From contig OZ024744.1 of assembly GCA_964016885.1 (NCBI GenBank), positions 124,558,001 to 124,622,000 of the forward strand: a stretch of 64,000 bases of DNA, given 5' to 3'. The notes beneath the pieces were generated by a model, which saw only the letters and a list, made by a program, of their open reading frames with translations, did not search any database and was not told the DNA's origin. This DNA comes from Eledone cirrhosa. Lineage: Eukaryota. Shown piece by piece: positions 1-64,000 of the stretch; within the stretch, counting starts at the first letter, position 1, and every line of letters begins with the position of its first letter. The position numbers and the translations under genes were made by a program.

Positions 1-2499
1 GGCTTAGAGTTGGGATTTAAATGTAAGTCTAAGGCTTCCGGTCGGGATGTAAGGTTATGTCTAAGGCTATGAGTTGGGGCTCATGTCTAAGTCTAAGGTT
101 TGGGGTTGGTGTTCAAGTCTAAATCTAAGGCTTGGCGTTGGGGTTTTAAGTCTAAGTCGGAGGCATTGGGGTTGGATTTAAGTCTAAGTCAAAGGCTTCG
201 GGTTGGGATTTAATTCGAAGTCTAAGACTTGGGGATGGGGTTTAAGTTTAAGTCTTGGGGTTAGGGATTAAATCTAAGGCCTGGTGTTGGGGTTTAAGTC
301 TAAGTATAAGGCTTTGGGTTGATGTTTAAATCTAAGTCTAAGGCTTGGGGTTGGTGTGTAAATCTAAGTCTAAGGCTTGGGGTTGGGGTTTAAGTCTAAT
401 TCTAAGGCTTTAGGTTGAGGTTTAAGACTAAGTCTAAGGCTTATGTTTGAGGTTTAAGTCTAATTCTAAGGCTTGTGGTTGGGGTTTAAGTCGAAGCCTA
501 AGAATTGCGGTTGGAGTTTAAGTCTAAGTTTAGGGCTTGGGGTTGGGATTTAAGTGGAAGTTTAAGGCTTGTGGTTCGGGTTTAAGTCTAAGTCAAAGGC
601 TTGGGATTCAGGTTAACGTCTAAGTCTAAGGCTTGGGTTGGGGTTTAAGTCTAAGTTTTGGGATTAGGGTTTAAATCTAAGACTTGGTGTTAGGGTTTAA
701 GTCTAAGTCTAATGCTTGTGGTTGGGGTTTATGTCTAAGTCTAAGGATTGGGGTTGGGGTTTAAATCCAAGTCTAAGGCTTTGGGTTTGGGTTTAAGTCT
801 AAAGCTAAGGCTTGGGGTTGGGGTTTAAGTCTACGTCTAAAGCTTTGGGGTTGGGGTTTAAATCTAAGTCTAAGGCTTTGAGTTGATGTTTAAATCTAAA
901 TCTAAGACGTTGGGTTGAGGTTTAAGTCTAAGTCTAAGGCTTGGGTTGGGGTTTAAGTCTACGTCTAAAGCTTTGGGGTTGGGGTTTAAATCTAAGTCTA
1001 AGGCTTTGAGTTGATGTTTAAATTTAAATCTAAGACGTTGGGTTGAGGTTTAAGTCTGAGTCTAACGCTTGTGGTTGGGGTTTCTGTCTAAGTCTAAGGC
1101 TTGGGGTTGGGGTTTAAGTCTAAATCTAAGGCTTAGGGTTGGGATCTAAATCTAAGTCTAAGCATTGGGGTTGGGGTTTAAATCTAAGTCTAAGGCTTTG
1201 AGTTGATGTTTAAATCTAAATCTAAGACGTTGGGTTGAGGTTTAAGTCTAAGTCTAAGGCTTGGGTTGTGGTTTAAGTCTAAGTCTTGGGATTAGTGCTT
1301 AAATCTAAGGCTTGGTGTTAGCGTTTATGTCTAAGCCTAATGCTTGTTGTTGGGGTTTATGTCTAAGCATAAGGCTTGGGGTTGGGGTTTAAGTCTACGT
1401 CTAAGGCTTTGGGTTGGGGTCTAACTCTAAGTCTAAGACTTGGGGTTGGGATTTAAGTCTAAAGCTTGGGGTTAGGGTTTCATGCTAAGGCTTGGAGTTG
1501 GGGTTTAATCTAAGACTAAGGCTTGGGTTTGGGTTTCAGTCTAAGCCTAAGTCTTGGGGTTGGGATTTAAGACTAAGTGTAAAGCTTGGGGTTGTGGTTT
1601 AAGTGTAAGTCTAAGGATTTGGGTTGAGGTTTAAATCTATGTCTAAGGCTTGGGATTGGGGTCTAAATCTAAGTCAATGGCTTGGGATTCGGGTTAACAT
1701 CTAAGTCTAAGGCTTTGGGTTTGGGTTTAAGTCTAAGTCTAAGGTTTGGGGTTGGTGTGTAAATCTAAGTCTAAGGCTTGGGGTTGGGGTTTAAGTCTAA
1801 TTCTAAGGCTTTAGGTTGAGGTTTAAGTCTAAGTCCAAGGCTTAGGTTTGAGGTTTAAATCTAATTCTAAGGCTTGTGGTTGGGGTTTAAGTCGAAGCCT
1901 AAGAATTGCGGTTGGGGTTTAAGTCTAAGTTTAGGGCTTGGGGTTGGGATTTAAGTGGAAGTTTAAGGCTTGTCGTTCGGGTTTAAGTCTAAGTCAAAGG
2001 CTTGGGATTCAGGTTAACGTCTAAGTCTAAGGCTTGGGTTGGGGTTTAAGTCTACGTTTTGGGGTTGGTGTTTAAATCTAAGGCTTGGTGTTAGGGTTGA
2101 AGTCTAAGTCTAATGCTTGTGGTTGGGGTTTATGTCTAAGTCTAAGGCTTGGGTGGGGTTTAAATCCAAGTCTAAGGCTTTGGGTTTGAGTTTAAATCTA
2201 AACCTAAGGCTTGGGGTTGGTGTTTAAGTCCAAGTCTAGACTTTGGGTTTGGGTTTAAGTCTAAGTCTAAGGCTTGGGATTGGGGTGTCAGTCTAAGTCC
2301 AAGTTTTTGGCTTGAGGTTTAAGTCTAAGTCTAAGTCTTGTGGTTGGGGTTTATGTCTAAGCCCAAGTCTTGGCGTTGGGGTTTAAATCTAAGACTTGTG
2401 GTTCGGGGTTAAGTCTATGTCTAAGCCTTGTCGTTGGGGTTTAAGTCTAAGTCTATGGCTTGGGGTTGGGATTTAAATGTAAGTCTAATGCTTGCGGTC

Positions 2500-5400
2500 G
2501 GGATGTAAGGTTAAGTCTAAGGCTAGGAGTTGGGGCGCATGTCTAAGAATAAGGCTTGGGGTTGGGGTTCAAGTCTAAATCTAAGGCTTCGGTTTAGGGT
2601 TTAAATCTAAGTCTAAGGCTTGGAGTTGGGGTTTAAGTCTAAGTCGGAGGCATTGGGGTTGGGATTTAATTCGAAGTCTAAGACTTGGGGATGGGGTTTA
2701 AGTCTAAGTCTTGGGGTTAGGGATTAAATCTAAAGCTTGGTGTTGGGGTTTAAGTCTAAGTATAAGGCTTTGGGTTGAGGTTTAAATCTAAGTCTAAGGC
2801 TTAGGGTTGGTGTGTAAATCTAAGTCTAATGTTTGGGGTTGGGGTTTAGGTCTAAGTCTTGGGGTTAGTATTTAAATCTAAGGCTTGGTGTTGGGATATC
2901 ATTCTAAGTCTAATGCTTGTGGTTGGGTTTTATATCTAAGTCTAAGGCTTGGATTTGGGATTTAAGTCTAAATCTAAGGCGTGTGGTTGGGGTTTAAGTC
3001 CAAGTCTAAGTCTTTGGGTTTGGGTTTAAGTCTAATTCTAAGGCTTTAGGTTGTGGTTTAAGTCAAAGTCTAAGGCTTAGGTTTGAGTTTTAAGTCTAAT
3101 TCTAAGGTTTGTGGTTGGGGTTTAAGTCGAAGCCTAAGAATTGTCGTTGGGGTTTAAGTCTAAGTTTAGGGCTTCGTGTTGGGATTTAAGTGGAATTTTA
3201 AGGCTTGTTGTTCGGGTTTAAGTCTAAGTCAAAGGTTGGGGTTGGGGTTTAAGTCTAAGTTTGGGGTTTGGGTTTAAATCTAAGGCTTGGGTTGGGGTTT
3301 AAGTCTAAGTCTAATGTTTGTGGTTGGGGTTTATGTCTAAGTCTAGGGTTTGGGGTTGGGGTTTAAATCCAAATCTAAGGCTTCGGATTTGGGTTTAAGT
3401 CTAAACCTAAGGCTTGGGGTTGGGGTTTAAGTCTAAGTCGAAGGCTTTGTGTTGAAGTTTAAGTCTGAGTCTAAGGCTTGTGGTTGGGGTTTATGTCTAA
3501 GACTAAGGCATGGGGTTGGGATTTAAATGTAAGTCTAATGCTTGCGGTCGGGATGTAAGGTTAAGTCTAAGGCTAGGAGTTGGGGCTCATGTCTAAGTCT
3601 AAGGCTTGGGGTTGGGGTTCAAGTCTAAATCTAAGGCTTGGCGTTGGGGTTTAAGTCTAAGTCTAAGGCTTTTTGTTGGGCTTTATGTCTAATTCTAAGG
3701 CTTGGGTTTAGGGTTTAAATCTAAGTCTAAGGCTTGGAGTTGGGGTTTAAGTCTAAGTCGGAGGCATTGGGGTTGTGTTTAAGTTTAAGTCTAAGGCTTT
3801 GGTTTGGGATTTAATTCGAAGTCTAAGACTTGGGGATGGGGTTTAAGTCTAAGTCTTGGTGTTAGGGATTAAATCTAAAGCTTGGTGTTGGGGTTTAAGT
3901 CTAAGTATAAGGCTTTGGGTTGAGGTTTAAATCTAAGTCTAAGGCTTAGGGTTGGTGTGTAAATCTAAGTCTAATGTTTGGGGTTGGGGTTTAGGTCTAA
4001 GTCTTGGGGTTAGTATTTAAATCTAAGGCTTGGTGTTGGGATATCATTCTAAGTCTAATGCTTGTGGTTGGGTTTTATATCTAAGTCTAAGGCTTGGATT
4101 TGGGATTTAAGTCTAAATCTAAGGCGTGTGGTTGGGGTTTAAGTCCAAGTCTAAGTCTTTGGGTTTGGGTTTAAGTCTAATTCTAAGGCTTTAGGTTGTG
4201 GTTTAAGTCAAAGTCTAAGGCTTAGGTTTGAGTTTTAAGTCTAATTCTAAGGTTTGTGGTTGGGGTTTAAGTCGAAGCCTAAGAATTGTCGTTGGGGTTT
4301 AAGTCTAAGTTTAGGGCTTCGTGTTGGGATTTAAGTGGAATTTTAAGGCTTGTTGTTCGGGTTTAAGTCTAAGTCAAAGGTTGGGGTTGGGGTTTAAGTC
4401 TAAGTTTGGGGTTTGGGTTTAAATCTAAGGCTTGGGTTGGGGTTTAAGTCTAAGTCTAATGTTTGTGGTTGGGGTTTATGTCTAAGTCTAGGGTTTGGGG
4501 TTGGGGTTTAAATCCAAATCTAAGGCTTCGGATTTGGGTTTAAGTCTAAACCTAAGGCTTGGGGTTGGGGTTTAAGTCTAAGTCGAAGGCTTTGTGTTGA
4601 AGTTTAAGTCTGAGTCTAAGGCTTGTGGTTGGGGTTTATGTCTAAGACTAAGGCATGGGGTTGGGATTTAAATGTAAGTCTAATGCTTGCGGTCGGGATG
4701 TAAGGTTAAGTCTAAGGCTAGGAGTTGGGGCTCATGTCTAAGTCTAAGGCTTGGGGTTGGGGTTCAAGTCTAAATCTAAGGCTTGGCGTTGGGGTTTAAG
4801 TCTAAGTCTAAGGCTTTTTGTTGGGCTTTATGTCTAATTCTAAGGCTTGGGTTTAGGGTTTAAATCTAAGTCTAAGGCTTGGAGTTGGGGTTTAAGTCTA
4901 AGTCGGAGGCATTGGGGTTGTGTTTAAGTTTAAGTCTAAGGCTTTGGTTTGGGATTTAATTCGAAGTCTAAGACTTGGGGATGGGGTTTAAGTCTAAGTC
5001 TTGGTGTTAGGGATTAAATCTAAAGCTTGGTGTTGGGGTTTAAGTCTAAGTATAAGGCTTTGGGTTGAGGTTGACATCTAAGTCTAAGGCTTAGGGTTGG
5101 TGTGTAAATCTAAGTCTAAGGCTTGGGGTTGGGGTTTAGGTCTAAGTCTTGGGGTTAGTATGTAAATCTAAGACTTGGTGTTGGGATATCATTCTAAGTC
5201 TAATGCTTGTGGTTGGGGTTTAAGTCCAAGTCTAAGGCTTTGGGTTTGGGTTTAAGTCTAATTCTAAGGCTTTAGTTTGAGGTTTAATTCAAAGTCTAAG
5301 GCTTAGGTTTGAGGTTTAAGTCTAATTCTAAGGTTTCTGGTTGGGGTTTAAGTCGAAGCCTAAGAATTGTCGTTGGGGTTTAAGTCTAAGTTTAGGGCTT

Positions 5401-5700
5401 CGTGTTGGGATTTAAGTGGAATTTTAAGGCTTGTGGTTCGGGTTTAAGTCTAAGTCAAAGGCTTGGGTTGGGGTTTAAGTCTAAGTTTTGGGGTTAGGGT
5501 TTAAATCTAAAGCTTGGGTTGGGGTTTAAGTCTAAGTCTAATTATTGTGGTTGGGGTTTGTGTCTAAGTCTAGGGCTTGGGGTTGGGGTTTAAATCCAAA
5601 TCTAAGGCTTTGGATTTGGGTTTAAGTCTAAACCTAAGGCTTGGGGTTGGGGTTTAAGTCTAAGTCGAAGCCTTTGTGTTGAAGTTTAAGTCTGAGTCTA
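2500..5700 (+). repeat. ~1.15-kb higher-order repeat (3 tandem copies) within the 32-bp satellite
   Basis: The landmark GATATC(ATTC) lies at 2895, 4040 and 5185 (1145-bp spacing) and recurs as a pair at 13226/14374 (1148 bp). Boundaries are approximate. Confidence 0.85.
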
Positions 5701-7029
5701 AGGCTTGTGGTTGGTGTTTATGTTTAAGACTAAGGCTTGGGGTTGGTGTTTAAGTCTAAATCTAAGGCTTGTGGTTGGGATTTACATCTAAGTCTAAAGC
5801 TTGGGGTTGGGGTTTCTAGCTAAGGCTTGGAGTTGGGGTTTAAGTCTAAGATTAAGGCTTGGGTTTGGGTTTCAGTGTAGGCCTAAGTCTTGTGGTTGGA
5901 GTTTAAGAGTAAGTGTAAAGCATGGGGTTGGGGTTTAAGTCTAAGTCTAAGGATTTGGGTTAAGGTTTAAATCTAAGTCTAAGACTTGGGGTTGGGGTCT
6001 AAATCTAAGTCTAAGGCTTGGGGTTTGGGTTTAAGTTTAAATCTAAGGCTTTGGGTTTGGGTTGAAATTTAAGACTAAGGCTTTATGTTGAGGTTTAAGT
6101 CTAAGTCTAAGGCTTTGGTTTGAAGTTTAAGTCTAATTCTAAGGCTTGTGGTTGGGGTTTAAGTCGAAGCCTAAGACTTGTAGTTGGGGTTTAAGTCTAA
6201 GTTTAAGGCTTGGGGTTTCATTTAAGTCTAAATCTAAGGCTTGTGTGTCGGGTTTATGTCTAAGTCAAAGTCTTGGGATTCGGGTTAACGTCTAAGTCTA
6301 AGGCTTGGGGTCGGGGTTTAAGTCTAAGTCTAAGGCTTGTGATTGGGGTTTATGTCTAAATCTAAGTTTTCGGGTTAGAGGTTTAAATCTAAGCCTAAGG
6401 CTTGGAATTGGGGTTTAAGTCCAAGTCTAAGGCTTTGGGTTTGGGTTTAAGTCTAATGCTTGTGGTTCGGAGTTAAGTCTATGTCTAAGCCTTGCGGTTG
6501 GGGTTTAAATCTAAGTATATAGCTTGTGGTTGGGGTTTAAGTTTGAGTCTAATGCTAGTCGTTGTGGTTTGTGTCTAAGTCTAATGCTTCGGGTTGGGGT
6601 TTAAGTCTAAATCTAAGGCTTGGTGTTGGGGTTTAAATCTAAGGCTTGGGGTTAGGGTATAAGTCTAATGCTTGTGGTTGTGTTTTATGTCTAAGTCTAA
6701 GACTTTGGGTTCAGGTTTAAGTCTAAGTCTAAGGCTTGGATTTGGATTTAAGTCTAAGTCTAAGTCTTGGGGTTAGGATTTAAAACTAAGGCTTGGGGTT
6801 GGGGTTTAAGTCTAAGTCTAATGTTGAGGTTGGGTTTCATGTCTACGTCTAAGGCTTGGGGTTGGGGTTTAAGTCCAAGTCTAAGGATTTGGGATTGAGT
6901 TTAAGTCTAAGTCTAAGGCTTGGGGTTGGTGTTTAAGTCTAAGTCTAAGACTTGTGGTTGGGTTGTATGTCTAAAGTTGGGTTGTAACGCATGGTATTGT
7001 TTTAAGTTAAGTCTAAATCTAGTCTAGGA

Positions 7030-7083
7030 TTAGGGTTAGGGTTAGGGTTAGCGTTAGGGTTAGGGTTAGGGTTAGGGTTAGGG
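7030..7083 (+). repeat. Interstitial telomeric tract (TTAGGG)3 TTAGCG (TTAGGG)5
   Basis: Read directly: 9 hexamers, preceded by the non-satellite 20-mer GTAACGCATGGTATTGTTTT at 6984-7003. Confidence 0.95.
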
Positions 7084-9023
7084 TTGGGGTTTAAGTCCAA
7101 GTCTAAGGCTTTGGGTTTGGATTTAAGTCTAAGTCTAAGGCTTGGGGTTGGGGTTTAAGTCTAAATCTAAGGCTTTGTGTTGAGGTTTAAATCTAAGTCT
7201 AAGGCTTGGGTTTGAGGTTTAAGTATAAGTCTAAAGCTTGATTTGAGGTTTAAGTCTAAGTCTTGGGGTTAGGGTTTAAATCTAAGTACTGGTGTTGGGG
7301 TTTAAGTCTAAGACTAAGGCTTGGGTTTGGGTTTCAGTCTAAGCCTAAGTCTTGGGGTTGGGGTTTCAGACTAAGTGTAAAGCTTGGGGTTGGGGTTTAA
7401 GTCTAAGTCTAAGGATTTGCGTTGAGGTTTAAATCTAAGTCTAAGGCTTGGGCTTGGGGACTAAATCTAAGTGTAAGGCTTGTGGTTCGGTTTTAAGTCT
7501 AAGTCGAAGGTTTGGGATTCTGGTTAACGTCTCAGTCTAAGGCTTGTGGTTGGGGTTTATGTCTAAATCTAAGTCTTCGGGTTAGGGTTTAAATCTAAGC
7601 CTAAGGGTTGGGGTTGGGGTTTAAGTCCAAGTCCAATGCTTTAGGTTTGGGTTTAAGTCTAAATCTAAGGCTTGCTGTTGGGGTTTAAATCTAAGTCTAA
7701 GGCTTTGGGTTGAGGTTTAAGTCTAAGTCTAAGTCTTGTGGTTGGGGTTTATGTCTAAGCCTAAGGCTTGGGGTTGGGGTTTAAGTCTAAGTCTAAGGCT
7801 TATGGTCGGGGTGTAAGGTTAAGACTAAGGCTAGGAGTTGGGGCTCATGTCTAAGTCTAAGGCTTATGGTTGGGGTTCAAGTCTAAATCTAAGGCTTGAC
7901 TGTGGGGTTTAAGTCTAAGTCAAAGGCCTGTTGTTGTGCTTTATATCTAAGTCTAAGGCTTGGAGTTGGGGTTTAAGTGTAAGTCTAAGGCTTGGGGTTG
8001 GGATTTAATTCGAAGTCTAAGACTTGGGGTTGGTGTCTAAATCTAAGTCTAAGGCTTGGGGTTGGGTTTTAAGTCTAAGTCTTGGGGTTAGTGTTTAAAT
8101 CTAAGGCTTGGTGTTGGGGTTTAAGTCGAAGCCTAAGACTTGTAGTTGGGGTTTAAGTCTAAGTTTAAGGCTTGGGGTTTTCATTTAAGTTTAAATCTAA
8201 GGCTTGTGGTTCGGGTTTATGTCTAAGTCAAAGTCTTGGGATTCGGGTTAACGTCTAAGTCTAAGGCTTGGGGTCGGGGTTTAAGTCTAAGTCTAAGGCT
8301 TGTGATTGGGGTTTATGTCTAAATCTAAGTTTTCGGGTTAGAGGTTTAAATCTAAGCCTAAGGTTTGGAATTGGTGTTTAGTCCAAGTCTAAGGCTTTGG
8401 GTTTGGGTTTAAGTCTAAATCTAAGGCTTGAGGTTGGGGTTTAAGTCTAACGCTTGTGGTTCGGAGTTAAGTCTATGTCTAAGCCTTGCGGTTGGGGTTT
8501 AAATCTAAGTATATAGCTTGTGGTTGGGGTTTAAGTTTGAGTCTAATGCTAGTCGTTGTGGTTCGTGTCTAAGTCTAATGCTTGTGGTTGGGGTTTAAGT
8601 CTAAATCTAAGGTTTGGTGTTGGGGTTTAAATCTAAGGCTTGGGGTTAGGGTATAAGTCTAATGCTTGTGGTTGTGTTTTATGTCTAAGTCTAAGGCTTT
8701 GGGTTCAGGTTTAAGTCTAAGTCTAAGGCTTGGATTTGGATTTAAGTCTAAGTCTAAGTCTTGGGGTTAGGATTTAAAACTAAGGCTTGGGTTGGGGTTT
8801 AAGTCTAAGTCTAATGCTTGGGGTTGGGTTTCATGACTACGTCTAAGGCTTGGGGTTGGGGTTTAAGTCCAAGTCTAAGGATTTGGGATTGAGTTTAAGT
8901 CTAAGTCTAAGGCTTGGGGTTGGTGTTTAAGTCTAAGTCTAAGACTTGTGGTTGGGTTGTATGTCTAAAGTTGGGTTGTAACGCATGGTATTGTTTTAAG
9001 TTAAGTCTAAATCTAGTCTAGGA

Positions 9024-9071
9024 TTAGGGTTAGGGTTAGGGTTAGCGTTAGGGTTAGGGTTAGGGTTAGGG
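9024..9071 (+). repeat. Interstitial telomeric tract (TTAGGG)3 TTAGCG (TTAGGG)4
   Basis: Read directly; same 20-bp leader at 8978. Confidence 0.95.
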
Positions 9072-9864
9072 TTGGGGTTTAAGTCCAAGTCTAAGGCTTT
9101 GGGTTTGGATTTAAGTCTAAGTCTAAGGCTTGGGGTTGGGGTTTAAGTCTAAATCTAAGGCTTTGTGTTGAGGTTTAAATCTAAGTCTAAGGCTTGGGTT
9201 TGAGGTTTAAGTATAAGTCTAAAGCTTGATTTGGGGTTTAAGTCTAAGTCTTGGGGTTAGGGTTTAAATCTAAGTACTGGTGTTGGGGTTTAAGTCTAAG
9301 ACTAAGGCTTGGGTTTGGGTTTCAGTCTAAATCTAAGGCTCGCTGTTGGGGTTTAAATCTAAGTCTAAGGCTTTGGGTTGAGGTTTAAGTCTAAGTCTTG
9401 TGGTTGGGGTTTATGTCTAAGCCTAAGGCTTGGGGTTGGGGTTTAAGTCTAAGTCTAAGGCTTATGGTCGGGATGTAAGATTAAGACTAAGGCTAGGAGT
9501 TGGGGCTCATGTCTAAGTCTAAGGCTTATTTTTGGGGTTCAAGTCTAAATCTAAGGCTTGGCTGTGGGGTTTAAGTCTAAGTCAAAGGCCTGTTGTTGTG
9601 CTTTATATCTAAGTCTAAGGCTTGGAGTTGGGGTTTAAGTGTAAGTCTAAGGCTTGGGGTTGGGATTTAATTCGAAGTCTAAGACTTGGGGTTGGTGTCT
9701 AAATCTAAGTCTAAGGCTTGGGGTTAGTGTTTAAATCTAAGGCTTGGTGTTGGGGTTTAATTCTAAGTCTAATGCTTGTGGTTGGGGTTTATATCTAAGT
9801 CTAAGACTTGGAGTTGGGGTTTAAGTCTAAATCTAAGGCTTGGGGTTGGGGTTTATGTCCAAGT

Positions 9865-9933
9865 CTTCAGAAGAGTGACGAAACCCTTATGTTGGCCGAC
9901 CATTGCTCTTGCGTCGTCCTTGCACATAATACA
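9865..9933 (-). mobile_element. Degenerate hAT-superfamily (Buster/Charlie/SPIN-like) transposase fragment, copy 1
   Basis: The minus strand translates CIMCKDDARAMVGQHKGFVTLLK. This resembles the hAT motif around the second catalytic Asp (CTDGAxAMxGxxxG(F/L)VxxLK), with T>K and G>D each needing a single base change. Motif recognition only; no search was run. Confidence 0.65.
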
Positions 9934-9934
9934 A

Positions 9935-10087
9935 TGTGTGTTGTATTTGGTCCTAGATGTATGTATTACCTGCCTGTGTGTTGTAGGTAGTCCTAGATGT
10001 ATGTGTATTACCTTCTTATATATTGCATGTGGTCCCAGCTGTATGTATTACCTGCTTGTGTGTTGTATGTGGTCCTAGATGTGTGTA
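9935..10087. repeat. 40-bp minisatellite fragment (~3.8 copies), consensus TGTGTGTTGTATGTGGTCCTAGATGTATGTATTACCTGCT, copy 1
   Basis: Units start at 9935 (40 bp), 9975 (42 bp), 10017 (40 bp) and 10057 (31 bp, truncated). Unrelated to the host satellite. Confidence 0.9.
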
Positions 10088-13000
10088 CTTTGGGTTTGGT
10101 TTTAAGTCTAAGTCTAAGGCTTAGGTTTGAGGTTTAAGTCTAATTCTAAGTCTTGAGGTTGGGGTTTAAGTCGAAGCCTGAGAATTGTGGTTGGGGTTTA
10201 TGTCTAAGTTTAAGGCTTGGGGTTGGGTTGTAAGTCGAAGTCTAAGGTTTGTGGTTCGGATTTATGTCTAAGTCAAAGGCTTGGGATTCGGGTTAACGTC
10301 TAAGTCTAAGGCTTTGGGTTTGGGTTTAATTCTAATTCTAAGACTTGGTGTTGGGGTTTAAGTCTAAGTCTAAGGCTTGTGGTTGGGGTTTATGTCTAAA
10401 TCTAAGTCTTTGGGTTGAGGTTTAAGGCTAAGGCTTGTGACTGGGTTGAAGTCTAAGTGTAAGGCATTGGGTTTGGCTTGAAGTCTAAGTCTAAGGCTTG
10501 GGGTTGAGGTTTAAGTCTAAGGCTTGGGTTTATGGTTTAAGGCTTGGAGTTTATGTCTAATCTAAGGCTTTGGGTTCGGGTTTAAGTCTAAGTCTGAGGC
10601 TTGGGTTTGAGGTTTCAGTCTAAGTCTAAGTATTGGGGTTAAGGTTTAAATCTAAGGCTTGGGCTTGTGGTTTAAGTCTTAGTCTAATGCTTGGGGTTCG
10701 GGTTTAAGTTCAAGTCTAATGCTAGGAGTTGGGGTTCATGTCAAAGTCTAAGGCTTGGGGTTGGGATTTAAGTCTAAGTCTAAGACTTGTGGTTGGGTGT
10801 ATGTCTAAGTCCAAGGCATTGTGTTAGGGTTTAAAACTAAGTTTAAGGCTTAGGGTTGGGGTTCAAATCTAACGCTAAGGCTTGGGTTTATGTTTAAATC
10901 TAAGGCTTGGGCTTAGGTTTTAAGTCTAAGTCTAAAACTTGGGGTTGGGTTTTAAGTCCAAGACTAAGGCTTTGGGTTTGGCTTTAAGTCTAAATCTAAG
11001 GCTTGGGCTTGGGGTATAAGTCCAAGTCTAAGACTTTGGGTTTGGGTTTAAGTCTAAGTCTAAGGCTTGGGGCTGGGGTTTAAGTCCAAGTCTAAGACTT
11101 GTGGTTCGGGGTTAAGTCTATGTCTAAGCCTTGTGGTTGAGGTTTAATTCTAAGTCTAAGGCTTGGGGTTGGGATTTAAGTCCAAGTCTAAGGCTTTGGG
11201 TTTGGGTTTAAGTCTAATTCTAAGGCTTTAGGTTGAGGTTTAAGTCAAAGTCTAAGGCTTAGGTTTGAGGTTTAAGTCTAATTCTAAGGTTTGTGGTTGG
11301 GGTTTAAGTCGAAGCCTAAGAATTGTCGTTGGGGTTTAAGTCTAAGTTTAGGGCTTCGTGTTGGGATTTAAGTGGAATTTTAAGGCTGGTGGTTCGGGTT
11401 TAAGTCTAAGTCAAAGGCTTGGGTTGGGGTTTAAGTCTAAGTTTTGGGGTTAGGGTTTAAATCTAAGGCTTGGGTTGGGGTTTACGTCTAAGTCTAATTA
11501 TTGTGGTTGGGGTTTATGTCTAAGTCTATGGCTTGGGGTTGGGGTTTAAATCCAAGTCTAAGGCTTTGGATTTGGGTTTAAGTCTAAACCTAAGGCTTGG
11601 GGTTGGGGTTTAAGTCTAAGTCGAAGGCTTTGTGTTGATGTTTAAGTTTGAGTCTAAGGCTTGGGGTTGGTGTTTAAGTCTAAATCTAAGGCTTGTGGTT
11701 GGGATTTACATCTAAGTCTAAAGCTCGGGGTTGGGCTTTCAAGCTAAGGCTTGGAGTTGGTGTTTAAGTCTAAGATTAAGGCTTGGGTTTGGGTTTCAGT
11801 CTAGGCCTAAGTCTTGTGGTTGGAGTTTAAGAGTAAGTGTAAGTCATGGGGTTGGGGTTTAAGTCTAAGTCTAAGGATTTGGGTTAAGGTTTAAATCTAA
11901 GGTGTAAATCTAAGGTGTAAATCTAAGTCTAATGCTTGGGGTTGGGGTTTAGGTTTAAGTCTAAGACTTGGGGTTGGGGTCTAAATCTAAGTCTAAGGCT
12001 TTGGGTTTGGGTTTAAGTCTAAGTATAAGGCTTGGGGTTGAGGTTCAAATCTAAGTCTAAGGCTTGGGGTTGGTGTGTAAATCTAAGTCTAAGGCTTGGG
12101 GTTGGGGTTTAAGTCTAATTCTAAGGCTTTAGGTTGAGGTTTAAGTCTAAGTCCAAGGCTTAGGTTTGAGGTTTAAGTCTAATTCTAATGCTTGTGGTTG
12201 GGGTTTAAGTCGAAGGCTAAGAATTGCGGTTGGGGTTTAAGTCTAAGTTTAGGGCTTGGGGTTGGGATTTAAGTGGAAGTTTAAGGCTTGTCGTTCGGGT
12301 TTAAGTCTAAGTCAAAGGCTTGGGATTCAGGTTAACGTCTAAGTCAAAAGGCTTGGTGTTAGGGTTGAAGTCTAAGTCTAATGCTTGTGGTTGGTGTTTA
12401 TGTATAAGTATAAGGCTTGGGTTTGGGTTTAAATCCAAGTCTAAGTCTTTGGGTTTGAGTTTAAGTCTAAACCTAAGGCTTGGGGTTGGGGTTTAAGTCC
12501 AAGTCTAGACTTTGGGTTTGGGTTTAAGTCTAAGTCTAAGGCTTGGGATTGGGGTGTAAGTCTAAGTCCAAGTTTTTGGCTTGAGGTTTAAGTCTAAGTC
12601 TAAGTCTTGTGGTTGGGGTTTATGTCTAAGCCTAAGGCTTGGCGTTGGGGTTTAAATCTAAGACTCGTGGTTCGGGGTTAAGTCTATGTCTAAGCCTTGT
12701 CGTTGGGGTTTAAGTCTAAGTCTAAGGCTTGGGGTTGGGATTTAAATGTAAGTCTAATGCTTGCGGTCGGGATGTAAGGTTAAGTCTAAGGCTAGGAGTT
12801 GTGGCTCATGTCTAAGTCTAAGGCTTGGGGTTGGGGTTCAAGTCTAAATCTAAGGCTTGTTGTTGGGCTTTATGTCTAATTCTAAGGTTTGGGTTTAGGG
12901 TTTAAATCTAAGTCTAAGGCTTGGAGTTGGGGTTTAAGTCTAAGTCGGAGGCATTGGGTTGGGTTTAAGTCTAAGTCTAAGGCTTTGGTTTGGGATTTAA

Positions 13001-16000
13001 TTCGAAGTCTAAGACTTGGGGATGAGGTTTAAGTCTAAGTCTTGGGGTTAGGGATTAAATCTAAAGCTTGGTGTTGGGGTTTAAGTCTAAGTATAAGGCT
13101 TTGGGTTGAGGTTTAAATCTAAGTCTAAGGCTTAGGGTTGGTGTGTAAATCTAAGTCTAATGCTTGGGGTTGGGGTTTAGGTCTAAGTCTTGGGGTTAGT
13201 ATTTAAATCCAAGGCTTGGTGTTGGGATATCATTCTAAGTCTAATGTTTGTGGTTGGGGTTTATATCTAAGTCTAAGGCTTGTATTTGGGATTTAAGTCT
13301 AAATCTAAGGTTTGTGGTTGGGGTTTAAGTCCAAGTCTAAATCTTTGGATTTGGGTTTAAGTCTAATTCTAAGGCTTTAGATTGAGGTTTATGTCAAAGC
13401 CTAAGGCTTATGTTTGAGGTTTAAGTCTAATTCTAAGGTTTGTGGTTGGGGTTTAAGTCGAAGCCTAATAATTGTCGTTGGGGTTTAAGTCTAAGTTTAG
13501 GGCTTCGGGTTGGGATTTAAGTGGAAGTTTAAGGCTTGTGGTTCGGGTTTAAGTGTAAGTCAAAGGTTTGGGTTGGGGTTTAAGTCTAAGTTTTGGGGTT
13601 AGGGTTTTTACATCTAAGGCTTGGGTTGGGGTTTAAGTCTAAGTCTAATGTTTGTGGTTGGGGTTTATGTCTAAGTCTAGGGCTTGGGGTTGGGGTTTAA
13701 ATCCACGTCTAAGGCTTTGGATTTGGGTTTAAGTCTAAACCTAAGGCTTGGGGTTGGGGTTTAAGTCTAAGTCGAAGGCTTTGTGTTGAAGTTTAAGTCT
13801 GAGTCTAAGGCTTGTGGTTGGGGTTTATGTCTAAGACTAAGGCATGGGGTTGGGATTTAAATGTAAGTCTAATGCTTGCGGTCGGGATGTAATGTTAAGT
13901 CTAAGGCTAGGAGTTGGGGCTCATGTCTAAGTCTAAGGCTTGGGGTTGGGGTTCAAGTCTAAATCTAAGGCTTGGCGTTGGGGTTTAAGTCTAAGTCTAA
14001 GGCTTTTTGTTGGGCTTTATGTCTAATTCTAAGGCTTGGGTTTAGGGTTTAAATCTAAGTCTAAGGCTTGGAGTTGGGGTTTAAGTCTAAGTCGGAGGCA
14101 TTGGGGTTGGGTTTAAGTTTAAGACTAAGGCTTTGGTTTGGGATTTAATTCGAAGTCTAAGACTTGGGGATGGGGTTTAAGTCTAAGTCTTGGGGTTAGG
14201 GATTAAATCTAAAGCTTGGTGTTGGGGTTTAAGTCTAAATATAAGGCTTTGGGTTGAGGTTGACATCTAAGTCTAAGGCTTAGGGTTGGTGTGTAAATCT
14301 AAGTCTAAGGCTTGGGGTTGGGGTTTAGGTCTAAGTCTTGGGGTTAGTATTTAAATCTAAGGCTTGGTGTTGGGATATCATTCTAAGTCTAATGCTTGTG
14401 GTTGGGGTTTATATCTAAGTCTAAGGCTTGGATTTGGGATTTAATTCTAAATCTAACGCTTGGGGTTGGGGTTTAAGTCCAAGTCTAAGGCTTTGGGTTT
14501 GGGTTTAAGTCTAATTCTAAGGCTTTAGGTTGTGGTTTAAGTCAAAGTCTAAGGCTTAGGTTTGAGGTTTAAGTCTAATTCTAAGGTTTGTGGTTGGGGT
14601 TTAAGTCGAAGCCTAAGAATTGTCGTTGGGGTTTAAGTCTAAGTTTAGGGCTTCGTGTTGGAATTTAAGTGGAATTTTAAGGCTTGTGGTTCGGGTTTAA
14701 GTCTAAGTCAAAGGCTTGGGTTGGGGTTTAAGTCTAAGTTTTGGGGTTAGGGTTTAAATCTAAGGCTCGGGTTGGGGTTTAAGTCTAAGTCTAATTATTG
14801 TGGTTGGGGTTTGTGTCTAAGTCTAGGGCTTGGGGTTGGGGTTTAAATCCAAATCTAAGGCTTTGGATTTGGGTTTAAGTCTAAACCTAAGGCTTGGGGT
14901 TGGGGTTTAAGTCTAAGTCGAAGGCTTTGTGTTGAAGTTTAAGTCTGAGTCTAAGGCTTGTGGTTGGGGTTTATGTCTAAGACTAAGGCTTGGGGTTGGT
15001 GTTTTAGTCTAAATCTAAGGCTTGTGGTTGGGATTTACATCTAAGTCTAAAGCTTGGGGTTGGGGTTTCTAGCTAAGGCTTGGAGTTGGGGTTTAAGTCT
15101 AAGATTAAGGCTTGGGTTTGGGTTTCAGTGTAGGCCTAAGTCTTGTGGTTGGAGTTTAAGAGTAAGTGTAAAGCATGGGGTTGGGGTTTAAGTCTAAGTC
15201 TAAGGATTTGGGTTAAGGTTTAAATCTAAGTCTAAGACTTGGGGTTGGGGTCTAAATCTAAGTCTAAGGCTTGGGGTTTGGGTTTAAGTCTAAATCTAAG
15301 GCTTTGGGTTTGGGTTGAAGTCTAAGACTAAGGCTTTATGTTGAGGTTTAAGTCTAAGTCTAAGGCTTTGGTTTGAATTTTAAGTCTAAATCTAAGGCTT
15401 TGGGTTTGGGTTTAAGTCGAAGCCTAAGACTTGTAGTTGGGGTTTAAGTCTAAGTTTAAGGCTTGGGGTTTTCATTTAAGTTTAAATCTAAGGCTTGTGG
15501 TTCGGGTTTATGTCTAAGTCAAAGTCTTGGGATTCGGGTTAACGTCTAAGTCTAAGGCTTGGGGTCGGGGTTTAAGTCTAAGTCTAAGGCTTGTGATTGG
15601 GGTTTATGTCTAAATCTAAGTTTTCGGGTTAGAGGTTTAAATCTAAGCCTAAGGTTTGGAATTGGTGTTTAGTCCAAGTCTAAGGCTTTGGGTTTGGGTT
15701 TAAGTCTAAATCTAAGGCTTGAGGTTGGGGTTTAAGTCTAACGCTTGTGGTTCGGAGTTAAGTCTATGTCTAAGCCTTGCAGTTGGGGTTTAAATCTAAG
15801 TATATAGCTTGTGGTTGGGGTTTAAGTTTGAGTCTAATGCTAGTCGTTGTGGTTCGTGTCTAAGTCAAATGCTTGTGGTTGGGGTTTAAGTCTAAATCTA
15901 AGGTTTGGTGTTGGGGTTTAAATCTAAGGCTTGGGGTTAGGGTATAAGTCTAATGCTTGTGGTTGTGTTTTATGTCTAAGTCTAAGGCTTTGGGTTCAGG

Positions 16001-16314
16001 TTTAAGTCTAAGTCTAAGGCTTGGATTTGGATTTAAGTCTAAGTCTAAGTCTTGGGGTTAGGATTTAAAACTAAGGCTTGGGTTGGGGTTTAAGTCTAAG
16101 TCTAATGCTTGGGGTTGGGTTTCATGACTACGTCTAAGGCTTGGGGTTGGGGTTTAAGTCCAAGTCTAAGGATTTGGGATTGAGTTTAAGTCTAAGTCTA
16201 AGGCTTGGGGTTGGTGTTTAAGTCTAAGTCTAAGACTTGTGGTTGGGTTGTATGTCTAAAGTTGGGTTGTAACGCATGGTATTGTTTTAAGTTAAGTCTA
16301 AATCTAGTCTAGGA

Positions 16315-16362
16315 TTAGGGTTAGGGTTAGGGTTAGCGTTAGGGTTAGGGTTAGGGTTAGGG
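16315..16362 (+). repeat. Interstitial telomeric tract (TTAGGG)3 TTAGCG (TTAGGG)4
   Basis: Read directly; leader at 16269. Confidence 0.95.
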
Positions 16363-17155
16363 TTGGGGTTTAAGTCCAAGTCTAAGGCTTTGGGTTTGGA
16401 TTTAAGTCTAAGTCTAAGGCTTGGGGTTGGGGTTTAAGTCTAAATCTAAGGCTTTGTGTTGAGGTTTAAATCTAAGTCTAAGGCTTGGGTTTGAGGTTTA
16501 AGTATAAGTCTAAAGCTTGATTTGGGGTTTAAGTCTAAGTCTTGGGGTTAGGGTTTAAATCTAAGTACTGGTGTTGGGGTTTAAGTCTAAGACTAAGGCT
16601 TGGGTTTGGGTTTCAGTCTAAATCTAAGGCTCGCTGTTGGGGTTTAAATCTAAGTCTAAGGCTTTGGGTTGAGGTTTAAGTCTAAGTCTTGTGGTTGGGG
16701 TTTATGTCTAAGCCTAAGGCTTGGGGTTGGGGTTTAAGTCTAAGTCTAAGGCTTATGGTCGGGGTGTAAGGTTAAGACTAAGGCTAGGAGTTGGGGCTCA
16801 TGTCTAAGTCTAAGGCTTATGGTTGGGGTTCAAGTCTAAATCTAAGGCTTGGCTGTGGGGTTTAAGTCTAAGTCAAAGGCCTGTTGTTGTGCTTTATATC
16901 TAAGTCTAAGGCTTGGAGTTGGGGTTTAAGTGTAAGTCTAAGGCTTGGGGTTGGGATTTAATTCGAAGTCTAAGACTTGGGGTTGGTGTCTAAATCTAAG
17001 TCTAAGGCTTGGGGTTAGTGTTTAAATCTAAGGCTTGGTGTTGGGGTTTAATTCTAAGTCTAATGCTTGTGGTTGGGGTTTATATCTAAGTCTAAGACTT
17101 GGAGTTGGGGTTTAAGTCTAAATCTAAGGCTTGGGGTTGGGGTTTATGTCCAAGT

Positions 17156-17224
17156 CTTCAGAAGAGTGACGAAACCCTTATGTTGGCCGACCATTGCTCT
17201 TGCGTCGTCCTTGCACATAATACA
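17156..17224 (-). mobile_element. Degenerate hAT transposase fragment, copy 2
   Basis: Same sequence as 9865-9933 (offset 7291). Confidence 0.65.
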
Positions 17225-17225
17225 A

Positions 17226-17378
17226 TGTGTGTTGTATTTGGTCCTAGATGTATGTATTACCTGCCTGTGTGTTGTAGGTAGTCCTAGATGTATGTGTATT
17301 ACCTTCTTATATATTGCATGTGGTCCCAGCTGTATGTATTACCTGCTTGTGTGTTGTATGTGGTCCTAGATGTGTGTA
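17226..17378. repeat. 40-bp minisatellite fragment, copy 2
   Basis: Same sequence as 9935-10087. Confidence 0.9.
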
Positions 17379-19214
17379 CTTTGGGTTTGGTTTTAAGTCT
17401 AAGTCTAAGGCTTAGGTTTGAGGTTTAAGTCTAATTCTAAGTCTTGAGGTTGGGGTTTAAGTCGAAGCCTGAGAATTGTGGTTGGGGTTTATGTCTAAGT
17501 TTAAGGCTTGGGGTTGGGTTGTAAGTCGAAGTCTAAGGTTTGTGGTTCGGATTTATGTCTAAGTCAAAGGCTTGGGATTCGGGTTAACGTCTAAGTCTAA
17601 GGCTTTGGGTTTGGGTTTAATTCTAATTCTAAGACTTGGTGTTGGGGTTTAAGTCTAAGTCTAAGGCTTGTGGTTGGGGTTTATGTCTAAATCTAAGTCT
17701 TTGGGTTGAGGTTTAAGGCTAAGGCTTGTGACTGGGTTGAAGTCTAAGTGTAAGGCATTGGGTTTGGCTTGAAGTCTAAGTCTAAGGCTTGGGGTTGAGG
17801 TTTAAGTCTAAGGCTTGGGTTTATGGTTTAAGGCTTGGAGTTGGTGTTTAAGGCTAATTCTCAAGCTTGGGGTTGGGGTTTAAGTCCAAGTCTAAGGCTC
17901 TGGGATTGGTTTTAAGTCTAAATCTAAGACTTGTGGTTCGGGTTTATGTCTAAGTCTAAGCCTTGGGGTTCGGGTTTAAGTTAAAGTCTAATGCTAGGAG
18001 TTGGGGTTCAAGTCTAAGTCTAAGGCTTGGGGTTGGGATTTAAATCTAAGTTTAATGCTTGTGGTTGTGGTTTATGTCTAATCTAAGGCTTTGGGTTCGG
18101 GTTTAAGTCTAAGTCTGAGGCTTGGGTTTGAGGTTTCAGTCTAAGTCTAAGTATTGGGGTTAAGGTTTAAATCTAAGGCTTGGGCTTGTGGTTTAAGTCT
18201 TAGTCTAATGCTTGGGGTTCGGGTTTAAGTTCAAGTCTAATGCTAGGAGTTGGGGTTCATGTCAAAGTCTAAGGCTTGGGGTTGGGATTTAAGTCTAAGT
18301 CTAAGACTTGTGGTTGGGGTGTATGTCTAAGTCCAAGGCATTGTGTTAGGGTTTAAAACTAAGTTTAAGGCTTAGGGTTGGGGTTCAAATCTAACGCTAA
18401 GGCTTGGGTTTATGTTTAAATCTAAGGCTTGGGCTTAGGTTTTAAGTCTAAGTCTAAAACTTGGGGTTGGGTTTTAAGTCCAAGACTAAGGCTTTGGGTT
18501 TGGCTTTAAGTCTAAATCTAAGGCTTGGGCTTGGGGTATAAGTCCAAGTCTAAGACTTTGGGTTTGGGTTTAAGTCTAAGTCTAAGGCTTGGGGCTGGGG
18601 TTTAAGTCCAAGTCTAAGACTTGTGGTTCGGGGTTAAGTCTATGTCTAAGCCTTGTGGTTGAGGTTTAATTCTAAGTCTAAGGCTTGGGGTTGGGATTTA
18701 AGTCCAAGTCTAAGGCTTTGGGTTTGGGTTTAAGTCTAATTCTAAGGCTTTAGGTTGAGGTTTAAGTCAAAGTCTAAGGCTTAGGTTTGAGGTTTAAGTC
18801 TAATTCTAAGGTTTGTGGTTGGGGTTTAAGTCGAAGCCTAAGAATTGTCGTTGGGGTTTAAGTCTAAGTTTAGGGCTTCGTGTTGGGATTTAAGTGGAAT
18901 TTTAAGGCTGGTGGTTCGGGTTTAAGTCTAAGTCAAAGGCTTGGGTTGGGGTTTAAGTCTAAGTTTTGGGGTTAGGGTTTAAATCTAAGGCTTGGGTTGG
19001 GGTTTACGTCTAAGTCTAATTATTGTGGTTGGGGTTTATGTCTAAGTCTATGGCTTGGGGTTGGGGTTTAAATCCAAGTCTAAGGCTTTGGATTTGGGTT
19101 TAAGTCTAAACCTAAGGCTTGGGGTTGGGGTTTAAGTCTAAGTCGAAGGCTTTGTGTTGATGTTTAAGTTTGAGTCTAAGGCTTGGGGTTGGTGTTTAAG
19201 TCTAAATCTAAGGC

Positions 19215-22200
19215 TTGTGGTTGGGATTTACATCTAAGTCTAAAGCTCGGGGTTGGGCTTTCAAGCTAAGGCTTGGAGTTGGTGTTTAAGTCTAAGATTA
19301 AGGCTTGGGTTTGGGTTTCAGTCTAGGCCTAAGTCTTGTGGTTGGAGTTTAAGAGTAAGTGTAAGTCATGGGGTTGGGGTTTAAGTCTAAGTCTAAGGAT
19401 TTGGGTTAAGGTTTAAATCTAAGGTGTAAATCTAAGGTGTAAATCTAAGTCTAATGCTTGGGGTTGGGGTTTAGGTTTAAGTCTAAGACTTGGGGTTGGG
19501 GTCTAAATCTAAGTCTAAGGCTTTGGGTTTGGGTTTAAGTCTAAGTATAAGGCTTGGGGTTGAGGTTCAAATCTAAGTCTAAGGCTTGGGGTTGGTGTGT
19601 AAATCTAAGTCTAAGGCTTGGGGTTGGGGTTTAAGTCTAATTCTAAGGCTTTAGGTTGAGGTTTAAGTCTAAGTCCAAGGCTTAGGTTTGAGGTTTAAGT
19701 CTAATTCTAATGCTTGTGGTTGGGGTTTAAGTCGAAGGCTAAGAATTGCGGTTGGGGTTTAAGTCTAAGTTTAGGGCTTGGGGTTGGGATTTAAGTGGAA
19801 GTTTAAGGCTTGTCGTTCGGGTTTAAGTCTAAGTCAAAGGCTTGGGATTCAGGTTAACGTCTAAGTCAAAAGGCTTGGTGTTAGGGTTGAAGTCTAAGTC
19901 TAATGCTTGTGGTTGGTGTTTATGTCTAAGTATAAGGCTTGGGGGCGGTTTAAATCCAAGTCTAAGGCTTTGGGTTTGAGTTTAAGTCTAAACCTAAGGC
20001 TTGGGGTTGGGGTTTAAGTCCAAGTCTAGACTTTGGGTTTGGGTTTAAGTCTAAGTCTAAGGCTTGGGATTGGGGTGTAAGTCTAAGTCCAAGTTTTTGA
20101 CTTGAGGTTTAAGTCTAAGTCTAAGTCTTGTGGTTGGGGTTTATGTCTAAGCCTAAGGCTTGGCGTTGGGGTTTAAATCTAAGACTCGTGGTTCGGGGTT
20201 AAGTCTATGTCTAAGCCTTGTCGTTGGGGTTTAAGTCTAAGTCTAAGGCTTGGGGTTGGGATTTAAATGTAAGTCTAATGCTTGCGGTCGGGATGTAAGG
20301 TTAAGTCTAAGGCTAGGAGTTGTGGCTCATGTCTAAGTCTAAGGCTTGGGGTTGGGGTTCAAGTCTAAATCTAAGGCTTGTTGTTGGGCTTTATGTCTAA
20401 TTCTAAGGTTTGGGTTTAGGGTTTAAATCTAAGTCTAAGGCTTGGAGTTGGGGTTTAAGTCTAAGTCGGAGGCATTGGGGTTGGGTTTAAGTCTAAGTCT
20501 AAGGCTTTGGTTTGGGATTTAATTCGAAGTCTAAGACTTGGGGATGAGGTTTAAGTCTAAGTCTTGGGGTTAGGGATTAAATCTAAAGCTTGGTGTTGGG
20601 GTTTAAGTCTAAGTATAAGGCTTTGGGTTGAGGTTTAAATCTAAGTCTAAGGCTTAGGGTTGGTGTGTAAATCTAAGTCTAATGCTTGGGGTTGGGGTTT
20701 AGGTCTAAGTCTTGGGGTTAGTATTTAAATCTAAGGCTTGGTGTTGGGATATCATTCTAAGTCTAATGCTTGTGGTTGGGGTTTATATCTAAGTCTAAGG
20801 CTTGTATTTGGGATTTAAGTCTAAATCTAAGGCTTGTGGTTGGGGTTTAAGTCCAAGTCTAAATCTTTGGATTTGGGTTTAAGTCTAATTCTAAGGCTTT
20901 AGATTGAGGTTTATGTCAAAGCCTAAGGCTTATGTTTGAGGTTTAAGTCTAATTCTAAGGTTTGTGGTTGGGGTTTAAGTCGAAGCCTAATAATTGTCGT
21001 TGGGGTTTAAGTCTAAGTTTAGGGCTTCGGGTTGGGATTTAAGTGGAAGTTTAAGGCTTGTGGTTCGGGTTTAAGTGTAAGTCAAAGGTTTGGGTTGGGG
21101 TTTAAGTCTAAGTCTAATGTTTGTGGTTGGGGTTTATGTCTAAGTCTAGGGCTTGGGGTTGGGGTTTAAATCCACGTCTAAGGCTTTGGATTTGGGTTTA
21201 AGTCTAAACCAAAGGCTTGGGGTTGGGGTTTAAGTCTAAGTCGAAGGCTTTGTGTTGAAGTTTAAGTCTGAGTCTAAGGCTTGTGGTTGGGGTTTATGTC
21301 TAAGACTAAGGCATGGGGTTGGGATTTAAATGTAAGTCTAATGCTTGCGGTCGGGATGTAATGTTAAGTCTAAGGCTAGGAGTTGGGGCTCATGTCTAAG
21401 TCTAAGGCTTGGGGTTGGGGTTCAAGTCTAAATCTAAGGCTTGGCGTTGGGGTTTAAGTCTAAGTCTAAGGCTTTTTGTTGGGCTTTATGTCTAATTCTA
21501 AGGCTTGGGTTTAGGGTTTAAATCTAAGTCTAAGGCTTGGAGTTGGGGTTTAAGTCTAAGTCGGAGGCATTGGGGTTGGGTTTAAGTTTAAGACTAAGGC
21601 TTTGGTTTGGGATTTAATTCGAAGTCTAAGACTTGGGGATGGGGTTTAAGTCTAAGTCTTGGGGTTAGGGATTAAATCTAAAGCTTGGTGTTGGGGTTTA
21701 AGTCTAAATATAAGGCTTTGGGTTGAGGTTGACATCTAAGTCTAAGGCTTAGGGTTGGTGTGTAAATCTAAGTCTAAGGCTTGGGGTTGGGGTTTAGGTC
21801 TAAGTCTTGGGGTTAGTATTTAAATCTAAGGCTTGGTGTTGGGATATCATTCTAAGTCTAATGCTTGTGGTTGGGGTTTATATCTAAGTCTAAGGCTTGG
21901 ATTTGGGATTTAATTCTAAATCTAACGCTTGGGGTTGGGGTTTAAGTCCAAGTCTAAGGCTTTGGGTTTGGGTTTAAGTCTAATTCTAAGGCTTTAGGTT
22001 GTGGTTTAAGTCAAAGTCTAAGGCTTAGGTTTGAGGTTTAAGTCTAATTCTAAGGTTTGTGGTTGGGATTTACATCTAAGTCTAAAGCTCGGGGTTGGGC
22101 TTTCAAGCTAAGGCTTGGAGTTGGTGTTTAAGTCTAAGATTAAGGCTTGGGTTTGGGTTTCAGTCTAGGCCTAAGTCTTGTGGTTGGAGTTTAAGAGTAA

Positions 22201-24925
22201 GTGTAAGTCATGGGGTTGGGGTTTAAGTCTAAGTCTAAGGATTTGGGTTAAGGTTTAAATCTAAGGTGTAAATCTAAGGTGTAAATCTAAGTCTAATGCT
22301 TGGGGTTGGGGTTTAGGTTTAAGTCTAAGACTTGGGGTTGGGGTCTAAATCTAAGTCTAAGGCTTTGGGTTTGGGTTTAAGTCTAAGTATAAGGCTTGGG
22401 GTTGAGGTTCAAATCTAAGTCTAAGGCTTGGGGTTGGTGTGTAAATCTAAGTCTAAGGCTTGGGGTTGGGGTTTAAGTCTAATTCTAAGGCTTTAGGTTG
22501 AGGTTTAAGTCTAAGTCCAAGGCTTAGGTTTGAGGTTTAAGTCTAATTCTAATGCTTGTGGTTGGGGTTTAAGTCGAAGGCTAAGAATTGCGGTTGGGGT
22601 TTAAGTCTAAGTTTAGGGCTTGGGGTTGGGATTTAAGTGGAAGTTTAAGGCTTGTCGTTCGGGTTTAAGTCTAAGTCAAAGGCTTGGGATTCAGGTTAAC
22701 GTCTAAGTCAAAAGGCTTGGTGTGAGGGTTGAAGTCTAAGTCTAATGCTTGTGGTTGGTGTTTATGTCTAAGTATAAGGCTTGGGGGCGGTTTAAATCCA
22801 AGTCTAAGGCTTTGGGTTTGAGTTTAAGTCTAAACCTAAGGCTTGGGGTTGGGGTTTAAGTCCAAGTCTAGACTTTGGGTTTGGGTTTAAGTCTAAGTCT
22901 AAGGCTTGGGATTGGGGTGTAAGTCTAAGTCCAAGTTTTGGGCTTGAGGTTTAAGTCTAAGTCTAAGTCTTGTGGTTGGGGTTTATGTCTAAGCCTAAGG
23001 CTTGGCGTTGGGGTTTAAATCTAAGACTCGTGGTTCGGGGTTAAGTCTATGTCTAAGCCTTGTCGTTGGGGTTTAAGTCTAAGTCTAAGGCTTGGGGTTG
23101 GGATTTAAATGTAAGTCTAATGCTTGCGGTCGGGATGTAAGGTTAAGTCTAAGGCTAGGAGTTGGGGCTCATGTCTAAGTCTAAGGCTTGGGGTTGGGGT
23201 TCAAGTCTAAATCTAAGGCTTGTTGTTGGGCTTTATGTCTAATTCTAAGGTTTGGGTTTAGGGTTTAAATCTAAGTCTAAGGCTTGGAGTTGGGGTTTAA
23301 GTCTAAGTCGGAGGCATTGGGGTTGGGTTTAAGTCTAAGTCTAAGGCTTTGGTTTGGGATTTAATTCGAAGTCTAAGACTTGGGGATGAGGTTTAAGTCT
23401 AAGTCTTGGGGTTAGGGATTAAATCTAAAGCTTGGTGTTGGGGTTTAAGTCTAAGTATAAGGCTTTGGGTTGAAGTTTAAATCTAAGTCTAAGGCTTAGG
23501 GTTGGTGTGTAAATCTAAGTCTAATGCTTGGGGTTGGGGTTTAGGTCTAAGTCTTGGGGTTAGTATTTAAATCCAAGGCTTGGTGTTGGGATATCATTCT
23601 AAGTCTAATGCTTGTGGTTGGGGTTTATATCTAAGTCTAAGGCTTGTATTTGGGATTTAAGTCTAAATCTAAGGCTTGTGGTTGGGGTTTAAGTCCAAGT
23701 CTAAATCTTTGGATTTGGGTTTAAGGCTAATTCTAAGGCTTTAGATTGAGGTTTATGTCAAAGCCTAAGGCTTATGTTTGAGGTTTAAGTCTAATTCTAA
23801 GGTTTGTGGTTGGGGTTTAAGTCGAAGCCTAATAATTGTCGTTGGGGTTTAAGTCTAAGTTTAGGGCTTCGGGTTGGGATTTAAGTGGAAGTTTAAGGCT
23901 TGTGGTTCGGGTTTAAGTGTAAGTCAAAGGTTTGGGTTGGGGTTTAAGTCTAAGTTTTGGGTTGGGGTTTAAGTCTAAGTTTTGGGGTTAGGGTTTTTAC
24001 ATCTAAGGCTTGGGTTGGGGTTTAAGTCTAAGTCTAATGTTTGTGGTTGGGGTTTATGTCTAAGTCTAGGGCTTGGGGTTGGGGTTTAAATCCACGTCTA
24101 AGGCTTTGGATTTGGGTTTAAGTCTAAACCTAAGGCTTGGGGTTGGGGTTTAAGTCTAAGTCGAAGGCTTTGTGTTGAAGTTTAAGTCTGAGTCTAAGGC
24201 TTGTGGTTGGGGTTTATGTCTAAGACTAAGGCATGGGGTTGGGATTTAAATGTAAGTCTAATGCTTGCGGTCGGGATGTAATGTTAAGTCTAAGGCTAGG
24301 AGTTGGGGCTCATGTCTAAGTCTAAGGCTTGGGGTTGGGGTTCAAGTCTAAATCTAAGGCTTGGCGTTGGGGTTTAAGTCTAAGTCTAAGGCTTTTTGTT
24401 GGGCTTTATGTCTAATTCTAAGGCTTGGGTTTAGGGTTTAAATCTAAGTCTAAGGCTTGGAGTTGGGGTTTAAGTCTAAGTCGGAGGCATTGGGGTTGGG
24501 TTTAAGTTTAAGACTAAGGCTTTGGTTTGGGATTTAATTCGAAGTCTAAGACTTGGGGATGGGGTTTAAGTCTAAGTCTTGGGGTTAGGGATTAAATCTA
24601 AAGCTTGGTGTTGGGGTTTAAGTCTAAATATAAGGCTTTGGGTTGAGGTTGACATCTAAGTCTAAGGCTTAGGGTTGGTGTGTAAATCTAAGTCTAAGGC
24701 TTGGGGTTGGGGTTTAGGTCTAAGTCTTGGGGTTAGTATTTAAATCTAAGGCTTGGTGTTGGGATATCATTCTAAGTCTAATGCTTGTGGTTGGGGTTTA
24801 TATCTAAGTCTAAGGCTTGGATTTGGGATTTAATTCTAAATCTAACGCTTGGGGTTGGGGTTTAAGTCCAAGTCTAAGGCTTTGGGTTTGGGTTTAAGTC
24901 TAATTCTAAGGCTTTAGGTTGTGGT
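19215..24925 (+). repeat. ~2.84-kb tandem duplication inside one higher-order unit
   Basis: GGGATTTACATCTAAGTCTAAAGCTCGGGG occurs at 19223 and again at 22065 (offset 2842), followed by the same variant order. Ends are approximate. Confidence 0.8.
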
Positions 24926-26702
24926 TTAAGTCAAAGTCTAAGGCTTAGGTTTGAGGTTTAAGTCTAATTCTAAGGTTTGGGTTGGGGTTTAAGTCGAAGC
25001 CTAAGAATTGTCGTTGGGGTTTAAGTCTAAGTTTAGGGCTTCGTGTTGGGATTTAAGTGGAATTTTAAGGCTTGTGGTTCGGGTTTAAGTCTAAGTCAAA
25101 GGCTTGGGTTGGGGTTTAAGTCTAAGTTTTGGGGTTAGGGTTTAAATCTAAGGCTCGGGTTGGGGTTTAAGTCTAAGTCTAATTATTGTGGTTGGGGTTT
25201 GTGTCTAAGTCTAGGGCTTGGGGTTGGGGTTTAAATCCAAATCTAAGGCTTTGGATTTGGGTTTAAGTCTAAACCTAAGGCTTGGGGTTGGGGTTTAAGT
25301 CTAAGTCGAAGGCTTTGTGTTGAAGTTTAAGTCTGAGTCTAAGGCTTGTGGTTGGGGTTTATGTCTAAGACTAAGGCTTGGGGTTGGTGTTTAAGTCTAA
25401 ATCTAAGGCTTGTGGTTGGGATTTACATCTAAGTCTAAAGCTTGGGGTTGGGGTTTCTAGCTAAGGCTTGGAGTTGGGGTTTAAGTCTAAGATTAAGGCT
25501 TGGGTTTGGGTTTCAGTGTAGGCCTAAGTCTTGTGGTTGGAGTTTAAGAGTAAGTGTAAAGCATGGGGTTGGGGTTTAAGTCTAAGTCTAAGGATTTGGG
25601 TTAAGGTTTAAATCTAAGTCTAAGACTTGGGGTTGGGGTCTAAATCTAAGTCTAAGGCTTGGGGTTTGGGTTTAAGTCTAAATCTAAGGCTTTGGGTTTG
25701 GGTTGAAGTCTAAGACTAAGGCTTTATGTTGAGGTTTAAGTCTAAGTCTAAGGCTTTGGTTTGAATTTTAAGTCTAAATCTAAGGCTTTGGGTTTGGGTT
25801 TAAGTCGAAGCCTAAGACTTGTAGTTGGGGTTTAAGTCTAAGTTTAAGGCTTGGGGTTTTCATTTAAGTTTAAATCTAAGGCTTGTGGTTCGGGTTTATG
25901 TCTAAGTCAAAGTCTTGGGATTCGGGTTAACGTCTAAGTCTAAGGCTTGGGGTCGGGGTTTAAGTCTAAGTCTAAGGCTTGTGATTGGGGTTTATGTCTA
26001 AATCTAAGTTTTCGGGTTAGAGGTTTAAATCTAAGCCTAAGGTTTGGAATTGGTGTTTAGTCCAAGTCTAAGGCTTTGGGTTTGGGTTTAAGTCTAAATC
26101 TAAGGCTTGAGGTTGGGGTTTAAGTCTAACGCTTGTGGTTCGGAGTTAAGTCTATGTCTAAGCCTTGCGGTTGGGGTTTAAATCTAAGTATATAGCTTGT
26201 GGTTGGGGTTTAAGTTTGAGTCTAATGCTAGTCGTTGTGGTTCGTGTCTAAGTCTAATGCTTGTGGTTGGGGTTTAAGTCTAAATCTAAGGTTTGGTGTT
26301 GGGGTTTAAATCTAAGGCTTGGGGTTAGGGTATAAGTCTAATGCTTGTGGTTGTGTTTTATGTCTAAGTCTAAGGCTTTGGGTTCAGGTTTAAGTCTAAG
26401 TCTAAGGCTTGGATTTGGATTTAAGTCTAAGTCTAAGTCTTGGGGTTAGGATTTAAAACTAAGGCTTGGGTTGGGGTTTAAGTCTAAGTCTAATGCTTGG
26501 GGTTGGGTTTCATGACTACGTCTAAGGCTTGGGGTTGGGGTTTAAGTCCAAGTCTAAGGATTTGGGATTGAGTTTAAGTCTAAGTCTAAGGCTTGGGGTT
26601 GGTGTTTAAGTCTAAGTCTAAGACTTGTGGTTGGGTTGTATGTCTAAAGTTGGGTTGTAACGCATGGTATTGTTTTAAGTTAAGTCTAAATCTAGTCTAG
26701 GA

Positions 26703-26750
26703 TTAGGGTTAGGGTTAGGGTTAGCGTTAGGGTTAGGGTTAGGGTTAGGG
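26703..26750 (+). repeat. Interstitial telomeric tract (TTAGGG)3 TTAGCG (TTAGGG)4
   Basis: Read directly. Confidence 0.95.
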
Positions 26751-27838
26751 TTGGGGTTTAAGTCCAAGTCTAAGGCTTTGGGTTTGGATTTAAGTCTAAG
26801 TCTAAGGCTTGGGGTTGGGGTTTAAGTCTAAATCTAAGGCTTTGTGTTGAGGTTTAAATCTAAGTCTAAGGCTTGGGTTTGAGGTTTAAGTATAAGTCTA
26901 AAGCTTGATTTGGGGTTTAAGTCTAAGTCTTGGGGTTAGGGTTTAAATCTAAGTACTGGTGTTGGGGTTTAAGTCTAAGACTAAGGCTTGGGTTTGGGTT
27001 TCAGTCTAAATCTAAGGCTCGCTGTTGGGGTTTAAATCTAAGTCTAAGGCTTTGGGTTGAGGTTTAAGTCTAAGTCTTGTGGTTGGGGTTTATGTCTAAG
27101 CCTAAGGCTTGGGGTTGGGGTTTAAGTCTAAGTCTAAGGCTTATGGTCGGGGTGTAAGGTTAAGACTAAGGCTAGGAGTTGGGGCTCATGTCTAAGTCTA
27201 AGGCTTATGGTTGGGGTTCAAGTCTAAATCTAAGGCTTGGCTGTGGGGTTTAAGTCTAAGTCAAAGGCCTGTTGTTGTGCTTTATATCTAAGTCTAAGGC
27301 TTGGAGTTGGGGTTTAAGTGTAAGTCTAAGGCTTGGGGTTGGGATTTAATTCGAAGTCTAAGACTTGGGGTTGGTGTCTAAATCTAAGTCTAAGGCTTGG
27401 GGTTGGGTTTTAAGTCTAAGTCTTGGGGTTAGTGTTTAAATCTAAGGCTTGGTGTTGGGGTTTAATTCTAAGTCTAATGCTTGTGGTTGTGTTTTATGTC
27501 TAAGTCTAAGGCTTTGGGTTCAGGTTTAAGTCTAAGTCTAAGGCTTGGATTTGGATTTAAGTCTAAGTCTAAGTCTTGGGGTTAGGATTTAAAACTAAGG
27601 CTTGGGTTGGGGTTTAAGTCTAAGTCTAATGCTTGGGGTTGGGTTTCATGACTACGTCTAAGGCTTGGGGTTGGGGTTTAAGTCCAAGTCTAAGGATTTG
27701 GGATTGAGTTTAAGTCTAAGTCTAAGGCTTGGGGTTGGTGTTTAAGTCTAAGTCTAAGACTTGTGGTTGGGTTGTATGTCTAAAGTTGGGTTGTAACGCA
27801 TGGTATTGTTTTAAGTTAAGTCTAAATCTAGTCTAGGA

Positions 27839-27886
27839 TTAGGGTTAGGGTTAGGGTTAGCGTTAGGGTTAGGGTTAGGGTTAGGG
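27839..27886 (+). repeat. Interstitial telomeric tract (TTAGGG)3 TTAGCG (TTAGGG)4
   Basis: Read directly. Confidence 0.95.
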
Positions 27887-28705
27887 TTGGGGTTTAAGTC
27901 CAAGTCTAAGGCTTTGGGTTTGGATTTAAGTCTAAGTCTAAGGCTTGGGGTTGGGGTTTAAGTCTAAATCTAAGGCTTTGTGTTGAGGTTTAAATCTAAG
28001 TCTAAGGCTTGGGTTTGAGGTTTAAGTATAAGTCTAAAGCTTGATTTGGGGTTTAAGTCTAAGTCTTGGGGTTAGGGTTTAAATCTAAGTACTGGTGTTG
28101 GGGTTTAAGTCTAAGACTAAGGCTTGGGTTTGGGTTTCAGTCTAAATCTAAGGCTCGCTGTTGGGGTTTAAATCTAAGTCTAAGGCTTTGGGTTGAGGTT
28201 TAAGTCTAAGTCTTGTGGTTGGGGTTTATGTCTAAGCCTAAGGCTTGGGGTTGGGGTTTAAGTCTAAGTCTAAGGCTTATGGTCGGGGTGTAAGGTTAAG
28301 ACTAAGGCTAGGAGTTGGGGCTCATGTCTAAGTCTAAGGCTTATGGTTGGGGTTCAAGTCTAAATCTAAGGCTTGGCTGTGGGGTTTAAGTCTAAGTCAA
28401 AGGCCTGTTGTTGTGCTTTATATCTAAGTCTAAGGCTTGGAGTTGGGGTTTAAGTGTAAGTCTAAGGCTTGGGGTTGGGATTTAATTCGAAGTCTAAGAC
28501 TTGGGGTTGGTGTCTAAATCTAAGTCTAAGGCTTGGGGTTGGGTTTTAAGTCTAAGTCTTGGGGTTAGTGTTTAAATCTAAGGCTTGGTGTTGGGGTTTA
28601 ATTCTAAGTCTAATGCTTGTGGTTGGGGTTTATATCTAAGTCTAAGACTTGGAGTTGGGGTTTAAGTCTAAATCTAAGGCTTGGGGTTGGGGTTTATGTC
28701 CAAGT

Positions 28706-28774
28706 CTTCAGAAGAGTGACGAAACCCTTATGTTGGCCGACCATTGCTCTTGCGTCGTCCTTGCACATAATACA
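28706..28774 (-). mobile_element. Degenerate hAT transposase fragment, copy 3
   Basis: Same sequence as copy 1 (offset 18841). Confidence 0.65.
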
Positions 28775-28775
28775 A

Positions 28776-28928
28776 TGTGTGTTGTATTTGGTCCTAGATG
28801 TATGTATTACCTGCCTGTGTGTTGTAGGTAGTCCTAGATGTATGTGTATTACCTTCTTATATATTGCATGTGGTCCCAGCTGTATGTATTACCTGCTTGT
28901 GTGTTGTATGTGGTCCTAGATGTGTGTA
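28776..28928. repeat. 40-bp minisatellite fragment, copy 3
   Basis: Same sequence as copy 1. Confidence 0.9.
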
Positions 28929-31900
28929 CTTTGGGTTTGGTTTTAAGTCTAATTCTAAGGCTTTAGGTTGAGGTTTAAGTCTAAGTCTAAGGCTTAGGTT
29001 TGAGGTTTAAGTCTAATTCTAAGTCTTGAGGTTGGGGTTTAAGTCGAAGCCTGAGAATTGTGGTTGGGGTTTATGTCTAAGTTTAAGGCTTGGGGTTGGG
29101 TTGTAAGTCGAAGTCTAAGGTTTGTGGTTCGGATTTATGTCTAAGTCAAAGGCTTGGGATTCGGGTTAACGTCTAAGTCTAAGGCTTTGGGTTTGGGTTT
29201 AATTCTAATTCTAAGACTTGGTGTTGGGGTTTAAGTCTAAGTCTAAGGCTTGTGGTTGGGGTTTATGTCTAAATCTAAGTCTTTGGGTTGAGGTTTAAGG
29301 CTAAGGCTTGTGACTGGGTTGAAGTCTAAGTGTAAGGCATTGGGTTTGGCTTGAAGTCTAAGTCTAAGGCTTGGGGTTGAGGTTTAAGTCTAAGGCTTGG
29401 GTTTATGGTTTAAGGCTTGGAGTTGGTGTTTAAGGCTAATTCTCAAGCTTGGGGTTGGGGTTTAAGTCCAAGTCTAAGGCTCTGGGATTGGTTTTAAGTC
29501 TAAATCTAAGACTTGTGGTTCGGGTTTATGTCTAAGTCTAAGCCTTGGGGTTCGGGTTTAAGTTAAAGTCTAATGCTAGGAGTTGGGGTTCAAGTCTAAG
29601 TCTAAGGCTTGGGGTTGGGATTTAAATCTAAGTCTAATGCTTGTGGTTGTGGTTTATGTCTAATCTAAGGCTTTGGGTTCGGGTTTAAGTCTAAGTCTGA
29701 GGCTTGGGTTTGAGGTTTCAGTCTAAGTCTAAGTATTGGGGTTAAGGTTTAAATCTAAGGCTTGGGCTTGTGGTTTAAGTCTTAGTCTAATGCTTGGGGT
29801 TCGGGTTTAAGTTCAAGTCTAATGCTAGGAGTTGGGGTTCATATCAAAGTCTAAGGCTTGGGGTTGGGATTTAAGTCTAAGTCTAAGACTTGTGGTTGGG
29901 GTGTATGTCTAAGTCCAAGGCATTGTGTTAGGGTTTAAAACTAAGTTTAAGGCTTAGGGTTGGGGTTCAAATCTAACGCTAAGGCTTGGGTTTATGTTTA
30001 AATCTAAGGCTTGGGCTTAGGTTTTAAGTCTAAGTCTAAAACTTGGGGTTGGGTTTTAAGTCCAAGACTAAGGCTTTGGGTTTGGCTTTAAGTCTAAATC
30101 TAAGGCTTGGGCTTGGGGTATAAGTCCAAGTCTAAGACTTTGGGTTTGGGTTTAAGTCTAAGTCTAAGGCTTGGGGCTGGGGTTTAAGTCCAAGTCTAAG
30201 ACTTGTGGTTCTTGGTTAAGTCTATGTCTAAGCCTTGTGGTTGAGGTTTAATTCTAAGTCTAAGGCTTGGGGTTGGGATTTAAGTCCAAGTCTAAGGCTT
30301 TGGGTTTGGGTTTAAGTCTAATTCTAAGGCTTTAGGTTGAGGTTTAAGTCAAAGTCTAAGGCTTAGGTTTGAGGTTTAAGTCTAATTCTAAGGTTTGTGG
30401 TTGGGGTTTAAGTCGAAGCCTAAGAATTGTCGTTGGGGTTTAAGTCTAAGTTTAGGGCTTCGTGTTGGGATTTAAGTGGAATTTTAAGGCTGGTGGTTCG
30501 GGTTTAAGTCTAAGTCAAAGGCTTGGGTTGGGGTTTAAGTCTAAGTTTTGGGGTTAGGGTTTAAATCTAAGGCTTGGGTTGGGGTTTACGTCTAAGTCTA
30601 ATTATTGTGGTTGGGGTTTATGTCTAAGTCTATGGCTTGGGGTTGGGGTTTAAATCCAAGTCTAAGGCTTTGGATTTGGGTTTAAGTCTAAACCTAAGGC
30701 TTGGGGTTGGGGTTTAAGTCTAAGTCGAAGGCTTTGTGTTGATGTTTAAGTTTGAGTCTAAGGCTTGGGGTTGGTGTTTAAGTCTAAATCTAAGGCTTGT
30801 GGTTGGGATTTACATCTAAGTCTAAAGCTCGGGGTTGGGCTTTCAAGCTAAGGCTTGGAGTTGGTGTTTAAGTCTAAGATTAAGGCTTGGGTTTGGGTTT
30901 CAGTCTAGGCCTAAGTCTTGTGGTTGGAGTTTAAGAGTAAGTGTAAGTCATGGGGTTGGGGTTTAAGTCTAAGTCTAAGGATTTGGGTTAAGGTTTAAAT
31001 CTAAGGTGTAAATCTAAGGTGTAAATCTAAGTCTAATGCTTGGGGTTGGGGTTTAGGTTTAAGTCTAAGACTTGGGGTTGGGGTCTAAATCTAAGTCTAA
31101 GGCTTTGGGTTTGGGTTTAAGTCTAAGTATAAGGCTTGGGGTTGAGGTTCAAATCTAAGTCTAAGGCTTGGGGTTGGTGTGTAAATCTAAGTCTAAGGCT
31201 TGGGGTTGGGGTTTAAGTCTAATTCTAAGGCTTTAGGTTGAGGTTTAAGTCTAAGTCCAAGGCTTAGGTTTGAGGTTTAAGTCTAATTCTAATGCTTGTG
31301 GTTGGGGTTTAAGTCGAAGGCTAAGAATTGCGGTTGGGGTTTAAGTCTAAGTTTAGGGCTTGGGGTTGGGATTTAAGTGGAAGTTTAAGGCTTGTCGTTC
31401 GGGTTTAAGTCTAAGTCAAAGGCTTGGGATTCAGGTTAACGTCTAAGTCAAAAGGCTTGGTGTGAGGGTTGAAGTCTAAGTCTAATGCTTGTGGTTGGTG
31501 TTTATGTCTAAGTATAAGGCTTGGGGGCGGTTTAAATCCAAGTCTAAGGCTTTGGGTTTGAGTTTAAGTCTAAACCTAAGGCTTGGGGTTGGGGTTTAAG
31601 TCCAAGTCTAGACTTTGGGTTTGGGTTTAAGTCTAAGTCTAAGGCTTGGGATTGGGGTGTAAGTCTAAGTCCAAGTTTTGGGCTTGAGGTTTAAGTCTAA
31701 GTCTAAGTCTTGTGGTTGGGGTTTATGTCTAAGCCTAAGGCTTGGCGTTGGGGTTTAAATCTAAGACTCGTGGTTCGGGGTTAAGTCTATGTCTAAGCCT
31801 TGTCGTTGGGGTTTAAGTCTAAGTCTAAGGCTTGGGGTTGGGATTTAAATGTAAGTCTAATGCTTGCGGTCGGGATGTAAGTTTAAGTCTAAGGCTAGGA

Positions 31901-34900
31901 GTTGGGGCTCATGTCTAAGTCTAAGGCTTGGGGTTGGGGTTCAAGTCTAAATCTAAGGCTTGTTGTTGGGCTTTATGTCTAATTCTAAGGTTTGGGTTTA
32001 GGGTTTAAATCTAAGTCTAAGGCTTGGAGTTGGGGTTTAAGTCTAAGTCGGAGGCATTGGGGTTGGGTTTAAGTCTAAGTCTAAGGCTTTGGTTTGGGAT
32101 TTAATTCGAAGTCTAAGACTTGGGGATGAGGTTTAAGTCTAAGTCTTGGGGTTAGGGATTAAATCTAAAGCTTGGTGTTGGGGTTTAAGTCTAAGTATAA
32201 GGCTTTGGGTTGAGGTTTAAATCTAAGTCTAAGGCTTAGGGTTGGTGTGTAAATCTAAGTCTAATGCTTGGGGTTGGGGTTTAGGTCTAAGTCTTGGGGT
32301 TAGTATTTAAATCCAAGGCTTGGTGTTGGGATATCATTCTAAGTCTAATGCTTGTGGTTGGGGTTTATATCTAAGTCTAAGGCTTGTATTTGGGATTTAA
32401 GTCTAAATCTAAGGCTTGTGGTTGGGGTTTAAGTCCAAGTCTAAATCTTTGGATTTGGGTTTAAGGCTAATTCTAAGGCTTTAGATTGAGGTTTATGTCA
32501 AAGCCTAAGGCTTATGTTTGAGGTTTAAGTCTAATTCTAAGGTTTGTGGTTGGGGTTTAAGTCGAAGCCTAATAATTGTCGTTGGGGTTTAAGTCTAAGT
32601 TTAGGGCTTCGGGTTGGGATTTAAGTGGAAGTTTAAGGCTTGTGGTTCGGGTTTAAGTGTAAGTCAAAGGTTTGGGTTGGGGTTTAAGTCTAAGTTTTGG
32701 GTTGGGGTTTAAGTCTAAGTTTTGGGGTTAGGGTTTTTACATCTAAGGCTTGGGTTGGGGTTTAAGTCTAAGTCTAATGTTTGTGGTTGGGGTTTATGTC
32801 TAAGTCTAGGGCTTGGGGTTGGGGTTTAAATCCACGTCTAAGGCTTTGGATTTGGGTTTAAGTCTAAACCTAAGGCTTGGGGTTGGGGTTTAAGTCTAAG
32901 TCGAAGGCTTTGTGTTGAAGTTTAAGTCTGAGTCTAAGGCTTGTGGTTGGGGTTTATGTCTAAGACTAAGGCATGGGGTTGGGATTTAAATGTAAGTCTA
33001 ATGCTTGCGGTCGGGATGTAATGTTAAGTCTAAGGCTAGGAGTTGGGGCTCATGTCTAAGTCTAAGGCTTGGGGTTGGGGTTCAAGTCTAAATCTAAGGC
33101 TTGGCGTTGGGGTTTAAGTCTAAGTCTAAGGCTTTTTGTTGGGCTTTATGTCTAATTCTAAGGCTTGGGTTTAGGGTTTAAATCTAAGTCTAAGGCTTGG
33201 AGTTGGGGTTTAAGTCTAAGTCGGAGGCATTGGGGTTGGGTTTAAGTTTAAGACTAAGGCTTTGGTTTGGGATTTAATTCGAAGTCTAAGACTTGGGGAT
33301 GGGGTTTAAGTCTAAGTCTTGGGGTTAGGGATTAAATCTAAAGCTTGGTGTTGGGGTTTAAGTCTAAATATAAGGCTTTGGGTTGAGGTTGACATCTAAG
33401 TCTAAGGCTTAGGGTTGGTGTGTAAATCTAAGTCTAAGGCTTGGGGTTGGGGTTTAGGTCTAAGTCTTGGGGTTAGTATTTAAATCTAAGGCTTGGTGTT
33501 GGGATATCATTCTAAGTCTAATGCTTGTGGTTGGGGTTTATATCTAAGTCTAAGGCTTGGATTTGGGATTTAATTCTAAATCTAACGCTTGGGGTTGGGG
33601 TTTAAGTCCAAGTCTAAGGCTTTGGGTTTGGGTTTAAGTCTAATTCTAAGGCTTTAGGTTGTGGTTTAAGTCAAAGTCTAAGGCTTAGGTTTGAGGTTTA
33701 AGTCTAATTCTAAGGTTTGGGTTGGGGTTTAAGTCGAAGCCTAAGAATTGTCGTTGGGGTTTAAGTCTAAGTTTAGGGCTTCGTGTTGGGATTTAAGTGG
33801 AATTTTAAGGCTTGTGGTTCGGGTTTAAGTCTAAGTCAAAGGCTTGGGTTGGGGTTTAAGTCTAAGTTTTGGGGTTAGGGTTTAAATCTAAGGCTCGGGT
33901 TGGGGTTTAAGTCTAAGTCTAATTATTGTGGTTGGGGTTTGTGTCTAAGTCTAGGGCTTGGGGTTGGGGTTTAAATCCAAATCTAAGGCTTTGGATTTGG
34001 GTTTAAGTCTAAACCTAAGGCTTGGGGTTGGGGTTTAAGTCTAAGTCGAAAGCTTTGTGTTGAAGTTTAAGTCTGAGTCTAAGGCTTGTGGTTGGGGTTT
34101 ATGTCTAAGACTAAGGCTTGGGGTTGGTGTTTAAGTCTAAATCTAAGGCTTGTGGTTGGGATTTACATCTAAGTCTAAAGCTTGGGGTTGGGGTTTCTAG
34201 CTAAGGCTTGGAGTTGGGGTTTAAGTCTAAGATTAAGGCTTGGGTTTGGGTTTCAGTGTAGGCCTAAGTCTTGTGGTTGGAGTTTAAGAGTAAGTGTAAA
34301 GCATGGGGTTGGGGTTTAAGTCTAAGTCTAAGGATTTGGGTTAAGGTTTAAATCTAAGTCTAAGACTTGGGGTTGGGGTCTAAATCTAAGTCTAAGGCTT
34401 GGGGTTTGGGTTTAAGTCTAAATCTAAGGCTTTGGGTTTGGGTTGAAGTCTAAGACTAAGGCTTTATGTTGAGGTTTAAGTCTAAGTCTAAGGCTTTGGT
34501 TTGAATTTTAAGTCTAAATCTAAGGCTTTGGGTTTGGGTTTAAGTCGAAGCCTAAGACTTGTAGTTGGGGTTTAAGTCTAAGTTTAAGGCTTGGGGTTTT
34601 CATTTAAGTTTAAATCTAAGGCTTGTGGTTCGGGTTTATGTCTAAGTCAAAGTCTTGGGATTCGGGTTAACGTCTAAGTCTAAGGCTTGGGGTCGGGGTT
34701 TAAGTCTAAGTCTAAGGCTTGTGATTGGGGTTTATGTCTAAATCTAAGTTTTCGGGTTAGAGGTTTAAATCTAAGCCTAAGGTTTGGAATTGGTGTTTAG
34801 TCCAAGTCTAAGGCTTTGGGTTTGGGTTTAAGTCTAAATCTAAGGCTTGAGGTTGGGGTTTAAGTCTAACGCTTGTGGTTCGGAGTTAAGTCTATGTCTA

Positions 34901-35442
34901 AGCCTTGCGGTTGGGGTTTAAATCTAAGTATATAGCTTGTGGTTGGGGTTTAAGTTTGAGTCTAATGCTAGTCGTTGTGGTTCGTGTCTAAGTCTAATGC
35001 TTGTGGTTGGGGTTTAAGTCTAAATCTAAGGTTTGGTGTTGGGGTTTAAATCTAAGGCTTGGGGTTAGGGTATAAGTCTAATGCTTGTGGTTGTGTTTTA
35101 TGTCTAAGTCTAAGGCTTTGGGTTCAGGTTTAAGTCTAAGTCTAAGGCTTGGATTTGGATTTAAGTCTAAGTCTAAGTCTTGGGGTTAGGATTTAAAACT
35201 AAGGCTTGGGTTGGGGTTTAAGTCTAAGTCTAATGCTTGGGGTTGGGTTTCATGACTACGTCTAAGGCTTGGGGTTGGGGTTTAAGTCCAAGTCTAAGGA
35301 TTTGGGATTGAGTTTAAGTCTAAGTCTAAGGCTTGGGGTTGGTGTTTAAGTCTAAGTCTAAGACTTGTGGTTGGGTTGTATGTCTAAAGTTGGGTTGTAA
35401 CGCATGGTATTGTTTTAAGTTAAGTCTAAATCTAGTCTAGGA

Positions 35443-35490
35443 TTAGGGTTAGGGTTAGGGTTAGCGTTAGGGTTAGGGTTAGGGTTAGGG
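35443..35490 (+). repeat. Interstitial telomeric tract (TTAGGG)3 TTAGCG (TTAGGG)4
   Basis: Read directly; leader at 35397. Confidence 0.95.
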
Positions 35491-36283
35491 TTGGGGTTTA
35501 AGTCCAAGTCTAAGGCTTTGGGTTTGGATTTAAGTCTAAGTCTAAGGCTTGGGGTTGGGGTTTAAGTCTAAATCTAAGGCTTTGTGTTGAGGTTTAAATC
35601 TAAGTCTAAGGCTTGGGTTTGAGGTTTAAGTATAAGTCTAAAGCTTGATTTGGGGTTTAAGTCTAAGTCTTGGGGTTAGGGTTTAAATCTAAGTACTGGT
35701 GTTGGGGTTTAAGTCTAAGACTAAGGCTTGGGTTTGGGTTTCAGTCTAAATCTAAGGCTCGCTGTTGGGGTTTAAATCTAAGTCTAAGGCTTTGGGTTGA
35801 GGTTTAAGTCTAAGTCTTGTGGTTGGGGTTTATGTCTAAGCCTAAGGCTTGGGGTTGGGGTTTAAGTCTAAGTCTAAGGCTTATGGTCGGGGTGTAAGGT
35901 TAAGACTAAGGCTAGGAGTTGGGGCTCATGTCTAAGTCTAAGGCTTATGGTTGGGGTTCAAGTCTAAATCTAAGGCTTGGCTGTGGGGTTTAAGTCTAAG
36001 TCAAAGGCCTGTTGTTGTGCTTTATATCTAAGTCTAAGGCTTGGAGTTGGGGTTTAAGTGTAAGTCTAAGGCTTGGGGTTGGGATTTAATTCGAAGTCTA
36101 AGACTTGGGGTTGGTGTCTAAATCTAAGTCTAAGGCTTGGGGTTAGTGTTTAAATCTAAGGCTTGGTGTTGGGGTTTAATTCTAAGTCTAATGCTTGTGG
36201 TTGGGGTTTATATCTAAGTCTAAGACTTGGAGTTGGGGTTTAAGTCTAAATCTAAGGCTTGGGGTTGGGGTTTATGTCCAAGT

Positions 36284-36352
36284 CTTCAGAAGAGTGACGA
36301 AACCCTTATGTTGGCCGACCATTGCTCTTGCGTCGTCCTTGCACATAATACA
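36284..36352 (-). mobile_element. Degenerate hAT transposase fragment, copy 4
   Basis: Same sequence as copy 1; visible at the C-terminal end of the listed ORF 36272..36457(-). Confidence 0.65.
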
Positions 36353-36353
36353 A

Positions 36354-36506
36354 TGTGTGTTGTATTTGGTCCTAGATGTATGTATTACCTGCCTGTGTGT
36401 TGTAGGTAGTCCTAGATGTATGTGTATTACCTTCTTATATATTGCATGTGGTCCCAACTGTATGTATTACCTGCTTGTGTGTTGTATGTGGTCCTAGATG
36501 TGTGTA
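36354..36506. repeat. 40-bp minisatellite fragment, copy 4
   Basis: As copy 1 except G>A at 36457 (CCCAACTG vs CCCAGCTG). Confidence 0.9.
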
Positions 36507-39500
36507 CTTTGGGTTTGGTTTTAAGTCTAATTCTAAGGCTTTAGGTTGAGGTTTAAGTCTAAGTCTAAGGCTTAGGTTTGAGGTTTAAGTCTAATTCTAA
36601 GTCTTGAGGTTGGGGTTTAAGTCGAAGCCTGAGAATTGTGGTTGGGGTTTATGTCTAAGTTTAAGGCTTGGGGTTGGGTTGTAAGTCGAAGTCTAAGGTT
36701 TGTGGTTCGGATTTATGTCTAAGTCAAAGGCTTGGGATTCGGGTTAGCTTTGGGTTTGGGTTTAAGTCTAATTCTAAGACTTGGTGTTGGGGTTTATGTC
36801 TAAATCTAAGTCTTGGGGTTGAGGTTTAAGGCTAAGGCTTGTGACTGGGTTAAAGTCTAAGTGTAAGGCATTGGGTTTGGCTTGAAGTCTAAGTCTAAGG
36901 CTTGGGGTTGAGGTTTAAGTCTAAGGCTTGGGTTTATGGTTTAAGGCTTGGAGTTGGTGTTTAAGGCTAATTCTCAAGCTTGGGGTTGGGGTTTAAGTCC
37001 AAGTCTAAGGCTCTGGGATTGGTTTTAAGTCTAAATCTAAGACTTGTGGTTCGGGTTTATGTCTAAGTCTAAGCCTTGGGGTTCGGGTTTAAGTTAAAGT
37101 CTAATGCTAGGAGTTGGGGTTCAAGTCTAAGTCTAAGGCTTGGGGTTGGGATTTAAATCTAAGTCTAATGCTTGTGGTTGTGGTTTATGTCTAATCTAAG
37201 GCTTTGGGTTCGGGTTTAAGTCTAAGTCTGAGGCTTGGGTTTGAGGTTTCAGTCTAAGTCTAAGTATTGGGGTTACGGTTTAAATCTAAGGCTTGGGCTT
37301 GTGGTTTAAGTCTTAGTCTAATGCTTGGGGTTCGGGTTTAAGTTCAAGTCTAATGCTAGGAGTTGGGGTTCATGTCAAAGTCTAAGGCTTGGGGTTGGGA
37401 TTTAAGTCTAAGTCTAAGACTTGTGGTTGGGGTGTATGTCTAAGTCCAAGGCATTGTGTTAGGGTTTAAAACTAAGTTTAAGGCTTAGGGTTGGGGTTCA
37501 AATCTAACGCTAAGGCTTGGGTTTATGTTTAAATCTAAGGCTTGGGCTTAGGTTTTAAGTCTAAGTCTAAAACTTGGGGTTGGGTTTTAAGTCCAAGACT
37601 AAGGCTTTGGGTTCGGCTTTAAGTCTAAATCTAAGGCTTGGGCTTGGGGTTTAAGTCCAAGTCTAAGACTTTGGGTTTGGGTTTAAGTCTAAGTCTAAGG
37701 CTTGGGGCTGGGGTGTAAGTCCAAGTCTAAGACTTGTTGTTCGGGGTTAAGTCTATGTCTAAGCCTTGTGGTTGAGGTTTAATTCTAAGTCTAAGGCATG
37801 GGGTTGGGATTTAAGTTTAAGTCTAAGGCTTGGGGTTGGGATTTAAATGTAAGTCTAAGGCTTGCCGTTGGGGTGTAAGTTTAAGTCTAAGGCTAGGAGT
37901 TAGGGCTCATGTCTAAGTCTAAGGCTTGGGGTTGGGGTTCAAGTCTAAATCTAAGGCTTGGCGTTGGGGTTTAAGTCTAAGTCTAAGGCTTGTTGTTGGG
38001 CTTTATGTCTAAGTCTAAGGCGTGGGGTTAGGGTTGAAATCTGAGTCTAAGGCTTAGAGTTGGGGTTTAAGTTTAAGTCTAAGCCATTGTGGTTGGGTTT
38101 AAATCTAAGTCTAATGCTTGGAGTTGGGATTTAAATCGAAGTCTAAGACTTGGGGTTGGGGTTTAAGTCTATGTCTTGAGGTTAGGGATTAAATCTAAAG
38201 CTTGGTGTTGGGGTTTACGTCTAAGTCTAAGGCTTTGGGTTGAGGTTTAAATCTAAGTCTAAGGCTTGGGTTGGTGTCTAAATCTAAGTCTAATGCTTGT
38301 GGTTGGGGTTTATATCTAAGACTAAGACTTGGTGTTAGAGTTTAAGTCTAAGGCTTGGAGTTGGTGTTTAAGGCTAAGTCTAAAGCTTGGGGTTGGTGTT
38401 TAAGGCTAAGTCTAAAGCTTGGGGTTGGTGTTTAAGTCCAAGTCTAAGGCTTTGTGTTTGGTTTTAAGTCTAAATCTAAAGCTTGTGGTTCGGGTTTAAG
38501 TTAAAGTCTAATGCTAGGAGTTTGGGTTCAAGTCTAAGTCTAAGGCTTGGGGTTGGGATTTAAATCTAAGTCTAATGCTTGTGGTTTTGGTTTATGTCTA
38601 ATCTAAGGTTTTGGGTTCGGGTTTAAGTCTAAGTCTAAGGCTTTGGGTTAGGGTTTAAGTCTATGTCTAAGCCTTGTGGTTGAGGTTTAATTCTAAGTCT
38701 AATGCTTGGGGTTGGGATTTAAGTCTAAGTCTAAGGCTTGGGGTTGGGAATTAAATGTAAGTCTAAGGCTTGCGGTTGGGGTGTAAGGTTAAGTCTAAGG
38801 CTAGGAGTTGGGGCTCATGTCTAAGTCTAAGGCTTGGGGTTGGGGTTCAAGTCTAAATCTAAGGTTTGTTGTTGGGCTTTATGTCTAAGTCTAAGGCGTG
38901 GGGTTAGGGTTTCAATCTGAGTCTAAGGCTTAGAGTTGGGGTTTAAGTTTAAGTCTAAGGCATTGCGGTTGGGTTTAAGTCTAAGTCTAATGCTTGAGGT
39001 TGGGAATTAAATCGAAGTCTAAGTCTTGGGGTTGGGGTTTAAGTCTATGTCTTGGGTCAGGAATTAAATCTAAAGCTTCGTGTTGGGTTTTAAGTCTAAG
39101 TCTAAGGCTTTGGGTTGAGGTTTAAATCTAAGTCTAATGCTTGAGGTTAGTGTTTAAATCTAAGTGTTGGTGTTGGGGTTTAATTCTAAGTCTAATGCTT
39201 GTGGTTGGGGTTTTTATCTAAGACTAAGGCTTGTAGTTGGGGTTTAAGTCTAAATCTAAGGCTTGGGGTTGGGGTTTAAGTCTAATTCTAAGGCTTGGTG
39301 TTGGGGTTTAAATCTAAGTCTAAGGCTTGTGGTTGGGGTTTATGTCTGAATCTAAGTCTTGGCGTTAGAGTTTAAATCTAAGCCTAAGGCTTGTGGTTTG
39401 GTTTAAATCTAAGTGTAAGGCATTGGGTTTGGCTTTAAGTCTAACTCTAAGGCTTGGGGTTGAGGTTTAAGTCTAAGGCTTGGGGTTATAGTTTACGTCT

Positions 39501-41477
39501 AAGGCTTGGAGTTGGTGTTTAAGGCTAAGTCTAAAGCTTGGGGTTGGGGTTTAAGTCCAAGTCTAAGGCTTTGGGTTTGGTTTTAAGTCTAAATCTAAAG
39601 CTTGTTGTTCGGGTTTAAGTCTAAGTCTAAGCCTTGGGGTTCGGGTTTAAGTTAAAGACTAATGCTAGGAGTTGGGGTTCAAGTCTAAGTCTAATGCTTG
39701 TGGTTCTGGTTTATGACTAATTCTAAGGCTTTGGGTTCGGATTTAAGTCTAAGTCTAAGGCTTGGGGTTCGGGTTTAAGTCTAAGTCTGAGGCTTCGGTT
39801 TGGGGTTTAAGTCTAAGTCTAAGTATTGGGGTCACGGTTTAAATCTAAGGCTTGGGCTTGTGGTTTAAGTCTTAGTCTAATGCTTGGTGTCAAAACCTAA
39901 GTCTAAGGCTTGGGTTTGGGGTTTAAGTCTAAATCTTGGGGTTAGTGTTTAAATCTAAGTGTTGGTGTTAGGGTTTAATTCTAAGTCTAATGCTTGTGGT
40001 TGGGGTTTATATCTAAGACTAAGGCTTGGAGATGGGGTTTAAGTCTAAATCTAAGGCTTGGTGTTGGGGTTTAAGTCTAAGTCTAAGGCTTGTGGTTGGG
40101 GTTTATGTCTGAATCTAAGTCTTGGCGTTAGAGTTTAAATCTAAGCTTAAGGCTTGTGGTTTGGTTTAAGTCTAAGTGTAAGGCATTGGGTTTGGCTTTA
40201 AGTCTAAGTCTAAGTCTTGGGGTTGAGGTTTAAGTCTAAGGCTTGGGGTTATAGTTTAAGTCTAAGGGTTGGAGTTGGTGGTTAAGGCTAAGTCTAAAGC
40301 TTGGGGTTGGGGTTTAAGTTCAAGTCTAAGACTTTGTGTCTGGTTTAAGTCTAAATCTAAATCTTGTTGTTCGGGTTTAAATCTAAGTCTAAGCCTTGTG
40401 GTTCGGGTTCAAGTCTAAGTCTAATGCTTGTGGTTGTGGTTTATGTCTAATCTAAGGCTTTGGGTTCGGGTTTAAGTCTAAGTCTAAGGCTTGGGGTTCG
40501 GGTTTAAGTCTAAGTCTGAGGCTTGGGTTTGAGGTTTACGTCTAAGTCTAAGTATTGGGGTCACGGTTTAAATCTAAGGCTTGGGCTTGTGGTTTAAGTC
40601 TTAGTCTAATGCTTGGGGTTCGGGTTTAAGTTAAAGTCTAATGCTAGGAGTTGGGGTTCATGTCTAAGTTTAACGCTTGTGGTTGGGGTCTAAGGCCAAG
40701 CGTAAGAATTTGTGTTTGAGTTTAAGTCAAAGTCTAAGGCTTGGGGTTTGGGTTTAAGTCTAAGACTAAGACTTGTGGTTCGTGTCTATGCCTAAGTCTA
40801 AGGCATTGTGTTAGGGTTTGAGTCTAAATCTAAGGCTTGGGGTTGGGGTTTCAGTCCAAGTCTAAGACTTTGGGTTTGGGTTTAAGTCTAAGTCTAAGGC
40901 TTGGCGTTGGGTTTAAGTTTAAGTCTAAGTCTTGTGGTTGTGGTTTATGTCTAAGCCTAAGGCTTGGGGTTGGGGTTTGAGTCTAAGACTTGTGGTTCGT
41001 GGTTAAGTCTATGTCTAAGCCTTGTGGTTGAGGTATAAGTCTAAGTTTAAGGCTTAGGGTTGTGGTTCAAGTCTAAAGCTAAGGCTTGGGGTTGATGTTT
41101 AAGTCTAAGTCTTGGGCTTAGGGTTTAAGTCTAACTCTAAGACTTGGGGTTGGGTTTTAAGTCCAAGTCTAGGACTTTGAGTTTGGATTTAAGTCTAAGT
41201 CTAAGGCTTGGGTTTGGGGTTTAAGTCTAAGGCTTTGTGTTGAAGTTGAAGTCTGAGTCTAAGGCTTGTGGTTGGGGTTTATGTCTAAGACTAAGGCTTG
41301 GGGTTGGGGTTTAAGTCTAAATCTAAGGCTGGGGTTGGGGTCTAAATCTAAGTCTTAGACTTGGTGTTGGGGTTTAAGTCAAAAGCTTGGGGTTAGGGTT
41401 TCATGCTAAGGCTTGGAGTTGGGGTTTAAGTCTAAGACTAAGGCTTGGGTTTGGGTTTCAGTCTAAGCCTAAGTTTA

Positions 41478-41684
41478 GGTCAAGTTGGGGTTAAGTTAAG
41501 TTGGGGTTAAGTTAAGTTGGGGTTAAGTTAAGTCGGGGTTAAGTTAAGTCGGGGTTAAGTTAAGTTAGGGTTAAGTTAAGTTGGGGTTGAGTTAAGTTGG
41601 GGTTGAGTGAAGTTGTGGTTAAGTTAAGTTGGGGTTGAGTGAAGTTGGGGTTAAGTTAAGTTGGGGTTAAGTTAAGTTGGGGTT
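41478..41684 (+). repeat. Inverted (G-strand on +) module 1 of the 16-bp satellite, 5'-truncated by the 32-bp array
   Basis: (GGGGTTAAGTTAAGTT)n ending at the palindrome GGGGTT|AACCCC, centre 41684/41685. Confidence 0.92.
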
Positions 41685-44600
41685 AACCCCAACTTAACCT
41701 AACCCCAACTTAACTTAACCCCAACTTAACTTAACCCCAACTTAATTTAACCCCAGCTTAACTTAACCCCAACTTAATTTAACCCCAACTTAACTTAACC
41801 CCAACTTAACTTAAACCCAACTTAACTTAACCCCAACTTAGCTTATCCCCAACTTAACTTATCCCCAACTGAACCTAACCCCAACTTAACTTAACCCCAA
41901 CTTAACTTAACCCCAACTTAACTTAACCCCAACTTAACTGAACCCCAACTTAACTTAACCCCAACTTAAATTAACCCCAACTTAACTTAAACTCAACTTA
42001 ACTAACCCCAACTTAACTTAACCCCAACTTAACTTAACACCAACTTAACTTAACCCCAACTCGAGTTAACCCCAACTTAACTTAACCCCAACTTAACATA
42101 ACCCCAACTTCAATTAACCCTAACTTAATTTAACCCCAACTTAACTTAACCCCAACTTAAATTAACCCCAACTTAATTTAACCCCAGCTTAAATTAACCC
42201 CAACTTAATTTAACCCCAACTTAACTTAACCCCAACTTAACTTAACCCCAACTTAACTTTAAACCCAACTTAACTTAACCCCAACTTAGCTTATCCCCAA
42301 CTTAACTTATCCCCAACTTAAACTAACCCCAACTTAACTTAACCCCAACATAATTTAACCCCAACTTAATTTAACCCCAACTTAGCTTAAACCCAACTTA
42401 ACTTAACCCCAACTTAAATTAACCCCAACTGAACTTAACCCCAACTTAAATTAACCCCAACTTAACTTAACCCCAACTTAACATAACCTCAACTTAAATT
42501 AACCCCAACTTAAGTTAACCCCAACTTAACTTAACCCCAACTTCACTCAACCCCAACTTAGCTTAACCCCAACTTAACTTAAACTCAACTTAACTAACCC
42601 CAACTTAACTTAACCCCAACTTAACTTAACACCAACTTAGCTTAACCCCAACTTAACTTATCCCCAACTTAACTTATCCCCAACTTAACCTAACCCCAAC
42701 TTAACTTAACCCCAACTTAATTTAACCCCAACTTAATTTAACCCCAACTTAACTTAAACCCAACTTAACTTAACCCCAACTTAAATTAACCCCAACTGAA
42801 CTTAACCCCAACTTAAATTAACCCCAACTTAACTTAACCCCAACTTAACTTAACCCCAACTTAAATTAACCCCAACTTAACATAACCTCAACTTAAATTA
42901 ACCCCAACTTAACTCAACCCCAACTTAACTTAACCCCGACTTAACTTGACCCCAACTTAACTTAACCCCAACTTAACTTAACCGCAACTTAATTTAAACC
43001 CAACTTAAGCTAACCCCAACTTAACTTAACCCCAACTTCACTCAACCCCAACTTAACTTAACCCCAACTTAACTTAACCCCAACTTAAATTAACCCCAAC
43101 TTAACTTAAACTCAACTTAACTAACCCCAATTTAACTTAACCCCAACTTCACTAAACCCCAACTTAATTTAACCCCAACTTAACTTAACCCCAACTTAAC
43201 TTAACCCCAACTTAACTCAGCCCCAACTTAACTTAGCCCCAACTTAAATTAACCCCAACTTAACTTAACCCCAACTTAACTTAACCCCAACTTAAGTTGA
43301 CCCCAACTTAAATTAACCCCAACTTAACTTAACCCCAACTGAACTTAACCCCAACTTAACTTAGCCCCAACTTAACTTAGCCCCAAATTAACTTAGCCCC
43401 AACTTAACTTAACTAGAACTTAACTTAACCTCAACTTAACCCCAAATTAACTTAACCCCAACTTAACTTAACCCCAACTTAACTTATCCCCAATTTAACC
43501 CCAACTTAACTCAAACTCAACTTAACTTAACCCCAAGTTAACTTAACCCCAACTTAACTCAACCCCAACTTAATTAACCCCCACTTAACTTAGACCCAAT
43601 TTAAATTAACCACAACTTAGCTTAACCCGAACTTAACTTAACCCCAAGTTAACTTAACCTCAACTTAACTTAACCCCAACTTAACTTAACCCCAACTTAA
43701 TTTAACCCAAACTTAACTTAACCCCGACTTAACTTAACCCCAACTTAACTTAACCCCAACTTAATTAACCCCAACTTAATTTAACCCCAACTTAACTTAA
43801 CCCCAACTTAACTTAACCCCAACTCAACTTAGACCCAACTTAACTTAGCCCCAACTTAACTTAACCCCAACTTAACTTAGCCCTAATTTAACTTAGCCCC
43901 ACCTTAACTTAAACCCAACTTAACTTAACCCCAACTTAACTTAACCCCAACTTAACTTAACACCAACTTAACCTGCCCCCAACTTAACGTACCCCCAACT
44001 TAACTTAACCCCAACTTAATTTAATCCCAACTTAATTTAACCCCAACTTAACTTAAACCCAACTTAACTTAACCCCAACTTAAATTAACCCCAACTGAAC
44101 TTAACCCCAACTTAACTTAACCCCAACTTAAATTAACCCCAACTTAAAATAACCTCAACTTAAATTAACCCCAACTTAACACCACCTTAACTTAACCCCA
44201 ACTTAACTTAACCCCAACTCTACTTAACCCCAACTTAACTTAACCCCAACTTAACATAACCCCAACTTAAATTAACCCTAACTTAACTTAACCCCAACTT
44301 AACTTAACCCCAACTTCACTCAACCCCAACTTAACTTACACCCAACTTAACTTAACCCCAACTTAATTTAACCCCAACTTAAATTAACCCCAACTTAACA
44401 TAACCACCACTTAACTTAACCCCAACTTAACTCAACCCCAACTTGACTTAACCCTAACTTAAATTAACCCCAACTTAACTTAACCCCAACTTAACTTAAT
44501 CCCAACTTAACTTAACCCCAACTTAACTAAACCCCAACTTAACTCAACCCCAACTTAACTTAACCCCAACTTAACTTAACCCCAAGTTAACTTAACCTCA

Positions 44601-45504
44601 ACTTAACTTAACCCCAACTTAACTTAACCCCAACTTAATTTAACCCCAACTTAACTTAACTCCGACTTAACTTAACCCCAACTTAACTTAACCCCAACTT
44701 AATTAACCCCAACTTAATGTAACCCCAACTTAACTTAACCCCAACTTAACTTAACCCCAACTCAACTTAGACCCAACTTAACTTAGCCCCAACTTAACTT
44801 AACCCCAACTTAACTTAGCCCTAATTTAACTTAGCCCCAACTTAACTTAAACCCAACTTAACTTAGCCCCAACTTAACTTAACCCCAACTTAACTTGACC
44901 CCAACTTAATTTAACCCCAACTTAATTTAACCCCAACTTAACGTAAACCCAACTTAACTTAACCCCAACTTAAATTAACCCCAACTGAACTTAACCCCAA
45001 CTTAAATTAACCCCAACTTAACTTAACCCCAACTTAACTTAACCCCAACTTAAATTAACCCCAACTTAACATAACCTCAACTTAAATTAACCCCAACTTA
45101 ACTTAACCCCAACTTAACACCAACTTAACTTAACCCCAACTTAACTTAACCCCAACTCTACTTAACCCCAACTTAACTTAACCCCAACTTAACATAACCC
45201 CAATTTAAATTAACCCTAACTTAACTTAACCCCAACTTAACTTAACCCCAACTTCACTCAACCCCAACTTAACTTACACCCAACTTAACTTAACCCCAAC
45301 TTAATTTAACCCCAACTTAACTTAACCCCAACTTAACTCAACCCCAACTTAACTTAACCTTAACTTAACTTAACCCCAACTTAACCCCAACTTAACTTAA
45401 CCCCAACTTAATTTACCCCCAACTTAACTTACCCCCAACTTAACTTAACCCCAACTTAAGTTAAGCCTAAATTAACTTAACCCCAACTTAACTTAACTCC
45501 GACT

Positions 45505-45704
45505 TTGGTGTTAAGTTAAGTTGGGGTTAAGTTAAGTTGGGGTTAAGTCAAGTTGGGGTTAAGTTAAGTTGGGGGTAAGTTAAGTTGGGTGTGAGTTAAG
45601 TCGGGGTTAAGTCAAGTTGGGGTTAAATTAAGTTGGGGTTAAGTTAAGTTGGGGTTGAGTGAAGTTGGGGTTAAGTTAAGTTGGGGTTAAGTTAAGTTGG
45701 GGTT
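45505..45704 (+). repeat. Inverted module 2 (200 bp)
   Basis: Starts after AACTCCGACT and ends at GGGGTT|AACCCC 45704/45705. Confidence 0.95.
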
Positions 45705-48700
45705 AACCCCAACTTAACCTAACCCCAACTTAACTGAACCCCAACTTAACTTAACCCCAAATTAATTTAACCCCAGCTTAAATTAACCCCAACTTAATTT
45801 AACCCCAACTTAACTTAACCCCAACTTAACTTAAACCCAACTTAACTGAACCCCAACTTAGCTTATCCCCAACTTAACTTGTCCCCAACTTAACCTAACC
45901 CCAACTTAACTTAACCCCAACTTAACTTAGCCCCAACTTAACTTAACCCCAACTTAACTGATTCCCAACTTAACTTAAACTCAACTTAAATTAACCCCAA
46001 CTTAACTTAAACTCAACTTAACTAACCCCAACTTAACTTAACCCCAACTTAACTAAACCCCAACTTAACTTAACCCAAACTTAACTTAACCTCAACTTAA
46101 CTTAACCCCAACTTAACTCAGCCCCAACTTAAATTAGCCCCAACTTAAATTAACCCCAACTTAACTTAACCCCAACTTAACTTAACCCCAACTTAAGTTG
46201 ACCCCAACTTAAATTAACCCCAACTTAACTTAACCCCAACTTAACTTAACCCCAACTTAACTTAGCCCCAACTTAACTTAGCCCCAAATTAACTTAGCCC
46301 CAAATTAAATTAACCACAATTTAACTTAACCTCAAGTTAACCCCAAATTAACTTAACCCCAACTTAACTTAACCCCAACTTAACTTAACCCCAAATTAAC
46401 CCCAACTTAACTCAAACTCAACTTAACTTAACCCCAAGTTAACTTAACCCCAACTTAACTCAACCCCAACTTAATTAACCCCCACTTAACTTAGACCCAA
46501 TTTAACTTAACCCCAACTTAGCTTAACCCCAACTTAACTTAACCCGAACTTAAATTAACCCGAACTTAACTTAACCCCAACTTAACTTAACCCCAACTTA
46601 ACTTAACCCCAACTTAACTCAACCCCAACTTAACTCAACCCCAACTTAACTTAACCCCAACTTAACTTAACCCCAAGTTAACTTAACCTCAACTTAACTT
46701 AACCCCAACTTAACTTAACCCCAACTCGACTTAACCCCAACTTAACTTAACCCCAACTTAACATAACCCCAACTTAAATTAACCCTAACTTAACTTAACC
46801 CCAACTTAACTTAACCCCAACTTCACTCAACCCCAACTTAACTTACACCCAACTTAACTTAACCCCAACTTAAATTAACCCCAACTTAACTGAACCCCAT
46901 CTTAACTTAACCCCAACTTAAATTAACCCCAATTTAACTTAAACTCAACTTAACTAACCCCAACTTAACTTAACCGCAACTTAACTTAACCCCAACTTAA
47001 CTTAACCCCAACTTAACTTAAACCCAACTTAACTTAACCCCAACTTAAGTTATCCCCAACTTAACTTATCCCCTACTTAACCTAGCCCAAACTTAACTTA
47101 ACCCCAACTTAACTTAGCCCCAACTTAACTTAAACCCAACTTAAATTAACCCCAACTTAACTTAACCTCAACTTAAGTGAGACCCAACTTAACTTACGCC
47201 CAACTTAACTTAACACCAACTTAATTTAACCCCAACTTAACTTAGACCCAACTTAACTTAGCCCCAACTTAACTTAACCCCAACTTAACTTAGCCCTAAC
47301 TTAACTTAGCCCCAACTTAACTTAACCCCAACTTAACTCAAACCCAAGTTAACTAAACCTCAATTTAACTTAACCCCAACTTAACTCAACACCAACTTAA
47401 CTCAACCCCAACTTAACTCAAACCCAATTTAACTATATCCCAACTTAACTCAACCCCAACTTAACTTAACTCCAACTTAACTTAACCCTAACTTAACTTA
47501 ACACCGACTTAACTTAACCCCCACTTAACTTCACCCCAACTTAACTTAACCCCAACTTAACTTAACCCCAACTTAACTTAACCCCAACTTAACTTAACCC
47601 CAACTTAATTTAACCCCAACTTAACCCAAACTTAACTTAACCCCAACTTAACTGAACCACAACTTAACTTAACCCAAACTTAACTTAACCCCAACTTAAC
47701 TAAACCCCAACTTAACTTAACCCCAACTTAACTTAACCCTAACTTAACTTAACCCCAACTTAACTGAACCACAACTTAACTTAACCCAAACTTAACTTAA
47801 CCCCAACTTAACTAAACCCCAACTTAATTTAACCCCAACTTAACTTAACCCCAACTTAACATAACCCCAACTTAACTCAGCCCCAAATTAACTTAGCCCC
47901 AACTTAAATTATCCCCAACTTAACTTAACCCCAACTTAACTTAACCCCAACTTAAGTTGACCCCAACTTAAATTAACCCCAACTTAACTTAATCCCAACT
48001 TAACTTAACCCCAACTTAACTTAGCCCCAACTTAACTTAGCCCCAAATTAACTTAACCCCAAGTTAACTTAACCTCAACTTAACTTAACCCCAACTTAAC
48101 TTAACCCCAACTTAACCCCAAATTAACTTAACCCCAACTTAACTTAACCCCAACTTAACTTAACCCCAACTTAACCCCAACTTAACTCAAACTCAACTTA
48201 ACTTAACCCCAAGTTAACTTAACCCCAACTTAACTCAACCCCAATTTAAGTTAACCCCCACTTAACTTAGACCCAATTTAACTTAACCCCAACTTAACTT
48301 AACCCCAACTTAAATTAACCCCAACTTAACTTAACCCCAACTTAACTTAACCCCAACTTAACTTAACCCCAACTTAACTCAACCCCAACTTAACTCAACC
48401 CCAACTTAACTTAACCCCAACTTAACTTAACCCCAAGTTAACTTAACCTCAACTTAATTTAACCCCAACTTAACTTAACCCCAACTTAATTTAACCCCAA
48501 CTTAACTTAACTCCGACTTAACTTAACCCCAACTTAACTTAACCCCAACTTAATTAACCCCAACTTAATGTAACCCCAACTTAACTTAACCCCAACTTAA
48601 CTTAACCCCAACTCAACTTAGACCCAACTTAACTTAGCCCCAACTTAACTTAACCCCAACTTAAATTAGCCCTAATTTAACTTAGCCCCAACTTAACTTA

Positions 48701-49376
48701 AACCCAACTTAACTTAGCCCCAACTTAACTTAACCCCAACTTAACTTGACCCCAACTTAATTTAACCCCAACTTAATTTAACCCCAACTTAACTTAAACC
48801 CAACTTAACTTAACCCCAACTTAAATTAACCCCAACTGAACTTAACCCCAACTTAAATTAACCCCAACTTAACTTAACCCCAACTTAACTTAACCCCAAC
48901 TTAAATTAACCCCAACTTAACATAACCTCAACTTAAATTAACCCCAACTTAACTTAACCCCAACTTAACACCAACTTAACTTAACCCCAACTTAACTTAA
49001 CCCCAACTCTACTTAACCCCAACTTAACTTAACCCCAACTTAACATAACCCCAACTTAAATTAACCCTAACTTAACTTAACCCCAACTTAACTTAACCCC
49101 AACTTCACTCAACCCCAACTTAACTTACACCCAACTTAACTTAACCCCAACTTAATTTAACCCCAACTTAACTTAACCCCAACTTAACATAACCACCACT
49201 TAACTTAACCCCAACTTAACTCAACCCCAACTTAAATTAACCCTAACTTAACTTAACCCCAACTTAACTTAACCCCAACTTAATTTACCCCCAACTTAAC
49301 TTACCCCCAACTTAACTTAACCCCAACTTAAGTTAAGCCTAACTTAACTTAACCCCAACTTAACTTAACTCCGACT

Positions 49377-49576
49377 TTGGGGTTAAGTTAAGTTGGGGTT
49401 AAGTTAAGTTGGGGTTAAGTCAAGTTGGGGTTAAGTTAAGTTGGGGGTAAGTTAAGTTGGGTGTGAGTTAAGTCGGGGTTAAGTCAAGTTGGGGTTAAGT
49501 TAAGTTGGGGTTAAGTTAAGTTGGGGTTGAGTGAAGTTGGGGTTAAGTTAAGTTGGGGTTAAGTTAAGTTGGGGTT
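49377..49576 (+). repeat. Inverted module 3 (200 bp)
   Basis: Same two junctions; exit centre 49576/49577. Confidence 0.95.
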
Positions 49577-51901
49577 AACCCCAACTTAACCTAACCCCAA
49601 CTTAACTGAACCCCAACTTAACTTAACCCCAACTTAATTTAACCCCAGCTTAACTTAACCCCAACTTAAATTAACCCCAACTTAACTTAACCTCAACTTA
49701 AGTGTGACCCAACTTAACTTACGCCCAACTTAACTTAACACCAACTTAATTTAACCCCAACTTAACTTAGACCCAACTTAACTTAGCCCCAACTTAACTT
49801 AACCCCAACTTAACTTAGCCCTAACTTAACTTAGCCCCAACTTAACTTAACCCCAACTTAACTCAAACCCAAGTTAACTAAACCTCAATTTAACTTAACC
49901 CCAACTTAACTCAACACCAACTTAACTCAACCCCAACTTAACTCAAACCCAATTTAACTCAACCCCAACTTAACTCAACCCCAACTTAACTTAACCCCAA
50001 CTTAACTTAACCCTAACTTAACTTAACACCGACTTAACTTAACCCCCACTTAACTTCACCCCAACTTAACTTAACCCCAACTTAACTTAACCCCAACTTA
50101 ACTTAACCCCAACTTAACTTAACCCCAACTTAATTTAACCCCAACTTAACCCAAACTTAACTTAACCCCAACTTAACTGAACCACAACTTAACTTAACCC
50201 AAACTTAACTTAACCCCAACTTAACTAAACCCCAACTTAACTTAACCCCAACTTAACTTAACCCTAACTTAACTTAACCCCAACTTAACTGAACCACAAC
50301 TTAACTTAACCCAAACTTAACTTAACCCCAACTTAACTAAACCCCAACTTAACTGAACCCCAACTTAACTTAACCCCAACTTAACATAACCCCAACTTAA
50401 CTCAGCCCCAACTTAACTTAGCCCCAACTTAAATTAACCCCAACTTAACTTAACCCCAACTTAACTTAACCCCAACTTAAGTTGACCCCAACTTAAATTA
50501 ACCCCAACTTAACTTAACCCCAACTTAACTTAACCCCAACTTAACTTAGCCCCAACTTAACTTAGCCCCAAATTAACTTAACCCCAAGTTAACTTAACCT
50601 CAACTTAACTTAACCCCAACTTAACTTAACCCCAACTTAACCCCAAATTAACTTAACCCCAACTTAACTTAACCCCAACTTAACTTAACCCCAACTTAAC
50701 CCCAACTTAACTCAAACTCAACTTAACTTAACCCCAAGTTAACTTAACCCCAACTTAACTCAACCCCAATTTAAGTTAACCCCCACTTAAATTAGACCCA
50801 ATTTAACTTAACCCCAACTTAACTTAACCCGAACTTAAATTAACCCCAACTTAACTTAACCCCAACTTAACTTAACCCCAACTTAACTTAACCCCAACTT
50901 AACTCAACCCCAACTTAACTCAACCCCAACTTAACTTAACCCCAACTTAACTTAACCCCAAGTTAACTTAACCTCAACTTAATTTAACCCCAACTTAACT
51001 TAACCCCAACTTAATTTAACCCCAACTTAACTTAACTCCGACTTAACTTAACCCCAACTTAACTTAACCCCAACTTAATTAACCCCAACTTAATGTAACC
51101 CCAACTTAACTTAACCCCAACTTAACTTAACCCCAACTCAACTTAGACCCAACTTAACTTAGCCCCAACTTAACTTAACCCCAACTTAAATTAGCCCTAA
51201 TTTAACTTAGCCCCAACTTAACTTAAACCCAACTTAACTTAGCCCCAACTTAACTTAACCCCAACTTAACTTGACCCCAACTTAATTTAACCCCAACTTA
51301 ATTTAACCCCAACTTAACTTAAACCCAACTTAACTTAACCCCAACTTAAATTAACCCCAACTGAACTTAACCCCAACTTAAATTAACCCCAACTTAACTT
51401 AACCCCAACTTAACTTAACCCCAACTTAAATTAACCCCAACTTAACATAACCTCAACTTAAATTAACCCCAACTTAACTTAACCCCAACTTAACACCAAC
51501 TTAACTTAACCCCAACTTAACTTAACCCCAACTCTACTTAACCCCAACTTAACTTAACCCCAACTTAACATAACCCCAACTTAAATTAACCCTAACTTAA
51601 CTTAACCCCAACTTAACTTAACCCCAACTTCACTCAACCCCAACTTAACTTACACCCAACTTAACTTAACCCCAACTTAATTTAACCCCAACTTAACTTA
51701 ACCCCAACTTAACATAACCACCACTTAACTTAACCCCAACTTAACTCAACCCCAACTTAAATTAACCCTAACTTAACTTAACCCCAACTTAACTTAACCC
51801 CAACTTAATTTACCCCCAACTTAACTTACCCCCAACTTAACTTAACCCCAACTTAAGTTAAGCCTAACTTAACTTAACCCCAACTTAACTTAACTCCGAC
51901 T

Positions 51902-52101
51902 TTGGGGTTAAGTTAAGTTGGGGTTAAGTTAAGTTGGGGTTAAGTCAAGTTGGGGTTAAGTTAAGTTGGGGGTAAGTTAAGTTGGGTGTGAGTTGAGTCG
52001 GGGTTAAGTCAAGTTGGGGTTAAGTTAAGTTGGGGTTAAGTTAAGTTGGGGTTGAGTGAAGTTGGGGTTAAGTTAAGTTGGGGTTAAGTTAAGTTGGGGT
52101 T
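51902..52101 (+). repeat. Inverted module 4 (200 bp)
   Basis: Same two junctions; exit centre 52101/52102. Confidence 0.95.
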
Positions 52102-55100
52102 AACCCCAACTTAACCTAACCCCAACTTAACTGAACCCCAACTTAACTTAACCCCAACTTAATTTAACCCCAGCTTAACTTAACCCCAACTTAATTTAAC
52201 CCCAACTTAACTTAACCCCAACTTAACTTAAACCCAACTTAAATTAACCCCAACTTAGCTTATCCCCAACTTAACTTATCCCCAACTTAACCTAACCCCA
52301 ACTTAACTTAACCCCAACTTAACTTAACCCCAACTTAACTTAACCCCAACTTAACTGATTCCCAACTTAACTTAAACTCAACTTAAATTAACCCCAACTT
52401 AAGTTAAACCCAACTTAACATAACCCCAACTTAACTTAACCCCAACTTAAGTCAACCCCAACTTAACTTAACCCTAACTTAACTTAACCCCAAATTAACT
52501 TAACCCCAACTTAACTTAACCCCATCTTAACTTACCCCCAACTTAACTTACCACCAACTTACCTTACCCCCAACTTAACTTAACCCCAACTTAATTTAAA
52601 CCCAACTTAACTTAACCCCAACTTAACTTAACCCCATCTTAACTTATCCCCAACTTAACTTAAGCCCAACTTAAGTCAACCCCAACTTAACTCAACCCCA
52701 ACTTAATTAAACCCCAACTTAACTTAACCCCAACTTAACTTAAACCCAACTTAACTTAAACCCAACTTAAGTTAACCCCAACTTAACTTAACCCCAACTT
52801 CCCTCAACCCCAACTTAACTTAACCCCAACTTATCTTAACCCCAACTTAACTTAACCCCAACTTATCTTAACCCCAACTTAAATTAACTCCAACTTAAGT
52901 TACCCCCAACTTAACTTAACCCCAACTTAACTTAACCCCAACTTAGCTTATCCCCAACTTAACTTAACCCCAACTTAATATAACCCCAACTTAACTTAAC
53001 CCCAACTTAACACAACCCCAACTTAAATTAACCCCAACTTAACTTAACCCCAACTTAACTTAACCCCAACTTAATTAACCCCAACTTAATTTAACCCCAA
53101 CTTAACTTAACCCCAACTTAACTTAACCCTAACTCAACTTAGACCCAACTTAACTTAGCCCCAACTTAACTTAACCCCAACTTAACTTAGCCCTAACTTA
53201 ACTTAGTCCCAACTTAACTTAAACCCAACTTAACGTAAACCCAACTTAACTTAACCCCAACTTAACTTAACCCCAACTTAAATAACCCCAACTTAAATTA
53301 ACCCCAACTTAACTTAACCCCAACTTAACTTAACCCCAACTTAAAATAACCTCAACTTAAATTAACCCCAACTTAACTCAACCCCAACTAAACTTAACCC
53401 CGACTTAACTTAACCCCAACTTAACTTAACCCCAACTTAACTGAACCCCAACTTAACTTAACCCCAACTTCACTCAACCCCAACTTAACTTAACCCCAAC
53501 TTAACTTAACTCCAACTTAACTTAACCACAAAGTTAACTTAACCCCAATTTAAATTAACCCCAACTTATCTTAACCCCAACTTAACATAACCACCACTTA
53601 AATTAACCCCAACTTAACCCCAACTTAACTTAACCCCAACATAACACCAACTTAACTTAACCCCAACTTAAATTAACCCCAACTCTACTTAACCCCAACT
53701 TAACATAACCCCAACTTAACATAACCCCAACTTAAATTAACCCTAACTTAACTTAACCCCAACTTAATTTAACCCCAACTTAACTTAACCCCAACTTAAC
53801 TTAAACCCAAATTAAGTTAACCCCAACTTAACTTAACCCCAAATTAACTCAACCCCAACTTAACTCAACCCCAACTTAACTTAACCCCAACTTATCTTAA
53901 CCCCAACTTAACTTAACCCCAACTTAACTTAACCCCAACTTAACTTAACCCCAACTGAACATAACCACCTCTTAACTTAACCCCAACTTAACTCAACCCC
54001 AACTTAACTTAAACCCAACTTAACATAACCCCAACTTAACTTAACCCCAACTTAAGTCAACCCCAACTTAACTTAACCCTAACTTAACTTAACCCCAAAT
54101 TAACTTAACCCCAACTTAACTTAACCCCATCTTAAGTCAACCCTAACTTAACTTAACCCCAACTTAACCCAACTTAACTTAACCCCAACTTAACTTACCA
54201 CCAACTTAACTTACCCCCAACTTAACTTAACCCCAAAATAACTTAACCCCAACTTAACTTAACCCCATCTTAACTTACACCCAACTTAACTTACCCCCAA
54301 CTTAACTTACCCCCAACTTAACTTAACCCCAACTTAACTTAACCCCAACTTAAATTAACCCCAACTTAACTTAACCCCAACTTATCTTAACCCCAACTTA
54401 AATTAACCCCAACTTAATTTAACCCCAACTTAAATTAACCCCAACTTAACTTAACCCCAACTTAACTTAACCCCAACTTAACTTAACCCCAACTTAACTT
54501 AACCCCAACTTAACTTAACCGCAACTTAACTTAACCCCAACTTAACTTAACCCCAACTTAACTTAAACCCAACTTAACATAACCCCAACTTAACTTAACC
54601 CCAACTTAAGTCAACCCCAACTTAACTTAACCCTAACTTAACTTAACCCCAAATTAACTTAACCCCAACTTAACTTAACCCCATCTTAACTTACCCCCAA
54701 CTTAACTTACCACCAACTTACCTTACCCCCAACTTAACTTAACCCCAACTTAATTTAACCCCAACTTAACTTAACCCCAACTTAACTTAACACCATCTTA
54801 ACTTAACCCCAACTTAACCTAACCCCAACTTAACTTAACCCCAACTTCACTCAACCCCAACTTAACTTAACCCCAACTTAACTTAACTCCAACTTAACTT
54901 AACCACAAAGTTAACTTAACCCCAATTTAAATTAACCCCAACTTAACTTAACCCCAACTTAACATAACCACCACTTAACTTAACCCCAACTTAACCCCAA
55001 CTTAACTTAACCCCAACTTAACACCAACTTAACTTAACCCCAACTTAAATTAACCCCAACTCTACTTAACCCCAACTTAACGTACACCCAACTTAACTTA

Positions 55101-58100
55101 ACCCCAACTTAATTTAACCCCAACTTAACTTAACCCCAACTTAACTTAAACCCAAATTAAGTTAACCCCAACTTAACTTAACCCCAAATTAACTCAACCC
55201 CAACTTAACTCAACCCCAACTTAACTTAACCCCAACTTATCTTAACCCCAACTTAACTTAACCCCAACTTAACTTAACCCCAACTTAACTTAACCCCAAC
55301 TGAACATAACCGCCTCTTAACTTAACCCCAACTTAACTCAACCCCAACTTAACTTAACCCTAACTTAACTTAACCCCAACTTAACCCAACTTAACTTAAC
55401 CCCAACTTAACTTACCCCCAACTTAACTTACCACCAACTTAACTTACCCCCAACTTAACTTAACCCCAAAATAACTTAACCGCAACTTAACTTAACCCCA
55501 TCTTAACTTACACCCAACTTAACTTACCCCCAACTTAACTTACCCCCAACTTAACTTAACCCCAACTTAACTTAACCCCAACTTAAATTAACCCCAACTT
55601 AACTTAACCCCAACTTAAATTAACCCCAACTTAACTTAACCCCAACTTAACTTAACCCCAACTTAAAATAACCTCAACTTAAATTAACCCCAACTTAACT
55701 CAACCCCAACTTAACTTAACCCCGACTTAACTTAACCCCAACTTAACTTAACCCCAACTTAACTGAACCCCAACTTAACTTAACCCCAACTTCACTCAAC
55801 CCCAACTTAACTTAACCCCAACTTAACTTAACTCCAACTTAACTTAACCACAAAGTTAACTTAACCCCAATTTAAATTAACCCCAACTTATCTTAACCCC
55901 AACTTAACATAACCACCACTTAAATTAACCCCAACTTAACCCCAACTTAACTTAACCCCAACATAACACCAACTTAACTTAACCCCAACTTAAATTAACC
56001 CCAACTCTACTTAACCCCAACTTAACATAACCCCAACTTAACATAACCCCAACTTAAATTAACCCTAACTTAACTTAACCCCAACTTAATTTAACCCCAA
56101 CTTAACTTAACCCCAACTTAACTTAAACCCAAATTAAGTTAACCCCAACTTAACTTAAACCCAAATTAACTCAACCCCAACTTAACTCAACCCCAACTTA
56201 ACTTAACCCCAACTTATCTTAACCCCAACTTAACTTAACCCCAACTTAACTTAACCCCAACTTAACTTAACCCCAACTGAACATAACCACCTCTTAACTT
56301 AACCCCAACTTAACTCAACCCCAACTTAACTTAACCCTAACTTAACTTAACCCCAACTTAACCCAACTTAACTTAACCCCAACTTAACTTACCACCAACT
56401 TAACTTACCCCCAACTTAACTTAACCCCAAAATAACTTAACCCCAACTTAACTTAACCCCATCCTAACTTACACCCAACTTAACTTACCCCCAACTTAAC
56501 TTACCCCCAACTTAACTTAACCCCAACTTAACTTAACCCCAACTTAAATTAACCCCAACTTAACTTAACCCCAACTTAATTTAACCCCAACTTAACTTAA
56601 CCCCAACTTATCTGAACCCCAACTTAAATTAACCCCAACTTAATTTAACCCCAACTTAAATTAACCCCAACTTAACTTAACCCCAACTTAACTTAACCCC
56701 AACTTAACTTAACCCCAACTTAACTTAACCCCAACTTAACTTAACCGCAACTTAACTTAACCCCAACTTAACTTAACCCCAACTTAACTGAAACCCAACT
56801 TAACATAACCCCAACTTAACTTAACCCCAACTTAAGTCAACCCCAACTTAACTTAACCCTAACTTAACTTAACCCCAAATTAACTTAACCCCAACTTAAC
56901 TTAACCCCATCTTAACTTACCCCCAACTTAACTTACCACCAACTTACCTTACCCCCAACTTAACTTAACCCCAACTTAATTTAACCCCAACTTAACTTAA
57001 CCCCAACTTAACTTAACCCCATCTTAACTTAACCCCAACTTAACTTAACCCCAACTTAACTTATCCCCAACTTAACTCATCCCCAACTTAACCTAACCCC
57101 AACTTAACTTAACCCCAACTTCACTCAACCCCAACTTAACTTAACCCCAACTTAACTTAACTCCAACTTAACTTAACCACAAAGTTAACTTAACCCCAAT
57201 TTAAATTAACCCCAACTTAACATAACCACCACTTAACTTAACCCCAACTTAACCCCAACTTAACTTAACCCCAACTTAACACCAACTTAACTTAACCCCA
57301 ACTTAAATTAACCCCAACTCTACTTAACCCCAACTTAACGTACACCCAACTTAACTTAACCCCAACTTAATTTAACCCCAACTTAACTTAACCCCAACTT
57401 AACTTAAACCCAAATTAAGTTAACCCCAACTTAACTTAACCCCAAATTAACTCAACCCCAACTTAACTCAACCCCAACTTAACTTAACCCCAACTTATCT
57501 TAACCCCAACTTAACTTAACCCGAACTTAACTTAACCCCAACTTAACTTAACCCCAACTGAACATAACCGCCTCTTAACTTAACCCCAACTTAACTCAAC
57601 CCCAACTTAACTTAACCCTAACTTAACTTAACCCCAACTTAACCCAACTTAACTTAACCCCAACTTAACTTACCCCCAACTTAACTTACCACCAACTTAA
57701 CTTACCCCCAACTTAACTTAACCCCAAAATAACTTAACCCCAACTTAACTTAACCCCATCTTAACTTACACCCAACTTAACTTACCCCCAACTTAACTTA
57801 CCCCCAACTTAACTTAACCCCAACTTAAATTAACCCCAACTTAATTTAACCCCAACTTAACTTAACCCCAACTTATCTTAACCCCAACTTAAATTAACCC
57901 CAACTTAATTTAACCCCAACTTAACTTAACCCCAACTTAACTTAACTCCAACTTAACTTAACCCCAACTTAACTTAACCGCAACTTAACTTAACCCCAAC
58001 TTAACTTAACCCCAACTTAAGTTAAACCCAACTTAACATAACCCCAACTTAACTTAACCCCAACTTAAGTCAACCCCAACTTAACTTAACCCTAACTTAA

Positions 58101-58872
58101 CTTAACCCCAAATTAACTTAACCCCAACTTAACTTAACCCCATCTTAACTTACCCCCAACTTAACTTACCACCAACTTACCTTACCCCCAACTTAACTTA
58201 ACCCCAACTTAATTTAAACCCAACTTAACTTAACCCCAACTTAACTTAACCCCATCTTAACTTAACCCCAACTTAACTTAAGCCCAACTTAAGTCAACCC
58301 CAACTTAACTCAACCCCAACTTAATTAAACCCCAACTTAACTTAACCCCAACTTAACTTAAACCCAACTTAACTTAAACCCAACTTAAGTTAACCCCAAC
58401 TTAACTTAACCCCAACTTCCCTCAACCCCAACTTAACTTAACCCCAACTTAACTTAACCCCAACTTAACTTAACCACAAAGTTAACTTAACCCCAATTTA
58501 AATTAACCCCAACTTAAGTTAACCCCAACTTAACATAACCACCACTTAACTTAAACCCAACTTAACCCCAACTTAACTTAACCCCAACTTAACACCAACT
58601 TAACTTAACCCCAACTCTACTTAACCCCAACTTAACTTAACCCCAACTTCACTCAACCCCAACTTAACTTACACCCAACTTAACTTAACCCCAACTTAAT
58701 TTAACCATAACTTAACTTAACCCCAACTTAACATAACCACCACTTAACTTAACCCCAACTTAAGTTAACCCCAACTTAACTTACCCCCAACTTAACTTAC
58801 CCCCAACTTAACTTAAGCCCAACTTAAGTTAAGCCTAACTTAACTTAACCCCAACTTAACGTAACTCCGATT

Positions 58873-59167
58873 TTGGGGTTAAGTTAAGTTGGGGGTAAGT
58901 TAAGTTGGGTGTGAGTTAAGTTGGGGTTAAGTCAAGTTGGGATTAAGTTAAGTTGGGGTTAAGTTAAGTTGGGGTTAAGTTAAGTTGGGGTTAAGTTAAG
59001 TCGGGGTTAAGTTAAGTCGGGGTTAAGTTAAGTTAGGGTTAAGTTAAGTTGGGGTTAACTTAAGTTGGGGTTGAGTTAAGTTGGGGTTGAGTGAAGTTGG
59101 GGTTAAGTTAAGTTGGGGTTGAGTGAAGTTGGGGCTAAGTTAAGTTGGGGTTAGTTAAGTTGGGGTT
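58873..59167 (+). repeat. Inverted module 5 (295 bp)
   Basis: Entry AACTCCGATT|TTGGGG; exit GGGGTT|GACCCC, where an A>G breaks the palindrome centre. Confidence 0.95.
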
Positions 59168-60778
59168 GACCCCAACTTAACCTAACCCCAACTTAACTTA
59201 ACCCCAACTTAAGTTAACCCCAGCTTAACTTATCTCCAACTTAATTTAACCCCAACTTAACTTAACCCCAACTTAACTTAAACCCAACTTAACTTAACCC
59301 CAACTTAACTTATCCCCAACTTTACTTATCCCCAACTTAACCTAACCCCAACTTAACTTAACCCCAACTTAAATTAACCCCAACTTGACTTATCCCCAAC
59401 TTAACTGAACCCCAACTTAACTTAACCCCAACTTAAATTAACCCCAACTTAACTTAAACTAAACTTAACTAACCCCAACTTAACTTAACCCCCAACTTAA
59501 CTTAACCCCAACTTAACTTAACCACAACTTAACTTAAACCCAACTTAACTTAACCCCAACTTAACTTATCCCCAACTTAACTAATCCCCAACTTAACCTA
59601 ACCCAAACTTAACTTAACCCCAACTTAACTTAACCCCAACTTAATTTAACCCCAACTTAACTTAACCCCAGCTTAACATAAACCCAACTTAACTTAACCC
59701 CAAGTTAAATTATCCCCAACTTAACTTATCCCCAACTTAACCTAACCCCAACTTAACTTAAACCCAACTTAACTTAACCCCAACTTAATTTAACCCCAAC
59801 TTAACCTAACCCAAACTTAACCTAACCCCAACTTAACTTAACCCCAACTTAATTTAACCCCAACTTAACTTAACCCCAGCTTAACTTAAAGCCAACTTAA
59901 CTTAACCCCAACTTAACTTAACCCTAACTTAACTTAACACCGACTTAACTTAACCCCGACTTAACTTAACCCCAACTTAACTTAACCCCAACTTAACTTA
60001 ACCCCAACTTAACTTAACCCCAACTTAATTTAACCCCAAATTAACCCAAACTTAACTTAACCCCAACTTAACTGAACCACAACTTAACTTAACCCAAAAT
60101 TAACTTAACCCCAACTTAACTTAACCCCAACTTAACTTAACCCCAACTTAACTCAGCCCCAACTTAACTTAGCCCCAACTTAAATTAACCCCAACTTAAT
60201 TTAACCCCAACTCAACTTAACCCCAACTTAAGTTGACCCCAACTTAAATTAAACCCAACTTAACTTAACCCCAACTTAACTTAACCCCAACTTAACTTAG
60301 CCCCAACTTAACTTAGCCCCAACTTAACTTAGCCCCAACTTAACTTAACCACAACTTAACTTAACCTCAACTTAACCCCAACTTAACTTAACCCCAACTT
60401 AAATTAACCCCAACTTAACATAACCTCAACTTAAATTAACCCCAACTTAACTCAACCCCAACTTAACTTAACCCCGACTTAACTTAACCCCTACTTAACT
60501 TAACCCCAACTTAACACCAACTTAACTTAACCCCAACTTAACATAACCCCAACTTAAATTAACCCTAACTTAACTTAACCCCAACTTAACTTAACCCCAA
60601 CATCAGTCAACCCCAACTTAACTTACACCCAACTTAACTTAACCCCAACTTAATTTAACCCCAACTTAACTTAACCCCAACTTAACATAACCACCACTTA
60701 ACTTACCCCCAAATTAACTTAACCCCAACTTAAGTTAAGCCTAACTTAACTTAACCCCAACTTAACTTAACTCCGACT

Positions 60779-61122
60779 TTGGGGTTAAGTTAAGTTGGGG
60801 TTAAGTTAAGTTGGGGTTAAGTCAAGTTGGGGTTAAGTTAAGTTGGGGGTAAGTTAAGTTGGGTGTGAGTTAAGTTGGGGTTTATTCAAGTTGGGGTTAA
60901 GTTAAGTTGGGGTTAATTTAAGTTGGGATTAAGTTAAGTTGGGGTTAAGTTAAGTCGGGGTTAAGTTAAGTCGGGGTTGAGTTAAGTTAGGGTTAAGTTA
61001 AGTTGGGGTTAAGTTAAGTTGGGGTTGAGTTAAGTTGGGGTTGAGTGAAGTTGTGGTTAAGTTAAGTTGGGGTTGAGTGAAGTTGGGGTTAAGTTAAGTT
61101 GGGGTTAAGTTAAGTTGGGGTT
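60779..61122 (+). repeat. Inverted module 6 (344 bp)
   Basis: Same two junctions; exit centre 61122/61123. Confidence 0.95.
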
Positions 61123-61781
61123 AACCCCAACTTAACCTAACCCCAACTTAACTTAACCCCAACTTAACTTAACCCCAACTTAATTTAACCCCAGCTTAAC
61201 TTAACCCCAACTTAATTTAACACAAACTTAACTTAACCCCAACTTAACTTAAACCCAACTTAACTTAACCCCAACTTAGCTCATCCCCAACTTAACTTAT
61301 CCCCAACTTAACCTAACCCCAAATTAACTTAACTCCAACTTAACTTAACCCCAACTTAACTTAACCCCAACTTAACTGAACCCCAACTTAACTTAACCCT
61401 AACTTAAATTAACCCCAACTTAACTTAAACTCAACTTAACTAACCCCAACTTAACTTAACCCCAACTTAACTTAACACCAACTTAACTTAACCCCAACTT
61501 AACTTAACCCCAACTCGACTTAACCCCAACTTAACTTAACCCCAACTTAACATAACCCCAACTTAAATTAACCCTAACTTAAATTAACCCCAACTTAACT
61601 TAACCCCAACTTCACTCAACCCCAACTTAACTTACACCCAAATTAACTTAACCCCAACTTAACCCCAACTTAACTTAACCCCAACTTAACTTACCCCCAA
61701 CTTAACTTACCCCCAACTTAACTTAACCCCAACTTAAGTTAAGCCTAACTTAACTTAACCCCAACTTAACTTAACTCCGAA

Positions 61782-62120
61782 TTGGGGTTAAGTTAAGTTG
61801 GGGTTAAGTTAAGTTGGGGTTAAGTCAAGCTGGGGTTAAGTTAAGTTGGGGGTAAGTTAAGTTGGGTGTGAGTTAAGTTGGGGTTAAGTCAAGTTGGGGT
61901 TAAGTTAAGTTGGGGTTAAGTTAAGTTGGGGTTAAGTTAAGTTGGGGTTAAGTAAAGTCGGGGTTAAGTTAAGTCGGGGTTAAGTTCGGGTTAAGTTAAG
62001 TTGGGGTTATTTTAAGTTGGGGTTGAGTTAAGTTGGGGTTGAGTGAAGTTGGAGTTAAGTTAAGTTGTGGTTGAGTGAAGTTGGGGTTAAGTTAAGTTGG
62101 CGTTAAGTTAAGTTGGGGTT
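61782..62120 (+). repeat. Inverted module 7 (339 bp)
   Basis: Entry AACTCCGAA|TTGGGG; exit centre 62120/62121. Confidence 0.95.
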
Positions 62121-63932
62121 AACCCCAACTTAACCTAACCCCAACTTAACTTAACCCAAACTTAATTTAACCCCAGCTTAACTTATCCCCAACTTAATTT
62201 ATCCCCAACTTAACTTATCCCCAACTTAACTTAACCCCAACTTAAATTAACCCCAACTTAACTTAACCCCAACTTAACTTAACCCCAACTTGACTTAACC
62301 CCAACTTAACTGAACCCCAACTTAACTTAACCCCAACTTAAATTAACCCCAACTTAACTTAAACTAAACTTAACTAACCCCAACTTAACTTAACCTCAAC
62401 TTAACTTAACCCCAACTTAACTTAAACCCAACTTAACTTAACCCCAATTTAACTTATCCCCAACTTAACTTATCCCCAACTTAACCTAACCCAAACTTAA
62501 CTTCACCCCAACTTAACTTAACCCCAACTTAATTTAACCCCAACTTAACTTAACCCTAACTTAACTTAACACCGACTTAACTTAACCCCGACTTAACTTA
62601 AGCCCAACTTAACTTAACCCCAACTTAACTTAACCCCAACTTTACTTAACCCCAACTTAATTTAACCCCAACTTAACCCAAACTTAACTTAACCCCAACT
62701 TAACTAAACCCCAACTTAACTTAACCCCAACTTAACTTAACCCCAACTTAATTTAACCCCAACTTAACTTAAACCCAACTTAACTTAACCCCAACTTAAC
62801 TTATCCCCAACTTAACTTATTCCCAACTTAACCTAACCCAAACTTAACTTAACCCCAACTTAACTTAACCCCAACTTAATTTAACCCCAACTTAACTTAA
62901 CCTCAACTTAACTGAGACCCAACTTAACTTACCCCCAACTTAACTTAACCCCAACTTAACTTAACCCCAACTTAACTTAGACCCAACTTAACTTAGCCCC
63001 AACTTAACTTAAACCCAAATTAACTTAGCCCTAACTTAACTTAGCCCCAACTTAACTTAAACCCAACTTAACTTAACCCCAACTTAACTTAACCCCAACT
63101 TAACTTATCCCCAACTTAACTCAAACCCAAGTTAACTTAACCTCAATTTAACTTAACCGCAACTTAGCTTAACCCCAACTTAACTTAACCCCAACCTAAA
63201 TTAACCCCAACTTAACTTAACCCCAACTTAAGTTAACCCCAACTTAACTTAACCCCAACTTAACTCAGCCCCAACTTAACTTAGCCCCAACTTGAATTAA
63301 CCCCAACTTAACTCAACCCCAACTTAACTTAAACCCAACTTAAATTAACCCCAACTTAACTTAACCCCAACTTAACTTATCCCCAACTTAACTCAAACCC
63401 AAGTTAACTTAACCTCAATTTAACTTAACCCCAACTTATCTTAACCCCAACTTAACTTAACCCCAACCTAAATTAACCCCAACTTAACTTAACCCCAACT
63501 TAAGTTAACCCCAACTTAACATAACCCCAACTTAAATTAACCCTAACTTAACTTAACCCCAACTTAACTTAACCCCAACTTCACTCAACCCCAACTTAAC
63601 TTACACCCAACTTAAATTAACCCTAACTTAACTTAACCCCAACTTAACTTAACCCCAACTTCACTCAACCCCAACTTAACTTACACCCAACTTAACTTAA
63701 CCCCAACTTAATTTAACCCCAACTTAACTTAACCCCAACTTAACATAACCACCACTTAACTTAACCCCAACTTAACTCAACCCCAACTTAAATTAACCCT
63801 AACTTAACTTAACCCCAACTTAACTTAACCCCAACTTAATTTACCCCCAACTTAACTTACCCCCAACTTAACTTAACCCCAACTTAAGTTAAGCCTAACT
63901 TAACTTAACCCCAACTTAACTTAACTCCGACT

Positions 63933-64000
63933 TTGGGGTTAAGTTAAGTGGGGGTTAAGTTAAGTTGGGGTTAAGTCAAGTTGGGGTTAAGTTAAGTTGG
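63933..64000 (+). repeat. Inverted module 8 (cut by the window end)
   Basis: Entry AACTCCGACT|TTGGGG at 63932/63933. Confidence 0.9.

What the first reader, a model, noticed from the sequence alone, without database searches (positions are those of the whole stretch)
41478..64000. Satellite punctuated by recurrent short inverted modules with two fixed junctions (built-in long palindromes)
Seen: eight G-strand modules. Complete lengths are 200, 200, 200, 295, 344 and 339 bp, i.e. 8 + 16n (n = 12, 18, 21) apart from small deletions. The seven intact entries follow variants of AAG(T)TAAGCCTAAC...AACTCCGA, and the seven visible exits lead into AACCCCAACTTAACCTAACCCC. Exit centres are at 41684, 45704, 49576, 52101, 59167, 61122 and 62120, i.e. 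every 1-7 kb. Each module is complementary to the array on both sides, so either junction could extrude a 200-340 bp hairpin or cruciform, and a transcript from either strand would fold into long dsRNA. Long near-spacerless palindromes are normally unstable, so their retention and amplification is notable. Hypotheses: a source of small RNAs for heterochromatin, non-B-DNA seeds for centromere or telomere function, or the driver of array amplification.
Basis: partly seen in the sequence, partly recalled or inferred. Interest (0 to 1): 0.75.

Follow-up and report, generated by a model that had tools for sequence, protein, structure and literature searches.

The report
One satellite flip, copied ~800 times
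In a long array of a 16-base repeat, a 200-350-base stretch lies back to front every few kilobases with the same two joints; its roughly 800 copies likely descend from one old DNA-copying U-turn and were likely multiplied as passengers of ordinary array duplication, with no sign here that the possible hairpins are specially preserved.

Summary
In detail: eight reversed modules, at the coordinates and lengths given. The genome holds 774 exact exit cores and 773 entry cores, all listed ones on contig C28. They share junctions, internal variants and flanks, so they likely descend from one inversion. They sit inside 99.5-99.99% identical head-to-tail duplications.

The palindromes are imperfect: arms are about 88% alike, the same as random array pieces, and the perfect arm at the window's exits is 14 bp. 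Duplication ends are not enriched at modules (22 of 237; 11.8% expected). Junctions are no better conserved than non-palindromic landmarks. Long stretches of the same satellite have no modules.

A second, independent module family mirrors its neighbouring DNA, which points to replication template switching. One weak lead remains: 3 of 7 non-register joins, including a strand switch of at least 124 kb, start inside modules.

Closest known: Tribolium macro-dyad satellites, and small inverted triplications. The scan noted similar amplified satellite inversions on other DNA of this genome. Function is unsupported; reads and RNA are untested.

The parts
41474..64000 (+). 16-bp satellite array, C-rich on + (consensus AACCCCAACTTAACTT); runs on to a 200-N gap about 69.5 kb past the window end
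1..41473 (+). 32-bp G-rich satellite, monomer resembling the G strand of the 16-mer; joins the 16-mer array inside module 1
41475..41684 (-). Module 1: exit part of a long-type module, entry replaced by the 32-mer array
45505..45704 (-). Module 2, 200 bp
49377..49576 (-). Module 3, 200 bp, 99.0% identical to module 2
51902..52101 (-). Module 4, 200 bp, 99.5% identical to module 3
58873..59167 (-). Module 5, 295 bp, exit centre broken (TTGA)
60779..61122 (-). Module 6, 344 bp
61782..62120 (-). Module 7, 339 bp
63933..64000 (-). Module 8, cut by the window end; 200-bp type, copy of module 4 in a 12-kb duplication
45458..45510 (.). Entry junction and upstream landmark (type example): C strand turns to G strand across a 2-base loop with a mismatch next to it
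45691..45718 (.). Exit junction (type example): spacerless dyad centred on the monomer's own TTAA, 14-bp perfect arms
47135..52194 (+). Tandem duplication, 2535 bp at offset 2525, 99.5% identical, carrying one module per copy
51575..63615 (+). First copy of a ~12-kb tandem duplication (99.9%) carrying four modules; the second copy lies mostly past the window end

Best explanation
The modules are copies of one short reversed segment that likely arose by a double template switch during replication and was likely spread as a passenger by ordinary head-to-tail duplication of the satellite. Shown: the junctions, internal variants and flanks are shared; the modules lie inside near-identical kilobase duplications; duplication ends are not enriched at modules; arms are as divergent as random array pieces; junctions are no more conserved than other landmarks; long arrays lack modules. 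Inferred: a single origin for the window's family (family I); a template-switch origin, shown by a mirror signature only for the separate family II and carried over to family I by analogy and by the TTAA microhomology at its exit; tolerance because mismatched arms extrude rarely. Unit gains and losses inside modules (88-488 bp) likely reflect the same in-register slippage as in the rest of the array.
For: Shared entry and exit cores: 773 and 774 exact sites in the genome; all 91 sites of the narrow entry pattern lie on C28. Shared flank and module variant patterns across sub-families. Duplications of 2.5, ~12 and 8.4 kb at 99.5-99.99% identity carry 1-4 modules each. Distinct duplication ends in or within 50 bp of a module: 22 of 237, expected 11.8%, p = 0.27. 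Module versus flank identity 0.875-0.915, random array segments 0.868-0.891. Near/far substitution ratio 0.48 (exit) and 0.73 (entry) against 0.37-0.59 for four non-palindromic landmarks. No switch in 147.6 kb at C28 130.10-130.25 Mb, in 9 of 12 10-kb samples at 127.1-129.9 Mb (the other 3 hold family II), or in 8 of 8 pure 10-kb samples of the C3 array. Density varies from 0 to 8 per 10 kb and spacing CV is 0.62-0.91. Family II: the reversed module matches the right flank from its first base over 112, 83 and 99 bp with at most one mismatch, after a 49-65 bp inverted spacer; 0 of 21, 18 and 28 other windows in the same loci reach this.
Against: Family I itself shows no clear mirror: only a shared run of one common variant at the entry (0.88 shared variants vs 0.38 null, null P(>=2) = 0.07, one event), and three of six left-flank identities in the upper null tail (0.06, 0.05, 0.01). 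The spacerless exit centre is intact in most copies (135 of 182 with the commonest 18-bp core), with perfect arms of 27-43 bp in the 130.25-130.30 Mb sub-family; an unstable centre might be expected to erode faster. Three of seven non-register joins fall inside modules, so modules are not wholly inert. The landmark control rests on 4 landmarks. Neutrality tests on one assembly have limited power.
Confidence: 0.72

Rival explanations
1. The dyads are kept by selection as non-B DNA or long double-stranded RNA that would help set heterochromatin or a centromere in the module-dense domain at C28 130.25-132.79 Mb.
For: Strong predicted hairpin. About 800 copies with stereotyped junctions. Modules in 21 of 23 satellite-bearing 10-kb samples of that domain. 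The same idea is proposed for Tribolium arrays (PMC13081366). The satellite also lies near the middle of the two long contigs C2 and C3.
Against: No extra conservation at junctions. Irregular spacing. Centre-breaking variants and exit-less modules are amplified too. C3 and C2 samples have no switch.
Confidence: 0.12
2. Hairpins at the junctions would stall forks or break, and repair would drive the duplications that expand the array.
For: Inverted repeats of 86% identity remain recombinogenic above background in yeast, more so in single-stranded DNA (PMC10164571, passages). One sub-family has lost its exit centre by a join into an AT-rich satellite.
Against: Duplication ends are not enriched at modules (22 of 237 vs 11.8%). 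Module-free arrays of the same satellite reach hundreds of kb to Mb by sampling.
Confidence: 0.07
3. Each module is an independent recent fold-back, or a sequencing or assembly chimera.
For: Fold-back reads exist as an artefact class (own knowledge). The block is bounded by a gap and may be misplaced.
Against: A chimera would mirror adjacent DNA; window modules do not. They carry heritable variants that sort into regional sub-families along the contig.
Confidence: 0.03

Closest known systems
Tribolium macro-dyad satellites (T. madens TmSat1/TmSat2, PMC13081366: abstract, passages, whole Discussion read; T. freemani TfSat01, PMC12581902: passages read)
   Same: Satellite arrays with frequent orientation switches whose junctions fall into a few conserved types present in hundreds to thousands of copies; no foreign DNA at the switch; the same functional hypotheses, untested.
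   Different: There the inverted sub-arrays are kilobases long, roughly balanced and on several or all chromosomes. Here they are 88-488 bp, about 8% of the array, always paired entry-exit, of one main origin, and seen on one contig. That paper states such symmetries are documented only in Tribolium; this is a 3.0-Gb genome with TTAGGG runs.
Small inverted triplications (PMC13334657: abstract and passages read) and four-point short template switches, type 1-3-4-2 (PMC5453318: passages read)
   Same: Central inverted piece of similar size (median 160 bp there, 232 bp here), short reverse-complement microhomology at junctions; family II shows an inverted repeat with an inverted spacer.
   Different: Those are single, often unstable events in yeast mutants, cancers or unique primate DNA. 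Here one event inside a satellite is amplified about 800-fold, and family I has lost or never had a clear mirror.
Periodicity-preserving kilobase tandem duplications in Arabidopsis centromeres (10.1101/2025.06.02.657473: passages read)
   Same: Whole-unit insertions and deletions of kilobase size that copy whatever variants lie inside.
   Different: The word 'inversion' does not occur in that text; no inverted passenger is described.
Cichlid centroid-flanked alternating satellite blocks (PMC13652916: abstract and outline only)
   Same: Orientation switches in putative centromeric satellite.
   Different: Four large blocks separated by ~15-kb elements, once per centromere; not hundreds of short modules.

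Membership tests
Tribolium-type macro-dyad satellite | Recurrent orientation switches inside one satellite array | tested here: met
Tribolium-type macro-dyad satellite | A few conserved junction types in many copies | tested here: met
   774 exit and 773 entry cores; centre tallies
Tribolium-type macro-dyad satellite | Multi-kilobase, roughly balanced inverted sub-arrays | tested here: not met
   88-488 bp, median 232; 8.2% of the array in the window
Tribolium-type macro-dyad satellite | Same junction types on several chromosomes | tested here: not met
   All 91 sites of the narrow entry pattern on C28; first 100 rows on C28, the rest unlisted; no switch in C2 and C3 samples
Tribolium-type macro-dyad satellite | (Peri)centromeric location | not testable with these tools
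   Subterminal on C28, mid-contig on C2 and C3; no chromatin data
Tribolium-type macro-dyad satellite | Junctions verified in raw long reads | not tested
   No reads were laid on the array
Small inverted triplication / short template switch | Short central inverted fragment | tested here: met
Small inverted triplication / short template switch | Inverted fragment copies adjacent DNA (mirror at variant level) | tested here: inconclusive
   Met for family II on the right flank; not shown for family I, the window's family
Small inverted triplication / short template switch | Short microhomology at the switch points | tested here: met
   Family I exit and both family II junctions sit on the monomer's TTAA dyad; family I entry has about 1 base of overlap (read)
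Small inverted triplication / short template switch | Flanking direct duplication | tested here: inconclusive
   The whole array is direct repeat; family II left flank is only a diverged likeness
Small inverted triplication / short template switch | Link to Okazaki fragment ends or FEN1 | not testable with these tools
   none
Fragile near-perfect palindromes (PATRR, Alu inverted pairs) | Long arms of near-complete identity around an intact centre | tested here: not met
   0.875-0.915 identity, 14-bp perfect exit arm, broken entry centre
Foldback or miniature inverted-repeat transposon | Copies inserted at unrelated sites | tested here: not met
   Copies share flanking variants on both sides and move within larger duplications

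The most novel reading that the evidence does not exclude
The amplified modules are built-in inverted homology that lets a one-directional satellite recombine with itself in reverse. They seed large polarity switches and joins to other satellites, so a single old replication slip now shapes the megabase architecture of this chromosome end, and such short seeds are how Tribolium-type macro-dyads begin. Support: the switch at C28:133,355,377 starts at a module entry and runs at least 124 kb in a module-free sub-array without mirroring the left side; the 32-mer join and one AT-rich join also lie inside modules; 3 of 7 distinct joins against an 8-12% share, P = 0.014-0.042, counted after the fact.
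Probability: 0.2. Interest if true: 0.6.

Novelty: new variant of a known kind. Interest (0 to 1): 0.3.

Why it matters
Conserved inversion junctions in satellites have been read as a sign of function. This array offers a within-genome control: hundreds of stereotyped junctions can be explained by one event plus duplication, and they are no more conserved than ordinary landmarks. Module-rich and module-free stretches of the same satellite lie side by side, so CENP-A, structure or small-RNA data would test the dyad hypothesis directly. It also extends such switches beyond flour beetles. If the modules do seed large inversions, they give a route from a small replication error to megabase satellite rearrangement.

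Tried and rejected
No reads were laid, so read-level confirmation stays open. Search for a full sense-strand source of six representative modules in the three contiguous blocks: best scores 13-16 against self-scores 38-87, partial likeness only. An apparent dip in substitutions at the exit (30 of 270 within 16 bp, 20% expected) looked like conservation but is matched by anchored landmarks (4 of the 14 commonest landmarks had enough distinct contexts, 10 were dropped; one search used 176 of 179 family-I modules and left out the 3 family-II modules). Mirror at the 133.355-Mb switch: 0 inverted chains of 600 bp or more. A strict higher-order period was rejected: spacing 812-13,695 bp. Paper searches listed nothing on this 16-mer or on amplified short inverted modules in a satellite; the library is partial and no supplements were read. 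The centromere atlas preprint (10.64898/2026.09.17.752431, term passages only) had nothing on satellite strand switches. Scan notes by place and by sequence returned nothing for this stretch. My recalled likeness of downstream repeats to 18S rRNA was not confirmed by Rfam, which found large-subunit fragments instead.
Full report
Observation. Segmenting the window by monomer phase and strand gives eight G-strand segments in a C-strand 16-bp array that starts at about 41474. Module 1 has lost its entry to the upstream 32-bp satellite; module 8 is complete just past the window. A strand across one exit folds at -165 kcal/mol against -3.6 for module-free array.

Setting. The window is G000:C28:124,558,001-124,622,000 in a 3.0-Gb genome; C28 is 136.5 Mb. 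The array continues to a 200-N gap near 124.69 Mb. The same satellite fills most samples from 127.0 to 135.25 Mb, mainly on the other strand. The window block shares 39-64% of 64-mers with 132.0-132.8 Mb and at most 17% with other samples, and both blocks end at gaps, so they may be one array split in scaffolding (inference). The satellite also occurs mid-contig on C2, in a 520-bp composite unit, and on C3, next to TTAGGG arrays. Flanking repeats recalled octopod sequence to me and scan notes say the same; this is recalled and untested.

Copy number and origin. A self-complementary exit core occurs at 774 sites and a degenerate entry core at 773. Only the first 100 rows were listed, all on C28; the narrower entry pattern listed all 91 sites, all on C28. 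In the DNA fetched I found 182 complete modules: 179 of family I, 88-488 bp, median 232, and 3 of family II with other junctions at 128.85-129.6 Mb. Family I copies share junctions, internal variant order and flank variants, sorted into regional sub-families. One ancestral inversion is the simplest reading (inference).

How good are the palindromes? The exit is spacerless on the monomer's own TTAA. Its perfect arm is 14 bp at six of seven window exits and 0 at the seventh; the entry centre is broken after 1 bp. The 130.25-130.30 Mb sub-family has exit arms of mostly 27-43 bp. Over the whole module, identity to either flank is 0.875-0.915, against 0.868-0.891 for random array segments. The complementarity is thus what any reversed piece of this satellite would have. 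In yeast, lowering Alu inverted-pair identity to 94 and 86% cut rearrangement rates about 15- and 58-fold, and a mismatch near the centre also lowers them (PMC10164571, passages). Such arms are damped, not inert.

Mechanism of origin. Window modules do not mirror their flanks beyond chance. At the entry there is a weak hint, one shared run of a common variant. Family II does mirror: the reversed module matches the right flank from its first base for 112, 83 and 99 bp after a 49-65 bp spacer, unmatched by 67 other windows in those loci. This is the inverted repeat with inverted spacer of the four-point template-switch model (PMC5453318, passages) and is close in size to small inverted triplications (PMC13334657, abstract and passages). 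Three of the four junction types sit on TTAA. I infer the same origin for family I, with the mirror eroded.

Mechanism of spread. Modules lie inside tandem duplications of 2.5, about 12 and 8.4 kb at 99.5-99.99% identity. Of 237 distinct duplication ends in three contiguous blocks, 22 lie in or within 50 bp of a module; 11.8% is expected (p = 0.27). Spacing is irregular and density runs from 0 to 8 per 10 kb. No switch was seen in 147.6 kb at 130.10-130.25 Mb, in 9 of 12 samples at 127.1-129.9 Mb or 7 of 19 at 132.9-135.25 Mb, or in 8 of 8 pure C3 samples. Whole-unit kilobase duplications are the documented mutation type in Arabidopsis satellites (10.1101/2025.06.02.657473, passages).

Conservation. 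Substitutions are fewer near the exit than further out. Anchoring on four non-palindromic landmarks gives the same dip (ratios 0.37-0.59 against 0.48 for the exit and 0.73 for the entry), so the dip comes from anchoring. Variants that break the centre, and a sub-family whose exit is replaced by an AT-rich satellite, were amplified too. Against my reading, most exits keep an intact centre (135 of 182 with the commonest core).

Remaining lead. Of seven distinct non-register joins seen, three lie inside modules: the 32-mer join, one AT-rich join and the strand switch at C28:133,355,377. That switch begins with a module entry and about two monomers, then runs at least 124 kb in a different, module-free sub-array with no mirror to the left side. 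P is 0.014-0.042 for an 8-12% share, but the count is after the fact, two of the joins need a G-strand partner anyway, and none is checked in reads.

Comparison and verdict. It works like Tribolium macro-dyad satellites (PMC13081366, abstract, passages and Discussion; PMC12581902, passages) but fails two of their features: long balanced sub-arrays and spread over chromosomes. I rate it a new variant of a known kind. Scan notes describe similar amplified inversions in other satellites of this genome; these are unchecked leads, not support. Best reading: template-switch inversion spread as a passenger, 0.72. Interest 0.3.

Noticed in passing
L159:2663-2907, L160:8116-8328, L162:7708-7936 in reverse-complement coordinates (C28 128.85-129.6 Mb): A second, independent inverted-module family (213-245 bp) with other junctions and a clear mirror to its right flank.
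   Followed up: yes
L127:5377 (C28:133,355,377): Array-scale strand switch that starts at a module entry and continues at least 124 kb without modules; not a mirror of the left side.
   Followed up: yes
L006-L007 and L065-L083 (C28 124.634-124.643 Mb; 132.60-132.79 Mb): AT-rich satellite blocks of 0.7-8.4 kb inside the 16-mer array; in one sub-family they join inside a module and remove its exit. L122 and L123 are wholly AT-rich.
   Followed up: partly
L011 (gap near C28:124,691,519) and L056 (gap near 132,793,500): Window block and the 132.0-132.8 Mb block share far more 64-mers than other regions and both end at 200-N gaps: possible scaffolding split or misorientation. The sequence after the second gap is a degraded C-rich run.
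   Followed up: partly
L164-L173 (C2 209.2-209.75 Mb of 416 Mb): 520-bp composite satellite: about 250 bp of the 16-mer plus a 270-bp unrelated segment, near the contig midpoint.
   Followed up: partly
L174-L183 (C3 184.74-185.11 Mb of 379 Mb): Pure 16-mer array abutting interstitial TTAGGG arrays near the contig midpoint; may mark an old end-to-end chromosome fusion (inference).
   Followed up: partly
L015:7690-8527 and L023:1-889: Degenerate large-subunit rRNA fragments followed by a histone 3' stem-loop (Rfam), in repeated units that also carry a short 16-mer tract (L012).
   Followed up: partly
window 1-41473: 32-bp satellite with kilobase-scale repeated blocks holding short TTAGGG runs (for example 7025-7091, 9019-9079) and a 40-bp repeat; no strand switch seen in 200-bp windows.
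   Followed up: no
L148 (C28 126.55 Mb): A printed stretch looks like C2H2 zinc-finger coding sequence (recalled pattern, not tested).
   Followed up: no
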